From positions 1 through 64,000 of IMG/VR virus record IMGVR_UViG_3300027736_000041: 64,000 nt of DNA. One strand, 5' to 3'. This stretch comes from a virus. A program made the position numbers and the translations under genes. Of the stretch, positions 1 through 64,000 are shown in pieces (the first letter of the stretch is position 1; the number at the start of each line of letters is the position of its first letter). The notes below the pieces were generated by a model. That model did not search any database, was not told the DNA's origin, and worked only from the letters and a program-made list of their open reading frames with translations.

Positions 1-60
1 ATGATTGCAGTGTATGCATCATTATGGATAGCGCATAATCCAAAAAGATGAAGTTGTGTT

Positions 61-135
61 GCCACTGTGGCTCAGAGGTAGAGCAGATGTTTTGTAAACA
101 TCAGGTCATGGGTTCGAATCCCATCGGTGGCTCCA
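61..135 (+). tRNA. tRNA-Thr(UGU)
   Basis: Acceptor stem GCCACTG/CGGTGGC, anticodon arm GATGT-TT[TGT]AA-ACATC, T-loop GGTTCGAATCC, encoded CCA end. Confidence 0.96.
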
Positions 136-193
136 AGATAGCGCTAGTTGATGCTGGCGGATCATACGGGAATCACATGGAAACGGAGTACAC

Positions 194-631
194 ATGAACA
201 GTGAGTCGAACTCGTTTGCCGAGAAAAAAAGAGATGGAATACAAAAATATCTGGAGCAATATTTCCCAGATGACATTGAAGACATTCTTCTCGCCGATGG
301 ACTGGAAGAGGCCTTTATTGGAGTGTCCCGCTCATTTGCTGGGGCACATGTTGCAGTGTATGATATTGACATCATCATGCAGGTCTTGGTGAAGCAGGGA
401 ATGACTCTAGAAGAAGCGCATGAGTATTTCGAGTTCAATACATTAGGTTCGTATATGGGGCCACATACACCTATTTACTTGACGAGATATGATTCATGGG
501 CACATGAGGAACGTCCAGTATTTGATCCGTCCATATGGACAAACAGAAGGTCCGATTTTTTGTTTGGCCTCAAATTAGAAGATGATGATCATTCCGAGGA
601 GGGCACTGATGGCCGGTTACCACAGGTTTGA
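194..631 (+). CDS. conserved phage hypothetical protein
   Basis: GGAG RBS; motif LADGLEEAFIG...AVYD...MTLEEAHEYFEFNTLGSYMGPHTPI resembles a common small aquatic-phage family (recognised from memory). Confidence 0.8.
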   Translation: MNSESNSFAEKKRDGIQKYLEQYFPDDIEDILLADGLEEAFIGVSRSFAGAHVAVYDIDIIMQVLVKQGMTLEEAHEYFEFNTLGSYMGPHTPIYLTRYDSWAHEERPVFDPSIWTNRRSDFLFGLKLEDDDHSEEGTDGRLPQV

Positions 632-944
632 CGAAGAAGCAGCTTGGCGTGATACCTTCAAGGGTGTTGTGATTATCGACTCGAAGCCATGGATGGATGG
701 CCCACATGGCCTTGTGCCTGTTCGACGCAGTGCTGTCGAACGCTATCGTCGATCAGTTGACGACGCTTATGGACAAGGCTATCATGATGTTGACGCCGTC
801 ATTCAGGGCATTACGGAGCAAGCCTATTGGGAAGCAATCAAGATTGTTTCTGCATTGAAGGCAGACGGCTATAGTCACTTGATTCCCAGTTTGGACGATA
901 ACGATTTGCTTCCACCTCCTCCAGAAGAGCTGCATCTTGTTTAG
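609..944 (+). CDS. hypothetical protein
   Basis: ATG at 609 preceded by GAGGAGG; overlaps the end of the previous gene. Confidence 0.65.
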   Translation: MAGYHRFDEEAAWRDTFKGVVIIDSKPWMDGPHGLVPVRRSAVERYRRSVDDAYGQGYHDVDAVIQGITEQAYWEAIKIVSALKADGYSHLIPSLDDNDLLPPPPEELHLV

Positions 945-976
945 GTCACTGACGGCTCCATGAGCGCACACACTCC

Positions 977-1138
977 ATGAAGATACAAAGCCCGTGTAAC
1001 GATAATTGTCGATCCAAAAATGGAGTGTGTGTCGGATGCAAGCGTACCGTTGAGGAAATCAAGCACTGGCGTGGGTACTCAAATGTCGAGAAACGTGCGG
1101 TGCTTGATCGCATACAAAAAGAGGGGAAACTATCATGA
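977..1138 (+). CDS. DUF1289-like small Cys-rich protein (53 aa, absent from ORF track)
   Basis: MKIQSPCNDNCRSKNGVCVGCKRTVEEIKHWRGYSNVEKRAVLDRI matches the SPC-x3-C-x6-C-x-GC-x-RT-x2-EI-x2-W pattern of DUF1289. Confidence 0.85.
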   Translation: MKIQSPCNDNCRSKNGVCVGCKRTVEEIKHWRGYSNVEKRAVLDRIQKEGKLS

Positions 1139-1215
1139 CTGATCCGCCCAAGCAGTTGACTCCCGGCAAGCCGTATCCGAAGCCGGAAAAAAAAGTCAAG
1201 AAAGGAAAGAAGTAA
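1135..1215 (+). CDS. tiny basic Lys/Pro-rich peptide (26 aa)
   Basis: ATGA overlap with the previous stop, GAGGGG RBS; MTDPPKQLTPGKPYPKPEKKVKKGKK. Confidence 0.45.
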   Translation: MTDPPKQLTPGKPYPKPEKKVKKGKK

Positions 1216-1360
1216 ATAGTTGGAGCAACACAAGTGATGTATGAATCTTGGACTGGCTCATGGTACATTTGGGTTGATGATGTGCCACGAATGCGCATGG
1301 ATCTCAATGAAGACCCCGCATTGTTTCATATGGACATCACCGGAATCAAGGATCGTTGTC

Positions 1361-1867
1361 ATGCCTCATGCTTTTCCTGAAAACTTCTCTCCCCTTCCGG
1401 CCCACGTTGAAAATGACGTAACGTTTGATGTCCCTTCGCATAGGATCGAATGGGACAATCCGTTCTGGAATCGCAAAGTCACTCTTCAGCATTGCGGTTG
1501 TGAAGTGACTCTTCCCGCGAAAGCAGTCTTTTACGGTGTGACAGCCACATGGCATTTTATTTTTGCGGACATCGAACACAAGGATTGTCCGGTCAAGCGT
1601 GGCTACGCCGGATTTGCCACGATTGCGCCTGAAGCATTTATGCCCACCAAGGAGGAGATTGGACGCATGCTTCGGCATGACGATCCGTTTCAAGATTTGG
1701 TGCGTGATGAGTTTTCCCATCCGCTTCGTGCAATGGACGGCTGTGAGATCAAATATCTCGAATCTGTTTGTGAGCATGGCCTGCCCTCTTGGCCTTTGTA
1801 CTTGGACTACTTGCCCACAAAATGGAGCGATGTTCATTCATTGTTGCCAAAGGGGAAGTCAAAATGA
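1361..1867 (+). CDS. hypothetical protein with possible metal-binding Cys/His
   Basis: Frame open from 1241; ATG 1361 has AAGGA upstream; HCGC, HKDC and CEHG motifs; ATGA overlap with the next gene. Confidence 0.65.
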   Translation: MPHAFPENFSPLPAHVENDVTFDVPSHRIEWDNPFWNRKVTLQHCGCEVTLPAKAVFYGVTATWHFIFADIEHKDCPVKRGYAGFATIAPEAFMPTKEEIGRMLRHDDPFQDLVRDEFSHPLRAMDGCEIKYLESVCEHGLPSWPLYLDYLPTKWSDVHSLLPKGKSK

Positions 1868-2511
1868 ATAACGGAGTGTTATCCATGAAGACCACGTATT
1901 CATTTCCCAATACTGGGATAAGAGTAGCACTGGTTGGTGGGGCAGGTTCTGGCAAAGACACGATGGCGTCTATGATTGTGCGTCATGTTGATAATTGCCA
2001 TCGGTTGGCCTTCGCTGATGCATTAAAGAAAGATTCGGATCGCGTCATTCATATGCTTGCTTCAGCATTGGGATTTGAATATCATCCTTTCATGGAACAG
2101 GTGCGTTCAAATGATCCGGACATCAAAAACGTATTGCGTCCTCTTTGGCAGTGGCTAGGAACAGACTTGATTCGGAATACCATTAATCGAAGATATTGGA
2201 TTAATGAACTAGAAGATTCAATGAATAAAATAATAGAATTATCTGAGAAATATATTGTGCCATCATTTGTAATAAGTGACTGCAGATTTGAAAATGAACA
2301 CTCATGGGCCAAGTCGCAGGGATTTGTCTCGATACATGTATCAGGTCTTTGGCAAGGAGACATGAAAAACTTGGATCATGAAAGCGAGAAAGAACACGAT
2401 AGATTTTCTTGCGACATGATTTATTATAATTATGGAACCATGGAAGACATGGAAGATTGGGTCAAGAATACATTGATACCAATGTGCAAAGAAAACTCCT
2501 TGCATGAATAA
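1864..2511 (+). CDS. deoxynucleoside monophosphate (dNMP) kinase, T4 gp1-like
   Basis: P-loop GGAGSGKDT, LAFADALK, RPLWQWLGTD, YW, VISDCRFENE and HESE motifs typical of phage dNMP kinases. Confidence 0.9.
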   Translation: MNNGVLSMKTTYSFPNTGIRVALVGGAGSGKDTMASMIVRHVDNCHRLAFADALKKDSDRVIHMLASALGFEYHPFMEQVRSNDPDIKNVLRPLWQWLGTDLIRNTINRRYWINELEDSMNKIIELSEKYIVPSFVISDCRFENEHSWAKSQGFVSIHVSGLWQGDMKNLDHESEKEHDRFSCDMIYYNYGTMEDMEDWVKNTLIPMCKENSLHE

Positions 2512-2527
2512 TGGAGATATTATTGTT

Positions 2528-2617
2528 ATGAGCAATAATACTTTTGTTTACATGCTTTTTATGGCCATTGCGTATGCATTTATTGTGTTGTCGAGAAAGC
2601 CACCATCCTCATATTGA
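2528..2617 (+). CDS. small single-pass membrane peptide (29 aa)
   Basis: MSNNTFVYMLFMAIAYAFIVLSRKPPSSY; GGAG upstream; stop overlaps the tRNA-Lys 5' end. Confidence 0.4.
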   Translation: MSNNTFVYMLFMAIAYAFIVLSRKPPSSY

Positions 2618-2690
2618 TCTCGTGGCTCAATGGTAGAGCAGCGGACTTTTAATCCGCTGGTTGTGGGTTCGATCCCCACCGAGATCACCA
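2616..2690 (+). tRNA. tRNA-Lys(UUU)
   Basis: GATCTCG/CGAGATC acceptor stem, GCGGA-CT[TTT]AA-TCCGC anticodon arm, GGTTCGATCCC, ACCA end. Confidence 0.96.
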
Positions 2691-2727
2691 TTGACGCAGC
2701 AGTATAATCACATGGGAGGCAACCCGA

Positions 2728-3072
2728 ATGTATATGCGCAAATTCGCGATATCGGCACAGGTCGGTGGTTATGACGATCTGCTGAGGATTGAACGGGTTG
2801 AGACCAAACATTCCATTTCTATTGTGGGAAAACCCATGAAGACATGGGGTCGATTGATAGCAGAGATTCATCCTGATTACAAAGCGCGTGAGCAGATTTG
2901 CTCATTGTTCAGGATAGAAACTCCTGCGTGTGTGGATGAGCAAAAATATCGTGACGAGACTGTTCGTGCAATCCGTCAGGATCAGATTGCAGAATGGTTT
3001 TATGTGATTGCAACGCGCATCAATACGCTGGAAGAGATGCTCATGAACTCACGGCCTCCAGAAAATGATTAA
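2728..3072 (+). CDS. hypothetical protein
   Basis: GGGAGG RBS; 114-aa ORF. Confidence 0.75.
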   Translation: MYMRKFAISAQVGGYDDLLRIERVETKHSISIVGKPMKTWGRLIAEIHPDYKAREQICSLFRIETPACVDEQKYRDETVRAIRQDQIAEWFYVIATRINTLEEMLMNSRPPEND

Positions 3073-3310
3073 GGAATTGCGGCAACCTATTCCAGTGATT
3101 ACGCCCAGAGGCAAAGGCTGGGCGTTTTTTATTATAGACCGCTCACAAGAACATTATCTTGAATGGGTAGTCTTCTTGGATGATGGTGGATGTTGCTGGA
3201 CATTTGCAAATCCTGATATTCGTATTCAAGACAATTGGACGATGGGAAGAAAAAAGATATTTGACTTCAATTATCGTCCTAGTCCCGAAGGAAATGACTC
3301 AAATGATTGA
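3065..3310 (+). CDS. conserved phage hypothetical protein
   Basis: IPVITPRGKGWAFFIID...WVVFLDDGG..W...NPDIR; overlaps both neighbours. Confidence 0.75.
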   Translation: MIKELRQPIPVITPRGKGWAFFIIDRSQEHYLEWVVFLDDGGCCWTFANPDIRIQDNWTMGRKKIFDFNYRPSPEGNDSND

Positions 3311-3593
3311 TTCGGAAAAATTCATCATGTCAAATAATCAATCAGAGTCTATACTAAAAGCTATAGACTCATTGATTCAAGTTGACATTGCACTGCGATC
3401 AGGAGAGATATATGATAATTTAGGAGGTATTGATGCAGATGATTTGGTTATATGTGTCATAAAACTGATAGAGTCGTTTTATGGAACCAATAAGATGTTT
3501 GATGAGATGCTTGAGAATTCAGGCACAAGAGATGCAGCCTTGCGTAAAAAACAAAAAATGCGATTGACTTTTAAGAGTGATATAATCAACTAA
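3303..3593 (+). CDS. hypothetical protein
   Basis: AAGGA upstream; in-frame ATG overlapping the end of the previous gene. Confidence 0.6.
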   Translation: MIDSEKFIMSNNQSESILKAIDSLIQVDIALRSGEIYDNLGGIDADDLVICVIKLIESFYGTNKMFDEMLENSGTRDAALRKKQKMRLTFKSDIIN

Positions 3594-3636
3594 TAAAAGG
3601 CACAGGGATTGTCGAGACACGCTGAAAGGGACGACT

Positions 3637-3855
3637 ATGGACAATAGGAGATCAAACGATGATGCATGGAAAAGCAAGATGATCATCGACATCTTAAAAG
3701 CAGTAAGTGCTCAAGATGAAGATCGAGCAGATAAATTGTTTTTGACGTTTGCATCAGCGTTTTTTCAAGATTATCATAAAGAAAAAGATCGAAAAATGGC
3801 AGAATATCATGCCACTGGAGCAGTAGATCGCTTGCAATCACAGGAGAAACAGTAA
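3637..3855 (+). CDS. small helical protein A1 (paralog of 5169..5405)
   Basis: AAGGGA RBS; IIDILKAVSAQDEDRADKLF resembles KIIECVEARDEDAVDHYF. Confidence 0.8.
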   Translation: MDNRRSNDDAWKSKMIIDILKAVSAQDEDRADKLFLTFASAFFQDYHKEKDRKMAEYHATGAVDRLQSQEKQ

Positions 3856-3856
3856 C

Positions 3857-4993
3857 ATGAAGAAAAAGGAAAACTTTTTTTCATTTACTGTATGGCCTCA
3901 TGAAACGGGACGATTGCGCAAAGCAGGTGAGCCAGCAGAAATTGGAAAAGTTCCATTTAGTCCAGAACACATGTCTCCTCCACCAGCTAGCATGCGCCCC
4001 GAACATGTGACGTTTGAAGGAAGTCCCGGAGGTTCCCAATCATTCGGTTGGAATCAAAAAAGACATCCCTCGGGTACAGGAGGATTTGATGGACGAGGCA
4101 CCTATACGTCCGGTTATACCGCGCGACCCGCCGGTTTTTATAGCGATAATGCAACTGGAAAAAAGTGGGTGTTCAAGCCCGGTGTCGATACAGGTGATGT
4201 TGACGGAGCATGGAAGCCGAAGGGCAGTCCTAAAGACCCGCATGGCGCAGGATACGGTGCGAGGCTAGAACATGCAGCCGACAAATTAGTCTCATTTTTT
4301 GCTACTCCACGGAATGGATACCGACCACTACCATCATACTTATATAGTGACACGACAGGAGAAAGAATTCCTGATGGCACTCCAGCGAAAAAGGGAGAGC
4401 CTGTTTTTAGGGTAATACCTCATCTGGGTCCGAACAGTAGCGAGATGGAATATGACACTCCGCCAGAAATTGTGGATCGTTTAAAAAGAGGAAGTCTAGT
4501 CGATGCTTTTTTTGGATTGGGGGATCAACATGGCGGCAATGTCATGTACACAAATGACCCGGACGGCAAAACATCTGATGGCCCCTATCGCATTGACATG
4601 AACAATGGACTGGGAAGACGAGCAAGAGGATTCTTGTTGGTAAAACCCGGAATTATGGGACGGAACAGTCCGGAGCCTCACACATGGCACGACACAAGTT
4701 CCACTGATTTCCTCACGCCTCTTGCAAATCATTACCGATACAACTTTCGCGGAGTTCCTCCTCACTTTGATCCTGATCACGAATTGAAAGTTGCACAGGA
4801 CATGATTGATGCACGCACTGCAGACCCGGAAGGGTTTGAACGCATTTTCGAGCATCTTCCAAACAAGGACGAGCATTTAGAATCTGCAAATCTTAGATTC
4901 AAGTTATTAAAAGAAATGGTGGAAAAATACAAGGGAAATCCGGAAGCAATGAGACAAGATTTGACCAGAAAAATATCAGAGTCAGGCAGATAG
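3857..4993 (+). CDS. atypical kinase-fold protein (PI3/PI4K/HipA-like), copy 1
   Basis: AGGAG RBS; beta3 Lys motif WVFKP, alphaC-like RLEHAADKL, catalytic loop DAFFGLGDQHGGNVM (D-x-H-x-x-N), metal-binding YRIDMNNGLG. Confidence 0.75.
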   Translation: MKKKENFFSFTVWPHETGRLRKAGEPAEIGKVPFSPEHMSPPPASMRPEHVTFEGSPGGSQSFGWNQKRHPSGTGGFDGRGTYTSGYTARPAGFYSDNATGKKWVFKPGVDTGDVDGAWKPKGSPKDPHGAGYGARLEHAADKLVSFFATPRNGYRPLPSYLYSDTTGERIPDGTPAKKGEPVFRVIPHLGPNSSEMEYDTPPEIVDRLKRGSLVDAFFGLGDQHGGNVMYTNDPDGKTSDGPYRIDMNNGLGRRARGFLLVKPGIMGRNSPEPHTWHDTSSTDFLTPLANHYRYNFRGVPPHFDPDHELKVAQDMIDARTADPEGFERIFEHLPNKDEHLESANLRFKLLKEMVEKYKGNPEAMRQDLTRKISESGR

Positions 4994-5007
4994 CCGGGAG
5001 ATTACGC

Positions 5008-5151
5008 ATGAACAGTGACATTCAGAAGATCGTAGCGCCAGTGCGTGAGCAATTGGCTGCCGCAGCACGAAGCGGTGACGTAAAAGCAGCGCAAAGAGTG
5101 CTGATGTCGGTTATGCTCGCATTTGAGAAGCATTCATTGGCTGACAAGTAG
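5008..5151 (+). CDS. small helical protein B1 (47 aa, absent from ORF track; paralog of 6594..6749)
   Basis: GGGAG RBS; MNSDIQKIVAPVREQLAAAARSGDVKAAQRVLMSVMLAFEKHSLADK. Confidence 0.75.
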   Translation: MNSDIQKIVAPVREQLAAAARSGDVKAAQRVLMSVMLAFEKHSLADK

Positions 5152-5168
5152 GATAGGAGAGCAACATC

Positions 5169-5405
5169 ATGGAGCAGCAGAGAAACGGTGTGATGCCAGT
5201 TCAGGCGTCACCAGATATTCTTGGATTAGTCCAGAAGATCATCGAGTGCGTCGAGGCAAGGGATGAGGATGCCGTCGATCATTATTTTGGTGAACTGGTA
5301 GATCATTTTTCTCATGATCATCATGCAGCGACAATTCAGCAATATGCAGAGCGCCAACGTGTGGCTCATGAAATAGCCATGGGGGGCGGCGATGAGCAGT
5401 ATTAA
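5169..5405 (+). CDS. small helical protein A2
   Basis: AGGAGAG RBS; similar to 3637..3855; overlaps the start of kinase copy 2. Confidence 0.8.
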   Translation: MEQQRNGVMPVQASPDILGLVQKIIECVEARDEDAVDHYFGELVDHFSHDHHAATIQQYAERQRVAHEIAMGGGDEQY

Positions 5406-6597
5406 ATCAGGATGGTTCGCAAGGGCAATCTGGCCGCATAATGCGATGCTCTGGAAAGCGGGAGAGTGGTCTCCTCCGCCACATGGTGAACTAAGCGAAA
5501 GAGTTCCTATTCCAGATCATGCTGCTCCACCAGAACATCTTGATCATATGACCATTGATCCGAGCGCATCGACGCATGGAACATCATTTAGGTTGAACGA
5601 CAGAAAAAATAAGGTGAATCCATCTTCGACTGGGGGATTTGATGGATCAGGACTCCATAATTCGGGATATGGAAAGCGCATACCATCTTTTTACGACACC
5701 CCAGAAGGACACAAGTGGGTAGTCAAAAGCGCAGTTGATGGAAATACTTTTGAACCTACATGGACACTGGGAGGGCATGGAAAAATCCTTCCCAATGGGA
5801 TGCGTGATGATTCCGGTGGCGGACCAGACCGCTGGGGAGCAGGATACGGAGCGAGATGTGAGCATGCTTGCGACAAGATTTACAATTTTTTTGCCACTAA
5901 GAGAAACAATATTCTGCCAATGCCAACCTATCTCTATGATGATCGCACTGGAACACGGATAGACGGTCAACCATACGCACCGGGTCCAGCATATCGAGTA
6001 ACTCCCCATCTTGGGCGGGATGCAACGACCGGAGACGGCGTGTACGACACCACAAGAGATGATATTCAGCGAAAAGGCACTAACGGATTGATGGTTGATG
6101 CATTTGTCGGTGCCGGAGATTTGCAAGGCAGCAACTACATGATCAAGCCAAATCCATCTACAGGTGAATACGATGGAGTGTATCGCATTGACAATAATAA
6201 TGCGCTTGGAAGAAGAGCCAAAGGTATTGAATTGTATGAGCGAGATAGTCAAACTGGTGAATTAGGATGGGTGCCGGGAAGTTGGCATGATACGACTACA
6301 AAAGATTTTGTTGATAACTTGAGATATACAGGAATACTGAGTAAGTTAAATCGTGGAATGTATAACAAGGGCACATTCATTGATGGTCAGCACATTCTTG
6401 ATACTGCTAAAGACATGGTAAAACAATATGAAGAAAATCCTGAAGAATTTGCATCAATTTTTGATCATATGCCAAACAAGGAGGAACATGTGGCTGCCGC
6501 TGCACATCGGATCGGCTTGATCAGGAAGATGATCGCAGAGTATCATTCACAACCTGATTTGCTTAAAGAACACATTCTGAACGGAAAACCGAAATGA
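5392..6597 (+). CDS. atypical kinase-fold protein (PI3/PI4K/HipA-like), copy 2
   Basis: Collinear paralog of 3857..4993 (TGGFDG, GAGYGAR, PHLG, WHDT, HxPNKxEH); WVVKS, RCEHACDKI, DAFVGAGDLQGSNYM, YRIDNNNALG. Confidence 0.72.
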   Translation: MSSIKSGWFARAIWPHNAMLWKAGEWSPPPHGELSERVPIPDHAAPPEHLDHMTIDPSASTHGTSFRLNDRKNKVNPSSTGGFDGSGLHNSGYGKRIPSFYDTPEGHKWVVKSAVDGNTFEPTWTLGGHGKILPNGMRDDSGGGPDRWGAGYGARCEHACDKIYNFFATKRNNILPMPTYLYDDRTGTRIDGQPYAPGPAYRVTPHLGRDATTGDGVYDTTRDDIQRKGTNGLMVDAFVGAGDLQGSNYMIKPNPSTGEYDGVYRIDNNNALGRRAKGIELYERDSQTGELGWVPGSWHDTTTKDFVDNLRYTGILSKLNRGMYNKGTFIDGQHILDTAKDMVKQYEENPEEFASIFDHMPNKEEHVAAAAHRIGLIRKMIAEYHSQPDLLKEHILNGKPK

Positions 6598-6749
6598 TGA
6601 GTCCAGAAATGATCGACATGATCGGCCATGCACAACGCGACTTGGAAAAGGCGACTCGTGATGGAGACAAGGAAACCGCACGAGCAATCATCCTTCACAT
6701 TATTTCCATGTTTCGAGAAAATGGCATCAAGCCAAGGGCCATACGGTAA
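6594..6749 (+). CDS. small helical protein B2 (51 aa, absent from ORF track)
   Basis: ATGA overlap with the kinase-2 stop and TAATG overlap with the HD gene; LEKATRDGDKETARAIILHIISMF resembles LAAAARSGDVKAAQRVLMSVMLAF. Confidence 0.75.
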   Translation: MMSPEMIDMIGHAQRDLEKATRDGDKETARAIILHIISMFRENGIKPRAIR

Positions 6750-7477
6750 TGGAAGGTTCGGGTGGTGAACCATTTTCCTTATCGGGAACAAAAGGAATAT
6801 GGACACCTGAACATTCGGCTCAAGTTGGACAGTACCTTGCTACGAGTGTGCCCGGACTTGTTGGTGTTCCACAAGGACGAGGACATCAGGGTAATGATCC
6901 TGTGGCTCATACCGTCATGGGGCTAAACTATTGCATGAATAATCCGTCAGATGCCACTCATGGATTGCCGAAAAGAGCCGCACAGTTGTTGCGTCTGGCT
7001 TTTTCGTTTCATGACTTGGGCAAGGTAAACGGCGGAAAGCGTAATTATACTCATCAAAAATCATCATATAAAATTGCTCTTCCATTTTTAAAGCAATTTT
7101 CTCTGACACCAGAAGAGCATGAAACAGTTAAAACACTAATTCATCACCACCACGCGTTTGGCGATTTGTTTGCCCACTTAAGAAGATCACAGGATGAAGT
7201 ATACAAAGACCCGTCTGATCATGGAGACGGAATTGTTGATGAGAAAAAATTTGTGCGCATTGCAAGAACACCGGAAATGGGAGACTTGTTGGCTCGAATG
7301 TGGCATGCTGATTACGGCGGAATGGGAAATGATGGACGCAAGTCTGGATTGCTCTTTAAAACCAGAAAGGCCATCATGAATCATGTTGCGCCGTTTTTTG
7401 AAGAAACTCAAAAATCCTTATGGGTGACGCAAGTACCATTTCCATTTGCTCGATGGATGATTGTTGCGGACGTATGA
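6749..7477 (+). CDS. HD-domain phosphohydrolase
   Basis: H...HT...LLRLAFSFHDLGK...HQKSS...LIHHH...WHAD: the H-HD-H-H-D arrangement of HDIG/CCA-associated-type HD domains. Confidence 0.85.
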   Translation: MEGSGGEPFSLSGTKGIWTPEHSAQVGQYLATSVPGLVGVPQGRGHQGNDPVAHTVMGLNYCMNNPSDATHGLPKRAAQLLRLAFSFHDLGKVNGGKRNYTHQKSSYKIALPFLKQFSLTPEEHETVKTLIHHHHAFGDLFAHLRRSQDEVYKDPSDHGDGIVDEKKFVRIARTPEMGDLLARMWHADYGGMGNDGRKSGLLFKTRKAIMNHVAPFFEETQKSLWVTQVPFPFARWMIVADV

Positions 7478-7997
7478 TGTTCTATGTCCCCGAGGTTATA
7501 CTAGTAATGTCGTGGTCACTGATGGTGTTGATACACTCAGTGCTTTACGAAAATCTATTTCTTTTTTCCATTTAAGGAGATTTGTCTTGGACGAACCTAG
7601 TAAGTGGTTTCATTCAATGGTTGAGGAATACATTAATGAGATGTCAACACGAATCCTCAATCTTCCTCAAGTGAATACAAGAGTTAATTATCAAGAAATG
7701 GGAATATATGCCTCGATTTCTAGAGTAAAGCAAATTGCGGCAATTGTTATTGAGGCACAAAATGGCATCAACTCGTTTCCGTCCAACAGAGATTTTGCTG
7801 CATATCTTGAACAAAAAGTACTGGAGATACGCGAACAGAGCATAAGGAGTAAAGTTATTGCAGAAGGCCAGTTGATGGGTCACGAAGTCATTGGCGAAAT
7901 CATGAAGACGATTAACAAGGCTCTTGGAATAGAGGACGACGACTCCCAGAAACAGCAAGAAGACGATCAGGAACTTATTCCGTTTATCTTAAAATGA
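7461..7997 (+). CDS. hypothetical protein
   Basis: 178-aa ORF continuing the operon; start uncertain. Confidence 0.65.
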   Translation: MLRTYDVLCPRGYTSNVVVTDGVDTLSALRKSISFFHLRRFVLDEPSKWFHSMVEEYINEMSTRILNLPQVNTRVNYQEMGIYASISRVKQIAAIVIEAQNGINSFPSNRDFAAYLEQKVLEIREQSIRSKVIAEGQLMGHEVIGEIMKTINKALGIEDDDSQKQQEDDQELIPFILK

Positions 7998-8006
7998 GAA
8001 AGCCAA

Positions 8007-8480
8007 ATGATAAGTAGCAGCAGGAAGTCCATAACGTGGCGTCCGGGAGGATTGCGTGCGGCATCAGACGGAGATCGTTGGATACCAGCAGAAGGCAGGA
8101 CTGGCTTTCTGAATGGCAACAGGGTTATTGAGGAGCCCAATCCATTCGGTCGTTTGATTAGGTCACTCTTCAGCAAAAATCTGTCACTTCAGATTGATGA
8201 AGAGCCAAACATGCTTAACACCCCTGATGAGGTTTATGACGCAATCATGACGAAATTCTTCAAAGAGAAGAGTTACGAATTAAAAAAATCCGGTATCAAG
8301 ATCAGTATTGCATTGTTCGTGATCGACAACAGTGGCGATCATCCAGCGTCATGCGGCTGGATCATACTGGTTCCGAATGGAACACCCGGACGTATGACTT
8401 CTCGTGAGACATGGATTGTAAATAGCGACATCCGACTTGAAGATCATCAGTCTTCCGTGGATGCTCTTGACATTCCCTAG
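8007..8480 (+). CDS. hypothetical protein
   Basis: 157-aa ORF, same strand, short spacing. Confidence 0.65.
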   Translation: MISSSRKSITWRPGGLRAASDGDRWIPAEGRTGFLNGNRVIEEPNPFGRLIRSLFSKNLSLQIDEEPNMLNTPDEVYDAIMTKFFKEKSYELKKSGIKISIALFVIDNSGDHPASCGWIILVPNGTPGRMTSRETWIVNSDIRLEDHQSSVDALDIP

Positions 8481-8495
8481 TGCATGCTGTATCGT
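8467..8495 (+). promoter_or_regulatory. sigma70-type promoter
   Basis: TTGACA-17 nt-TATCGT, about 60 nt upstream of a gene with an AAGGAGG RBS. Confidence 0.65.
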
Positions 8496-8555
8496 TCCCT
8501 TGTGAGGCAATCAGTCGATGATTGGCCAGTCACCTACACTACAAGGAGGCAAGTG

Positions 8556-8999
8556 ATGCCCAATTTTCAGAAGGCAAAGATTGCTGATTCATCCGAATCG
8601 GTTGATCTGACGCCATATCTCAAGTTCCTTGAGACGATAGAGATCGGCTACAAGGTACAGGTTCCTCTTGAGAAGGGGGAAACCACTCGCAAGACCATGC
8701 GTCTCTTTAATCGGGCAGCCAAGAAGATTGGCAAGCGATTGGGTCGGGTCTCATCGGATAGTTCCACCGCAGCGTTCCGGGTTCTTCCCTTGGAGAAGCG
8801 TTCATCCAACATCACTGAGGATGCGCGTCGTGCGCGTGTTGAGAAGGCCAAGGCCACTCGGGATGCGCGACGTGCCACTATCTCGACTGTTGCTTCAGTT
8901 TCTGCTGTTGTTGACATGAAGGATGATCGGTACGCATCCGACAAGAACAATCCTCATATTGCTGAGGCGATTGCTGCTATCGAGGCGCTGGAGCGCTAA
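8556..8999 (+). CDS. basic putative DNA-binding protein
   Basis: AAGGAGG RBS; LEKGETTRKTMRLFNRAAKKIGKRL followed by an Arg/Ala-rich helix. Confidence 0.7.
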   Translation: MPNFQKAKIADSSESVDLTPYLKFLETIEIGYKVQVPLEKGETTRKTMRLFNRAAKKIGKRLGRVSSDSSTAAFRVLPLEKRSSNITEDARRARVEKAKATRDARRATISTVASVSAVVDMKDDRYASDKNNPHIAEAIAAIEALER

Positions 9000-9032
9000 G
9001 AGACCTTCTGCCGTACTAGTTTAAGTTCTTAG

Positions 9033-9084
9033 GCTTCTAGTTCTTTTTTAATAGTTTTTATACTGTTATAAAGGGGCTAGAAGC
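9033..9084 (+). promoter_or_regulatory. RBS-occluding hairpin upstream of the holin-like gene
   Basis: GCTTCTAG/CTAGAAGC closing stem; TTCTTTT pairs with AAAGGGG (SD); TAATAGT pairs with ACTGTTA. Confidence 0.6.
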
Positions 9085-9330
9085 ATGAGATTACATGATG
9101 ATCCTTCAATCATTGAATTAGTTGCATCAGTCATTGCTTTAATGGCAGTTGGTGCAATTATTTGGTCAGCAACATGGGATCAGTCTGCTGCGGCGCAGAC
9201 AGCATTGACGGGCCTTGTCGGGGCTGCTGCTAGCTTTTTCTTGACTCCCAAGGGCACCAATGGCTATGGAAACGGATCGTCCAAGGAATTGCCGAAAAAA
9301 GCAGAGCCTCCTTCTGCATCTCCCTTGTGA
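9085..9330 (+). CDS. small two-TM membrane protein (holin-like)
   Basis: Two hydrophobic segments (LVASVIALMAVGAIIW; ALTGLVGAAASFFL) and a charged C-tail. Confidence 0.6.
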   Translation: MRLHDDPSIIELVASVIALMAVGAIIWSATWDQSAAAQTALTGLVGAAASFFLTPKGTNGYGNGSSKELPKKAEPPSASPL

Positions 9331-9344
9331 TGCACACAAGTCTT

Positions 9345-9430
9345 GCCGGAATGATGAAATGGCAGACATACCTGACTTAAAATCAGGAGGCGGCTAATCC
9401 GCCGTGTGGGTTCGACTCCCACTTCCGGTA
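9345..9430 (+). tRNA. tRNA-Leu(UAA)
   Basis: GCCGGAA/TTCCGGT acceptor, CCTGA-CT[TAA]AA-TCAGG anticodon arm, long variable arm GGCGG-CTAAT-CCGCC, GGTTCGACTCC; followed by CCG rather than CCA. Confidence 0.93.
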
Positions 9431-9450
9431 CCGTGGGAGGCAATCTGTTG

Positions 9451-9479
9451 TTGACATGGCACTCGTTGCCGTGTATGCT
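9451..9479 (+). promoter_or_regulatory. sigma70-type promoter
   Basis: TTGACA-17 nt-TATGCT. Confidence 0.7.
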
Positions 9480-9531
9480 TAGGATGACTCAGGAAACAGA
9501 GAGAGTATTTTTGCTTACTGTTTGCTGGTCA

Positions 9532-9576
9532 GAGGTCTCTGAGAAGTTGCCTCCCCTCAGAGACCTCACTTTTTTT
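9532..9576 (+). terminator. intrinsic terminator
   Basis: 12-bp perfect stem GAGGTCTCTGAG/CTCAGAGACCTC followed by AC and T7. Confidence 0.8.
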
Positions 9577-9591
9577 CTGGAGAAAATAGTC

Positions 9592-10680
9592 GTGGAAAAT
9601 AGAGTCGGGCACGTGATTCAATCACAACACCAATTATCCAGCAGTGGTACCGGACAATTACCAGTACCGCGCGAGTTTGATTCGTACCAGCATGTGCGTC
9701 CTACCCTAAACATGGTGGTTGCTCCCGAGACTAGTGCCCCACGAGTGAAGATTACTCCTGCATTCATTTCGAAGACTTTGTCGCAGAAGCATCCGACACT
9801 TACTAGGCAGATGATTGTTTCAATGATCGCCATGGGTTTGCAGAAATGGCAAGATCATGAACCAGTTTTCACAATGATCGATACCGCCACGGTAATGTTG
9901 CGGTTGACTTCTGGTGAATATGGCGTCATCATTGAGATTGCCGATCTGCATTTTGGAGGCAATGTTCCATTGGCCATTGGTTGGCTCGCCAAGATTGGCG
10001 AGGAGATGATGCAATCCATGAACCAGCCAGTGCGGATTGTTGAACCAGAGGAAGTGCCTGAGGTAATTCCCGTCAAGGTTCTCGCTGATAATTGGCGAGT
10101 TGCCGATCCGGATTACATTTCAGTGATGGAGGCGTCACAGCGCCTAAAAGTTACTCCTGAGACAATTCGCAAGCGTTGCCGAGCCAATATCTATGTCTCC
10201 AAGACGATTTTGACTCCGCACGGACCCACTTGGTTGATTCATCGGGGTTCGATAAATAATCCTGTTGCCAAGAGAGAGCAGAGTGGGCGTTCTTCGCTCG
10301 AAACTGCAGCCGTGTTGACTTCTGACAGATGTTTGGATTTCTTGGAGGTTGCCATTCCTAGCGTCAAGTTGGGATGGAAAACAGAAGAGAATCAGGTTTT
10401 CTTGAAAAAGATGGATGCCTATTACAGTACAGATCGATTGAAGCGCATGCGTATTGCTCTTGGGCTTACGCAGCCAGACGCATCATGGGCCATAGGACGA
10501 ACTCGCGATTACATACTTCGGATGGAAGATCACGGCACTCGGGCATCATCAATTGGTCATCGTCTCATGATTGCCGCTCTTTACGGTGAGATGGCCATCG
10601 AGCGCAATGTTGAACTGGAGTGGTTGGATGGAGCGCCCATTAGAAGACTTCAAGATGGGAATTACGCGCATGAGCAATGA
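9592..10680 (+). CDS. double helix-turn-helix DNA-binding protein
   Basis: GGAG before GTG 9592; excisionase/MerR-like ISVMEASQRLKVTPETIRKRC...GPTWLI and C-terminal XRE-like LKRMRIALGLTQPDASWAIGRTRDYILRME. Confidence 0.75.
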   Translation: MENRVGHVIQSQHQLSSSGTGQLPVPREFDSYQHVRPTLNMVVAPETSAPRVKITPAFISKTLSQKHPTLTRQMIVSMIAMGLQKWQDHEPVFTMIDTATVMLRLTSGEYGVIIEIADLHFGGNVPLAIGWLAKIGEEMMQSMNQPVRIVEPEEVPEVIPVKVLADNWRVADPDYISVMEASQRLKVTPETIRKRCRANIYVSKTILTPHGPTWLIHRGSINNPVAKREQSGRSSLETAAVLTSDRCLDFLEVAIPSVKLGWKTEENQVFLKKMDAYYSTDRLKRMRIALGLTQPDASWAIGRTRDYILRMEDHGTRASSIGHRLMIAALYGEMAIERNVELEWLDGAPIRRLQDGNYAHEQ

Positions 10681-10975
10681 ATTGAGCAACGTGTACTCGT
10701 TGAGACGTAACGGAGACGTTACAGTTTTTTCAAGTCGAGATGAATTCGAGGCATTTGTCTTCATGCACGTTCGTGCAATGGATCGAGATCATGATAAACT
10801 GTTCACGGATCACGAGACGAGTTCAACAGAAGTAATTCTCAAGAACGTCAAAGCGTGTTGCAACCGATATCCATATATCGTTATTGCAGTCTCTGGATTG
10901 TCTCGTGAAGTGTTGGTAAGCATTGTCCAGACGGCGTTTTACTCGCTGGCCAATGATGGCATAGGAGAAAAATGA
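10670..10975 (+). CDS. hypothetical protein
   Basis: Overlaps both neighbours; ATG 10670. Confidence 0.6.
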   Translation: MSNELSNVYSLRRNGDVTVFSSRDEFEAFVFMHVRAMDRDHDKLFTDHETSSTEVILKNVKACCNRYPYIVIAVSGLSREVLVSIVQTAFYSLANDGIGEK

Positions 10976-11583
10976 TGGGCGGCAGTTCATACGGAAATCG
11001 TTCTCAGGGTTCTGGACGCGATGTTGGACCGTTGTATGGTGACTTGCTTGAGGACATTCGGGCAGCAGGAATGATCGAGACAGTAACAAGCATCGAAGTT
11101 GCCCCTATTGCTGCCAATGAATATCTCTGTGTTGTTCGTGCTGAGTGCATCATGCCGCCGTTGGGAGAGAATCGTCCGCCACGGCGTTTTGTTGGATTAG
11201 GCGCAGCTTATCCCAAAAAGGCTGGAGCCAATGTCATACATGGCGTCAGCAATCCCGTCTATTTCATTCACACTGCGGAGAGTCGGGCCAAAAAGCGAGC
11301 ATGGCAGGATGCGCTCGGACGTGGCGATGGTTTGGAAGAAGATGTGCGCGGACAAATCATGGATGAGCGGTCGCGAGTATCCGCACAGACAGTAGTTGCT
11401 GCACCTCCCGCGGTTCCTGCCGGACCATCAAATCCTGACGGCATTGTTACTGAAGAGATTGCGCAGCGTATTGCTCGCAATTCCAACAATGAAGTAGCTG
11501 TTGAAGATGCTCGACAGTACACTCGCGCTCAAGCAGCTCAGTTCTTTCGTGCATGGAACGAGCGAAATAGCACTTCACAATAA
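10972..11583 (+). CDS. Rad52/Sak-like single-strand annealing protein (putative)
   Basis: AGGAG RBS; LYGDLL...VVRAE...FVGLGAA.P...AESRAKKRAWQDALG resembles Rad52-like 'AETRAKARALRDA' proteins. Confidence 0.6.
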   Translation: MMGGSSYGNRSQGSGRDVGPLYGDLLEDIRAAGMIETVTSIEVAPIAANEYLCVVRAECIMPPLGENRPPRRFVGLGAAYPKKAGANVIHGVSNPVYFIHTAESRAKKRAWQDALGRGDGLEEDVRGQIMDERSRVSAQTVVAAPPAVPAGPSNPDGIVTEEIAQRIARNSNNEVAVEDARQYTRAQAAQFFRAWNERNSTSQ

Positions 11584-11592
11584 TCGTAAGGC

Positions 11593-11622
11593 TTGACAAT
11601 ATCGTTCCAATAGGTATATGAT
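11593..11622 (+). promoter_or_regulatory. sigma70-type promoter ahead of the head operon
   Basis: TTGACA-18 nt-TATGAT. Confidence 0.65.
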
Positions 11623-11664
11623 TATATCTGTGTAGCGATACAGGTCGAAAGCATCCGCTTTAAA

Positions 11665-11725
11665 GGGCCGCCATCGCTTTCTTTGACATGATAAAAATGT
11701 CAAGGGAAGAGTTGGCGGTCTTTTT
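11665..11725 (+). terminator. long hairpin / intrinsic terminator
   Basis: GGCCGCCA...CTTTC-TTTGACAT/ATGTCAAGG-GAAG...TGGCGGTC followed by a T run. Confidence 0.7.
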
Positions 11726-11743
11726 GTTTGTATGATAAGAGTT

Positions 11744-12754
11744 ATGAGTACAACGATTGAATCACTAAAAGAACATCGTAAATCGTTAGTCGCAGATGGT
11801 ATTAATGCCACCTTTGAGGTACCTCTGCGATTTACGAAGTCTTTCGTAGGCGAATATACAAACATCAATGGCGAAAAAAAGACCGGAAGAATTATTGAGG
11901 GCATTGCCTCTACGGAAGCAGAGGACCAGCAAGGCGAGATTGTTCTTCAGGAAAAAATGGATTGTTCGTATCTGCTAGAGAAAGGTTACCTGAATTGGAA
12001 CCATAGTCATGCCCCTGAAGATCAGATCGGCAAGCCACTTGAAGTCATCAAAATGGAAGGTGGACCGGAGACGCCAAATCAGCGTGCCTGCACGTTTTTT
12101 CGTGCCTTGTTGCTAGAAGGAGTACCTCGTGCAGAGGCCGTCTGGAACTTGGCGAAGTCCCTAGAAGACTCCCGAGGAATGGGCAATGAGCGTTCATTAG
12201 GATTTTCGGTTGAAGGAGGTGTGCGACTCAGACAGGGAAATATTCTCGTGGAGACAGTCGTGCGTCACATGGCTGCCACACATGAACCTGTCAATGCACA
12301 GAGTATTGCGCGATGTGTAATGGCAAAAAGTCAAGGATTTAAAGTTCCTGACAGTGTGCTTATTGACACCATGGATTCAAACATGCCTCACTTTATATTT
12401 AACTCTTACTCGCAAATGGTAAAATCCATTGTTCCGGCCATGGACAAAACCATGTCAGTTGGAGATGCAGGTGCAGGAGGACTGCTACTGGAAAACCTGC
12501 ATGGCATATCAGATCGAGATGGATTGCGCAAAAATGAAGGTGATGAATTAAGCCCTCAAATGATATTAAATGAACTTTATAATCCTTGCACAGACGGTAG
12601 AGAGTGTGTGAAAAACGATAAGTTCATTGGTGGTCATCACGGTGCGCTTGATCATCTGGTGCATTGCCGGGGAATGTCTCCGTCAAAAGCTTCAGATGCA
12701 ATGGTAATCGTCATTCATGATTTGCGTAATCAAAAGAAAAAGCGCGGAAATTAA
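11744..12754 (+). CDS. prohead (capsid maturation) protease, Herelleviridae-like
   Basis: IEGIASTEAEDQQGEIV...GYLNWNHS...IGKP...LGFSVEG; lies directly upstream of the scaffold and capsid genes. Confidence 0.88.
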   Translation: MSTTIESLKEHRKSLVADGINATFEVPLRFTKSFVGEYTNINGEKKTGRIIEGIASTEAEDQQGEIVLQEKMDCSYLLEKGYLNWNHSHAPEDQIGKPLEVIKMEGGPETPNQRACTFFRALLLEGVPRAEAVWNLAKSLEDSRGMGNERSLGFSVEGGVRLRQGNILVETVVRHMAATHEPVNAQSIARCVMAKSQGFKVPDSVLIDTMDSNMPHFIFNSYSQMVKSIVPAMDKTMSVGDAGAGGLLLENLHGISDRDGLRKNEGDELSPQMILNELYNPCTDGRECVKNDKFIGGHHGALDHLVHCRGMSPSKASDAMVIVIHDLRNQKKKRGN

Positions 12755-12768
12755 GGAGGAGATAAGAA

Positions 12769-14493
12769 ATGGCTGTCGCAAACAACGAAATGGCGGATGC
12801 CCGTCAGCGCCTGAGCAAGACGCTAGAGGACAACAGCATTTCCGACGCACTGTCCGTACTGGACAAGGCTGTTGGAGGGCTGATCGATCTGGCGAAAGGC
12901 AAGATGGCAACTGAGGGTTTGAATGGCGATCAACTGAACAGCCCGTATGGGTCTGGGCCGGGTGGCGGTGCCTCCAGTCCCTTTGGTTCTATTGATGCAA
13001 GTATGGTCTTGAAGGCCGCTGAGGATATTCTGAGTAACGAGAACACAAAGAATAATCCCAAGATGAAGCGGAACAAGATCGAGGGCGGTCCCGGCAAGGG
13101 TCGTCAGCCCGATTTCAAAGGTTATGACGCCGGAAACACCAGCAAGTTCTTCAAGGCTGGTCAGATGGACGACGACATGGACATGAGCAAGGCTGAAGAT
13201 GAGGAAGAGGAAGCGGATGATTACAACGATCCTAATGATCCTCGTAATCGTGACTTGGCTCGTGGGTTTGATGAGCAAGGAGAAGGCGACATGGGTATGG
13301 ACAAGAATTGGTCTTGGCAGAAGGCCGAAGAAAGCGAAGATGACGAAGACGGTCAGGATGACGATGCCGTAGCCCCTCAGCGTCGTTCGAAGCGTTCGAA
13401 GCGCTCGGCAGATGACGATGATCGTCCATATGACCAAGAGAACACGTTGTATGGTGAAGCAAAGTCATGGCGCAAGGCTGCGGACGATGACGATGCTGAC
13501 GATGACGATGACGATGCTGACGATGACGATGCTCCCCCTGTTCGCAGGTCCAAGGCATCGAAGCGTTCTTCTGCGCGGTCTTCTGCACGTTCTGAGGATG
13601 CCGAAGAGAATGAAGATGGGCCATCGGGAAATCTTCCCCCATGGTTGCAGCGCAAGGGTTTCGGCGATCAGGACAATGCGGGTGGTCCTCCGTGGCAGCA
13701 GAGCGCACAAGACGATGATCAAGGCGACGACGATGATGCTCCCCCTGCTCGCAGGTCCAAGTCGTCGAAGCGTTCTTCTGCGCGGTCTTCTGCACGTTCT
13801 GAGGATGCCGAAGAAGATGCCATGAAGAGTGATGGCGCGTATGGTGATGAGGGATACATGGCTCGTTCGTTCCGTCGTGGCGATATTCACAAGTCGCTGG
13901 TCTCGGGACGCAATGGCGAGCGTGTTGCCGAAGTTGTCGAGGCGTCTCGCGAACTTGCGACGATGGTCAATGTTTTCGGATCGTATCTGGAGCAGTTGTC
14001 CAAGCAGGTCGATCAGGTTCGACGTGATCAATACAACACAGCCACGGTGCTTGCTGATGCAGTGAACACTGTTGTGAAGTCGCAGGCTGCGCTGGCACTG
14101 GGCCTTGAGCGCATGGCCAAGTCTGCAACAGTTCTGGCCGAGCAAGGCGTTGATCCCATGTCGAAGAGCATGGGTGACAGTCGTCCTAATCCGGGGGTTG
14201 TGATGAACGGTCGTGTGCTTACCGAAGGGGCTGCACTGCGTCGTTCGAATGCAATGGTAGACGAGACCGGACATGCTTTGGTGACAAGTGGCACGGTTGA
14301 GTCGAAGTTGACTAAGTCCCTGATGGGATCGATCATTCAGCAATCGGTCATTGACGGAGAGTTCTCCGCCAAGGAAGCGTTACGCTGGCTGACCGAAACA
14401 GATAGTCCCGCCAGTGGGCCGGTCGCGGTATTCCGGCAACTTCCCTCGAAGTTACAGGAACGTATTTCCCGTAAGGTCGAGGAAGAAAACTAA
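12769..14493 (+). CDS. acidic capsid scaffold/core protein
   Basis: AAGGAGG RBS; position between protease and capsid genes; D/E-rich low complexity, many x-K-S/A motifs, coiled-coil-like C-terminal part. Confidence 0.78.
   Translation: MAVANNEMADARQRLSKTLEDNSISDALSVLDKAVGGLIDLAKGKMATEGLNGDQLNSPYGSGPGGGASSPFGSIDASMVLKAAEDILSNENTKNNPKMKRNKIEGGPGKGRQPDFKGYDAGNTSKFFKAGQMDDDMDMSKAEDEEEEADDYNDPNDPRNRDLARGFDEQGEGDMGMDKNWSWQKAEESEDDEDGQDDDAVAPQRRSKRSKRSADDDDRPYDQENTLYGEAKSWRKAADDDDADDDDDDADDDDAPPVRRSKASKRSSARSSARSEDAEENEDGPSGNLPPWLQRKGFGDQDNAGGPPWQQSAQDDDQGDDDDAPPARRSKSSKRSSARSSARSEDAEEDAMKSDGAYGDEGYMARSFRRGDIHKSLVSGRNGERVAEVVEASRELATMVNVFGSYLEQLSKQVDQVRRDQYNTATVLADAVNTVVKSQAALALGLERMAKSATVLAEQGVDPMSKSMGDSRPNPGVVMNGRVLTEGAALRRSNAMVDETGHALVTSGTVESKLTKSLMGSIIQQSVIDGEFSAKEALRWLTETDSPASGPVAVFRQLPSKLQERISRKVEEEN
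13528..13814 (+). repeat. ~80-bp direct repeat in the scaffold gene (2 copies)
   Basis: GATGCTCCCCCTG.TCGCAGGTCCAAG.C.TCGAAGCGTTCTTCTGCGCGGTCTTCTGCACGTTCTGAGGATGCCGAAGA at about 13528 and 13735. Confidence 0.9.
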
Positions 14494-14521
14494 GTAAAGC
14501 ACTAGTAGGAGGAGAAAGAAA

Positions 14522-16123
14522 ATGGCTCTGTTAACAGATTTTCCCACAGGATACAAGAAGCCGGAAGCGCTCAATAAGTCGTTCGACATGATTGTGCGGG
14601 ACTGGTCACGTCAGCAGTTTGGCGGAGACTCGGTTGTCGAGGAAATTCGCAAGGCTCTGAACACTGGTGTTTACAACCAGATCGCAGGCGTATCGGCAGC
14701 ACCGGGTGAGGCTACAGCGCTTCGTCTGGAAAACCTTGACAACACGATGACCTCGGTTCTTGCAACCGCGGAGCATCTCAAGATTTTCCGCTTTCTTCAC
14801 AAGGAGCCGTCGAAGCAGCCATTCTATCAGTGGAACCGTCGTGAGTCTTATGGTTCCACCCGTGGGTTCTTCGGATTTGCCGAAGGTGGACTCCCGCAGG
14901 GTGGCAAGGGCCAGTGGAGCCGTCAAGGGGCGTATGTCAAGTTTCTCGGAACGAAGGGTGGGGTTACTCATCCGGTTGTCCTGACGAATATCCTTGGCGG
15001 AATGTCGATGGACCCGGTCGCTGAGGATCAGCTTGGTCGTACCATGGACTTCATGCAGCGTATTGAAAGAGCCGTTCTGTACGGTGATGATGATATCCTT
15101 GATAATGGTGGTACCGATACGAACTATGACGGACTGTTGAAGTCCCTCACCCGGCAGCGGGCCAAGAATGTCATTGACCTTGCTGGCAAACCCCTCAACC
15201 TCGATACGATTGCTGGCGCTGCGACCAAATTGGTCACCGAAGGCAAGTTGCTTTCGTTTCAAGACCTGACACTGTTCATGTCGCCGCAGAATATCGAAGA
15301 CCTTGGCAAGTTGCGATACAACACCTACATTGGTTCTGGATCGATCACTGGGCCGGGTACCACGGTTGATCGTGCCGACCTGACCACAAGTGCCCGTAAC
15401 AACCTCATTGCTGGTTTGTCGGTGGTTGGTCAGTCCACATCGTTTGGTGTCATTCCTTTCGAGTGGTCGATTTTCACAGAGCCGGTCGAGAGTGGCCTGC
15501 CTCTGAACCTCACGTCCAATCAGGCTGATACTGGCGCTCCAGCCGCTCCTTCAGCGACCTTTGGCGGATTAACAGCCATTCGTGCCTCGACCAATACGTC
15601 GGCTACGTCGAACTTCGCGGGTGGAGCGAAGAACTATTGGTACATGATTTCTTCAGTCAATGACGTTGGAGAGTCCCTTGGTACGGTGATGACTGGAGTG
15701 AAGTCCATCAACACCAATCAGGAAGCGTATCTGCAGTTCAGTCGCGTTACGGGATCGGGCCTCACTCAGGCTCGTGCCTATCGTATCTATCGCGTACAGA
15801 AGACTGCTGAGCCGACAGCGACTGATCCCGGATGGCGGTTCGTTGGCTATGTCGCCGACCCTAACAGCGGCAGCGGTGTTGATTTTATCGACCGCAATGG
15901 CACAAGCGAACTCTACAACAACTTCATGCCGGACACCAATGTTGCGCCATTGATTTGTCGCAATCCGGCCGATCTTGTTGTGGCACAGATGTCGCCACTG
16001 CTCAAGATGCCGCTCGCTCCTGTTAGCACGACGTTTGAGTATCTGCTTCTCCTGTATCACACCCTTGTTCTCAAGGCACCGGAGCGCCAGATTATCTTCA
16101 AGAACGTTGGTGCTTTAACATAA
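14522..16123 (+). CDS. major capsid protein (SPO1/Twort-like) with FN3/Ig-like insertion
   Basis: AGGAGGAG RBS; ALRLENLDNTMTSV, IERAVLYGD, YDGLLK, NVIDLAGKPL, PLLKMPLA, LLLYHTLVLKAPERQIIFKNV; insertion APAAP...YWYMISSVNDVGES. Confidence 0.92.
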   Translation: MALLTDFPTGYKKPEALNKSFDMIVRDWSRQQFGGDSVVEEIRKALNTGVYNQIAGVSAAPGEATALRLENLDNTMTSVLATAEHLKIFRFLHKEPSKQPFYQWNRRESYGSTRGFFGFAEGGLPQGGKGQWSRQGAYVKFLGTKGGVTHPVVLTNILGGMSMDPVAEDQLGRTMDFMQRIERAVLYGDDDILDNGGTDTNYDGLLKSLTRQRAKNVIDLAGKPLNLDTIAGAATKLVTEGKLLSFQDLTLFMSPQNIEDLGKLRYNTYIGSGSITGPGTTVDRADLTTSARNNLIAGLSVVGQSTSFGVIPFEWSIFTEPVESGLPLNLTSNQADTGAPAAPSATFGGLTAIRASTNTSATSNFAGGAKNYWYMISSVNDVGESLGTVMTGVKSINTNQEAYLQFSRVTGSGLTQARAYRIYRVQKTAEPTATDPGWRFVGYVADPNSGSGVDFIDRNGTSELYNNFMPDTNVAPLICRNPADLVVAQMSPLLKMPLAPVSTTFEYLLLLYHTLVLKAPERQIIFKNVGALT

Positions 16124-16152
16124 ACAATACGGTATAATTCATACCGGGCGAG

Positions 16153-16192
16153 ACGCCGATGCCCCTCAGGAACGAGGCGCGTCGGCGTTTTT
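16153..16192 (+). terminator. intrinsic terminator after the capsid gene
   Basis: ACGCCGA...TCGGCGT stem followed by TTTTGTTT. Confidence 0.75.
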
Positions 16193-16216
16193 GTTTAGAA
16201 AATCAAGGAGAATCAC

Positions 16217-16666
16217 ATGGGCAGAGGAAACGCAGTGGAGCGTGCAGCAAAAGCAAAGGAACGTCTTCAGGCTGTAGGAGAGGCTCAGGCAGAGATTGGC
16301 CGACAGGCTTTGGAGGCCATTGAAAAGGGCACTGATCCTGAATTGGCAGTTGCCTTGGCTACAGCAGCAGCCAAGGAATTTCCGGCCAACGAAGAAACAA
16401 CAGTTGTTCTTGAGGAGCAGAAACTAACGGCAAGGGCCACACAAATCAATGCGGAACACAAGGCAAAACAAGATGCAGAGCAACAGGTATCAATCCGTCT
16501 GATTGAGCGTGAGGATGTGAAGGCTCACTCGCTCATGGGATGCACGCTAGACGGAAAGCCCTTCAATATTCAGATTAACGCACATGGTGTGGCAATTGTT
16601 TCTCGTTCAATTGCAGAGTATTTGCTCAAGGAATCATCCGATGTGTTCGAGGAAGTTGAGCAATAA
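16217..16666 (+). CDS. hypothetical virion-associated protein
   Basis: AAGGAG RBS; follows the capsid gene. Confidence 0.75.
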   Translation: MGRGNAVERAAKAKERLQAVGEAQAEIGRQALEAIEKGTDPELAVALATAAAKEFPANEETTVVLEEQKLTARATQINAEHKAKQDAEQQVSIRLIEREDVKAHSLMGCTLDGKPFNIQINAHGVAIVSRSIAEYLLKESSDVFEEVEQ

Positions 16667-16714
16667 GGCATCATTAAAGTTCTGAAATGATTATCCTTAT
16701 ATACAGGATAAAAA

Positions 16715-17854
16715 ATGTCAGTACCAGAATATGTTTTCTTGCATCGAATACAGGAATTTTATGACCAGTTGCGTGCTGGCAGAAACCTATGGAAAATAGA
16801 CGAGACGCTTGGATTCATTGACGAACGCGGTCGCCAGATGATCAAGAAATGGATTCAAGACGAACGATTTGCATGGACATTCGGACGCGGGTATGCACTT
16901 CTCATGCAGCCCGCGCCTGTAATCAGTTTGGTGGTTGACAGCGACTCTGATCGTCCAAATGGAAACATGATTGGCAACTACGCCCGTGATGGCATTGAGT
17001 TCGATGCAATTGGTAATGCCAATTATTACTGGGAACAAAATGCCAAATTGAAAATGGGTTCATTTCTTTTCGTGTTTACGGCACCAAATTCCGATATGCT
17101 CACGGCCATGTATTGTCTTACCGAACGAGCATTATATGAGGGAGAAACTCCTCCTGCAGGGGAGGAGGATATCATCACGTTCTCGGATTACGGAATCCAT
17201 GAGTTATCGTACAGGGGATCAGATGTTCGTCCTGATCAGAATTATGTTCCAACGGCAACATGGGCAAGGACTCTCAATGTATCGTGTTCCTACATGCAGA
17301 CGTGGACAGGCAAGATATGGGGCAAATCAGGATTCGCCTTGAGTATTGATATAGGTGACGTGTATTCCCCCGGTGATAATGATTTCATACAGAAAAATCC
17401 CGAGTATGTAAATGGTATCCCGGTGTTGCCGGTGAATGCTCCGGGGAGCAATCCTGCATTTGTTCCTGCACCCGGCATATCCTTGTCTTCCATATCAAAT
17501 AGCACTACTCCAGTATATTTAACTACTACTGGAGAAAATCCATCAATTGACAACTTATTGAGAGTTGCTGAAAATACAGCATTAAGTTTTGATGCCATCA
17601 TTGGTGCAAACATAGCTGGTCAGGCATCCGCACTATGGAAATTTTCGGGAATTATTCGAAGAGCAATTGAGGCATCATCTACTACCGTTGTTGGATTGAC
17701 TGCTCCGACGATTATCGCTGATCCTATTTTTGCGACAACATACATTGATGTGTATGCAGATACATCATTGGGCGCATTGATGATTTCGGTAACCGGAATA
17801 GCAAACACCGCCGTGTATTGGAGCGCATCAATCGTTGTGAAAGAACTCATCTAA
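16715..17854 (+). CDS. putative neck/tail-completion protein with C-terminal extra domain
   Basis: Position; P.ISLV...FLF.FTAPNSD...ATWARTLNVSC resembles tail-terminator-type proteins; C-terminal ~130 aa similar to the next gene. Confidence 0.55.
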   Translation: MSVPEYVFLHRIQEFYDQLRAGRNLWKIDETLGFIDERGRQMIKKWIQDERFAWTFGRGYALLMQPAPVISLVVDSDSDRPNGNMIGNYARDGIEFDAIGNANYYWEQNAKLKMGSFLFVFTAPNSDMLTAMYCLTERALYEGETPPAGEEDIITFSDYGIHELSYRGSDVRPDQNYVPTATWARTLNVSCSYMQTWTGKIWGKSGFALSIDIGDVYSPGDNDFIQKNPEYVNGIPVLPVNAPGSNPAFVPAPGISLSSISNSTTPVYLTTTGENPSIDNLLRVAENTALSFDAIIGANIAGQASALWKFSGIIRRAIEASSTTVVGLTAPTIIADPIFATTYIDVYADTSLGALMISVTGIANTAVYWSASIVVKELI

Positions 17855-18306
17855 TGGTTCGTTTGTATGGCATTACAAATGTTTCAACTTCAGGATCGGG
17901 CGGTGCAAACAATCAAGGCATTGTTCTGAAAGGAAGCACTACGTCTAACGGAACAACTTATTTAACAACGAATAGTGTGGGAATTGAAAATGAAGGCAAT
18001 ATGCTTATTGTTGCACAAAATACTTCAGTTCTAATGGACATATCAGTAGTTGCACGAACAGATACAACGCCAAGCTATGCGGCAGGATGGCTTCTGAGTG
18101 GAATGGCAAAACGAGGAGCAAACGCCAATACCGTATCGTTAATGGGTTTCAGCGTTGCTACTTGCACGGCAGATTCGCAATTGACAGCATTGCAAATTTT
18201 TGTCACTGAAAATTTGACGACTGGCGGAATAAGCATACAGTGCAAAGGAATTAGTCAGTATACTAGAGTAAACTGGATCGCAACGATTGGGTTGACGCAA
18301 GTGTAA
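17854..18306 (+). CDS. virion decoration-like protein
   Basis: TAATG coupling; similar to the C-termini of 16715..17854 and 18410..20773. Confidence 0.65.
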   Translation: MVRLYGITNVSTSGSGGANNQGIVLKGSTTSNGTTYLTTNSVGIENEGNMLIVAQNTSVLMDISVVARTDTTPSYAAGWLLSGMAKRGANANTVSLMGFSVATCTADSQLTALQIFVTENLTTGGISIQCKGISQYTRVNWIATIGLTQV

Positions 18307-18409
18307 CATCATTGCTGTTTATGAAATTTCGGCCTTTAATCAAATTAGTGAAATAATAAATATCACGCAAAGGTAATAGAACCGATACAATAGAGAAAAG
18401 GACACAAAA

Positions 18410-20773
18410 ATGGTAGCATTTAGCGCAAACAATAAAACGACATTCAATGTGCCCATAGAGGGTACCGCTACAGGCGGATTGACCGTAAACCGCACCGACC
18501 TAGCGGTAACGAATAGTGCATCCTTGACGGTTGTCGGACCTACGACGACTGGGGCAACGTCTCTATTGTATGGCGCAAAGATTAGCGGTCCCGTTTCCGG
18601 ATCGGGCCTTCTCACCACAAGTTACGGACTGTACATCGGCAATCCTACCAATAGTGGCGGAACCACTACAAATGCATATGGACTGTATGTTGAAAAACCT
18701 ACCGCTGGGGCGACTCTTAATTATTCCATTTATTCGGCTGGTTCCATTTTTGCAACCGATTCTATTGTAGCGGGTTCCGCTTCTTTTGATCTTCTCAATA
18801 CCACTGCAACTACGGTTAATTTTGCCGGTGCATCGACAACCCTGAGCATTGGCGCTGCTGGTGGAACTTCAACATTCAATGGGACGCTTAATATCGCGTC
18901 AGGAAAGACCCTCACCATTGCGGGCACTGCAGTCTTGTCGGCAACGACACTCGGATCAGGCGTCACTGGATCGTCCCTGACAAGCGTAGGCACGATTGGC
19001 ACTGGTACATGGCAAGGCACGGCAATCGCGGTCGGTTACGGGGGTACGGGAACGAACAGTGGTTCCATTACCGGCACGGGCGCGTTGACATTCACGGCGG
19101 GAGGAGCAAACGAAAACGTCACCCTTGCTCCGACCGGAACAGGAACCGTTGATGTTTCTTCCAAGCGCATCACGAACGTCGCCACTCCAACTGCTTCTAC
19201 TGATGCTACCAACAAGGGCTACGTGGATGCTCTTGTGCAGGGCATCGACGTTCACCCGTCGGTAAGAGCTGCAACTACTGCAAATATTTCTCTGAGTGCC
19301 CCGCAAACAATTGACGGCGTTGCAGTTGTTGCGGGAAATCGCGTTCTCGTCAAGAATCAGTCCACTCTGTCGCAAAACGGTGTCTACATCGTCAATGCAA
19401 GTGCGTGGGTGCGTGCCACTGACTTTGATAGCACGGCAAATGTTTCCGCTAATGCGTTCTTCTTTGTTGAAGAAGGAACCCTCTATGGCGATTCTGGATG
19501 GACACTAACCAATGACGGCACACCAGTAATCGGAACAGATGCACTGAATTTCACACAATTCAGTGGTGCCGGAATGGTTACTGCAGGAAACGGTTTGACC
19601 AAGACTGGCAACTCGCTTGATGTAGTCGGCACGGCAGATCGCATCAGTGTTGCCGCGGACAGCATTGATATTGCTTCCACGTATGCCGGACAAAATACAA
19701 TCACTACCGTTGGAACAATTGCAACAGGAACATGGAGTGGTTCATTTGGTTCTGTTTCCGGTGCAAACCTCACTAGTTTGACCGCCGGAAATCTTTCCGG
19801 AACGATTCCTTCCGGAGTGCTTGGAAACTCGACAGTCTACATTGGCACGACGGGGGTTGCACTCAATCGTACTAGCGGCGCTCTGACCCTAGCCGGATTG
19901 ACACTGACCACACCCGATATTGGTGTTGCGACTGCAACATCAGTAAACAAACTCACCATCACCGCTCCGGCATCAGGCTCAACACTTACCATTGCTGACG
20001 GCAAGACCCTCACGGTAAGCAATACGCTCACCTTCACGGGTTCGGACTCTGCTTCCGTGGCCTTTGGCAGTGGCGGAACGGTTGTCTACAGCGGAGGAAG
20101 CATCGGTGCGGCCAGTGCCACTTCCCTGAGTTCTTCGGGCCTTGTCACCGCAAGTGGTTTTGTCACTACAACCGGATCGCTAGGTATCAATTTCAAGGAT
20201 GGAACCGGTACAGCCGGTACTGCATCTGGTGATACCCGCCTCTACACCACGTCAGGCGATCTTTATCTTTTTGCTAATGCTGGATCGGCAAAGAAGATCC
20301 TCAATGTATCGAATATTGGTTCCTCTGCCCTTGCGTTTGGACAATCATCATTGAATAATAATACTGCAAATGGCGTAACAGTCAATGCAGGAATTTACAC
20401 AATGAGAATGTCCACCGGTTCGACTACTGCGACAAAAATGACAGTCAGTGGAGCAGCGTTTGTTGATAACGCTACCGATCAGATCATCATTCCCGTCAGC
20501 ACCACGTGGGCGGTAAGCGTCAAGGTTATTGCCTATAACGCTACCAACACTGCGTCCGCTTCGTGGGACATCATCACGACCTTTAGACGAGGATCAACCG
20601 GAAATGCAACGATGGTTTCTGATCCAATTGTGTCAGCATTCGGTGATGCGTCCCTTGATGCATCCATCATTGATATCACCACTGGAGCAAATAACATTCT
20701 TCTTACCGTGACTTGCGAAGCGGCCACAACAACATTGTGGGCTGCTTCGTTCACGACACTTGAAGTATCGTAA
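18410..20773 (+). CDS. fibre protein
   Basis: G/T/S-rich; DATNKGYVD and VRAATTANISLSAPQTIDGVAVVAGNRVLVKNQ...NGVY, a widespread phage fibre domain. Confidence 0.8.
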   Translation: MVAFSANNKTTFNVPIEGTATGGLTVNRTDLAVTNSASLTVVGPTTTGATSLLYGAKISGPVSGSGLLTTSYGLYIGNPTNSGGTTTNAYGLYVEKPTAGATLNYSIYSAGSIFATDSIVAGSASFDLLNTTATTVNFAGASTTLSIGAAGGTSTFNGTLNIASGKTLTIAGTAVLSATTLGSGVTGSSLTSVGTIGTGTWQGTAIAVGYGGTGTNSGSITGTGALTFTAGGANENVTLAPTGTGTVDVSSKRITNVATPTASTDATNKGYVDALVQGIDVHPSVRAATTANISLSAPQTIDGVAVVAGNRVLVKNQSTLSQNGVYIVNASAWVRATDFDSTANVSANAFFFVEEGTLYGDSGWTLTNDGTPVIGTDALNFTQFSGAGMVTAGNGLTKTGNSLDVVGTADRISVAADSIDIASTYAGQNTITTVGTIATGTWSGSFGSVSGANLTSLTAGNLSGTIPSGVLGNSTVYIGTTGVALNRTSGALTLAGLTLTTPDIGVATATSVNKLTITAPASGSTLTIADGKTLTVSNTLTFTGSDSASVAFGSGGTVVYSGGSIGAASATSLSSSGLVTASGFVTTTGSLGINFKDGTGTAGTASGDTRLYTTSGDLYLFANAGSAKKILNVSNIGSSALAFGQSSLNNNTANGVTVNAGIYTMRMSTGSTTATKMTVSGAAFVDNATDQIIIPVSTTWAVSVKVIAYNATNTASASWDIITTFRRGSTGNATMVSDPIVSAFGDASLDASIIDITTGANNILLTVTCEAATTTLWAASFTTLEVS

Positions 20774-20782
20774 GGATAAAAA

Positions 20783-22546
20783 ATGCCGGTAACAAGTTTT
20801 ACGGCTACCAATCGGTTCGATCTTATTGGTAGCCAAGTAGTCACCGGCGGTCTTGCCGTAGGAACCTCTTCGGAAGTCACCTACGGATTGACTGTTTATA
20901 CTAATCCCAAGGATAGTTTGTCCGCTGCTTCATTAACTGTTGCTGCATCAACAATCTATGTGGCAGCAATCAATGTTCCTGCATCAACATCGTCCATCAC
21001 TACGGCGCTACCCAGCCTGACCGTCTCGGCAATGCATGCCAACAGTTTCAAACCGACAAGCATCAGCGCGTTGGCTTCGGGAATGACGGTTACTCATGCG
21101 GCTACTCAGCATATCGGTGGTGTACCGACACGAACAGGCACACTGGCAAATCTTTCACTGACCAATGCCTATGGAGTGTTCGTAGACACGTCCGCAACCG
21201 ATTCCACGAATGCCTACGGTGTATATGTCAATGCGCCAACTGGCGCAACAAATAATTATGCATTGTATGTCGGTTCAGGAAGTTCTTCGCTTGGAAACAT
21301 CACGGGAGGTTCGTGGCTTGCGTCTGCAGTCGGTGTGAACTATGGAGGTACAGGACAGACCGCAACGCCAAGCAACGGCCAGTTGCTGATTGGTACGGGA
21401 TCAGGGTTCTCGCTAGCGACACTGACTGCGGGAACCAATGTCACCATCACGAATACCTCAGGAAGCATCACGATCAACGCATCCGGCACTGGCGGAGGTG
21501 GAAGTTCAGGCACCACCACCAATGCATTGACTATAGGAACAGGGCTGTCGGGAACAAGTTTCAATGGCTCTTCAGCAGTAACCATCGCCTTGGCAAGCAC
21601 TGCGGTCACTGCAGGTTCGTATACATCCGCAAATATCACCGTTGATGCTCAAGGAAGACTTACTGCTGCATCAAACGGAAGTGGTGGAGGGGGTGAAGGG
21701 GGTGGAGGAGCATCCCTTTCCGTCGCCAATACATGGACAGCAACGCAAACGCTTTCCAACAAGGCTGTCATCAGTGATTCAGCGTCTTCTCCTGCGCCAT
21801 TCTGGGGCAATGCTCTTACCAGTGGACTGGCACTGACAAGCGGTGATACCTCGACAAGTGTCTGGACGGTTGATCCTGAGTCGGGGATTGTGCTAGGTAT
21901 TTTTACTTCTTCCGCCGATTCCATTGGAATGCCAACAACAGACGGCATGGCAATTGCTGCGCCGTCCTATGACTACAGCCCCGTTGCAACGGTGGATAGC
22001 ACGTACAACGGAGCGTTTGAAGTTTCTTTGGGATTGCGACTGAAGGCATCTGCTGCATCAACCACGTTTGTCGAACTCCGCGCTCCCACTGGCTCGTCAT
22101 CCAGTGCGTCCTATGTATTGCCCAACAATCTTCCCGCCAAAGATGGATACATTCTCAATGCAACAACGCAGGGGCAGATGGCGTGGCAATACCAGAACGC
22201 GATTGAGCCGATCATCGCTGATGATATCTCTCCTTATTTCAATGGCTCTTCCGCCGTTTTTCCATTGACCAATAATCTTGTTAAAATTTCCAACATTATT
22301 GACTCAAAAGATGCTGAAGTTATTGTCAATGGAAGAAGACTCGTGCCGTATGTACAGGAATTACGGTATCCTTGGATTGTAGAATATGATGCATATCGAG
22401 GGTTTCGTGTGAGGGATGGAAAATTGATTCTTTTTAATGCGCCAAAATCTGGAGAGCAAGCAAGCGTGATGATCAAGACAATCAGTCAAAAAGTGGCGAC
22501 AAGAAAATATCCATTCTCTGCCTCGACGATTGCGCTGGGAGACTGA
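20783..22546 (+). CDS. fibre/decoration protein
   Basis: GGTG...NGQLLIG, VTAGSYTSANITVDAQGRLTAASNG and LPAKDGYILN fibre motifs. Confidence 0.75.
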   Translation: MPVTSFTATNRFDLIGSQVVTGGLAVGTSSEVTYGLTVYTNPKDSLSAASLTVAASTIYVAAINVPASTSSITTALPSLTVSAMHANSFKPTSISALASGMTVTHAATQHIGGVPTRTGTLANLSLTNAYGVFVDTSATDSTNAYGVYVNAPTGATNNYALYVGSGSSSLGNITGGSWLASAVGVNYGGTGQTATPSNGQLLIGTGSGFSLATLTAGTNVTITNTSGSITINASGTGGGGSSGTTTNALTIGTGLSGTSFNGSSAVTIALASTAVTAGSYTSANITVDAQGRLTAASNGSGGGGEGGGGASLSVANTWTATQTLSNKAVISDSASSPAPFWGNALTSGLALTSGDTSTSVWTVDPESGIVLGIFTSSADSIGMPTTDGMAIAAPSYDYSPVATVDSTYNGAFEVSLGLRLKASAASTTFVELRAPTGSSSSASYVLPNNLPAKDGYILNATTQGQMAWQYQNAIEPIIADDISPYFNGSSAVFPLTNNLVKISNIIDSKDAEVIVNGRRLVPYVQELRYPWIVEYDAYRGFRVRDGKLILFNAPKSGEQASVMIKTISQKVATRKYPFSASTIALGD

Positions 22547-22547
22547 C

Positions 22548-25500
22548 ATGCCAACGAGAGAGGGTATCCAGCATTTTGTCGATACATCCGAGCCAAATGG
22601 TGTCCAACCCGGTGATGAGTGGTGGAACATTGGTACGGGAAGATATTACAAGCGTGTGGTATTCAGCAATGGCGGTGTAGGCTGGACGGAGATTGCACAG
22701 CCTTCCTTGATGCTTGGTGCTGCGAGTACATGGGCATTGACTCAGGCATTCAATGGAGGAATAACAGGAACAACAGCGGCGTTCAGTGGAGGAATAACAG
22801 GAACAACAGCGGCGTTCAGTGGTAGCGCAGCGTCTGATTTCATGATCATTGGATCTGGAAGAAGTTCTTCTGTTCAGGCGTCTTTGGATGTAAAGGGACA
22901 GGTACGCGCTCCACAATACATTATTGGCAATCCTGTCTCAGGATCGTCAATTACGTATGGGGCTGCAACAAGTAATAATCTTCTTCCTCCGCCCATGTTT
23001 CAAGGTGGAACTGGAGCATTGACCTCGGTAGGGACGGCAGCAACGGGGTCAAGTCCTTCTGGTGTTGTGATTGACCCTACTGGCAGATTTGTTTTTGTGA
23101 CGAATATATCTAGCATCACGGTGCAAACCTATACCATAAATCAATCCACCGGAGCATTGACCTCAGTAGGGACGGCAGCAACGGGGTCAAGTCCTAAAAG
23201 TGTTGCGGTTGATCCCACTGGCAGGTTTGCTTTTGTGGGAAATTTGAACGGCGCTACGGTGCAAGCCTATACCATCAATCAATCTACCGGAGCATTGACC
23301 TCAGTAGGTGCGGTAGCAACGGGGACAACTCCTCGGACTGTTGCGGTTGACCCAACTGGCAGATTTGTTTTTGTTGCGAATTATAGTAGCGATACCGTAC
23401 AAGCCTTCACCATCAATCAATCTACTGGAGCATTGACCTCGGTAGGCACGGCAGCAACGGGAACAAATCCTTATGGTGTTGCGGTTGATCCGACCGGCAG
23501 GTTTGCTTTTGTGACGAATTATAGTGTCAATACAGTACAAGCCTATACCATTAATCAATCGACGGGAGCATTGACCTCGGTAGGAGCGGTACCAACGGGG
23601 GCAGCTCCTCAGGGTGTTGCGGTTGACCCAACTGGCAGATTTGCTTTTGTCGCGAATCTTAGTAGCGCTACCGTGCAAGCCTATACCATCAATCAATCCA
23701 CCGGAGCATTGACTTCGGTAGGCACGACAGCAACGGGGACATTTCCCACTGGTGTTGCGGTTGATCCAACTGGCAGGTTTGCTTTTGTCCCGAATAGTAG
23801 TGGCGCTACCGTGCAGACCTATACCATTAATCAATCGACGGGAGCATTGACCTCGGTAGGCACGGCAGCAACGGGGACAACTCCTCAAGATGTTGCGGTT
23901 GACCCGACTGGCAGATTTGCTTTTGTGGTGAATTATAATAGCGACACGGTACAAACCTATCGTATTAATAATTTTGCGGCTAATAGTGGAACATTTCAGG
24001 ATCAGTTAATCATTGGCTCTGGAAGAAGTTCGTCTGGTCAAGCAGCACTTGATGTCAGTGGACAACTTCGCGCTCCACAATACATTATTGGAAATCCTGT
24101 CTCAGGATCATCCATTACATACGGGGCTGCAACAAGTAACAATCTTCTTCCTCCGCCAACTTTTCACGGAGGAACCGGAGTGTTGACATCTGTAGGGACG
24201 GCAGCAACTGGGACAAATCCTAACAGTGTTGCGGTTGATCCGACCGGCAGGTTTGCTTTTGTGGCGAATAATGGTGGCACTACCGTACAAGCCTATACCA
24301 TTAACCAATCCACCGGAGCATTGACTTCGGTAGGCACAGCAGCAACGGGAACAAGCCCTTATGGTGTTGCGGTTGACCCAACTGGCAGATTTGCTTTTGT
24401 GACGAATTATGGTAGCGCTACCGTGCAGGCCTATACCATTAACCAATCCACCGGAGCATTGACCTCGGTAGGGACGGTAGCAACGGGAACAAGTCCTCAG
24501 CTTGTTGCGGTTGACCCAACTGGCAGGTTTGCCTTTGTGACGAATTATAGCGGCTCTACAGTACAAGCCTATACCATTAACCAATCCACCGGAGCATTGA
24601 CTTCGGTAGGCACAGCAGCAACTGGGTCAAATCCTTATGGTGTTGCGGTTGACCCGACTGGCAGATTTGCTTTTGTGACGAATTATGGTAGCGCTACGGT
24701 ACAGGCCTATACCATCAATCAATCTACCGGAGCATTGACCTCGGTCGGAGCGGTAGCAGCGGGGAATAGTCCCTCCCTTGTTGCGGCTGACCCGACTGGA
24801 AGATTTGCTTTTGTCGCGAATCAGGGTGTTGCTACTGTACAGACGTATACGATTAATCAATCAACTGGAGCATTAACCTCGGTTGGGACAGTAGCAGCGG
24901 GGACATTTCCTAATGCTGTTGCGGTTGATCCAACTGGCAGATTTGCTTTTGTGACGAATTATGGTAGCGCTACGGTGCAAACCTATACCATTAACCAATT
25001 GACCGGAGCATTGACCTCGATAGGAACGGTAGCAACGGGAACAAGTCCTTTTGGTGTTGTGGTTGATCCAACTGGCAGGTTTGCTTTTGTGACGAATTAT
25101 AGTAGCAATACAGCACAGGCCTATCGTATTAATAATTTTACGGCCAATAGTGGAACATTCCAAGATGGTTTAACTATTGGAACAGGAAACATTGTTTCTA
25201 CTCTCGCCCCAAGTGCAGTGTATGTGAGTGGACAACTCCGCGCTCCACAATACATCATTGGAAACCCAGTTTCAGGATCGTCTATTACCTATGGAGCAGT
25301 AACGGCAAACAATCTTCTTCCTCCGCCCATGTTTCAAGGTGGAACTGGAGCATTGACCTCGGTAGGGACGGCAGCAACGGGGTCAAGTCCTAAAAGTGTT
25401 GCGGTTGACCCGACTGGAAGATTTGCTTTTGTGACAAATCTTAGTACCCCTACAGTACAAGCCTATACCATTAATCAATCAACCGGAGCATTGACCTCAG

Positions 25501-27845
25501 TAGGTGCGGTAGCAACGGGGTCAAGTCCGCAAAGTGTTGCGGTTGACCCAACTGGCAGGTTTGCTTTTGTGACAAATTATTCTAGCGCTACGGTGCAAAC
25601 CTATACCATTAACCAATTGACCGGAGCATTGACCTCGGTAGGAACGGCAGCAACGGGGACAAATCCGCAAAGTGTTGCGGTTGATCCAACTGGCAGATTT
25701 GTTTTTGTGGCGAATTACAATAGCATCACGGTACAGGCATATACCATCGATCAATCTACCGGAGCATTGACCTCGGTAGGAACGGTAGTAACGGGGAACA
25801 ATCCTAATATTGTTGCGGTTGACCCAACTGGCAGGTTTGTTTTTGTCTCGGATTATTATGACAACAAGGTATATGCCTGTACCATTAATCAATCAACCGG
25901 AGCATTGACCTCAGTAGGTGGGTTAGCAACGGGGTCACAGCCTCAGGGTGTTGCGGTTGACCGAACTGGCAGGTTTGTTTTTGTGGCGAATTATGGTAGC
26001 GCTACGGTACAGGCCTATACCATTAATCAATCCACCGGTGCATTGACTTCGGTAGGAGCGGTAGCAACAGGGACAACTCCTTATGGTGTTGCGGTTGACC
26101 CAACTGGCAGGTTTGCTTTTGTGACGAATTATGGTAGCGCTACGGTGCAAACCTATACCATTAACCAATCAACCGGAGCATTGACCTCGGTAGGAACGGT
26201 AGCAACTGGGACCGCTCCGCAAAATGTTGCGGTTGACCCAACTGGTAGATTTGCTTTTGTGACGAATTATGCTGGCGATACGGTACAGGCCTATCGTATT
26301 AATAATTTTGCCGCAAATAGTGGAACATTTCAGGATCAATTAACTATTGGAACAGGAAACATTGTTTCTACTCTCGCCCCAAGTGCAGTGTATGTAAGCG
26401 GACAACTCCGCGCTCCGCAATACATTATTGGAAATCCTCTGTCAGGATCTTCCATTACATATGGGGCCGTGACGAGCAATAATCTTCTTCCTCCGCCAAC
26501 TTTCCACGGAGGGACTGGAGCATTGACCTCGGTAGGAGCGGTAGCAGCGGGAACAAATTCGCGCATGGTTGCGATTGATTCGTCCGGACGATTTGCCATC
26601 GTTGCGAATTTTGGCTCCGCCACCGTACAGCCTTTCGTGATCAATCAATCGACCGGGGCACTTACCGCGGGGACGGCCGTGGCGTTCGGCAGTAGCGCAT
26701 ATAGCGTGGCAATTGATCCGACCGGGCGCTATGCCTACGTCTGCGGGGGCAGCGCCACCTACACCGTCCAGCCATACACGATCAACCAGTCCACTGGCGA
26801 TTTGACAGCGGGGACTGCGGTAACCACTGGAAATACTCCGAATGCCGTTACGGTTGATCCCACCGGACGGTTCGTCTACGTGACGAATCAGAATGATGCT
26901 ACGGTTCAATGTTTTTTGATCACTCAAAGCACTGGAGCGTTGACCTCAATGGGAGCGGTAGCAACAGGAACCGGTTGCTTTGCGGTTGTGGTAGATCCCT
27001 CCGGACGGTTTGTCTTTGTCGCGAATCAGGGTCTTGCTACTGTACAGACGTATACGATTAATCAATCAACTGGAGCATTGACCTCGGTAGGAACGGTAGC
27101 AACGGGGACAAATCCTCGCCAACTCGCTGTTGATCCCACTGGCAGGTTTCTTTTTGTGACGAATTATGGTAGCAGCACGGTGCAGCCCTTCACAATCAAC
27201 CAGTCAACTGGGACATTGACCGCGGGAACTGCCGTGGCAACCGGGACAACTCCTCATTGTGTTGCGGTAGACCCGACCGGACGACTTGTCTTCGTTGCAA
27301 ATAGTGTTGCTGGCACACTTCAGACTTACTCGATCAATCAATCTACCGGAGCATTGACCTCTGTGGGAACCGTGACGACAGGAACAACTCCTTGGGGTGT
27401 TGCGGTTGATCCAACTGGTCGATTTGTTGTTGTGGGAAACAATGGCGGAGCCACCGTGCAGTCCTTCCGAATTAATAATTTTGCGGCAAATAGTGGAACA
27501 TTTCAAGATCAACTCGGCATTGGGACGACTACTCCAAATTCTACCTTGCACGCATCCGGTTCTTTTAGCGTAGCAATTCTTTCAATTACTGGCGCAACAA
27601 CATTGGATGCGACTCATAACGTAGTGTTGTGCGGAGGAACGTCTTCGTATCAAGTTACCTTGCCAACTGCTGTGGGAATTGCCGGAAGAATGTATCAAAT
27701 AAAAAAGACAAGCATTTCTGACTATACATTGACCATTGGCACCACTTCGTCACAAACTATTGACGGAAGCACTTCATTAGGATTTGCAACACAGTATAAT
27801 AATTTTGTAGTTATTTCTGATGGCGCAAATTGGAGTTTGTTGTAA
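22548..27845 (+). CDS. giant fibre/adhesin with four 7-bladed lactonase/YVTN-like beta-propellers
   Basis: 28 repeats of about 46 aa (GALTSVG...P..VAVDPTGRFAFV.N....TVQ.YTINQST) in four sets of seven; C-terminal VTLPTAVGIAGRMYQIKK...TIDG...SDGANW fibre domain. Confidence 0.88.
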   Translation: MPTREGIQHFVDTSEPNGVQPGDEWWNIGTGRYYKRVVFSNGGVGWTEIAQPSLMLGAASTWALTQAFNGGITGTTAAFSGGITGTTAAFSGSAASDFMIIGSGRSSSVQASLDVKGQVRAPQYIIGNPVSGSSITYGAATSNNLLPPPMFQGGTGALTSVGTAATGSSPSGVVIDPTGRFVFVTNISSITVQTYTINQSTGALTSVGTAATGSSPKSVAVDPTGRFAFVGNLNGATVQAYTINQSTGALTSVGAVATGTTPRTVAVDPTGRFVFVANYSSDTVQAFTINQSTGALTSVGTAATGTNPYGVAVDPTGRFAFVTNYSVNTVQAYTINQSTGALTSVGAVPTGAAPQGVAVDPTGRFAFVANLSSATVQAYTINQSTGALTSVGTTATGTFPTGVAVDPTGRFAFVPNSSGATVQTYTINQSTGALTSVGTAATGTTPQDVAVDPTGRFAFVVNYNSDTVQTYRINNFAANSGTFQDQLIIGSGRSSSGQAALDVSGQLRAPQYIIGNPVSGSSITYGAATSNNLLPPPTFHGGTGVLTSVGTAATGTNPNSVAVDPTGRFAFVANNGGTTVQAYTINQSTGALTSVGTAATGTSPYGVAVDPTGRFAFVTNYGSATVQAYTINQSTGALTSVGTVATGTSPQLVAVDPTGRFAFVTNYSGSTVQAYTINQSTGALTSVGTAATGSNPYGVAVDPTGRFAFVTNYGSATVQAYTINQSTGALTSVGAVAAGNSPSLVAADPTGRFAFVANQGVATVQTYTINQSTGALTSVGTVAAGTFPNAVAVDPTGRFAFVTNYGSATVQTYTINQLTGALTSIGTVATGTSPFGVVVDPTGRFAFVTNYSSNTAQAYRINNFTANSGTFQDGLTIGTGNIVSTLAPSAVYVSGQLRAPQYIIGNPVSGSSITYGAVTANNLLPPPMFQGGTGALTSVGTAATGSSPKSVAVDPTGRFAFVTNLSTPTVQAYTINQSTGALTSVGAVATGSSPQSVAVDPTGRFAFVTNYSSATVQTYTINQLTGALTSVGTAATGTNPQSVAVDPTGRFVFVANYNSITVQAYTIDQSTGALTSVGTVVTGNNPNIVAVDPTGRFVFVSDYYDNKVYACTINQSTGALTSVGGLATGSQPQGVAVDRTGRFVFVANYGSATVQAYTINQSTGALTSVGAVATGTTPYGVAVDPTGRFAFVTNYGSATVQTYTINQSTGALTSVGTVATGTAPQNVAVDPTGRFAFVTNYAGDTVQAYRINNFAANSGTFQDQLTIGTGNIVSTLAPSAVYVSGQLRAPQYIIGNPLSGSSITYGAVTSNNLLPPPTFHGGTGALTSVGAVAAGTNSRMVAIDSSGRFAIVANFGSATVQPFVINQSTGALTAGTAVAFGSSAYSVAIDPTGRYAYVCGGSATYTVQPYTINQSTGDLTAGTAVTTGNTPNAVTVDPTGRFVYVTNQNDATVQCFLITQSTGALTSMGAVATGTGCFAVVVDPSGRFVFVANQGLATVQTYTINQSTGALTSVGTVATGTNPRQLAVDPTGRFLFVTNYGSSTVQPFTINQSTGTLTAGTAVATGTTPHCVAVDPTGRLVFVANSVAGTLQTYSINQSTGALTSVGTVTTGTTPWGVAVDPTGRFVVVGNNGGATVQSFRINNFAANSGTFQDQLGIGTTTPNSTLHASGSFSVAILSITGATTLDATHNVVLCGGTSSYQVTLPTAVGIAGRMYQIKKTSISDYTLTIGTTSSQTIDGSTSLGFATQYNNFVVISDGANWSLL
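23013..27480 (+). repeat. 138-bp coding tandem repeats (4 x 7) with repeated ~210-bp linkers
   Basis: GGAGCATTGACCTC recurs at 23013, 23151, 23289 and onward (period 138). Confidence 0.95.
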
Positions 27846-28354
27846 TGGCATTTAGAGCAGATGTCCCGGTGCTGCTGGCGTCAACCACGTTGGGGAGTGC
27901 GTCGGCGAGTGTGACGTTTTCTGGTTTTAGTTCCGCCTATAAGCACCTTATGATTCTTTTCATGGCACGAAGTTCGGCAACTGCTGGCGCTTACGATACG
28001 CTGGCATATCAATTCAACGGCGACACTGCTGCGAATTATCGGAGTATCGCGAATACAACGGCTACAACTCACGCAAGTGTAGCGATTATTCCCAATACAA
28101 CTACGTTTTTTCCAACTCAACCCGGCATCGGGCGAACGATTATTTTCTACTACAATGACACTTCATCTGGTTGGCAAAAGCGAACTCTTACCGATACGGA
28201 CTCAGATATTGGCACAAGTGCAACAAGCCCATTCACGACCGTGTGGGGCGGTACATGGACCACTGTCAATACTGCCATTACAAGCGTTCTAATGAAAACA
28301 TCGAACGGCAATTTCGTAGCAGGAAGCCGCTTTGACTTGTACGGAATACCCTAA
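27845..28354 (+). CDS. small fibre-associated protein (paralog of 36685..37185)
   Basis: TAATG coupling; LLASTTLGSASASVTFS...FNGD...TAITS...G..F.LYG.P. Confidence 0.8.
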   Translation: MAFRADVPVLLASTTLGSASASVTFSGFSSAYKHLMILFMARSSATAGAYDTLAYQFNGDTAANYRSIANTTATTHASVAIIPNTTTFFPTQPGIGRTIIFYYNDTSSGWQKRTLTDTDSDIGTSATSPFTTVWGGTWTTVNTAITSVLMKTSNGNFVAGSRFDLYGIP

Positions 28355-28446
28355 TGAATACTGAACCACCCATCGCCATAGAGTTGAACTGCGAAACCGG
28401 CATCGAAACAAGTATAAAAAGGAATGATAAATGGCCAAGCATGTAA
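28354..28446 (+). pseudogene. truncated remnant of an 'EVNCETGE' protein
   Basis: MNTEPPIAIELNCETGIETS matches the MSNTE...PIKIEVNCETGEEI segments of 37193..37660 but ends after 30 codons. Confidence 0.6.
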
Positions 28447-31400
28447 TCCTTGAATCGTATTCGTTCACTCCAGCCACAAGAACGATTGTGGTTTATGGAA
28501 AGTGGATTCGGCGCGAGCAATTGTTGCTTATCACGAACGTGACAAAAAACACGGTCATTTACAATTTCAGCGATCCGTCGCTTGGGGTATCGGCATATAC
28601 GACTGGAATAAGTCAGCAAAGTCCGACAACTCAGCAGAATGAGATCACGACCGTCGTTGTGTCCTATGACACGACCAGTCATTCCGCTACAGACAAGTTA
28701 GCCATTCTTGTTGAAGAGACGTATGAATCTATTCTTCCCGCCGAAACAATGATGGACCCTGTGGGAAAAATGCGGACATCCATTCCGCAAAGTCTTATTG
28801 ATACTGACTTTGAATACGGACAGCAACCGACAAAGTGGGAACATCTGGCACTAGTGAATAACAGGCCGACATGTTTTTATGATCCATCGAGCAGTGCCGC
28901 ACAGTGGACTTACAACGTTGGTGTTGCTTCGCAAAGCACAACCACCGTTACTGGAACGGGCACTACATGGCATGGAGGTTTGATAGGAAGCAGGTTCACG
29001 TATCTTGATGGTACTGATGTGGGAACCATCACCGCGGTGGCAAGTGCCACATCATTGACGGTCTCCACATCTGCCACCGTTCCCTCACAGAGTTACACCA
29101 TTTTTGGATTTCCGTACAAGGGCGGCAGCACAAGTCCTTCACCAGTTGCTGATCCTTCGATCATGTTCAAGGATACAACAACCGACGCAACTGGATACAC
29201 AATTTCATTACTGCTGAATACAGGCGCATTTGGATTGTATGTTGGTCAGCCAATCTATGTCAGCAATTCCCTTGATCAAGCAAACGTTGACGGATGGTGG
29301 GTTGTGGATGCCATTGTGCCTCAGGCGTCCTATGCGGCCGCTGGTGCTAACGTCAATGATATCGTCAGGTTCAAAACCATCAATATTACATCAGCCACAA
29401 ACTTATTTGATCCTACAAAGACTATTGTGTATCCGGGATATTGGTACACGGGAGCTAATATTCCTGTGACATCAATCGCGTGTGCGTCAAATATCATCAC
29501 TGTTACCACTCCGTCGGCTCACGGACTGTCCGTTGGAGAGCAGGTACACATCAACAATACGGCTACGGCTGCATGCAATGGATCGTGGGCAATCACGACA
29601 ACGCCGACAAATACCACGTTTACGATTACCACTCCTGCAGGTGGTTCTCCGGGAACACTTACTCTTAACGGTGGAGTAAATGGAACATTATTCCCCAGAG
29701 CGCAGGGATATGTGATTCATCGTGCGTTTGACGGTGGTGTGCAATTTTCCAATCAGACTCCATATCACGGATTGCAAATGATCCGGCAAACCCGTCGGTA
29801 TTTCCGCTATCAAAGTGGAAAGGCCATTCAATTTTCTACTGGCTCAATTCTCAAGCCAGCTTTGACGGTAGATACAATTACCTCTTCGGGAACTACTGCG
29901 ACAATCACCACGAAATATCCGCACGGCATTACCTACTCTTCGGTAGGAACCAATGCCCAGATCAAAGTCATTGGAGCCTCTGACGTTGCTGGCGTTGCAT
30001 TTCCGGGAACCGCTTCACAGTCCGGAACAGTGATCACTGGCGTCAATACCTATTTCACTTCTGCGCTCACAGGACAGACATTTGTATTTTCAGATGGAAC
30101 TAACGCAGGCGTGATCACTTACGTCAGTGCAACTTCGTTAAATGTCACTGTTTCCCAAACTGTATCATCTCAAAAATATTATGTTCAATCAACTGCCTAC
30201 AATGGAATTTTTACCATTGCCAGTGTTCCATCACTATATACAATCACCTACACGATGTCATCCACTCCAACAAACAGCACGACGACAGCGTTCCCTATTG
30301 ATGGATACCCTTCTGGAATTCAAGTATCCCCTTGGGCATGGTATGGAGGCAAAAACCGTGTTGGAATGTTTGATCAACAAAACGGGTTCTTTTTTGAATA
30401 TGACGGACAAAATGTTTATGCCGTTCGACGAAGCAGCACTATGCAAATACCGGGAACATTTACGGTTACGAATGGTTCCCAATCAGTTGTGGCTTCGTCA
30501 GCAGTTGGATCAATCTCCAGTCACTTGAAACCCGGAGATACCGTAGCGATCCGTGGCGGATCATATACCGTAGGCTCGATTACTTCTGCTACACAAATGT
30601 ACATTTACCCAGAGTACCGTGGTGCTACTCCAGTGAACGCATCATATGTGGCACAAGCACAATCCAACGTTATTGTCAGCAAGACCGTTGACATCCGTAT
30701 TCCTCAAAGCGCTTGGAATATTGACAAGTGTGACGGAACAGGACATTCCGGATTCAACGTTGACCTGACAAAAATGCAAATGTTTTATATTGATTATGCG
30801 TGGTATGGGGCAGGAGCAATCCGCTGGGGGTTCAAAAATAACCGCGGAGAAGTTATTTATTGTCATAGAATGAACAACAACAACATCAATACCGAAGCAT
30901 ACATGAGATCCGGCAACATGTGTGCGAGGTATGAGACCAACACATTGGCTCCGACCACATGGGTGACCAACTGGAATTTAATTGCGGCAAGCACCGGTAC
31001 GATTTACGTTGCTGACGCCACGCAGTTTCCTCCGGCCGGAACACTTGTGGTCACAGCCGCTGGTGGACAAACGGGACAGTTGATCGAGTACATGAACTAC
31101 AGTTCCAGAACAGACTCGACATTCACGATCAGTGCCCGTGGACAGACTGGAGGCGGTGCGGCCGCAACGTTTTCTCCGACAACAACTGCGCCGGTGTCTG
31201 TTTCGTTATATCTGCCTTCTGTCGCCTCGACACTATCTCACTGGGGATCATCGATCATCATGGACGGCAGATACGACGACGACAAGTCGCTTATTTTCTC
31301 GGCCGGAATGAATGTCCCGACAGCGGCGTTGACGGCACGGCAGCAGTATCCATTGATTTCCATCCGCTCTGCGCCAAGTGTTGATAGTGGATTGACGGGA

Positions 31401-32051
31401 TCAATGGGCGCAAGGGAAATTGTCAATAGAATGCAGTTGGTTTTGCGCCAGATGGATGCATTCACTTCGGGAAACAGTTTCGCGGTTGACTTGTGGCTGA
31501 ACGCATCCATTGCGAGTGGCTACTACTACAATGCAACTGGGACTACCGCAAACAGCACGACACTCAATTTGACCGGAACTCTTGTCGGCACCGCCCCTGT
31601 TGCTGGTTCGTATGTGTGGGGACCGGGATTGCTTCCGGGATCGTTCTTCACGGTGTATTCCAATACAACAACAAATACGCTTAGCATTGCTGCTACAGCG
31701 ACAAAAGGCGGAACGTACTGGATCGGCAACAACCAGTTTCAGGCGGTTGGTGGTTCCTCGCTTTCTCAGCGAGTTCTTCATCCACTTACCGACCGGCTTA
31801 TTCCGGGCACTGGAGAGAAAATTTTCACGTTCTTCACTAATTCTTCTGGCGTAACTCAGCAAGATTTGTCGCAGGTTCGTGACATGGCTACTTCCATCGT
31901 AGGTGGTGCCTCCAATGCATACCTTACGCCGGGATATGCCAACAAATATCCGGATGGCCCAGACATCATCACCATGGTTGCAACACCAATCGGTACGGTG
32001 TCCAGTGCCACGATCATTGCGCGTCTGAGTTGGTCAGAAGCACAGGCGTAA
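28431..32051 (+). CDS. large virion structural protein
   Basis: LLLITNVTKNTVIYNFSDP...DPVGKMRTSIPQSLIDTDFEYGQQPTKWE...RQTRRYFRYQSGK...WYGAG resembles T4-like cyanophage/freshwater-phage structural proteins (from memory). Confidence 0.8.
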   Translation: MAKHVILESYSFTPATRTIVVYGKWIRREQLLLITNVTKNTVIYNFSDPSLGVSAYTTGISQQSPTTQQNEITTVVVSYDTTSHSATDKLAILVEETYESILPAETMMDPVGKMRTSIPQSLIDTDFEYGQQPTKWEHLALVNNRPTCFYDPSSSAAQWTYNVGVASQSTTTVTGTGTTWHGGLIGSRFTYLDGTDVGTITAVASATSLTVSTSATVPSQSYTIFGFPYKGGSTSPSPVADPSIMFKDTTTDATGYTISLLLNTGAFGLYVGQPIYVSNSLDQANVDGWWVVDAIVPQASYAAAGANVNDIVRFKTINITSATNLFDPTKTIVYPGYWYTGANIPVTSIACASNIITVTTPSAHGLSVGEQVHINNTATAACNGSWAITTTPTNTTFTITTPAGGSPGTLTLNGGVNGTLFPRAQGYVIHRAFDGGVQFSNQTPYHGLQMIRQTRRYFRYQSGKAIQFSTGSILKPALTVDTITSSGTTATITTKYPHGITYSSVGTNAQIKVIGASDVAGVAFPGTASQSGTVITGVNTYFTSALTGQTFVFSDGTNAGVITYVSATSLNVTVSQTVSSQKYYVQSTAYNGIFTIASVPSLYTITYTMSSTPTNSTTTAFPIDGYPSGIQVSPWAWYGGKNRVGMFDQQNGFFFEYDGQNVYAVRRSSTMQIPGTFTVTNGSQSVVASSAVGSISSHLKPGDTVAIRGGSYTVGSITSATQMYIYPEYRGATPVNASYVAQAQSNVIVSKTVDIRIPQSAWNIDKCDGTGHSGFNVDLTKMQMFYIDYAWYGAGAIRWGFKNNRGEVIYCHRMNNNNINTEAYMRSGNMCARYETNTLAPTTWVTNWNLIAASTGTIYVADATQFPPAGTLVVTAAGGQTGQLIEYMNYSSRTDSTFTISARGQTGGGAAATFSPTTTAPVSVSLYLPSVASTLSHWGSSIIMDGRYDDDKSLIFSAGMNVPTAALTARQQYPLISIRSAPSVDSGLTGSMGAREIVNRMQLVLRQMDAFTSGNSFAVDLWLNASIASGYYYNATGTTANSTTLNLTGTLVGTAPVAGSYVWGPGLLPGSFFTVYSNTTTNTLSIAATATKGGTYWIGNNQFQAVGGSSLSQRVLHPLTDRLIPGTGEKIFTFFTNSSGVTQQDLSQVRDMATSIVGGASNAYLTPGYANKYPDGPDIITMVATPIGTVSSATIIARLSWSEAQA

Positions 32052-32117
32052 AATCATCAAACCAATTTTTATGATAAACAGAAGTGTATAATGGGTACAT
32101 AAGCACAGGAGACGAAA

Positions 32118-32474
32118 ATGCCGCAAAGTTATAAAAGATTGAACTCGATCATTTCCAATGCATCGCTTTCAACGCCACTGAATTTATATACCTGCACCAC
32201 AACTTCTGCCGTGGTTAGCACCATCTCTATTTGCAATACGTCAGCATCTGTCGTGACGTATCGCATTTGCGTGACAACGGCTGCCGCTTCGGCTACCGGC
32301 ACAACGTTTCCTGCTGACATCAATGGATACATCGTCTATGACGGAACGATACTAGGCAACGACACATCGTTCGTCACGGTGGGATTGACGCTTGATGCTA
32401 CCAACAAATATCTTCTTGCTTCTTCTAGCGCCGCTTCCTTGGCGATCAGCGCATTTGGAGTGGAGATTTCCTAA
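32118..32474 (+). CDS. small virion protein
   Basis: AGGAG RBS; LYT...AVVSTISICN...TYRI...SAFGVEIS. Confidence 0.75.
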   Translation: MPQSYKRLNSIISNASLSTPLNLYTCTTTSAVVSTISICNTSASVVTYRICVTTAAASATGTTFPADINGYIVYDGTILGNDTSFVTVGLTLDATNKYLLASSSAASLAISAFGVEIS

Positions 32475-35400
32475 TGGCAATCAAGAGCCTCAAGGGATTG
32501 GGATCGAAGCCTAGTGCCGTGGCAGACACTGGCACAGCCCTGACCGTTTCAACGCCGCTGACCGCATCCTCAGGAGCAACCATCACTGGAAGTGCCTTGA
32601 CTGCTTCAAACGGATTCATAGTCGCTGGCGGGGCAAACATCGCGGGAGGATTGACCGTTACGAGTGGGTCGCTGTCTGCTCCCGGAGGATTGTCTACGAC
32701 CGCATTGTCTACGCCGACGCTATATCCATCTGGATTAACAGGTGCCGTTGCAGCATCGAGGTGGGTGGGAGGAACCGTTTCAGGTGCCCCTACCAGTGGC
32801 ACATTTGCCGTTGGAGACTATGTAGTAAGTCAAAATGGCTCATTCTATGTCTGTCAGGTAGCAGGCACTCCGGGAACATGGCAGCAAGCGGGAGGATCAA
32901 CGTTTGCGGGACCACTCGTGGTTGGAACTGGAAGAACACAATCCATACAAACAGCAGCAGATATTCAAGGACAATTGAGAGCCTCACAATACATCATTGG
33001 GAACCCAGTTTCAGGATCGTCCATTACATATGGGGCGGTCACGAGTAATAATCTTCTTCCTCCGCCGACTTTCCATGGAGGAACCGGAGTGTTGACCTCT
33101 GTAGGGACGGCAGCAACGGGGAATGGTGCTAACAGTGTTGCGACTGATCCCACTGGCAGGTTTGCTTTTGTCGCGAATAGTAATGGCAATACCGTTCAAG
33201 CCTATACCGTCAATCAATCTACCGGAGCATTGACCTCAGTAGGTGCGGTAGCAACGGGTACATATCCTCAGGGTAATGCGGTGGACCCCACCGGCAGATT
33301 CCTTTTTGTAACAAATTTTAACGGCAATACAGTACAGACCTATACCATCAATCAATCGACCGGAGCATTGACCTCAGTAGGCACGGCAGCAACGGGCACC
33401 AATCCTTATAATGTTGCAGTTGATCCAACTGGCAGGTTTGTATTTGTCCCGAATTTTAATGGCGCCACCGTGCAAGCCTATACCATCAATCAATCCACCG
33501 GAGCATTGACCTCGGTGGGGACAGCAGCAACGGGAACACAGCCTAGAGGTGTCGCGGTTGATCCCACCAGCAGGTTTCTTTTTGTGACAAATGCTTTTAA
33601 TGGAGCCGGAGGGAACACAGTACAGACCTATACCATAAATCAATCCACCGGAGCATTGACCTCGGTGGGGACAACAGCAACAGGGGCACTTCCTGTTAAT
33701 GTTGCGGTTGATCCCACTGGCAGATTTGTTTTTGTGACAAATTATAGTGGAAGTACCGTGCAAGCCTATACCATTGATCAATCTACCGGAATATTGACTT
33801 CCGTAGGTGCTTTATCAACGGGAGCAAATCCCACGAGTGTTGCGGTTGATCCAACCGGTAGGTTTGCTTTTGTTGTGAATAGTACTGACGGTACCGGTAT
33901 GATTTATACTATTAATCAATTCACTGGAGCATTAATTTTTATAGGTTCGGTTACAACAGGATCAAGCCCTAATTATGTTGCGGTTGATCCAACTGGTAGA
34001 TTTGTTTTTGTGTCAAATTATAGTAGCACCACCGTGCAGGCCTTCCGAATTAATAATTTCGCCGCAAATAGTGGAACATTTCAGGATCAATTGACCATTG
34101 GAACAGGAAACATTGTTTCTACTCTCGCCCCAAGTGCAGTGTATGTAAGCGGACAACTCCGCGCTCCACAGCACATCATCGGCAATCCTGTCTCAGGATC
34201 GTCCATTACGTATGGGGCGGCCACGAGTAATAATCTTCTTCCTCCGCCGACTTTTCACGGTGGAACCGGAGTGTTGACTTCGGTAGGTGCGGTCGCAACG
34301 GCGTATGGTTTGGGTGTTGCGATTGACCCAACTGGCAGATTTGCTTTTGTGACAAATACTAGTGGCGATACAGTACAGGCATATACCATTAATCAATCTA
34401 CCGGAGCATTGACCTCGGTAGGCACGGCAGCAACGGGGACAAATCCTAGAGGAGTTGCCGCTGACCCCACTGGCAGGTTTGCTTTTGTTACGAGTTATAG
34501 TAACACGGTGCAGGCCTATACCATCAATCAATCTACCGGAGCATTGACCTCGGTCGGAGCGGTAGCAACGGGGTCTGGTCCTCAAGGAGTTGCGATTGAC
34601 TCCACTGGCAGGTTTGCTTTTGTGACGAGTCAATCTGGCGATACAGTACAGGCATATACCATTAATCAATCTACCGGAGCATTAACCTCGGTAGGCACAG
34701 CAGCAACGGGATCAATGCCTTATGGTGTTGCGGTTGACCCGACTGGCAGGTTTGCTTTTGTGACGAATAATAATGCCTCTACGGTACAAGCCTATGCCAT
34801 TAATCAATCCACCGGAGCATTGACATCGGTAGGAGCGGTAGCAACGGGGACAAATCCCTTGGGTGTTGCGGTTGACCCAACTGGCAGGTTTGCTTTTGTG
34901 GCAAATTTTGGTGTCTCTACGGTACAAGCCTATACCATTAATCAATCGACTGGAGCATTAACCTCGGTCGGAACGGCAGCAACGGGAACATATCCTCGGG
35001 GTGTTGCGGTTGACCCAACTGGCAGATTTGTTTTTGTGACAAATAATAGTAGCGCTACGGTACAAACCTATACCATTAATCAATCCACCGGAGCATTGAC
35101 CTCGGTCGGAGCGGTAGCAACGGGATCAGGCCCTGAAATAATTGCGGTTGATCCGACTGGGAGATTTGTTTTTCTCACGAATTATGGTAGCACCACGGTA
35201 CAAGCCTATCGTATCAATAATTTTGCGGCAAATAGTGGAACATTTCAGGATCAGTTAATCATTGGATCTGGAAGAAGTTCGTCTGTTCAAGCATCGCTAG
35301 ATGTTAGCGGACAACTACGCGCTCCACAATACATCATCGGGAACCCAGTTTCAGGATCTTCTATTACATATGGGGCGTCCACGAGCAACAATCTTCTTCC

Positions 35401-36685
35401 TCCGCCAACTTTCCATGGAGGAACAGGGTCATTGACCTCGGTAGGCACGGCAGCAACGGGGACAAATCCTCAATTTGTTGCGGTTGACCCAACTGGCAGG
35501 TTTGCTTTTGTGACGAATAATGGTACCACCACCATACAGTCCTATACCATCGATCAAACCACCGGAGCATTGACCTCGGTAGGCACGACAGCAACGGGGT
35601 CAAGTCCTTATGCTGTTGCGGTTGATCCAACTGGCAGGTTTGCTTTTGTGGTGAATAATGGTACCACCACCATACAGGCATATACCATCAATCAATCCAC
35701 CGGAGCATTGACCTCAGTAGGTGCGGTAGCAACGGGGACAAACCCTCAATTTGTTGCGGTTGACCCTACCGGAAGATTTGCTTTTGTGACGAATTTTAAT
35801 GCCACCACGGTACAAGCCTATACCATCAATCAATCTACCGGAGCATTGATCTCGGTAGGTACGGCAGCAACCGGCAGTGGACCCACTGGTGTTGCGGTTG
35901 ACCCAACTGGCAGATTTGTTTTTGTGACGAATTATACTAGCACTACGGTACAAGCCTATACCATTAATCAATCCACCGGAGCATTGACCTCGGTAGGGGC
36001 GGTAGCAACGGGAACAACTCCTTATGCTGTTGCGGTTGATCCAACTGGCAGATTTGTTGTTGTTGCGAATTATGGTAGCACTACGGTGCAAGCCTATACC
36101 ATTAATCAATCTACTGGAGCATTGACCTCGGTAGGCACGGCAGCAACGGGGAACAATCCTCAGGGTGTTGCGGTTGATCCAACTGGCAGATTTGTTTTTG
36201 TGACGAATAGTGCTAGCACCACCGTTCAAGCCTATACCATCAATCAATCTACCGGAGCATTGACCTCGGTAGGCACGGCAGCAACTGGGTCAAATCCGTC
36301 TGCTGTTGCGGTTGATCCTACTGGCAAGTTTGTTTTTGTGTCAAATTATGGCAGCACCACCGTGCAGGCCTTCCGAATTAATAATTTTGCCGCGACCGGA
36401 ACACTCTTCTCTCAGGTCACCTCGATCACTGCCGCAACGACACTCGACTCCACACACGGAGTTGTCCTTTGCGGAGGAACCACATCCTATCAGGTCACCC
36501 TTCCCACCGCCGTAGGAATTACTGGGCGGCAATATCAAATAAAGAAGAACAGCACTTCTGCCTATACCTTGACTATCGGCACCACTTCCTCACAGACTAT
36601 TGATGGAGTGACCTCACTCGTATTGACAACGCAGTATAATAATATTGTAGTTATTTCTGATGGCGCAAATTGGAGTATTTTGTAA
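32474..36685 (+). CDS. second giant fibre/adhesin with three 7-bladed beta-propellers
   Basis: 21 blades of the same repeat, with the same linkers and C-terminal domain as 22548..27845. Confidence 0.88.
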   Translation: MAIKSLKGLGSKPSAVADTGTALTVSTPLTASSGATITGSALTASNGFIVAGGANIAGGLTVTSGSLSAPGGLSTTALSTPTLYPSGLTGAVAASRWVGGTVSGAPTSGTFAVGDYVVSQNGSFYVCQVAGTPGTWQQAGGSTFAGPLVVGTGRTQSIQTAADIQGQLRASQYIIGNPVSGSSITYGAVTSNNLLPPPTFHGGTGVLTSVGTAATGNGANSVATDPTGRFAFVANSNGNTVQAYTVNQSTGALTSVGAVATGTYPQGNAVDPTGRFLFVTNFNGNTVQTYTINQSTGALTSVGTAATGTNPYNVAVDPTGRFVFVPNFNGATVQAYTINQSTGALTSVGTAATGTQPRGVAVDPTSRFLFVTNAFNGAGGNTVQTYTINQSTGALTSVGTTATGALPVNVAVDPTGRFVFVTNYSGSTVQAYTIDQSTGILTSVGALSTGANPTSVAVDPTGRFAFVVNSTDGTGMIYTINQFTGALIFIGSVTTGSSPNYVAVDPTGRFVFVSNYSSTTVQAFRINNFAANSGTFQDQLTIGTGNIVSTLAPSAVYVSGQLRAPQHIIGNPVSGSSITYGAATSNNLLPPPTFHGGTGVLTSVGAVATAYGLGVAIDPTGRFAFVTNTSGDTVQAYTINQSTGALTSVGTAATGTNPRGVAADPTGRFAFVTSYSNTVQAYTINQSTGALTSVGAVATGSGPQGVAIDSTGRFAFVTSQSGDTVQAYTINQSTGALTSVGTAATGSMPYGVAVDPTGRFAFVTNNNASTVQAYAINQSTGALTSVGAVATGTNPLGVAVDPTGRFAFVANFGVSTVQAYTINQSTGALTSVGTAATGTYPRGVAVDPTGRFVFVTNNSSATVQTYTINQSTGALTSVGAVATGSGPEIIAVDPTGRFVFLTNYGSTTVQAYRINNFAANSGTFQDQLIIGSGRSSSVQASLDVSGQLRAPQYIIGNPVSGSSITYGASTSNNLLPPPTFHGGTGSLTSVGTAATGTNPQFVAVDPTGRFAFVTNNGTTTIQSYTIDQTTGALTSVGTTATGSSPYAVAVDPTGRFAFVVNNGTTTIQAYTINQSTGALTSVGAVATGTNPQFVAVDPTGRFAFVTNFNATTVQAYTINQSTGALISVGTAATGSGPTGVAVDPTGRFVFVTNYTSTTVQAYTINQSTGALTSVGAVATGTTPYAVAVDPTGRFVVVANYGSTTVQAYTINQSTGALTSVGTAATGNNPQGVAVDPTGRFVFVTNSASTTVQAYTINQSTGALTSVGTAATGSNPSAVAVDPTGKFVFVSNYGSTTVQAFRINNFAATGTLFSQVTSITAATTLDSTHGVVLCGGTTSYQVTLPTAVGITGRQYQIKKNSTSAYTLTIGTTSSQTIDGVTSLVLTTQYNNIVVISDGANWSIL
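33087..36385 (+). repeat. 138-bp coding tandem repeats (3 x 7)
   Basis: Same repeat unit as 23013..27480. Confidence 0.95.
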
Positions 36686-37185
36686 TGAGTTTTTTGACGG
36701 ATAGGCCATTTTTGCTCGGAACATCACTTCTGGCATCTGCTTCAGCCTCGGTGACTTTTTCTAATATTCCCGCCAGTATTAACAATTTGGTTTGTCACTA
36801 CACAGCTAAATCCACTGGAGGTCAGCCAACATACGATTTGTTGGGAATACGATTTAACGGATCATCGGCGGTTGCATACTATAGTACACAAGATGCCGGA
36901 TTAAATGCAGAAGGAAGAATCGCAATTATTCCTCCAAGTGGAATTTTTCCCACAGGTCAGCAAGGTGCTGGAACATTTCATATTTATGATATTCAGAATA
37001 CTGCTAGAGCCAAAGTTGCTTCAGCATTATATATTAATCAATATAGCACAACAGTGAGAAATTTAAACGCAGCGTTTTACGGTGCTGTGTGGGAAAATAC
37101 TGCAGCAATTACTTCTGTTACTTTTCTTGGAGTTATAGCAACTTTAGAAGCCGGAACTATATTTAAATTATATGGATATCCATAA
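36685..37185 (+). CDS. small fibre-associated protein (paralog of 27845..28354)
   Basis: TAATG coupling; LLGTSLLASASASVTFSNIP...RFNG...NTAAITSVT...FKLYGYP. Confidence 0.8.
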   Translation: MSFLTDRPFLLGTSLLASASASVTFSNIPASINNLVCHYTAKSTGGQPTYDLLGIRFNGSSAVAYYSTQDAGLNAEGRIAIIPPSGIFPTGQQGAGTFHIYDIQNTARAKVASALYINQYSTTVRNLNAAFYGAVWENTAAITSVTFLGVIATLEAGTIFKLYGYP

Positions 37186-37192
37186 GGAAAAA

Positions 37193-37660
37193 ATGATGAG
37201 TAATACTGAATCGCCAGAAGTCACAACACCCGAGATAGTTCCCTTGACTGCAGAGGAAATTGCCCAAGCAGTCTTGGCTGCACAGGAAGCCGAGAGGATT
37301 GCCAAGGAGGAGGCAGCAGTCTTGGCTGCACAGAAGAGAGCGGCGGCAATTTTGGCGGCAAAGAAAAAGGCATTGGCCGATGGCATCGCCGCAGGAAAGC
37401 CAATCAAGATCGAAGTCAATTGCGAAACCGGAGAGGAAATCGTAAGCCTTTTGACGAATGAGGAAGTGTCTGTTCGGGAAGTCGAAGTGGCACGGAATCT
37501 TGCGGAGCGTCAAGTCACCGAAGCAAAAAAGGCGCAAGAAGAAGAAGAAAGACAAGCCCTCCTCGCATGGATTTCTTCCCAGAACTCATTGCCACAAGCC
37601 GCCAAGAATGCCTTGGCTAGAGCAGCGGGAATTGATACAACCACATCATCTGCACCATAA
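37193..37660 (+). CDS. coiled-coil 'EVNCETGE' protein (possible fibre chaperone)
   Basis: AAGGA RBS; Ala/Glu-rich helices flanking IEVNCETGEEIVSLLT.EE. Confidence 0.75.
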   Translation: MMSNTESPEVTTPEIVPLTAEEIAQAVLAAQEAERIAKEEAAVLAAQKRAAAILAAKKKALADGIAAGKPIKIEVNCETGEEIVSLLTNEEVSVREVEVARNLAERQVTEAKKAQEEEERQALLAWISSQNSLPQAAKNALARAAGIDTTTSSAP

Positions 37661-37702
37661 AATGATAGAATACAAAAGTATTTGTTTGAGATAGGAATAA
37701 AC

Positions 37703-38143
37703 ATGGCCGGTGAAATTGCCCTGAAGAAATTGTATGCAAATCATCCCGATAAATATATCGTGGATGACATGCAAGAGGCACAGAGAAGATTTTATCTTCC
37801 CAAGACACTCATTGTCATTCCTGTTTGGGATAAATTGCTTACTGCAGATGGAGTCATCAATCTTACAAGTGAAACATTTGAATTATCGGGACGAAATCAA
37901 TTTGCACTTGAAATAACAGTGGCAGGAGCGATGAGCGCAGGGTCTGTACGTATGGAAGCATCAATCACTGGCTCTGCATGGACACCCGTTACAAACTCTA
38001 CCACTTCTCTTATTATGACAAACACCTCAGCATTCGCCTATTGGAACACGAGTTACCCATATAGATACCATAGATTAATATTTGCTACTGCACTTGCTGG
38101 CGGCACGTCGGCAACAATTACATTGGCTGCTATTGCAGGATAA
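37703..38143 (+). CDS. hypothetical virion protein
   Basis: AGGA RBS; beta-rich ORF. Confidence 0.7.
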   Translation: MAGEIALKKLYANHPDKYIVDDMQEAQRRFYLPKTLIVIPVWDKLLTADGVINLTSETFELSGRNQFALEITVAGAMSAGSVRMEASITGSAWTPVTNSTTSLIMTNTSAFAYWNTSYPYRYHRLIFATALAGGTSATITLAAIAG

Positions 38144-38151
38144 GGAGAAAC

Positions 38152-38478
38152 ATGATGCCCCCACGTAGTGTCGCAGGTCAGGATATCGCAACTCAAAACT
38201 CAGCAAATCCCCTTGCTGTTCTCGGTGGAGAAACAGGTATTGAGGACAATACCGCAGTCGTCGAGCCAGCAGAGCCAGTTGTGGAAGCACAACCTCCTGT
38301 TGCGGTAGTGTCCGCAGAAGAAGAAGTGTCGTTTGCAGACGTATGGGTGAAGTCTGTGCGCAATCAATACAACCATACACTTATTGATACATTCTTGTTT
38401 GAATGCAAGAGAAACGGATGGATTTCGAATACCCCTTCTGGATGGCTAAAGCGTTTTACAAGGTGGTGTGAAGAATAA
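38152..38478 (+). CDS. small protein preceding the tail sheath
   Basis: AAGGAG RBS; position immediately before the sheath gene. Confidence 0.7.
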   Translation: MMPPRSVAGQDIATQNSANPLAVLGGETGIEDNTAVVEPAEPVVEAQPPVAVVSAEEEVSFADVWVKSVRNQYNHTLIDTFLFECKRNGWISNTPSGWLKRFTRWCEE

Positions 38479-38539
38479 AGGCAAATGAGAAAATAAAGAC
38501 AACATGTACGCAATTGCGCAGAAGAAGGAGTAGCAATCA

Positions 38540-40261
38540 ATGCCTGTAGGATTTCGCGGAGCAGTGTTAGTAGCGCCCGGAGTGGCGTCTTATATCGATG
38601 ATTCTCAAGCGGCCGCTGCTGTAGCTCCAAGCCTGCAGTCAGTTGCCATCGTGGGAGAAGCAGAGCGGGGACAACCCAACACAGCCATTGCATTCAATGA
38701 TGCTGCAACAGCAAATGCGGTCTTTGGCAGTGGAGGCACGGCAACACCATTGATTGATGGAATTGTGCGTGCATTGGCGGCAGGTGCAGGGACAGTGTTT
38801 GCAGTGCGTGTTGGAGCGGCAACACAATCTACTGCTGCGATCACATCATCTGCCACGACAGCGATTACCCTCAAGGCCAATGAATGGGGCACATTGTCCA
38901 ATACGTGGTCCGTCAAGATCGCCAACGGAAGTGCCATCGGAAAGAAAGCAACACTAATCACGCACAGCGGAACAGAATATGTTGTTGACAATGTACAAAA
39001 AAACCTTATCCAGATCATTGGAACCGCAAACACTGGATCAGGATCCGTAACTATTTCTGCAACAAGTGTCTCGTTAACATGGGGGTCACCGGGCACGGCA
39101 GTCGAATATACATTTGCAGCATATCCACGACTGAATAATCTTATCTCCGCCATCAATAATGGCGGAGCGTTTGTCGCGTCCCTAACCACTGCCGCATCTG
39201 CTGCTGGAAGGCAAGCAAGCAATACATTAGACGCAGTGACTACAGTGGCTATTCTTGCCAGTGACGGTACAAATGCAGCAACGTTGCTGACTGGCAATGG
39301 AAAAGCCATGGTTGATGCGCTTAATGGCGAGATTACAGGCAACCTGCTGACGGCAACATTTGTGGCGAATACGGGAGCCCTGACTAATGGAACGTATGTG
39401 TTCAGTGGAGCGGTGTCTGGATTAACGTCCGGAGCTACAACTACTGCTGATTGGGCTACGGCTTTCACGGCGCTGGAAAATGTGAGAAGTTCAGTAGTCG
39501 TACCCATGACTTCAAGTCCAACAAAGCAGGCAACTGCATTCGCGCATGCCAAGAGCATGAGTTTGCCGCAAAACAGTTCCGAAAGAATTGCTGTTATCGG
39601 TGGAGATATTGGACAGACCGTAGCACAAGCAAAGACCCTTGCGGCCGCCTACAACGACAAGCGTGCGGTTGTTGTATGGCCCGGTATCAAGGATTATAAC
39701 GCGGACGGAGACTTGGTTACACTTCCCCCATATTATCTTGCCGCACAGATTGGCGGAATGTTGGCTGGACAAACCGATCAGGCCGAGCCGATGACCAACA
39801 AGCCAGTGAGCCTGTACGGACTGGAGACTATTGCGTCTCGGGCAGATATCGATAATCTCCTCAATGGCGGAGTATTCACGATCAAGAGTGATCCAAACAG
39901 GGGATTTCTTGTGGTGCAGTCGCTGACGACATGGACCGGAGATTTGAAGTTTGCACGACGGGAAATCAGTACCGTTCGGGCTGCTGATCAGACGGTGCGA
40001 ATTGTGCGGGAGTCTGTTGCAGAATTCATTGGAAACAAATCCACAACTCGTCTGCTACAAGTCATTACCATGAAAGTCAATGAAGCGTTACGTTTTTGTG
40101 CGAGTCGCGGATTAATTGTGGATGATCCAGCAAAACCAGCATTATATCCTGCGTTTAAGGATGTCATTATTCGACCGATTGGCGATGCATACTATATTGA
40201 TTTTTCAATTTCTCCCGCAAAACCACTGAACTACTTGCTTATCACTGCGTATGTAAACTAA
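38540..40261 (+). CDS. tail sheath protein
   Basis: PGVASYID, IVGEAERGQP, YLAAQIGG...EPMTNK, LLNGGV, REISTVRAAD, FIG, SPAKPLNYLLIT. Confidence 0.93.
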   Translation: MPVGFRGAVLVAPGVASYIDDSQAAAAVAPSLQSVAIVGEAERGQPNTAIAFNDAATANAVFGSGGTATPLIDGIVRALAAGAGTVFAVRVGAATQSTAAITSSATTAITLKANEWGTLSNTWSVKIANGSAIGKKATLITHSGTEYVVDNVQKNLIQIIGTANTGSGSVTISATSVSLTWGSPGTAVEYTFAAYPRLNNLISAINNGGAFVASLTTAASAAGRQASNTLDAVTTVAILASDGTNAATLLTGNGKAMVDALNGEITGNLLTATFVANTGALTNGTYVFSGAVSGLTSGATTTADWATAFTALENVRSSVVVPMTSSPTKQATAFAHAKSMSLPQNSSERIAVIGGDIGQTVAQAKTLAAAYNDKRAVVVWPGIKDYNADGDLVTLPPYYLAAQIGGMLAGQTDQAEPMTNKPVSLYGLETIASRADIDNLLNGGVFTIKSDPNRGFLVVQSLTTWTGDLKFARREISTVRAADQTVRIVRESVAEFIGNKSTTRLLQVITMKVNEALRFCASRGLIVDDPAKPALYPAFKDVIIRPIGDAYYIDFSISPAKPLNYLLITAYVN

Positions 40262-40288
40262 TAATAAAAACAAAAAAGGAGAAAAAGT

Positions 40289-40942
40289 ATGCCAAGTCAA
40301 GCAACTGTAGAGGCGCCAACATTAACGGGATCCAACGTTCTTGTTGGCGGAAAAGTATTGATCATGATGGACGGATATGTAGTCGGATTTGCGAATAGCG
40401 CTCAATGTTCTGACTCATACAATTTGGTTCCTGTTCATATTATTGGGCAACTCCAAGCAATTGAAATGGTTCCGACCAATGCGACGCATTCTATTACCTT
40501 ATCACTCATGGTAATGAGGAATGACGGTCTCACGAGGCATAACTTGGAGCCGGTTGGTGCTGGTAGTTACGGATATCTTGCTGATGGAAAGAACATTGGG
40601 GAAATTACGGGACTCAAATCAAGTTTTGGAGTGGACACGGAAAATGACCGGCAAGACCGGATCAAGACATCTAGCAAGCAGGGTGATGGGGGTGAATTGA
40701 TGGCTCTTGATGGCAAGGCATTCAATATTGCCATTATTGATGCCAAGACTGGAAAAGCTGTTGTTGAATATGTCAGGTGCTATTTTGCGCAAGGATCGTT
40801 CACTGTTTCTGCCAATCAGGTCATTGGGCATTCAGTCACATTCTTGGCATTGGACAAGCGTGGCCAGTGGGATGGAGAATCGGACAAGAACAATGCGGGC
40901 ACCAATATGGCGGCGTTCCCCACCTCAATACCCGCAACATAA
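40289..40942 (+). CDS. tail tube protein
   Basis: Follows the sheath; VVGFANSAQCSDSYNLVPVHIIGQLQAIEMVP...FNIAIID...EYVRC. Confidence 0.88.
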   Translation: MPSQATVEAPTLTGSNVLVGGKVLIMMDGYVVGFANSAQCSDSYNLVPVHIIGQLQAIEMVPTNATHSITLSLMVMRNDGLTRHNLEPVGAGSYGYLADGKNIGEITGLKSSFGVDTENDRQDRIKTSSKQGDGGELMALDGKAFNIAIIDAKTGKAVVEYVRCYFAQGSFTVSANQVIGHSVTFLALDKRGQWDGESDKNNAGTNMAAFPTSIPAT

Positions 40943-40962
40943 GCCCATTTCATACAATTTAC

Positions 40963-40992
40963 TTTACACAATGATCTGAATACTGGTATACT
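40963..40992 (+). promoter_or_regulatory. putative promoter
   Basis: TTTACA-18 nt-TATACT. Confidence 0.45.
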
Positions 40993-40993
40993 G

Positions 40994-41033
40994 TACGGCG
41001 TGAGGAAGTCATTCTCACGCCGTATTAGTTTTT
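40994..41033 (+). terminator. hairpin/terminator after the tube gene
   Basis: 11-bp perfect stem TACGGCGTGAG/CTCACGCCGTA followed by TTAGTTTTT. Confidence 0.7.
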
Positions 41034-41046
41034 CAAGGAGAAATGA

Positions 41047-41487
41047 ATGGTTACCAAGGCGGAAAAAGAAGCATTTGAGGCAAATGCTGATACCCTTACC
41101 GAAGCGGTTGAAGCAGCAAAGATTCCTCCGCGCATCAAGCCCGTTGGAGATGCCAAGACCTACGATCCTACAAGGCCATTCGAGATTGATGGGCCAGCAG
41201 GAAAGATCGGCGTCGTGCGCGGACACATGAATTTGCAGAGACTTGCAGGACGAGCAGTAGCCACTTCTTTGCAGGGATTGAGCGTTGATCAACGCACGTA
41301 TGAAATGACGTGGATGTCTGTCATGCTTCAATTTGTCACGCAATCACCGGGATATCTCCCTAGTTATTGCGACGGAAACATTGATACGTTCATTGAGAAC
41401 ATTTACGAATTTGAAGACTTAGCGTATTACTACCGGGAATGGGAGAACTGGCGAAACTCGTTTCGTGCAGCACGAACAGTTTCGTAA
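41047..41487 (+). CDS. tail assembly chaperone (gpG-like)
   Basis: AAGGAG RBS; lies between tube and tape measure; ends ...W..WRNSFR. Confidence 0.8.
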   Translation: MVTKAEKEAFEANADTLTEAVEAAKIPPRIKPVGDAKTYDPTRPFEIDGPAGKIGVVRGHMNLQRLAGRAVATSLQGLSVDQRTYEMTWMSVMLQFVTQSPGYLPSYCDGNIDTFIENIYEFEDLAYYYREWENWRNSFRAARTVS

Positions 41488-42079
41488 ACAAAGTCTTCAA
41501 AAACGCGCATTAAATGAACTGTATCAATCAGAAATACTTGAATGGTACAGAAACCAATATAACATTCCTCTTCAGGAATTTTATACCCAAAACATTGACG
41601 AAGATATTGCGTTTATCGATTTTTATCGTCGTCAGTATTGGAATGAGATTCGTTACGGCGTTCGCACATGGGGCGACAACGACAACGAACTCAAGATGCC
41701 TTCATTCTCGTTGTTCCGGCCATTTGGCGGAGCGTTACCTGTTGCCAATGGATTTGGATTGGATAACTCCTATACGGTAAAGAACGAGCATTATCAACCT
41801 AAAGCGCAGCCTTTGGAAGAAAATACGGATTATGAACCATCTCCCGAAAAAGTGGAGGATGGTTATACTTATATAAAAGCCAAGAATATTCCACAAGAAC
41901 TAAAAGGCGCAGATAGGTTGCGTAGCGTTGAAAATTGGTCGAGTGTCAACGAAACATATGAAACGGATAATTTCAAGGAAATGGTAGAGATGTCTCAAAA
42001 TACTGATAATTTTTGGGAATTGCTAGAAAGCATTACCTTGGAAAATTCCGGATCATCTAAAGAGGAGGGAGATGAATAA
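41465..42079 (+). CDS. tail chaperone extension (gpGT-like, +1 frame)
   Basis: Overlapping +1-frame ORF with no obvious own RBS, beginning at TCG-TTT-CGT. Confidence 0.7.
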   Translation: MQHEQFRKQSLQKRALNELYQSEILEWYRNQYNIPLQEFYTQNIDEDIAFIDFYRRQYWNEIRYGVRTWGDNDNELKMPSFSLFRPFGGALPVANGFGLDNSYTVKNEHYQPKAQPLEENTDYEPSPEKVEDGYTYIKAKNIPQELKGADRLRSVENWSSVNETYETDNFKEMVEMSQNTDNFWELLESITLENSGSSKEEGDE

Positions 42080-45000
42080 ATGACTAGTTCTTACACTCCC
42101 GCCGATTTTGAAAGAGCAATTGCAGAGGGATTAAAAAAAGGTGTTACAGAAGTAACAACTACACTTATTCCTGCCCAAGACAAATTAGACAAGTCAATAG
42201 CAGAACTTGGTAAAGAAGTCACTGCTCTTAACACTGCGGTAGCAGGCATTCCAGCGCAATTAACTGCTATAGCCACCTCTCTTGGCAACATGACGAAAGC
42301 ATTTACTGATTTTAAAGATGGAGCTGCTGATCTAGCAAAGACACTCAGCACGGGTGCCCCTACCAATTTGGCAACACAGATTGCTGCGGGAATTGCGGCC
42401 TCAATTGTTGCTTTGCAGGCTACCTTAAAAGCAGAGATGGCTACTGCCGTAAAAGACGGCATTGATGGAGGAATTGCTGCAAGCGGCGGCGGAGGCGGCG
42501 GAGGAGGCGGCGGAGGCGGCGGCGGAGGAGGCGGAGACCCAACTCGCGGGTATAGAAACCAGCCACAGCACGAAGGCATAATGCACAACATAGGCCAGCA
42601 ATTCATGTGGCAAGGAACTCATTTGCTCGAAGGTGGATTGAAAGCCTTTGCTCCCAGTGGTCTTGATTATCGCCAACAAGCGGAACAGCAGGGCGCATCA
42701 CTTGGTTCATTGTATCGTCAACAACAACGCACGTGGTCAGATTCTACAAGTACAGGTGAGTTCAAGACAAATACGCTAGGCATTGGAAAATATAATGGAG
42801 AAACCTTAGCAGGTGTAACTGATGAGGATCGATTCAGGTCTTTGAATGTTTCAACAAGATTTGCCGGAAGCTCAAGATTGACGCAAAAACAGATATCAGA
42901 TCAAGCCGATACATCGGTAAAGTCGGCATTTGCACTGGGTCTTGATCGAACAAACTATTCGGCAACATTGGAAAGTTTTGGTCGGGCAGGCGCGGTTGGC
43001 GGAGAAACAACAAGAACCGGCTCCGGTAGTGCCATGACCGCAGCAAACAGCGGCAATTTCAAACAGGATCAAAAAGAATTTGCACTTACCATTGCTGAGG
43101 CATTGGCAAATGGAAAATTATTTGATCGCATGGACGAAGTCATGAAAAGCATGGCTGGCATGGCAGATATGGTTGGAGGTCGCATGGGCGATCTTGATCC
43201 GCAAAAATTGGCATCTGCATTTGCCGAAGCTAATAAGGCCGCCGCTGGAGATCCCCGATTGCAAGAAGCCGTACCCGGCTTATTCGGCAAAGTCGATCAA
43301 CAAATGTCAACCATGGTTCGTGATCCAATGTTAGTGGCCGGATATGCCAAAAGCGACGCAGGAAAAGGACGAGGCGGCGCGGACATGCTCTATAACATTC
43401 AAAAGACACTTGAAGGAGGAGATGTTCTTGCAAAATTTGACATGATGGGAAGCGAGTTCAAGACTCGCACTGGATTGACAGCTAACAAATCAACCATGGA
43501 TGAACTAGATAAAATCACAGGATTAAAGGGCGAAGAAAGACGAAAGGCCATAGAAACAAGTGCAATTTTCGGCGTTGAAGGTGTAGGCGAAGCAGGCGTT
43601 GGAAGAGCCCAAGTCGCACTGATGTCAATGAAAGATCGTTATGGTCTTAGTTCGCTTAATGAAACTCGCGGAGCATTAAGTCTTTCAGATTTGAAAGTAT
43701 CAGGTTCAAAACTTACTGATGAGCAAAAAAGTGAAATACAAAAGCTGAAATCAACATCAAATCAGGTACAAACAGCGGTTATTATGGGGACAGAAAAAGC
43801 TGAAGATATTCAAAAATTGATGCAAAAAGAGTATGGAAATTTAAAAAATACCGCTCTAGATGCCTTTATTAATGAAGATGTGTCAAAACTGAAAACACCA
43901 GATGATATTGCCGACTATAAAAAGAGAGCCATTGCCACAGTCAGTACATATGACCAAACGGGAGGAGGTACAGGAGGTGTTGGGGGACCACAAGGAGGAA
44001 AAGACGGCAAGGGCGGGTTGCCTGATTTTGAAAAATTGACAGTTTCTAGCCAAGCATTGTTAGACTCACAAATAAAACTTGCGACTGCAACGGATAAAGT
44101 TGCTACAGGAATGGACGCTTTTAACATTTGGATGAACAAGTTGTTGGCCAATAATCCAACAATCGCCGGAATGGTGGCAAGTCCTGTCGGACAAGGGATA
44201 GTTTCAGGACTGGCGATTGCCGGAACCACCGCCGGAGTAATGGGCGTGGGAAAATACTTTCAACACGGAGGTGAATCAGCAACAAAGCCACATATAGAGG
44301 CTTTGGATGACGCTATCGAGAAAATCAAAGCCAACCCGACTGGTTTACCGCAACAGGACATTGATACAGCAATTGCGGAAGCGAGAAAGAAGGCGGCACC
44401 AAAAATTACCTCTGCAAGAAGATGGGGAAAAGGGAAAGCCGCCGGAGTAATCGCTGTCGGTGCTCTTGCTGTGGCCGGTGTCGCCGCAGCGATAAATCCA
44501 GCAGCTTTTGGATTTGCTGGAGGAGGAGGAGACGTTGGTACTGATGAAGACTACGAAGAAGAGGATGAGGGAAGAGGCGGGGGACTAGACACCAATATAC
44601 AGCAATCAAGTGTAGGAGTACCCACAGGTCCAGCGAGGACGGCAGGAACGCCCTCAGGCGCATCTACGACAAAACTAGGGGAGGATATTGCAAACTCAAC
44701 CGGCACAGCAAGTACCGCTGTCGATGTAATTGAAATGGGATTGGCTGGTGCCAGTAAACTGGGCCTAAAGGGCGCAGGTGCAGTAGCATCCAAATTTGCC
44801 AAGTTCATTCCGGGCATAGGCGGAATCATCGACGCGGTCGGTTCAAATAGCGAAGACATTGCCAAGGGATGGGAAAATTACCAGAAAACAGGAGAGATTT
44901 TTACGCGCGATAATGCGCGAACCCTGTTGTCCACTGGCGCAGGCGCATTGGCAAGTGGTGCATTGAGCCTGATCCCCGGTGTTGGTGCTATTGCGCAAGG

Positions 45001-48000
45001 ATTATTTGGCTCTACAGCGTCAGACCTTGCCTCGTCTGGCGTAAAGGGAATGTTCGATGCGCTCGTGCCGGGATCAAAGGGCACAGGCGGAGGAGGCGAG
45101 ATCAGTCCTCCGACTACTGGACAAATAGCACCCGGCGCTCCGATACAGCCCGGTGGACCCATGCAATTGAAAGATGCCACATTTCTTGGGAATGTGACCA
45201 TCGGCCGAATGACGGTTGTGCAGCAGGATGTACAACAATCTGCAAGCGCCAAGGATTTGCTGAATGCGCAGAATATTGCACCATCAGTACGGGTCACTGC
45301 ACCATCAAGTACCAGTGTTCCTACAGGAAACAGTCTCCCAGTAGCTGGTCGCCCCGGAGGAGTGGCATACGATGAGTCACTAAGTGGTTCGAAAACACCG
45401 TGGACTTCTGTAGTACGCAACAACAATGATCCAGAAAATAACGGCATCAGGAACAACCAAGCGTTTTATTCCATGGATGCAGATTACGCAAAAAATAATC
45501 CAAATTTGACTCCAGAAGTGCTGAGCAAAACTAATCAAGCATTAATCAATGCGGGACGAAATAACAATATTGCTCCTGAATTGCTCAAGGCACTTGCAAT
45601 ACAAGAAAGCGGACTTGATCCAAGCAAAACAAATGGAAATGCCAAAGGACTTCTCCAATTGATGCCAGAAGCTGCTAGACAGATGAATGGCGGTAAAGAT
45701 CCAACACAAGAAGAATTGCTCGATCCTAATTTCAATGCAAATTTGTCAGCAAAATATTTGAATTTTATTGCAAACAAAATGAAGGCCGATGGTAAAGACG
45801 TAACAGTCGCGGGAGTTGTGTCTCGATACTTCCAAGGACCAAGCGCCACTGATGAAACTGTAGCAAGACCTGACGTTGTAGCATATGCCGAACAAGTCGA
45901 AACGAGAGCATCGAAATTACAAGGTTTCGCGAGCAATCCTCATGGTGGCGGGAGAGACATTCTTAGTTTTAATGATGTTCTTGCCGATCTTACCAAAAAA
46001 GATGCTAATGGACGTTATTCGAGTACTGTGACTCCGACGATGACGCAACGACAATGGGAAACAACGCAAGCCGTAGGCTCCAACGAATGGACATCGAATG
46101 GAGTAAAAGTAAGGGCTCCCGGCGCACCGGCAGGAAGTGATCCAGATCATAGAGGCATTGACATTTCAGGCGGAGGAGGCCGACCTACTGGTGTAAGGAA
46201 TATTACTGAAGGGACTGTTGTAGGAAGAGGATTTGCCGGAGACAAAAAAGGTGATAAAACGGGTTTTGGCAATTACGTTCTTATTCGGCCCACTGCGGCA
46301 CCCGATACAACAATATTGTATGGACATTTGGCAAATCCAACTGAATGGGCAGTAAATGCCCACGTTGGTAAAGGAGCTGTTCTCGGCACGATGGGAAGTA
46401 CGGGCCATTCAAGCGGACCACATGTTCATATACAGGCATGGAAAGGCGCAAAAGTAGTTAAAGATTTCGAAGATACAACGAATTTTACTGATCAACAATA
46501 TAGTCAACACAAAGGAATCATTCAAGGCGTCGGATTGAAAGGCGGACAAACTGTAGATGTAGTAGATACATTACGGCAAATATCGGGCGGATCATCTAAG
46601 TCCGGCGGATGGGCAGGAGTTAATTCGACTACTTTCACTGGCGGACCAATAGGAAAAGGGGGCGGGATGGATACTGGCTCTCAAGTTGCCAATTTCAGTG
46701 GCTCTACAGCAACAGCCAATCCCATGTCGTTCCCCACAATCAATGGCGAGATCAACATTTCGGTTCGACCGGATGAGGCTAGCATGATAAAATTAATTAC
46801 CACAATATTGAATTCTTCCAATGTCAAATCTGAAGGATCAACCGCGACATTGACATTCCAGATTGACGGTCATGTTACAGGAACGGGTGGCGGTTCTGAT
46901 GAACCAGCAGAGACACATTCGGACGCTGGCGGAGGCAGCGGAGGAAGTGCGCCTGCGCCTGCTGCCACGAACACACCCGATATTGGCGGAGCAACCCCCA
47001 TAGCACCTCGTACTGGCACGCTTGATGCATTGAGAGGAACTGGACGTGGACCTGCAGTACCGACGGTAAAATCAGGCCCATCAACTTCTCCTCCTTCTCC
47101 TTCTGATCCTGTTGTGTCCACTGATCCCCTTAGAGAACAACGTCAGGGAGAGCAAACTACTGGTGGTAGAGGATCAGCACCCGGTTCCGGTGGACGTGCA
47201 CCCGTGATGATGGACGGTCAGCAACAAGATACGGGCATGGCTCCTGCGAGTCCTGCGGCTGCTACTCGGAACAATAATATGTGGTCGAATTTCGCTGCTC
47301 CACAGGCACCACCAGCACCACCAGCACCAGACCCGATGCAAAATGGCGAAACAGCACAGCAGTCGGTCCGGCCACCAGCACCACCAGCACCAGACCCGAT
47401 GCAAAATGGCGAAACAGCACAGCAGTCGATCCGGCCACCGGCACCACCAGCACCAGACCCGATGCAAAATGGCGAAACAGCACAGCAGTCGGTCCCAAGA
47501 TCGGCTCCAGTTGACTCTGGAGGTGGACGAGGTACTGTTACAGTGCCCGCAGGCAGACTGGGTGGTTCCGGTCCTTCGGATTACAGATTAAGCGCAACCG
47601 GAGAAAAAATATACAATGATCCCAACGCACCGCGGACAATGCAAGTACCGGCACCGCCGCCGCAAATCGATTTGGGCGCAGCGGCTCAAAGATTGGGAAA
47701 TGCTGCTGCAGATAGTTTTGGGGCAGGTGCGTCACAAGTTGCGGAACAAGTTGGAGCAAATCAGATGAGGGCGTCTCAGGCAGAAAATGAAGGTGCCTCC
47801 ATGATTGGCGACGCATTGCTCTCGGGCGCTTCCAGTGTCGCAGGCATGTTTGGTAATGCGGCCGCAGGAATTTCAAATGCATGGAATGCTCAACAAGAAG
47901 CTTCAGCAAAACATAAGGCGGAACAAGCGGCCAAGGAAAGGGAGGCATATGTTGCTCGTCAATCAGCAGGTATATTAGGATCAGATTACACAGTAGATGC

Positions 48001-48028
48001 AGCAGGCCGGAAAGTTCCCAAGAAATGA
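42080..48028 (+). CDS. tape measure protein with lytic transglycosylase (SLT) and M23 peptidase domains
   Basis: 1982 aa after the chaperones; ALAIQESGLDP...AKGLLQLMP (SLT); HRGIDI...GFGNYV...YGHL...GSTGHSSGPHVH (M23). Confidence 0.92.
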   Translation: MTSSYTPADFERAIAEGLKKGVTEVTTTLIPAQDKLDKSIAELGKEVTALNTAVAGIPAQLTAIATSLGNMTKAFTDFKDGAADLAKTLSTGAPTNLATQIAAGIAASIVALQATLKAEMATAVKDGIDGGIAASGGGGGGGGGGGGGGGGGDPTRGYRNQPQHEGIMHNIGQQFMWQGTHLLEGGLKAFAPSGLDYRQQAEQQGASLGSLYRQQQRTWSDSTSTGEFKTNTLGIGKYNGETLAGVTDEDRFRSLNVSTRFAGSSRLTQKQISDQADTSVKSAFALGLDRTNYSATLESFGRAGAVGGETTRTGSGSAMTAANSGNFKQDQKEFALTIAEALANGKLFDRMDEVMKSMAGMADMVGGRMGDLDPQKLASAFAEANKAAAGDPRLQEAVPGLFGKVDQQMSTMVRDPMLVAGYAKSDAGKGRGGADMLYNIQKTLEGGDVLAKFDMMGSEFKTRTGLTANKSTMDELDKITGLKGEERRKAIETSAIFGVEGVGEAGVGRAQVALMSMKDRYGLSSLNETRGALSLSDLKVSGSKLTDEQKSEIQKLKSTSNQVQTAVIMGTEKAEDIQKLMQKEYGNLKNTALDAFINEDVSKLKTPDDIADYKKRAIATVSTYDQTGGGTGGVGGPQGGKDGKGGLPDFEKLTVSSQALLDSQIKLATATDKVATGMDAFNIWMNKLLANNPTIAGMVASPVGQGIVSGLAIAGTTAGVMGVGKYFQHGGESATKPHIEALDDAIEKIKANPTGLPQQDIDTAIAEARKKAAPKITSARRWGKGKAAGVIAVGALAVAGVAAAINPAAFGFAGGGGDVGTDEDYEEEDEGRGGGLDTNIQQSSVGVPTGPARTAGTPSGASTTKLGEDIANSTGTASTAVDVIEMGLAGASKLGLKGAGAVASKFAKFIPGIGGIIDAVGSNSEDIAKGWENYQKTGEIFTRDNARTLLSTGAGALASGALSLIPGVGAIAQGLFGSTASDLASSGVKGMFDALVPGSKGTGGGGEISPPTTGQIAPGAPIQPGGPMQLKDATFLGNVTIGRMTVVQQDVQQSASAKDLLNAQNIAPSVRVTAPSSTSVPTGNSLPVAGRPGGVAYDESLSGSKTPWTSVVRNNNDPENNGIRNNQAFYSMDADYAKNNPNLTPEVLSKTNQALINAGRNNNIAPELLKALAIQESGLDPSKTNGNAKGLLQLMPEAARQMNGGKDPTQEELLDPNFNANLSAKYLNFIANKMKADGKDVTVAGVVSRYFQGPSATDETVARPDVVAYAEQVETRASKLQGFASNPHGGGRDILSFNDVLADLTKKDANGRYSSTVTPTMTQRQWETTQAVGSNEWTSNGVKVRAPGAPAGSDPDHRGIDISGGGGRPTGVRNITEGTVVGRGFAGDKKGDKTGFGNYVLIRPTAAPDTTILYGHLANPTEWAVNAHVGKGAVLGTMGSTGHSSGPHVHIQAWKGAKVVKDFEDTTNFTDQQYSQHKGIIQGVGLKGGQTVDVVDTLRQISGGSSKSGGWAGVNSTTFTGGPIGKGGGMDTGSQVANFSGSTATANPMSFPTINGEINISVRPDEASMIKLITTILNSSNVKSEGSTATLTFQIDGHVTGTGGGSDEPAETHSDAGGGSGGSAPAPAATNTPDIGGATPIAPRTGTLDALRGTGRGPAVPTVKSGPSTSPPSPSDPVVSTDPLREQRQGEQTTGGRGSAPGSGGRAPVMMDGQQQDTGMAPASPAAATRNNNMWSNFAAPQAPPAPPAPDPMQNGETAQQSVRPPAPPAPDPMQNGETAQQSIRPPAPPAPDPMQNGETAQQSVPRSAPVDSGGGRGTVTVPAGRLGGSGPSDYRLSATGEKIYNDPNAPRTMQVPAPPPQIDLGAAAQRLGNAAADSFGAGASQVAEQVGANQMRASQAENEGASMIGDALLSGASSVAGMFGNAAAGISNAWNAQQEASAKHKAEQAAKEREAYVARQSAGILGSDYTVDAAGRKVPKK
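47309..47494 (+). repeat. 63-bp tandem repeat x3 in the tape-measure C-terminus
   Basis: PPAPPAPDPMQNGETAQQS(V/I) units; GACCCGATGCA at 47330, 47393 and 47456. Confidence 0.92.
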
Positions 48029-49584
48029 GAATTATAGAAATCAATCAGAATAAACAAGGTGGAGTATTCCAACAAATAATTGTGGGCGGATTTGATTTGA
48101 CGCAATTTGTATTGGGAGGAACAGTGCGGAGATCAATTGGCAATCCCGCCGGAGAATTTGAATTGAAATTGCGTCCTTTGGTAGACAAGAACGGAGCAAT
48201 ACTAGATATTCCGATTTTGCCAAATGATTATTGTGAAATACGTGTGGACAGGCAATATATTCCAAATGGACCCAGAGCAGGAATTAAATTGCTGATGCGA
48301 GGATTAGTGGATTCAGTCAAGTTGACGGAAGCAGCAGATCAAGGGCCACAAGGAGTTGTCAGTCGCGCAGTGTCTATTGGCGGATCAGATTTGGGAAAAA
48401 TATTTCAGCGTAAACAAATTCAGTTGCCTCCAGATGGCATTACCGATGAATTCAATACTTCATTTTTAGATTATGTGACAACATTATTAGGACAAGACGC
48501 AGGTGGATTTGAATTTGACATGCCCATGGAGGTATGGATAGATTTTTTCTTGACGAAAATTTATTCCGACGATAAAATTGCATTAGGATCAAAAAGATTA
48601 AATGACAATGCATTATGGATCAAATCAGAATTTAATCTTCCAAAAACACCGCAAGGAAAAACTCGTTTGAGAGTTATGAAAGCGCCGATTTTGAATAATT
48701 TTCAAGGAAGCTTGTGGGATTTTATAACGTTCTATTGCAGCAAGCCCTTTTTAGAGATTTTCTTGAATGATGAAGAGGACTACACGGTGTTGACGTGTCG
48801 ATGGGTTCCATGGCTGAATGCATTGGATCAGGTTCCTTTGCAACATTCTTTCACAGAGCAAGGCAGTTTTCCATGGTTTGACGAATCCAAGGTTGATATG
48901 TTGTATTTAAAAAATTATGATATTGTTACTGAAAAACAATTAACAAGAAATGATTTTGATAGGTACACGTATTTTTTGACAAAACCATATCAATCATGGT
49001 TTTCACAAGGATCGGGTGGATTAACCGAAGGAGCGTTGTTTGCAGATACACAGCCAACTCTTGATCCAGATGGAAAGATTAGTACATGGCGAAATCCGTA
49101 TTATGATATGGCAGGTCAAGATCAATTTGGATACAAGCCCATGGTAGTAAAAATGCCTTTTTATGGGCAAGTAGGACAAGGATCAAATGAAGTATCGTTT
49201 GAATTGCAATTCATTGCTAAGGATTGCAACAAATGGCTTGTCGATATTTTTACATTTACCGATTTGTTGTATACAGGATCAATTACAATAATTGGAACTC
49301 CAGACGTAAAATTAGGACAATGGATCAAAATTGGAGACGACAATGATCCCCGTCAACTTACAGGATACGTCCAAAGTATCGAACATTCATGGGTAGTGTC
49401 TCCTGCGCCGCAATTCTTGACCAGATTGGGATTGACACGTATTTCAAACGTCGATGGACAATTAAACAGGGACAGACTCAAGGGCGAATACATGCAGCAC
49501 GTAGATGGAGTTAATCGCCCGCAAAGCATCAGTGGTTATGCGTTAGCGGGACTTCAATCTAGGCCTGATCCTAATACACTTTAA
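48025..49584 (+). CDS. baseplate hub protein
   Basis: Follows the tape measure; LMRGLVD, GSLWDF...KPFLEIF, YTGSITIIG..VKLG, YVQSIEHSW...TRLGLTR. Confidence 0.8.
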   Translation: MRIIEINQNKQGGVFQQIIVGGFDLTQFVLGGTVRRSIGNPAGEFELKLRPLVDKNGAILDIPILPNDYCEIRVDRQYIPNGPRAGIKLLMRGLVDSVKLTEAADQGPQGVVSRAVSIGGSDLGKIFQRKQIQLPPDGITDEFNTSFLDYVTTLLGQDAGGFEFDMPMEVWIDFFLTKIYSDDKIALGSKRLNDNALWIKSEFNLPKTPQGKTRLRVMKAPILNNFQGSLWDFITFYCSKPFLEIFLNDEEDYTVLTCRWVPWLNALDQVPLQHSFTEQGSFPWFDESKVDMLYLKNYDIVTEKQLTRNDFDRYTYFLTKPYQSWFSQGSGGLTEGALFADTQPTLDPDGKISTWRNPYYDMAGQDQFGYKPMVVKMPFYGQVGQGSNEVSFELQFIAKDCNKWLVDIFTFTDLLYTGSITIIGTPDVKLGQWIKIGDDNDPRQLTGYVQSIEHSWVVSPAPQFLTRLGLTRISNVDGQLNRDRLKGEYMQHVDGVNRPQSISGYALAGLQSRPDPNTL

Positions 49585-49596
49585 AAAGGAAGAAAA

Positions 49597-50457
49597 ATGG
49601 GAACATATCCAACAACCATGAGGGGTTCTGCCGCAATGGCGGATGTGCGAAATGGCGTGGAAAGCGCGTATGGCACATCTCGTGGGCCGATGCTTGGTCG
49701 TGTGTTGGGCATCAACTGGGCCAAGAGGACGTTGAAGTGTGTTGGCATGCACATGGACGAGGGGTCAGGACCATGGATCGACGTGCCAATTGCATCGAGT
49801 GTATTTACGCAATCGGAAGCATCTCATTGGATTCCCAGTGTTGCTCCACCAGTGGATACGTCGTTTTCCGGATTGTCGGCTTTGGACGGAGTTGATGATG
49901 CCATTGCGATTATTGTATTTGCCAACAATAATCCAATATTTCCTATTTGTGTCGGTTTTCTTCCGCCCCTTTATCATGAATTTTCATTTGATGAGCCGGG
50001 AACAAAAATAGATCGTCATGCTAGTGATGTGTATAGCAGGATGACAAGCAATGGAACGTATGAATTTGCGTTCCCTGATGGAACGTATTTCAAGGTAGCT
50101 CCCATTACGGAAAACATAGGGTTGACGGATTTATCCAGTGGCAATGTTCATGAAAGTCGTCCATGGACCATTGTCAAGGACGATCCACGGTTTGTGACCA
50201 TGATGCATTCCAGTGGCGCATCGGTTGTGATTGATCCTTTTGGAAATATGTCGGTATCTACTCCAACAAATTTAAACGTCAATGCGGTTGGATCAACCAC
50301 AATTCAAAGCACAGGATCACTTACAATAAATACATCTTCTACTATAAGTATTAATAGTTCTGGTGGAAATATCACGGTAAATGGAGTAAATCTTGTTACT
50401 CATAATCATGTGGTATCTGTAAATGGCTCGAATCAATCAACAAGTGGACCACAATAG
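49597..50457 (+). CDS. baseplate central spike (gpV/gp5-like)
   Basis: OB-like N-terminus, beta-helical C-terminus, metal-binding THNH tip motif. Confidence 0.8.
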   Translation: MGTYPTTMRGSAAMADVRNGVESAYGTSRGPMLGRVLGINWAKRTLKCVGMHMDEGSGPWIDVPIASSVFTQSEASHWIPSVAPPVDTSFSGLSALDGVDDAIAIIVFANNNPIFPICVGFLPPLYHEFSFDEPGTKIDRHASDVYSRMTSNGTYEFAFPDGTYFKVAPITENIGLTDLSSGNVHESRPWTIVKDDPRFVTMMHSSGASVVIDPFGNMSVSTPTNLNVNAVGSTTIQSTGSLTINTSSTISINSSGGNITVNGVNLVTHNHVVSVNGSNQSTSGPQ

Positions 50458-50472
50458 TCCGGGGAGTCTTTC

Positions 50473-51642
50473 ATGGACATAAACAACAGCATGTTTTCGC
50501 TGAGACTAAATGAAGAAGGCGAAAACTATTCCGAATACGTATTTTATGTGTTGCCTGAACAAGTTGATATTTCAACTCCGGCTCGTCTTGCGCTGTATCA
50601 ATCGATTAATGGGCAGACTCATGCAGATCACATGGGTGATGGAACCACCACGATCAATTTGCAAGGAGTTACTGGATGGAGGCTAGGAGGATTGATGAAT
50701 AGTGGGTTTGCCTATGCGTCGTATGTGCTTTTAAGGGAAATGATTTTTCGATATTACAAAAAATGCAAAGAAGGTGAGTCAAAATCAACTTCGTTAAAGT
50801 TAACCATTTCCTTCCCTGATGCTCCTGATTACGGACAATGGGATGTGGCCATTAGGGAATTGACATTGCGCAGAAGTGCAAGCGCTCCGTTGATGTTTAA
50901 TTATCAATTATCAATGGTTTGTTTGAGCGGAAATTATTTATCAAACAACGCAAACGAAAAATATCCAAATCAGGAACAAGTTATGAAAGATTTGAAATCA
51001 AATCTTATCCCAGATTCAGTAAGGCATATATTTCCGGTCAGAAAACAAATGTCGTCTGCAATTAAAGAGGCAATGCCGGGAGGATCAATTCCAATAAATG
51101 TTGACCTTACAGAGATGATAAAAGTAGCAGAAGCAAGATTTTCAGATACTACGTGGACATTAGGTGGCTCTAGTATTGTGACACAAACAGAACAAGAACG
51201 ATTATCTGGATCAGGGACAATACAGAAATACTGGAGTTTGCGTCAACTTGCAGGAGTAATATTTGGCACTAGCACCACTACTCCGGAACAATACGCAGCA
51301 TGGATGCAAAATCCCGATGGCAAAACTATGGCTGCACCACTTGCAGATAATGATCCGCGATTATTATTTTTGGCCAGAGAAAATCCTACTATTTCTCTTA
51401 ATGGTATACCGTCAAAATCTATTGTAAAAAGAGCAGTATTGGGTACTGGAGATTCCATTCTTACAAGTGTTCAAGAAAATGCCACTATTACCGTTCCAAC
51501 AATTAGTTTTGACAATAATTATAAATTAAACGAGACAGTTATGGTCAAAGGCGTTAAAACAAAACGATTTAATAGGTATGGATCTACTTTTGCAGATGAA
51601 TTGGCACGCACATACACCGGTCAGGGCCGCGGTGGCGAATAA
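50473..51642 (+). CDS. baseplate / tail-tube initiator protein (putative)
   Basis: PEQ...R...QSING...G...INLQGVTGW...RRSASAPLMFNYQL; baseplate-cluster position. Confidence 0.6.
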   Translation: MDINNSMFSLRLNEEGENYSEYVFYVLPEQVDISTPARLALYQSINGQTHADHMGDGTTTINLQGVTGWRLGGLMNSGFAYASYVLLREMIFRYYKKCKEGESKSTSLKLTISFPDAPDYGQWDVAIRELTLRRSASAPLMFNYQLSMVCLSGNYLSNNANEKYPNQEQVMKDLKSNLIPDSVRHIFPVRKQMSSAIKEAMPGGSIPINVDLTEMIKVAEARFSDTTWTLGGSSIVTQTEQERLSGSGTIQKYWSLRQLAGVIFGTSTTTPEQYAAWMQNPDGKTMAAPLADNDPRLLFLARENPTISLNGIPSKSIVKRAVLGTGDSILTSVQENATITVPTISFDNNYKLNETVMVKGVKTKRFNRYGSTFADELARTYTGQGRGGE

Positions 51643-51653
51643 GGAGGCAACAC

Positions 51654-52202
51654 ATGTCTATTCAAGTTGCTTTTGGTAGCACATTAAATGAAAATAACAA
51701 TGAAATTGAAACAATAAATTCTGAAACAATGACCGCAAAACGACATAGATTGTTGCCAGAAATTAAAACATTATTTAAATTGTATCCTTCTTTAGAATAT
51801 GTGTCATTTTTTTTGCAACAATCGTATGAAACAATGCCGGAACATACTCCAGAAGCAAGGGTGATATGCGCTCAAATATCAGAGGCAATAGCAAAATGCA
51901 TTTCAGGATTGATGTATGAAATTCCCATTTTAAATGTTGAAACAGAATTATTTTTGGCAAAAGTAAAAATTTTTGCCACTGACACAGAAGCAAACATGAT
52001 GAGATTTAAAAATGCCATTTTGTTTGATAATGTGGCATCTGGAGGGACGGCAATTCAATTGACACCTGCTGGTCTGCAAGCACTAAAAGAACTTCAACAA
52101 TGGAAATTAGCAGATAATATCATACACAACGATAATTCAAGTGCAGATTTTAACATTAATAATAAATTAAAAGAATTACTTGTAAATGTAATATTTGTAT
52201 AA
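51654..52202 (+). CDS. hypothetical baseplate-region protein
   Basis: AAGGAGG RBS. Confidence 0.7.
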   Translation: MSIQVAFGSTLNENNNEIETINSETMTAKRHRLLPEIKTLFKLYPSLEYVSFFLQQSYETMPEHTPEARVICAQISEAIAKCISGLMYEIPILNVETELFLAKVKIFATDTEANMMRFKNAILFDNVASGGTAIQLTPAGLQALKELQQWKLADNIIHNDNSSADFNINNKLKELLVNVIFV

Positions 52203-52216
52203 AATAAGGAAAAAAA

Positions 52217-53596
52217 ATGTCAACATATAAAAATTATGTAGTCAAACAAAGTGATACGTTAGAAACAATAGCGCAACGACAATTAGGAGATACATCTGCG
52301 TGGCCGTCACTTATTCCGCTTAATAAATTAAGATACCCTTATATTTCTGACGACATAAGAGATCAATATGGAACACCTCATGCAGAATTAATGCTTCCGG
52401 CATCAGTTGATGCCGGTGATATTTCCATTAATTTAAAAACGTATGTTGATTCAGGAATGTTGCCAGAATCGTTATTAACTAGTAAATCAATATTTTTTGT
52501 CAGAAGATACGATGGAAACGGAGATTATGTTCATGATGCTTTGACAATTGATACGTATTATCCATCGGCGTATGCAATTAAAAAGCCAGATAATACGTAT
52601 CAATCAGTTGCTGCAGGAACTGTGGTGTTTGATGCATTGACATTAGAAAATCCTACAACATTGGCACTGCAATATGTGTCTACAATTAACGGAGGATCAT
52701 TGCCTGCTAGAACATATTATGTGAAATATACATACATCACACATAATGGCGAAACAATGACATCACCGGACAACATTGATTCAGACAGTGGAGCAAGAAT
52801 TGGAATAGCAATACCTCAAAATGAATTAATGTCTATGTCTTCTCCAATTATTTGGCCAGATAACGTCATTGGCGTGAATGTGTATGTCGGAACAAATCCT
52901 GAATTATTGTACAAACAACAAAATGGATTATTTGCAACAACATTTACTGCAAAAAATCAAACATATGTTGAGCCAACAAATGGAATTACGCTAAACACAC
53001 AAAAAGCGCCTGTATCAAATACCGCAAAAATTGGATTTTTACATTCATACGAAATCGGAATTATTTTTAGCATTCATAGCGATCCCAACACATTTGACAC
53101 GCAAGTATTAAAAACAGGAGACATCATTCATCTTGAAACAAGTCAGGAACAAACATCTAGATTAATAATTAATAAACATGTAAACACTCAAGCAATAAAC
53201 ACATTTGGAACAGATATAAAAATAAATGAATTAGGATTTTTGACGTTTGATAGTCAAGAGTATCCCGGAGATACGACAACAGTAACTGGATTGAGCAACG
53301 TGCGGCAGGCAATTAGAAGCAGGTTGCTCACAAAATATGGGGCTTTGACAACAAGACCTACATTTGGAAATACTGCGCTCACCTTACTTGGAGAACGATA
53401 TCGCGTAGGATTTTTACTGAAAGTACGTGGAGAATTGCAAAAAACAATTCTTAGCGAACAAAGAATACAATCGGTAGACAATATCGTATTGAACTATGAC
53501 GCAACAACAGGAGCATGTACTGTTACAAATTTATCGGCAACGGTTGCTGAAAACGGCGTTCAATTAAATTTTAATCCAATTGTCTTGCCGATCTAA
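52217..53596 (+). CDS. LysM + gp25-like baseplate wedge protein
   Basis: N-terminal YVVKQSDTLETIAQRQLGD...N.LRYPYI (LysM); C-terminal FGTDI...GLSNVRQAIRSRLLT.YG...P.FG...EQRIQSV (gp25/gpW). Confidence 0.82.
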   Translation: MSTYKNYVVKQSDTLETIAQRQLGDTSAWPSLIPLNKLRYPYISDDIRDQYGTPHAELMLPASVDAGDISINLKTYVDSGMLPESLLTSKSIFFVRRYDGNGDYVHDALTIDTYYPSAYAIKKPDNTYQSVAAGTVVFDALTLENPTTLALQYVSTINGGSLPARTYYVKYTYITHNGETMTSPDNIDSDSGARIGIAIPQNELMSMSSPIIWPDNVIGVNVYVGTNPELLYKQQNGLFATTFTAKNQTYVEPTNGITLNTQKAPVSNTAKIGFLHSYEIGIIFSIHSDPNTFDTQVLKTGDIIHLETSQEQTSRLIINKHVNTQAINTFGTDIKINELGFLTFDSQEYPGDTTTVTGLSNVRQAIRSRLLTKYGALTTRPTFGNTALTLLGERYRVGFLLKVRGELQKTILSEQRIQSVDNIVLNYDATTGACTVTNLSATVAENGVQLNFNPIVLPI

Positions 53597-53638
53597 AGCC
53601 AGCAAGTCAATAACGAAGAATTTTGGTAAAATGAAAAT

Positions 53639-56170
53639 ATGGCAATGACAATGGCAAATGATGGAATATTCAAACTAAGGAAACAAGAAGACCTTGTTGC
53701 CTCAATGGTTAACTACATGGCGTCACATACCACAAGAATTAATGACTTTAATCAAGGAAGCATAGTGCGGTCATTAATCGAAGCGGTATCACAAGAAATT
53801 TTTAGACAAAATGTCAGTTTTGCTCAAGGCATAACAGATAGTGTGCGCACGTCTATCAAGCAAGCGTTTGGACTTCCCCTACTTGACGCAGTACGTGCGT
53901 ATGGACAATTCACATTTTATCGCAAAATGCTGGATGCGCCATCAAACGTGGCAGTGACGTATGCCGCTGTTAATGGAAACAGGTTGGTCAGAGCAACGTT
54001 TTCAGGCAAAACGTCAAGCGGTACAAGCGGATTAAGTGCGGGAACTTATTATTACAGTATTACTCCAGTGTTCTCCACAGGAGAGCAACTCGGCAGCGAT
54101 CCTGTGAGTGGAAAAATGATTCTTGTGAGTCCGCAAACGATAACACTCACATGGGTGGCTGTGACTAATGCAACGGGATACAAGATATACAGAGCCGACA
54201 ACGCATACATGATGAATGCAGTTTCTGTATCCATTGGCAGTGGAGCGACAGTAACATTTACTGATTCGGGTTCCAATTTTACAACGTATCGTATTTGGCC
54301 GGGAACTGAGTACACATGGGGCGTAACAGCGAGAAATCTGACCAATAGTGCAGCAGCAGAGACACTTGGCGGATATGTACGCTCGACTCCCACATTAAAC
54401 ACCGCATATATTACGTGGTCACCATCAGTATCTGGAGATACAGCATCGAGACCTTTGGCCTATAAGATTTATCGCAGCGTAATTAATTATTCACTGACTA
54501 TTCCATCTGGGGCAACTGTTGTGCAAACCAGCAATAGTGCTAGCACTGGACTTACTATAGAAACAACATATTATTACAGCATTTCTTGTTTGACAAATAG
54601 CGGCGAAAGTCTAGGATCAATTCCAGTGTCTGTCACGGCTGCATCCACCCTGCGTAGCGCGACAATTGGCTGGGACTCAATGACCAATAATATTGGATTT
54701 AGGATTTATCGTGCTACAAATAGTGCCATGACCGCGAATCTCGTCTATAAAGACATAATTGACCCGACGACAGTTTCATTTGTCGATACAAATTTGACAA
54801 TTGTTAATGTTGCAAATAGATGGACCGAATCATTCTATATTGGAGAAGTATCCAGTCAGACACAAGTAGGCACACAATTTGTGTGGCAAGCAGTTGATTC
54901 GGGCATTGGCGGTGCTTCATCTGATCAGGGAACTGGAGGCACTATTGGGACGTGGCCGAGACTTGCGACTGCTTTTGGAGTGCAGGGAGATATTTCAATT
55001 GGTGCCGGAACAAGAGTAGGAGTGTTCGGAACGTCTCGGACGTATGAGGTTCCGTATCAACAGGTATTGCCTGAAGCGTCAAACGAGGCAACAACGACAA
55101 TTATTTCAACCTCATATGGAACAGTTGGAAATACTCCTGCAAATACCATACAAAATTTATTGACAACGATTTATGGAATTTCTTCTGGAAATAATCCTCA
55201 AGCAATTGTTAATGGAGCAGAAATAGAAACTGAAGAAGAGTGGAGAATTCGATTTGGAAAAATCATTCGCGATTTGGCACGAGGAACCGCATACTCAATT
55301 GGTGCGGGAGCGCAAACAGTTCGATTATATGATGGCAATGGATTTATTGTTGAACAAGTGACAAAAGCCATTCCAATAGAAACATCGGCGCAAGTTGTTA
55401 CACTATATATTCATAACGGCACATCAACTGGAAGCAGTCAAACATTAATTGACAAAACACAGAACACTATTGATGGGTATGTAGACGAACAGGGAAACAA
55501 ATATCCGGGATATAAGCCTGCAGGAATTCCCGTCACTGTTGCAGGGGCAACTACGCAAACACAAGATGTGTATGTTTATGCAACTACATTGTCGGGATAT
55601 TCATTGTTAATTGTTAGAACATCTATTAAATACGCTATTGCAAATTATTTTGACTCATTAGATATTAGCGACGGATTTCAAGTTCCAGCAATTCAAACGG
55701 TATCGGCTAACGCCCCCACTGGAAACGTCTATTATCAATATCAAATTGTTGCAACTGACTCAAATGGAAACAAATCAATTCCTTCTGCTCCATATTCAAT
55801 TACCAATGGAGCAGCAATTGCCAATAATACTATAACTTGGACAAGAAATACCACTGGCCCAACAATTGTTTCGTATGATATATTGCGATGGGACGAAGCA
55901 GCTTCTTCATGGGGATATTTGGAGACTGTCAAATATTCTGGGTCAAATTCCATGAGTTACATAGACACAAAAAGTTCGACATTGTATTATACGTTTACGT
56001 CGCCAATTACAAAAGCATTTAACAAATCGTCTCTTATTCAGGCAATCATGGCCACACCGGGAATGGCGTCCGTAAAAATAAATGTCTTTGATTCAAATAA
56101 CGCAGATCAAGAAATTATTGTTCCATTAACAGGAAAAATTCTTGTTTGTGGATCAATTATATTGAGATAA
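53639..56170 (+). CDS. baseplate J-like wedge protein with FN3-like insertions
   Basis: INDFNQGSIVRSLIEAVSQE, GTVGN.PANTI, NGAEIETEEEWRIRF, LARGT, GYKPAGI; repeated YYYSI...TW..V..A.GYKIYR units. Confidence 0.88.
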   Translation: MAMTMANDGIFKLRKQEDLVASMVNYMASHTTRINDFNQGSIVRSLIEAVSQEIFRQNVSFAQGITDSVRTSIKQAFGLPLLDAVRAYGQFTFYRKMLDAPSNVAVTYAAVNGNRLVRATFSGKTSSGTSGLSAGTYYYSITPVFSTGEQLGSDPVSGKMILVSPQTITLTWVAVTNATGYKIYRADNAYMMNAVSVSIGSGATVTFTDSGSNFTTYRIWPGTEYTWGVTARNLTNSAAAETLGGYVRSTPTLNTAYITWSPSVSGDTASRPLAYKIYRSVINYSLTIPSGATVVQTSNSASTGLTIETTYYYSISCLTNSGESLGSIPVSVTAASTLRSATIGWDSMTNNIGFRIYRATNSAMTANLVYKDIIDPTTVSFVDTNLTIVNVANRWTESFYIGEVSSQTQVGTQFVWQAVDSGIGGASSDQGTGGTIGTWPRLATAFGVQGDISIGAGTRVGVFGTSRTYEVPYQQVLPEASNEATTTIISTSYGTVGNTPANTIQNLLTTIYGISSGNNPQAIVNGAEIETEEEWRIRFGKIIRDLARGTAYSIGAGAQTVRLYDGNGFIVEQVTKAIPIETSAQVVTLYIHNGTSTGSSQTLIDKTQNTIDGYVDEQGNKYPGYKPAGIPVTVAGATTQTQDVYVYATTLSGYSLLIVRTSIKYAIANYFDSLDISDGFQVPAIQTVSANAPTGNVYYQYQIVATDSNGNKSIPSAPYSITNGAAIANNTITWTRNTTGPTIVSYDILRWDEAASSWGYLETVKYSGSNSMSYIDTKSSTLYYTFTSPITKAFNKSSLIQAIMATPGMASVKINVFDSNNADQEIIVPLTGKILVCGSIILR

Positions 56171-56182
56171 AAGGGGTGTGCC

Positions 56183-57628
56183 TTGAATACGATTACGGCA
56201 CTTCCGCCAAACACTAGCATATTGCAAAGATTATTGGATCAAATGCCAGATTCTTTTAATAAAGAACCTCTGGAGACTTCTGCAATAGTTTTTTACATTG
56301 ATAGTTCAAAATGGAATGAAGCATTATCTGTTTCAATAATGATTTCCGATGGGAAATTATACGTATACTCTACAATTACCGATATTTTTTCTGAAATTAT
56401 AGAATTAAAACAACACACCATATTGTCGTTATGTACATATTTTATGGTCAAATATGACAACAAGGGCATTATGGCATATCCTTATGGAGAATTGCCAACG
56501 TCTGATCGCTCATTAATCTCCACAAGTCTTATTGAAGGTGTTGCGGAACTTACAAATAGCGTCACCATATGGCCCAAATTCAATAGTGTTAATTATGCAT
56601 TCCTAATGCCTTTTGCTACGGCGCTTGCTGATTCACGACAAAATATGGAGTATTCATTGCGTCAGACTGATCAGCGACTGGCAGGTGGACAATGGGCTGA
56701 TTTCTGGGGACATCTTCTTAATGTTGATCGATTAACTTCAGAAATTTTGGATGATATTGCGTACAGAAATCGCGTGCAAAGGCAAGTTGTTTATCCCAAA
56801 GTAAACAACGTAGCACTATCGTCATTGTTAAGTGGCTCGTTGTCAACAGACATTAACGTTCTGGACGGTGGATCGCCATTGGGACTTGCCAATTTGTCAG
56901 CAGACAAGGGGTTTGCCAGTACCGCATCGGCGATAAGCGCGGCATCGACAATTAGTCAGGGTTCAACCTCACTGGTGATTTCGGCTTCATCAGTAACAGG
57001 AACTCTTAAAACAGGACAAGTCATTGTTGCAACAGGCATTCCGACAGGAACTGTTCTGTTGACCGTTGGATCAAATGTGTCGGGCAATATTACTTGTCTT
57101 ATTAGTCAGCCAGCATTGACAACACAATCAAATATCGCAGCGTCATTTTATGCACAGTCATATCCAATTACATTGCCAATTGTAGGAAATGCGTTTGGAT
57201 ACGGAACCGTTGCAAATAATTCCAATCAATTGGTTATTGGAACATCCCCTTCTGTGCCGCAAGGATATTTCCGTTCGCTTGGCGCATCAGTGTTAAAAAT
57301 ATCAGGCACAAATATTCCTGACAATACAACAATTACAGTAAATGCAGGAAATAACGCAGAAGGCAAAAATGGCACGTATGTCTTGAGCCAGACAATTTCC
57401 CCTCAAGTATCATCAACCCTTATAAAGGCCGTCGCGAATGGGTATACTATCGATGATCCGAATTTGGCATTTACATTAGGACCAAGTACAGGAGCAGGAT
57501 CATTCGTGGTGTATGTCAATACACCTGATGGATCGTACACATTAACGCAACAAGAATATTCTCTTTTATACTCGTTAATAAATCAATGGAAACCAGCAGG
57601 AATATCATTTACTGTTCAAGTACAGTAG
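56183..57628 (+). CDS. baseplate wedge subunit (gpI-like)
   Basis: AGGQWADFWG.LLNVDR...E..DD.AYR.R and C-terminal INQWKPAGI. Confidence 0.75.
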   Translation: MNTITALPPNTSILQRLLDQMPDSFNKEPLETSAIVFYIDSSKWNEALSVSIMISDGKLYVYSTITDIFSEIIELKQHTILSLCTYFMVKYDNKGIMAYPYGELPTSDRSLISTSLIEGVAELTNSVTIWPKFNSVNYAFLMPFATALADSRQNMEYSLRQTDQRLAGGQWADFWGHLLNVDRLTSEILDDIAYRNRVQRQVVYPKVNNVALSSLLSGSLSTDINVLDGGSPLGLANLSADKGFASTASAISAASTISQGSTSLVISASSVTGTLKTGQVIVATGIPTGTVLLTVGSNVSGNITCLISQPALTTQSNIAASFYAQSYPITLPIVGNAFGYGTVANNSNQLVIGTSPSVPQGYFRSLGASVLKISGTNIPDNTTITVNAGNNAEGKNGTYVLSQTISPQVSSTLIKAVANGYTIDDPNLAFTLGPSTGAGSFVVYVNTPDGSYTLTQQEYSLLYSLINQWKPAGISFTVQVQ

Positions 57629-57643
57629 TAATGGAGCAAGAGA

Positions 57644-60600
57644 GTGAAGCCAGTTAATCCGACATTGGGAGCAACGCCGTTACGGATCAGTAGAATTTCT
57701 TCAATTGACATTGGGAATAAGTCTTGGGATTCTGTGCTATTCCAGCAAGGAAAAAGCATTCTGGATTTTGACTTAAATGTCATGCAAAGAATTTCAAGAG
57801 AAAACGTGACGCAGCTATCTCGCTTGTTGGTGCGATCTGGATTTTTTACTATCAATAACATTTCTGTTGACGCAACAACGGCAATTATTCCCGACTCTCG
57901 TGTGAATTTTTTTGGTTCCTACGTCAGAGTGGCGAGTCCGACTAATAGTCCAACGTATGCGACCAATGTGTCTATTTCGCCAGCAGGCACTTCAACAACC
58001 AATGCTATTTTTCTTTGGTTGGAAATTTGGTTTCAAGAAGTTGTTCCAGATGGAATTGCTGAAACAGCAGATGGTTCAGCCGATCCAACTGCACAACAAA
58101 AAGCCTCCGATGTCCGTTATTATGGAGGAGAAACCAATGCCACACTTGTCAATGAGTTAAAAGACACGAGTTTTGGTGCTGAAACAACTCGACGTATCCA
58201 AGCTCGATGGAGAATACGGCAAACCACAGGTGTCAATACGACGCTTCATAGCAAAGGGTTTGCAGACGTTTCTGGCTCAACTGTCACTCCAAATCTATCG
58301 GTCCTTGCTCAAGGAGGAAAAACTGCTTCACAAAGCGGACGTTATTTCAGGCGTGCCGATCAAACCAATGTTGTGAACTCGATAAATCTTAACTTGGAGT
58401 TCAACATTGAAGGCGATACAAATCTTTTTATTGCCGGAGACGGCACTGCTGCAGACGCATTGCTACTCAACACCGTTGATGGTCGCGTGTATGGCATTCC
58501 CATTGGATACGTGTATCTGGATGCAGGCAATGCGTTTTTTGCGGATTTGCGAGATGCTGTATCTTCAGTGGCGTCACCAACCGCATTGACAACGGGTGGA
58601 GCGGCAACGATTGGAGCTGGCCTAGCACGCGCCGTGGTGATCGCTGGCGGAGCAACAGATGCGTCGATTGCCACGACATCACCCAATAGTGGCCAGAGTT
58701 CAGTGCCGTTGTATATACGCACGCTTGGTAATGCGCCAATCATTACCAAGACCATTCAGCAAGACTCGGCAGGCACATCAGCAAATCCAGTTTATTCATG
58801 GTCTGGTGATACCAACACTGGTTTGTATCAATACGGAACAGGTGTTCTGGGAATTACCGCCGGAGGTACTGGTGCAGCAGCTATCAGTTCGACCATTGCG
58901 CGATTTGTGTCTGACCTCGGCGCAGGAGGAGACCTTGGTGCAGGGCTTCCAGTTGGAGTATTGCCAACTGCCGGGTTAGATGTATTTGCGGGCGGAGCCA
59001 CAATTCGGGCATTGTCCAATCCGACCATTTCTACCGTAACGAATGCCGCTACTTCTACATCGACATCGTATTCGTACCGCGTTGTTGCTGTTGACCGTAA
59101 TGGAAACAAGACTGCTCCTTCTGCGGTGTTTACTTTAAGTACCGGACCAACTACTCTGAGTAACACTGTCTATAATGTCATCACTTGGGCCTCAGTAACC
59201 AATGCGTATACGTATGATGTGCTGAAGTATGATTCAAGCACCAGTTCTTACAAACAGTTGGCCACAGGAATTACTGCCACAACATACAATGACACTGGCA
59301 CGGCCCTGTCCAACTACACCATTCCAACGCAGAATGGCACCGCAAATCTCAATGTTGATGGAGCCGTCACAATTGGTCTGGGAACAACGATCACTGCTGG
59401 AGGATTGATCGTCACAGCGGGTGGTGCAACAATTTCGGCAGGTGGTGCAACAATTACCGGAAATTCCGCTATTACGGGATCATTGGGAATTAGTGCCGGA
59501 TTATCCGTGACCAACACAGGGGCGACCATTATTGGAAACAACGCAGACACCTCCGTCTTGACGCTGAAGCCTTACGCCGCGAATGCGGATGGACGCATGG
59601 ATATTGTTGCGTGGTCTTCTGCTCCGGGAACGACCAATCATTCCGCCGTTCTTCGTTTGCTCAAGAACAACAATGGGACAACATCTGAACGGTGGCGATT
59701 GTCATCGACAACAACCGTTGAAGGCGGAACAAATGCAGGTTCCAATTTCTCCATTGATGCATATGGAGACACCGGGACACTGATTGGCAATGCGCTTACC
59801 ATTACGAGATCAAGTCGAGCGATCACCATTCCCGGAGCGCTTACCGCATCTGGAGGTGGCACGCTTAATGGAACATTTGCGGTTACCGCATCAACGGGAA
59901 ATATCACTGGAACTATAGATGCCTTGGCTCGACACACGGTCATGGTCAGTGGTACATCGTATGGCACTCGACGATCCATCAACCTCATTCCGAGCGGAAT
60001 GACGATTGTTGCAGTAGACAATTCATCAACCGAGTCGGTTGATGTCACCTTGACAGTCACGCCATTGACGTACAGCGATACCGAATCCAGTCCTGCTGCG
60101 CCATCTTCCACTCCCGGTGATAGCGTAGCTGCGGGAACAAGCACATATCCGGCTCGACGAGATCACAAGCATGCACGAGCCGATGCGTATTCCACAACAG
60201 TGACAAACGTGTCTTCTACGGCAGTTGTTGGTACTGCGTCAGCCGTCTCCAGAGGAGATCATACGCACGGATATGGCGGATATTTACCTGCAATCGGTGT
60301 CACTGCGGCAATTCAGACCGCAGAAGCAATCAGTCTTGATGTCTATGGTGCCAATAGCAATGCAGGATTGGCTGGTGTATTGGCTGTTCGTGACACTACG
60401 GCAATGGCCGCAGGTGTCGGAGGGCGAATTGTCTTTGGGGGATACGCTGGAGCCACAACTGCGTATACAGCATGGGCGGGCATCAGCGGGCAAAAACTCA
60501 ACGGTACTGCTGCCAACAATGCGGGATACCTGAGCCTCTGGTCGAGGGTTTCCGGTGGCGCGACCATGACAGAATTTTTCCGCGGATATGATACCGGTGG

Positions 60601-63600
60601 AGTCTACATCGGTGTAAGTGCGTACACTGATCCCGGAGCGAATAATCTCAAGGTAAGCGGCAATATTGTTGCAACCAAATACAACAATGTGACCATCACT
60701 ACTCCGGCGACTGGATCCACCATCACTATTGATGAGGGCAAGACATTCCGCGTCAGCAATACCATGACGTTTACGGCCGGAGCGGAGTCGCAATCGTTTG
60801 CCTTTCCTGCCGCTGGAGATACGGTTGTCACTCTTGGGGCAACGCAAACCTTGACTGCAAAGACCCTCACGAGCCCGACTATCAACGGTGGGACGCATAC
60901 GGCTGTCACAGGGTTTTCATTGCGCTCAACCAATGCGGCTCCTTACAACCTGACTTTTGCCACTTCTGATGCAATGGGTGCCGATAGGACAATTACTTTT
61001 GCGGCCGGGGGAGCAGACCGGACCATTACACTTGCTGGAAATGTCACGACAACAGGAGCATTCAGCACAAGCGGAACATTTGCGATCACGCTTACCTCTA
61101 CAGCAACGACAAATGTTACGTTACCTACGACAGGGACGCTTGCCACGCTCGCGGGTACCGAAACATTCACGAACAAGACGTTTACGTCACCCACGCTTAC
61201 CGCTCCCGCACTCGGTGTTGCTACGGCAACGTCGATCAATGGACTGGCAATCACCACAACTACTGGAACGTTGACCATTACCAATGCCAAAACGCTCTCG
61301 GTTAGTAACTCCATAACGCTTGCAGCCACAACGGATGCAAAAACATTTACGTTTCCGGGTTCCATCAACGATGAGGTAGTGCTTCTGACAGCCACACAGA
61401 CGTTGTCGAACAAGACGTTCACAACACCATCTCTTGGCGCAGCGACTGCAACAACCGTCAATGGAGTGTATGTAGGCACAGGAGGAAATGCTACCAATGG
61501 CACCGCCTTGGGCAAGACCTCTGGAAACTTGACGGGCGCAAACAACACTGCAATTGGTTTTGAATCTCAGTTGCAAGGCACAGGCGCAACAGGAGAGAAG
61601 AATACGTCCGTTGGTTCAGTTACTTTGCGATCACTTCTGATTGGCTCAAACAACACTGCAATTGGGTATTCTGCGGCGACTTCTCACACTGCATCAAATG
61701 CAACAGCGGTTGGATCACAAGCACTATTGAGCAGCACAACGGGAGATGCAAACACTGCCGTTGGTACAAATAGTCTTCGAAGTGTTACTACAGCAGCAAA
61801 TAATACTTCTATTGGTTTTCAAGCATTGTATTCTGCAGTTACAACAGGGACAAATACCGCAGTAGGATCAAATGCCTTGTATGCCACTACTGGAGCAGGA
61901 AATGTTGCTCTGGGATATTTTGCCGGAAAATATGAAACGGCAAGCAATTCATTCTATGTAGACAATCAAGATCGCACAGATACAGCGGGAGATAAAGCAA
62001 AAGCATTATTGTATGGAATATTTGATGCAACTGCGGCAAATCAAACACTCAAAATTAACGCAGGAACAGTTACTGTTCTTGGAACAATCAACGGTTTGAC
62101 ATTGACTGCTGCAAGCACAGGATTCACCATTGCTGGTGGAACCACATCCAAGACCCTCACTGTTTCAAATACCATGACGTTTACGGCTGGAGCAGATGCG
62201 CAAACTTTTGCGTTCCCTGCCGCTGGAGATACGGTGGTAACTCTTGGGGCAACGCAAACCCTTACTGGAAAGACATTGACTTCTCCAGTAATCAATACTG
62301 GCATTACGCTGAATGCAACGACAACACCGGGAGCTGGTCCCGGAGCAAACAAGATATTCCTGTATGTCAAGTCAGATGGAAATCTGTACTATCAAGCAGG
62401 AACTAGCTCTGGTGAAATTGCGCTCACTTCGTCCACGCCCGGATTTACTGCAACCGACGAAGGGTTGGTATTAACAGGATCGGGCGGCGGCGGCGGAGGA
62501 GGAGGCGGCGCAACCTCATCGTCGGCGAATACATGGACTGCTCCGCAAACATTTTCTCAAAATGCACCAATCATATTAACTGATATGACGGCAGCACCCA
62601 CACCTCCGGGTACTGGCTTGACAGAAATCTATGCTATTGGCGGGGCTGTCTACTATCGCTCAGGAACAACCGGAAACTCTACAGTGATCGGTGGGGGAAC
62701 TGGCGCAAATACAGGCGTTGCGAATACATTCAGTGCATTACAGACTTTCGGCGCTGCCATTGCAGTCACTGGCAACTCTACAGTAGTGGGAACGCTTACC
62801 GGATTGACTGGACTGACCGTTGCTTCTGGAGGAGCGTCCATTACGGGCAATTCAACAATAACTGGCACGTTGAGTGGGTTGACGGGATTGACCGTTGGTA
62901 GCGGCGGATCATCAGTAATTGGAGATAGCAGTCATCAGACAAATGTTGCAAGAACAACTGCGTTTACTTCTTTGATTGTAAATGTAACCGACACAAGTTC
63001 AACTGCTAGCATCATGAAAACTGGTGTGTCAATTAACAGTACTGGCACTTGGAATGGATCAAGTGCAGTCAATCGGGCCTTGTATGTCACCGCAACTGGT
63101 GGAACTACTAATTATGCGGCAATTTTTGAAGCAGGATCAGTTGGTATCGGTACAACAACGCCGACTGCCTCGTTGCATTTGGCATCTGGAGTTTCTAAAT
63201 TTGGCAGCACAAACACTTATACAAGCACTACTTCTCATGTATTTGCCAATTCAATAGCAATTGAAGCATCTGCTGGCGGAACATTTGCCATTAATTCATA
63301 CTATGACTCTACGGCATGGAAATATGCCGGAAACGGTTTTGCGTGGCTTATTCAGGAAAATAGCGGAAGCCTTGTCTTTACCACGGCGGCAAGCAATGCT
63401 GGCGGTCACGGTGCGGCAACGAGTTTTTCAGAACGCATGCGCATTTATTCAGATGGAACAGTAGGTATCGGTGTCGCCCTTCCTACCGTCAAATTGGATG
63501 TTGCGGGTGCAGGAAAATTTTCCACAGGAATGACGGTGTCTGCCAATGGGATTACGGTTACAGGTAACTCCACAATCACCGGAACGCTTGGCGGTCTCAC

Positions 63601-64000
63601 TGGATTAACGGTAGCCAGTGGTGGCATTACCGTCACAGGGAACTCCACAATCACGGGAACACTTGGCGGTCTCACTGGATTAACGGTAGCCAGTGGTGGC
63701 ATTACCGTCACAGGTAACTCCACAATCACCGGAACGCTTGGCGGTCTTACTGGACTAACGGTCGCAAGCGGTGGAATTACGGTTACCACAGGAGGCGCTA
63801 CAGTCAGCGCAGGCGGAATTACCGTCACGGGCAACTCCACAATCACCGGAACGCTTGGCGGTCTCACTGGATTAACGGTAGCCAGTGGTGGCATTACCGT
63901 CACAGGGAACTCCACAATCACGGGAACACTTGGCGGTCTCACTGGGCTCACGGTTGCCAGTGGTGGCATTACCGTCACAGGGAACTCCACAATCACGGGA
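57644..64000 (+). CDS. large baseplate-attached tail fibre protein (3'-truncated by the window; absent from ORF track)
   Basis: GGAG then GTG 57644; MKPVNPT...VLFQQGKSILDFDLNVMQ baseplate-anchor motif; the same frame reads G/T-rich fibre sequence at the window end; NTA(I/V)G YadA-like repeats around 61500-61950. Confidence 0.85.
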   Translation, partial: MKPVNPTLGATPLRISRISSIDIGNKSWDSVLFQQGKSILDFDLNVMQRISRENVTQLSRLLVRSGFFTINNISVDATTAIIPDSRVNFFGSYVRVASPTNSPTYATNVSISPAGTSTTNAIFLWLEIWFQEVVPDGIAETADGSADPTAQQKASDVRYYGGETNATLVNELKDTSFGAETTRRIQARWRIRQTTGVNTTLHSKGFADVSGSTVTPNLSVLAQGGKTASQSGRYFRRADQTNVVNSINLNLEFNIEGDTNLFIAGDGTAADALLLNTVDGRVYGIPIGYVYLDAGNAFFADLRDAVSSVASPTALTTGGAATIGAGLARAVVIAGGATDASIATTSPNSGQSSVPLYIRTLGNAPIITKTIQQDSAGTSANPVYSWSGDTNTGLYQYGTGVLGITAGGTGAAAISSTIARFVSDLGAGGDLGAGLPVGVLPTAGLDVFAGGATIRALSNPTISTVTNAATSTSTSYSYRVVAVDRNGNKTAPSAVFTLSTGPTTLSNTVYNVITWASVTNAYTYDVLKYDSSTSSYKQLATGITATTYNDTGTALSNYTIPTQNGTANLNVDGAVTIGLGTTITAGGLIVTAGGATISAGGATITGNSAITGSLGISAGLSVTNTGATIIGNNADTSVLTLKPYAANADGRMDIVAWSSAPGTTNHSAVLRLLKNNNGTTSERWRLSSTTTVEGGTNAGSNFSIDAYGDTGTLIGNALTITRSSRAITIPGALTASGGGTLNGTFAVTASTGNITGTIDALARHTVMVSGTSYGTRRSINLIPSGMTIVAVDNSSTESVDVTLTVTPLTYSDTESSPAAPSSTPGDSVAAGTSTYPARRDHKHARADAYSTTVTNVSSTAVVGTASAVSRGDHTHGYGGYLPAIGVTAAIQTAEAISLDVYGANSNAGLAGVLAVRDTTAMAAGVGGRIVFGGYAGATTAYTAWAGISGQKLNGTAANNAGYLSLWSRVSGGATMTEFFRGYDTGGVYIGVSAYTDPGANNLKVSGNIVATKYNNVTITTPATGSTITIDEGKTFRVSNTMTFTAGAESQSFAFPAAGDTVVTLGATQTLTAKTLTSPTINGGTHTAVTGFSLRSTNAAPYNLTFATSDAMGADRTITFAAGGADRTITLAGNVTTTGAFSTSGTFAITLTSTATTNVTLPTTGTLATLAGTETFTNKTFTSPTLTAPALGVATATSINGLAITTTTGTLTITNAKTLSVSNSITLAATTDAKTFTFPGSINDEVVLLTATQTLSNKTFTTPSLGAATATTVNGVYVGTGGNATNGTALGKTSGNLTGANNTAIGFESQLQGTGATGEKNTSVGSVTLRSLLIGSNNTAIGYSAATSHTASNATAVGSQALLSSTTGDANTAVGTNSLRSVTTAANNTSIGFQALYSAVTTGTNTAVGSNALYATTGAGNVALGYFAGKYETASNSFYVDNQDRTDTAGDKAKALLYGIFDATAANQTLKINAGTVTVLGTINGLTLTAASTGFTIAGGTTSKTLTVSNTMTFTAGADAQTFAFPAAGDTVVTLGATQTLTGKTLTSPVINTGITLNATTTPGAGPGANKIFLYVKSDGNLYYQAGTSSGEIALTSSTPGFTATDEGLVLTGSGGGGGGGGGATSSSANTWTAPQTFSQNAPIILTDMTAAPTPPGTGLTEIYAIGGAVYYRSGTTGNSTVIGGGTGANTGVANTFSALQTFGAAIAVTGNSTVVGTLTGLTGLTVASGGASITGNSTITGTLSGLTGLTVGSGGSSVIGDSSHQTNVARTTAFTSLIVNVTDTSSTASIMKTGVSINSTGTWNGSSAVNRALYVTATGGTTNYAAIFEAGSVGIGTTTPTASLHLASGVSKFGSTNTYTSTTSHVFANSIAIEASAGGTFAINSYYDSTAWKYAGNGFAWLIQENSGSLVFTTAASNAGGHGAATSFSERMRIYSDGTVGIGVALPTVKLDVAGAGKFSTGMTVSANGITVTGNSTITGTLGGLTGLTVASGGITVTGNSTITGTLGGLTGLTVASGGITVTGNSTITGTLGGLTGLTVASGGITVTTGGATVSAGGITVTGNSTITGTLGGLTGLTVASGGITVTGNSTITGTLGGLTGLTVASGGITVTGNSTITG
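63549..64000 (+). repeat. 75-bp coding repeats (GITVTGNSTITGTLGGLTGLTVASG)
   Basis: About five copies plus a partial one at the window end; related copies around 62760-62900. Confidence 0.9.

What the first reader, a model, noticed from the sequence alone, without database searches (positions are those of the whole stretch)
3637..7477. Tandemly duplicated 'small protein - atypical kinase - small protein' module ending in an HD phosphohydrolase
Seen: gene order A1(72 aa)-K1(378)-B1(47)-A2(78)-K2(401)-B2(51)-HD(242), tightly spaced, with ATGA and TAATG overlaps across K2-B2-HD. B1 and B2 are missing from the ORF track. A1 resembles A2 (AVSAQDEDRADKLF / CVEARDEDAVDHYF) and B1 resembles B2 (AAARSGDVKAAQRVL / KATRDGDKETARAII). 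All four share a helix-(G/Q/R)D-helix pattern, so they may be one family. Established: K1/K2 motifs (VFKP Lys, alphaC Glu, D-x-H-x-x-N, IDN) are those of the PI3K/PI4K/HipA atypical-kinase fold; HipA/HipT kinases are toxins controlled by small partners (HipB, HipS); HD domains are phosphohydrolases. Inference: a phage-encoded writer/eraser or toxin-immunity system, with two diverged kinases, cognate small regulators and a reversing enzyme, acting in host takeover, anti-defence or superinfection exclusion. I do not recognise this architecture as described.
Basis: partly seen in the sequence, partly recalled or inferred. Interest (0 to 1): 0.85.

Follow-up and report, generated by a model that had tools for sequence, protein, structure and literature searches.

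The report
Duplicated atypical kinase module in phage
An uncultured freshwater phage carries two old copies of a three-gene unit (small protein, unusual kinase-like enzyme, small protein) followed by an HD hydrolase that bears the kinase family's signature peptide; these are probably enzymes the phage turns on its host, perhaps delivered inside the capsid, but nothing has been tested at the bench.

Summary
Seven tightly packed genes, A1-K1-B1-A2-K2-B2-HD, lie at 3637-7477 of a 72-kb uncultured freshwater myovirus contig. The A-K-B unit is an ancient block duplication: K1/K2 E 2e-74, and A1/A2 and B1/B2 each beat 1000 of 1000 shuffles. A and B are not one family.

K1 and K2 belong to a very rare family, 22 clusters among 1.84 billion proteins, with no Pfam model. 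K, E, D..N and D are conserved. The predicted fold is protein-kinase-like and closest to CtkA, CotH, PI4K-II and HipA (Z 11-14).

New here: relatives also occur as two or three paralogues per contig. The family has a conserved N-terminal peptide (PFPFxxW...LxK[A/S]), and the HD protein carries that exact peptide at its C-terminus. Structural neighbours among viral proteins are kinase domains fused to portal, head-morphogenesis and ADP-ribosyltransferase proteins.

The best reading is host-directed effector kinases, possibly capsid cargo, each with its own small partners. The HipA-type toxin-antitoxin and writer/eraser readings have no specific support.

This scan has noted similar leader-tagged phage kinases on other DNA, so I class it as a new variant of a known kind. 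All function is inferred.

The parts
3637..3855 (+). A1, 72-aa small protein, upstream partner of K1
   Evidence: ORF. Homologous to A2: BLASTP E 3e-6; Smith-Waterman z 8.5, 0 of 1000 shuffles. No family in Pfam, PHROGs, PADLOC or NCBIfam.
3857..4993 (+). K1, 378-aa atypical protein-kinase-like enzyme with a canonical catalytic loop (GDQHGGN ... RIDMNN)
   Evidence: Paralogue of K2. Invariant K107, D223, D247 and near-invariant E138, N228 in the 21-sequence family alignment. AlphaFold2 pLDDT 76.5, pTM 0.80. Best structural matches: CtkA Z 13.7, CotH 12.4, PI4K-II alpha 11.9, HipA 11.2.
3857..3925 (+). K1 N-terminal leader (residues 1-23), a degenerate family motif ending in LRK|A
   Evidence: Family N-terminal motif. 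Near-invariant K22. Disordered in the model: pLDDT below 50 for residues 1-35.
5008..5151 (+). B1, 47-aa small protein, downstream partner of K1
   Evidence: ORF. Homologous to B2: Smith-Waterman z 7.4, 0 of 1000 shuffles. 4 of 4 shown strain variants are synonymous.
5169..5405 (+). A2, 78-aa small protein, upstream partner of K2; overlaps the K2 start by 14 nt
5392..6597 (+). K2, 401-aa paralogous kinase with an altered catalytic loop (GDLQGSN: Asp and Asn kept, His replaced by Gln) and a 14-residue insertion
   Evidence: Keeps the invariant Lys, Glu, Asp, Asn and Asp columns.
5392..5460 (+). K2 N-terminal leader (residues 1-23), ending in LWK|A
6594..6749 (+). B2, 51-aa small protein; ATGA overlap with K2 and TAATG overlap with HD
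6749..7477 (+). HD-domain protein, 242 aa
   Evidence: PF01966: E 8e-5, 23.3 bits against a cut-off of 22. H53, H88-D89, HHHH132-135 and H186/D188 are conserved in homologues at 92% and 75% identity. Weak matches to the Cas3 HD and GlnD HD regions.
7436..7456 (+). C-terminal PFPFARW peptide of the HD protein, identical to the consensus of the kinase family's N-terminal motif
   Evidence: Top hit of the family N-terminal motif HMM among 352 ORFs of the contig. The only PFP[FLMY] in the six-frame translation of the 72,074-nt contig. Conserved in both HD homologues, while the residues after it vary.
8484..8999 (+). 171-aa ORF of unknown family; a candidate third bearer of the W-P ... F-x-K|A leader
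   Evidence: The pattern W.P...[LFMIV].K[AS] occurs 3 times in the 60-gene set, all at residues 13-14: K1, K2 and this ORF. One extra hit against 0.033 expected, P 0.03. The pattern was defined after the fact.
11732..12754 (+). Prohead (head maturation) protease; context, and the candidate enzyme that would cut the leaders
   Evidence: phrog_1028, E 6.7e-29. Its own N-terminal region carries F-T-K|S.
14522..16123 (+). Major head protein; context, with an N-terminal F-P-x-x-Y ... L-N-K|S
   Evidence: phrog_752, E 1.3e-45. Motif found.

Best explanation
K1 and K2 are two anciently duplicated, probably active members of a rare, phage-restricted family of atypical protein-kinase-like enzymes. Their fold class is that of CtkA, CotH, type II PI4K and HipA. 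I read them as host-directed effector kinases. They most likely phosphorylate host (or phage) proteins, and they are probably loaded into the prohead and delivered with the DNA.

Proposed mechanism. The conserved N-terminal peptide (PFPFxxW-P ... L-x-K followed by A or S) would be a targeting leader that the prohead protease removes after the Lys. The HD phosphohydrolase, which carries the same PFPFARW peptide at its C-terminus, would use the same receptor and travel or act with the kinases. Each kinase keeps its own pair of small proteins (A upstream, B downstream). These would be cognate partners, inhibitors or chaperones that hold the kinase in check or ready it in the producing cell.

Shown: gene anatomy, duplication, kinase fold and catalytic residues, the shared peptide, and recurrence of kinase paralogue pairs.

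Inferred: protein substrates, packaging, cleavage, any binding of A or B, and any chemical link between the HD protein and the kinases.
For: Fold and active site.
- K107, D223 and D247 are invariant, and E138 and N228 are at least 90% conserved, across 21 sequences.
- The AlphaFold2 model has pLDDT 76.5 and pTM 0.80.
- In a search of 48,161 PDB representatives that does not depend on Foldseek, all 50 rows shown are kinases of the protein-kinase-like fold or complexes that contain one. The top rows are CtkA Z 12.9 (rmsd 3.9, 217 aligned), CotH 12.3, PI4K-II alpha 11.7, actin-fragmin kinase 11.2 and HipA 10.9.
- The profile-against-PDB search puts the PI3K, mTOR and PI4KA catalytic-loop-to-DFG stretch on top, but only at E 0.055.

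Rarity and phage restriction.
- 22 hits at E <= 0.001 among 1,835,955,588 representatives.
- Every listed member comes from metagenome sources, with no NCBI or UniRef record.

Paralogue sets recur.
- L005 has kinases of 538 and 392 aa in tandem with a 100-aa ORF between them.
- P0003 and P0007 share three contig lengths, and P0006, P0013 and P0014 share one.
- P0019 holds two kinase domains.

Leader.
- 12 of the 20 distant clusters start with a PFPF-type motif, and K22 is near-invariant.
- The motif HMM's best hit in the contig is the HD C-terminus. It is the only PFP[FLMY] in six frames and is conserved in the HD homologues.

Cleavage-site lead.
- [LFMIV]-x-K-[AS] lies within the first 40 residues in 9 of 16 genes of 3637-16123, including the protease, a scaffold-like protein and the major head protein. 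Elsewhere it does so in 3 of 44 genes (Fisher P 1e-4).
- In L005 it does so in 6 of 11 genes.

Cargo context.
- BFVD structural neighbours of K1 include proteins annotated as portal (1201 aa, E 1.2e-4), ADP-ribosyltransferase, head morphogenesis domain and Nudix.
- L005 has a 1313-aa ART-PolyVal protein and an SNase nuclease just upstream of its kinases.
- Iyer et al. 2017 (PMC5512222, passages read) describe kinase-bearing polyvalent phage proteins predicted to be packaged and injected.
- Benler et al. 2021 (PMC8008677, passages read) report a HipA-family kinase between portal and capsid genes.

Small partners.
- A, K and B were duplicated and kept as a unit.
- B1 is under purifying selection: 4 of 4 shown variants are synonymous.
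Against: - No experiment and no virion proteome exists for this phage or any relative.
- The K|A/S enrichment was defined after the fact. It rests on a crude longest-ORF gene set that includes doubtful ORFs, and two of its nine hits (A1, B2) lie in helices whose paralogues lack the site.
- The HD protein has the peptide at its C-terminus with no K|A/S site after it. The N-terminal resemblance that I saw by eye scores below zero. The peptide may therefore be a docking motif for something other than the prohead.
- The module is separated from the head protease by about 4 kb, which holds three unknown ORFs, a membrane-protein-like ORF and a tRNA. No portal gene was identified nearby.
- In L005 the kinases sit next to a DNA polymerase III alpha gene, not next to head genes, and have no HD partner.
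- K1 and K2 are single-domain proteins, not polyvalent ones.
- Substrate class is open. The nearest folds include lipid kinases (PI4K-II, MavQ, VPS34) and a sugar kinase family (Fam20) as well as protein kinases.
- K2 lacks the catalytic-loop His, and its shown variants are 8 non-synonymous to 6 synonymous.
- The A and B HMMs find nothing in the longer kinase homologues, so there is no fusion evidence for binding.
Confidence: 0.4

Rival explanations
1. These are host-takeover or anti-defence kinases made inside the infected cell and not packaged. K1 and K2 would be expressed from the incoming genome and would phosphorylate many host proteins, as the T7 kinase does. The N-terminal peptide would be a docking or regulatory motif, and HD, A and B would be accessory factors.
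For: - Kinase fold with intact catalytic residues.
- The module follows nucleotide-metabolism and tRNA genes, namely a dNMP kinase and tRNA-Lys, which are typical of non-structural regions.
- In L005 the kinases adjoin a DNA polymerase III alpha gene.
- Precedent: the T7 kinase phosphorylates host proteins widely and disarms defences (PMC13645617, search listing and start of abstract only; T7 kinase also cited in PMC8008677 and PMC5512222, passages read).
Against: - It does not explain why the peptide sits at the extreme N-terminus, followed by a conserved Lys-Ala/Ser, across very divergent members.
- It does not explain why the same short site is enriched at the N-termini of the protease, the scaffold-like protein and the capsid protein.
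- It does not explain why the nearest viral structural neighbours are annotated as portal, head-morphogenesis or ADP-ribosyltransferase proteins.
Confidence: 0.25
2. This is a toxin-antitoxin, abortive-infection or superinfection-exclusion module. The two kinases would be toxins, as in HipA/HipT or the two kinases of the prophage KKP module. The small proteins, the HD enzyme, or both would neutralise them.
For: - HipA and HipT are among the structural neighbours (Z 10-11).
- Each kinase has tightly coupled small genes.
- KKP shows that two kinases can act jointly as a toxin with a phosphatase as antitoxin (PMC11341870, abstract and passages read).
Against: - No Pfam HipA family, no HTH and no HipS-like partner.
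- No PADLOC match for K, A or B.
- KKP uses Hanks-type kinases (PF00069) and a PP2C phosphatase (PF13672), neither of which is present here.
- The element looks like a large virulent-type myovirus. The 14 window ORFs outside the module that were put to PHROGs or Pfam gave no integrase or repressor family, though one ORF (9406-10680) has sub-threshold HTH hits.
- The family is absent from genome-derived records.
- No HD protein is known to me as a Ser/Thr/Tyr protein phosphatase (recalled).
- The L005 relative lacks an HD gene.
Confidence: 0.1
3. These are small-molecule, lipid or glycan kinases working with a nucleotide-directed HD hydrolase. The module would belong to the phage's metabolic or DNA-modification genes, and the small ORFs would be unrelated fillers.
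For: - Nearest folds include lipid kinases (PI4K-II, MavQ, VPS34) and the Fam20 family. Language-model neighbours include LepB_N clusters (lead only).
- A dNMP kinase lies 1.3 kb upstream.
- HD domains are mostly nucleotide phosphohydrolases (established knowledge of PF01966).
- Paralogous kinase pairs are known in phage thymidine hypermodification (PMC5889632, passages read).
Against: - The DNA-base kinases of those pathways are P-loop kinases, a different fold (PMC8989533, passages read).
- None of the partner enzymes of those pathways turned up among the window ORFs that were scanned.
- Most bacteria lack phosphoinositides (recalled).
- It does not explain the shared terminal peptide or the retention of cognate small genes through the duplication.
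Confidence: 0.12

Closest known systems
Kinase domains of phage polyvalent or capsid-cargo proteins (Iyer, Burroughs, Anand, de Souza, Aravind 2017, PMC5512222), and the 'PI3K/PI4K catalytic domain-containing' proteins of uncultured Caudovirales and Halorubrum virus HSTV-2 in BFVD
   Same: Phage-encoded kinase-fold effector domains. The structural neighbours of K1 in BFVD carry portal, head-morphogenesis, ADP-ribosyltransferase and Nudix annotations. One relative locus has an ART-PolyVal protein close by. Some relatives are long (925-1275 aa), and one has two kinase domains.
   Different: K1 and K2 are stand-alone single-domain proteins with their own small flanking genes. The kinase domain described in that paper is a truncated Ser/Thr/Tyr-kinase type that lacks the C-terminal subdomain (passages read). 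K1 has a full helical C-lobe. There is no sequence-level match to any phage record. Their alignment file S2 was not seen.
CtkA of Helicobacter pylori and the HipA/HipT kinases (PDB 3akk, 4pu5, 7ab3, 8ezr)
   Same: Best structural matches: Z 13.7 for CtkA and 10-11 for HipA/HipT. They share a D-x-H-x-x-N type catalytic loop and a small-gene neighbourhood.
   Different: Sequence identity is 7-13%. There is no Pfam HipA hit, no HipB-like HTH and no HipS-like partner. The family is not found in bacterial genomes. The N-terminal PFPF leader is, as far as I recall, not part of the description of HipA.
Type II phosphatidylinositol 4-kinases and the PI3K/PI4K catalytic domain (PF00454)
   Same: G-x-G-D-x-H-x-x-N catalytic loop and an I-D-x-G/N metal-binding stretch aligned to PI3K alpha. 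Foldseek's best PDB hit is PI4K-II alpha at E 3.8e-4. VIA-align gives Z 11.9.
   Different: Below Pfam's threshold: no hit for K1 or K2, and 17.3 bits against 27.1 for relative P0005. TM-scores are only 0.28-0.34. A lipid substrate is unlikely in most bacteria (recalled).
HipA-family kinase of the 'Gratiaviridae' gut phages (Benler et al. 2021, PMC8008677)
   Same: A stand-alone atypical kinase in a large uncultured phage, encoded close to head genes and of unknown role.
   Different: No detectable sequence similarity to any record in the phage collection. I did not check whether Gratiaviridae genomes are in that collection. That kinase is a single copy accompanied by an AAA ATPase and a glycosyltransferase. 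The authors proposed cell-envelope modification. Their HHpred file (Additional file 10) was not seen.
KKP kinase-kinase-phosphatase module of temperate prophages (PMC11341870)
   Same: Two paralogous kinases next to a hydrolase that could reverse them. In KKP the two kinases must act together.
   Different: KKP has Hanks-type kinases with CSD and FHA domains and a PP2C phosphatase, in prophages, in the order phosphatase-kinase-kinase. Here there are atypical kinases, an HD domain, extra small genes and a virulent-type myovirus.
Phage T4 Alt and the internal proteins with a capsid-targeting sequence
   Same: The model for the proposed mechanism: enzymes that carry a short N-terminal leader, are loaded into the prohead, are trimmed by the prohead protease and are injected. 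This rests on established knowledge and on the summary in PMC5512222 (passages read).
   Different: The chemistry differs (ADP-ribosylation there), as do the leader and the cleavage motif (after Glu in T4, recalled). Packaging is not shown here.

Membership tests
Protein-kinase-like (PKL) fold superfamily | Two-lobed kinase fold | tested here: met
   AlphaFold2 pLDDT 76.5, pTM 0.80. All 50 rows shown in the search of 48,161 PDB representatives are kinases of this fold or complexes that contain one, with top Z 12.9. pdb_via top Z is 13.7, rmsd 4.2 over 234 residues.
Protein-kinase-like (PKL) fold superfamily | Catalytic residues: beta3 Lys, alphaC Glu, catalytic-loop Asp and Asn, metal-binding Asp | tested here: met
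   K107, D223 and D247 are invariant; E138 and N228 are at least 90% conserved in 21 sequences. All are present in K1 and K2. Their placement in the three-dimensional active site was not inspected.
PI3K/PI4K catalytic domain (Pfam PF00454) | Score above Pfam's gathering threshold | tested here: not met
   No hit for K1 or K2 at E <= 1. Among the 20 relatives scanned, one (P0005) scored 17.3 bits against a cut-off of 27.1.
PI3K/PI4K catalytic domain (Pfam PF00454) | G-D-R-H-x-x-N catalytic loop and I-D-F-G activation start (motif recalled) | tested here: inconclusive
   K1 has GDQHGGN and RIDMNN. K2 has GDLQGSN and RIDNNN. The profile aligns this stretch to PI3K alpha at E 0.055 only.
HipA/HipT toxin kinases | HipA_C or HipA_N family match | tested here: not met
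   No Pfam or NCBIfam hit. Structural Z is 10-11, no better than for other atypical kinases.
HipA/HipT toxin kinases | Adjacent HipB (HTH) or HipS antitoxin | tested here: not met
   A1, A2, B1 and B2 match no family in Pfam, PHROGs, PADLOC or NCBIfam.
HipA/HipT toxin kinases | Growth arrest on expression, relieved by the partner | not testable with these tools
   Needs expression experiments.
Phage polyvalent or capsid-cargo effector proteins (Iyer et al. 2017) | Several unrelated enzymatic domains in one polypeptide | tested here: not met
   K1 and K2 are single-domain proteins. Longer relatives exist, but their extra parts match no Pfam family.
Phage polyvalent or capsid-cargo effector proteins (Iyer et al. 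2017) | Fusion or linkage to portal, MuF or other virion genes | tested here: inconclusive
   Structural neighbours in BFVD carry portal, head-morphogenesis and ART names. The module lies 4.3 kb upstream of the head protease. L005 has an ART-PolyVal protein nearby, but DNA polymerase III alpha on the other side.
Phage polyvalent or capsid-cargo effector proteins (Iyer et al. 2017) | Presence in the virion and delivery into the host | not testable with these tools
   Needs virion proteomics. Only sequence leads are available.
KKP kinase-kinase-phosphatase module | Two PF00069 kinases (with CSD and FHA domains) and a PF13672 PP2C phosphatase | tested here: not met
   None of these families is found in K1, K2 or HD.
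HD-domain metal-dependent phosphohydrolases (PF01966) | Pfam threshold and the H...HD...D motif | tested here: met
   23.3 bits against a cut-off of 22, E 8e-5. H53, H88-D89, H132-135 and D188 are conserved in homologues at 92% and 75% identity. The 75% homologue carries PF01966 in the precomputed table. The margin is narrow and the subfamily is unassigned.
5-hydroxymethyluracil DNA kinases of thymidine-hypermodifying phages | P-loop kinase fold | tested here: not met
   Those enzymes are P-loop kinases (PMC8989533, passages read). K1 has the protein-kinase-like fold. K2 has no tblastn match to any phage record.

The most novel reading that the evidence does not exclude
A freshwater myovirus loads a small enzymatic kit into its capsid: two paralogous atypical kinases and an HD hydrolase. 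All three are recognised through one short PFPFxxW tag, which is N-terminal and clipped after Lys on the kinases and C-terminal on the HD protein. Each kinase is kept silent in the producing cell by its own A/B pair of mini-proteins. On injection the kinases phosphorylate host proteins before any phage gene is expressed, giving a pre-made, broad anti-defence or takeover device. The tag would define an undescribed cargo-addressing system shared by a rare kinase family across unrelated phages.
Probability: 0.2. Interest if true: 0.8.

Novelty: new variant of a known kind. Interest (0 to 1): 0.55.

Why it matters
Phage kinases are coming into view as broad tools against bacterial defences; the T7 kinase is the studied case. 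Apart from T7 and 933W, very few have been studied, and I found no bench study of an atypical (PI4K/HipA-like) phage kinase.

This locus offers a compact, testable set:
- two diverged kinases, each with its own small partners;
- a hydrolase tied to them by a seven-residue peptide;
- a candidate leader and cleavage site.

If the leader addresses proteins to the capsid, it would be a simple rule for finding injected effectors in metagenomic phages and a handle for loading foreign proteins into capsids. If it is instead a docking motif for a host protein, it would point to the kinases' target. Either result would assign a role to a family that currently has no annotation in any library.

Tried and rejected
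Searches and tests that gave nothing or were rejected.

1. BLASTP of B1 against B2 gave no alignment. I replaced it with Smith-Waterman plus 1000 shuffles.

2. 'A and B are one family' is rejected. A1-B1, A2-B1 and A2-B2 are not significant, and A1-B2 has z 2.2.

3. Fusion (Rosetta-stone) test. HMMs of A1+A2 and of B1+B2 were run against K1, K2, 21 database proteins of the family (P0002-P0022) and the two L005 kinases. The best scores were -0.2 and -0.6 bits, below the best of 50 shuffled copies at 7.7 and 4.2 bits. The 'RRGD' resemblance that I saw in the tails of P0014 and P0017 is therefore chance.

4. The first AlphaFold2 job (K2 with a two-sequence alignment) gave pLDDT 33 and was not used.

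5. Nothing in the phage collection by blastn (whole module) or tblastn (K2). Nothing for K1/K2-type queries in viral, metagenome or genome contigs.

6. The L005 small ORF (100 aa) against A and B: z at most 2.5. tblastn of HD, A and B against L003 and L005 gave no hit below E 0.5.

7. The HD N-terminus as a second copy of the motif: -2.6 and -3.5 bits in the two homologues. Not supported.

8. The 5-hydroxymethyluracil DNA kinase idea is rejected, because those enzymes are P-loop kinases.

9. PADLOC and NCBIfam found nothing for K, A or B.

10. Promoter and terminator scan of 1-12500: 25 promoter-like sites against 20.5 +/- 5.2 in shuffles, and 10 terminator-like sites against 10.3 +/- 3.4. No operon boundaries or timing can be read from it.

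11. Complex prediction with K1, B1 and A1 (partner A1) returned 'no answer'. Scores were 0.57, 0.56 and 0.67. The control with K1 replaced scored 0.53. The controls with the partner replaced scored 0.00 and 0.01. This is not evidence for or against binding.

12. Read laying. All four runs are contigs, so depth, transcript ends and expression cannot be read. Short contigs of a run filed as RNA lie on parts of A1-K1, K1-B1, A2-K2 and K2-B2, but this does not show transcription. Stretches without cover mean nothing. 25 further variant rows were not shown.

13. Literature. Searches found no paper on this kinase family, on the triad or on the PFPF peptide. They were keyword searches of open-access text only and are not exhaustive.

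14. Rows left out. Alignment A2 omits P0001 (99% identical to K2), P0019 (two-domain protein) and P0020 (a repetitive, probably false hit).

Full report
WHAT IS THERE

The window is the first 64,000 bases of a 72,074-base IMG/VR virus record with an estimated completeness of 41%. All large genes lie on the + strand. Markers include:
- a dNMP kinase (phrog_139, E 4.8e-37) and a head maturation protease (phrog_1028, E 6.7e-29);
- a major head protein (phrog_752, E 1.3e-45) and a tail sheath (phrog_279, E 7e-62);
- three tRNA genes.

This is a large contractile-tailed phage. The nearest cultured capsid proteins, at 25.7% identity, are those of the 179-kb Bacteroides DAC phages, followed by SPO1-like Bacillus phages. 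Contigs at least 99% alike lie on the module in freshwater or lake runs of four studies other than the possible source.

The seven ORFs of the finding are exactly as described, with the stated overlaps.

THE DUPLICATION

K1 and K2 are clear paralogues: 38% identity, E 2e-74. A1 and A2 are homologous: E 3e-6, z 8.5 with 0 of 1000 shuffles reaching the score. BLASTP missed B1 against B2, but they align end to end without gaps at z 7.4, again 0 of 1000.

The whole unit of about 1.55 kb was therefore duplicated, and each part was kept. Only about 50-nt islands of 75% DNA identity remain. A and B are not detectably related to each other.

B1 is a real gene. The four variant positions shown within it in a related strain are all synonymous third-position changes. 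For comparison, the shown variants are 11 synonymous to 8 non-synonymous in K1 and 6 to 8 in K2. 25 further variant rows were not displayed.

THE KINASES

Neither Pfam, PHROGs, PADLOC nor NCBIfam gives a meaningful match for K1 or K2; the only rows are chance-level ones at E 0.07. A word-based search of 5.8 billion proteins found only K2 itself.

A full HMMER search of 1.84 billion cluster representatives, using a K1+K2 profile, found 22 proteins at E <= 0.001. Eleven were at <= 1e-10. Two of the 22 are the window's own types (P0001 and P0002), and one (P0020) is a repetitive, probably false hit. Every listed member comes from metagenome assemblies.

In an alignment of 21 of these sequences, K107, D223, D247 and R347 (K1 numbering) are invariant. 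E138 and N228 are at least 90% conserved. These are the Lys, Glu, Asp...Asn and Asp of a kinase active site. P0001, P0019 and P0020 were left out of this alignment.

With that alignment AlphaFold2 gave pLDDT 76.5 and pTM 0.80. A first attempt with two sequences failed at pLDDT 33.

Structure searches gave the following:
- Foldseek's best PDB hits are type II PI4-kinases at E 3.8e-4.
- VIA-align on Foldseek's own list gives CtkA Z 13.7 (rmsd 4.2, 234 residues), CotH 12.4, PI4K-II alpha 11.9, HipA 11.2, HipT 10.9, Fam20 10.6, VPS34 10.4 and MavQ 9.9.
- An independent pass over 48,161 PDB representatives returns the same ranking. Every one of the 50 rows shown is a kinase of this fold or a complex that contains one.
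- A sequence profile against the PDB puts the catalytic-loop-to-DFG stretch of PI3K alpha, mTOR and PI4KA on top, but only at E 0.055.

Membership in PF00454 or in the HipA family is not met.

K1 has the full D-x-H-x-x-N loop. K2 has D-L-Q-G-S-N, which another first-stage note on this genome also flagged.

WHAT THE RELATIVES ADD

There a 538-aa and a 392-aa family member stand in tandem. A 100-aa ORF lies between them. It overlaps the first kinase by ATGA and ends two bases before the second kinase begins.

That ORF is not significantly similar to A or B, and no HD gene is present. The HD link is not general, but 'two kinases with a small coupled ORF' recurs.

Upstream in L005 lie an SNase nuclease and a 1313-aa protein with an ART-PolyVal domain (34.4 bits against a cut-off of 31.2). 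Downstream lie a 185-aa ORF and DNA polymerase III alpha.

Cluster tables give more evidence for paralogue sets. P0003 and P0007 share the contig lengths 7123, 7774 and 7888. P0006, P0013 and P0014 share 11349. This is an inference from lengths, not from sequence. P0019 contains two kinase domains.

THE SHARED PEPTIDE

Twelve of the 20 distant clusters begin with a PFPF-type motif a few residues from the start, followed by W or Y, often P, and then L-x-K-A/S. K1 (FFSFTVWP...LRKA) and K2 (WFARAIWP...LWKA) have degenerate forms. The Lys is near-invariant.

I built an HMM of this N-terminal stretch from 13 distant members only and ran it over all 352 ORFs of the contig. The best hit was the C-terminus of the HD protein...QVPFPFARW... 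(8.1 bits), ahead of K1 itself. This is the only PFP[FLMY] in the six-frame translation of the 72-kb contig.

The peptide is kept in HD homologues at 92% and 75% identity, while the residues after it change. This is the one specific link between HD and the kinases beyond adjacency.

A CLEAVAGE-SITE LEAD

The short pattern [LFMIV]-x-K-[AS] lies within the first 40 residues of 9 of 16 genes between 3637 and 16123. These are K1, K2, the ORFs at 7461 and 8484, the head protease, a scaffold-like protein and the major head protein, plus A1 and B2. Elsewhere on the contig it does so in 3 of 44 genes (Fisher P 1e-4; expected about 0.07 per gene). In L005 it does so in 6 of 11 genes.

The longer pattern W-P...[LF]-x-K-[AS] occurs three times in the proteome, always at residues 13-14: K1, K2 and the ORF at 8484.

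These patterns were defined after looking at the data, and the gene set is crude. The A1 and B2 hits are probably chance, because their paralogues lack the site. Another first-stage note on this genome (e1-6180457, title only) proposes the same idea. I treat all of this as a lead.

VIRAL STRUCTURAL NEIGHBOURS AND LITERATURE

In BFVD the best matches to the K1 model are:
- a 1201-aa 'phage portal protein' (E 1.2e-4);
- 'PI3-/4-kinase catalytic domain' proteins of uncultured Caudovirales and of a haloarchaeal tailed virus;
- ADP-ribosyltransferase-annotated giants, including one from a Mycobacterium phage;
- a Nudix protein and a head-morphogenesis-domain protein.

This is the domain company described for polyvalent proteins, which are predicted to be packaged and injected (PMC5512222, passages read). 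Other relevant papers:
- Benler et al. found a HipA-family kinase between portal and capsid genes of gut phages (PMC8008677, passages read).
- KKP modules show two kinases acting jointly against a phosphatase (PMC11341870, abstract and passages read).
- The T7 kinase disarms defences by mass phosphorylation (PMC13645617, listing and start of abstract only).

Other agents of this scan have reported leader-tagged PI4K/HipA-like kinases, some with small partner genes, in other phage genomes. These are unchecked notes. They show that the theme recurs, not that it is true.

THE HD PROTEIN

The HD protein passes Pfam's HD threshold narrowly, and the H...HD...H...D residues are conserved in its two homologues. 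Weak matches to the Cas3 HD and GlnD HD regions and language-model neighbours do not settle whether it is a nuclease or a nucleotide or protein-adduct hydrolase.

VERDICT

- Shown: the anatomy, the block duplication, the kinase fold with catalytic residues, the rarity and phage restriction of the family, the recurrence of paralogue pairs, and the shared PFPFARW peptide.
- Inferred with moderate confidence: host-directed effector kinases with cognate small partners.
- Inferred with lower confidence: capsid loading by the leader and trimming after Lys.
- Without specific support: HipA-type toxin-antitoxin, and writer/eraser with HD as a protein phosphatase.

I class it as a new variant of a known kind, namely phage effector or cargo enzymes. 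Interest is moderate to good because the locus is compact and every step is testable.

Noticed in passing
L005:4016-6397: Two adjacent paralogous genes (381 and 401 aa, no Pfam family) begin with the same roughly 30-residue N-terminal leader (MLLLKIFRKA...). They lie between a 1313-aa ART-PolyVal protein and the kinase pair, and so look like another leader-tagged set in an unrelated phage.
   Followed up: partly
window 7205-7459 (HD residues 152-237): The C-terminal third of the HD protein has a weak phmmer match (E 0.0019, 21 bits) to a region of pyruvate formate-lyase or formate acetyltransferase chains, around a GGMG-DGR stretch. This is probably chance, but it is unexplained.
   Followed up: no
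window 22530-27845 and 32474-36685: Two giant paralogous proteins (1771 and 1403 aa) share repeated matches to phrog_19989 and phrog_8084. Another first-stage note reads them as beta-propeller fibre proteins.
   Followed up: no
window 42080-48028: A 1982-aa protein between the tail genes and the baseplate-like genes has a metallopeptidase region (phrog_14988, phrog_7767) and a weak minor-head-protein match.
   Followed up: no
window 11593-11622: The best sigma-70-like site of the first 12.5 kb (TTGACA-18-TATGAT, 11 of 12) lies just before the head protease gene. Sites at 8467 and 9451 match 10 of 12. The overall count is not above that of shuffles.
   Followed up: no
proteins P0019, P0004 and P0007-P0015 (family relatives): P0019 has two kinase domains in one 1119-aa chain. 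P0004 has a weak N-terminal ASCH match (E 0.004). Several relatives carry C-terminal extensions of 200-700 residues with no Pfam family.
   Followed up: partly
window 9406-10680: A 424-aa ORF that starts inside the predicted tRNA-Leu (9345-9432) has only sub-threshold HTH matches (HTH_31 at 23.8 bits against a cut-off of 27). No portal gene was recognised between the module and the head protease.
   Followed up: no
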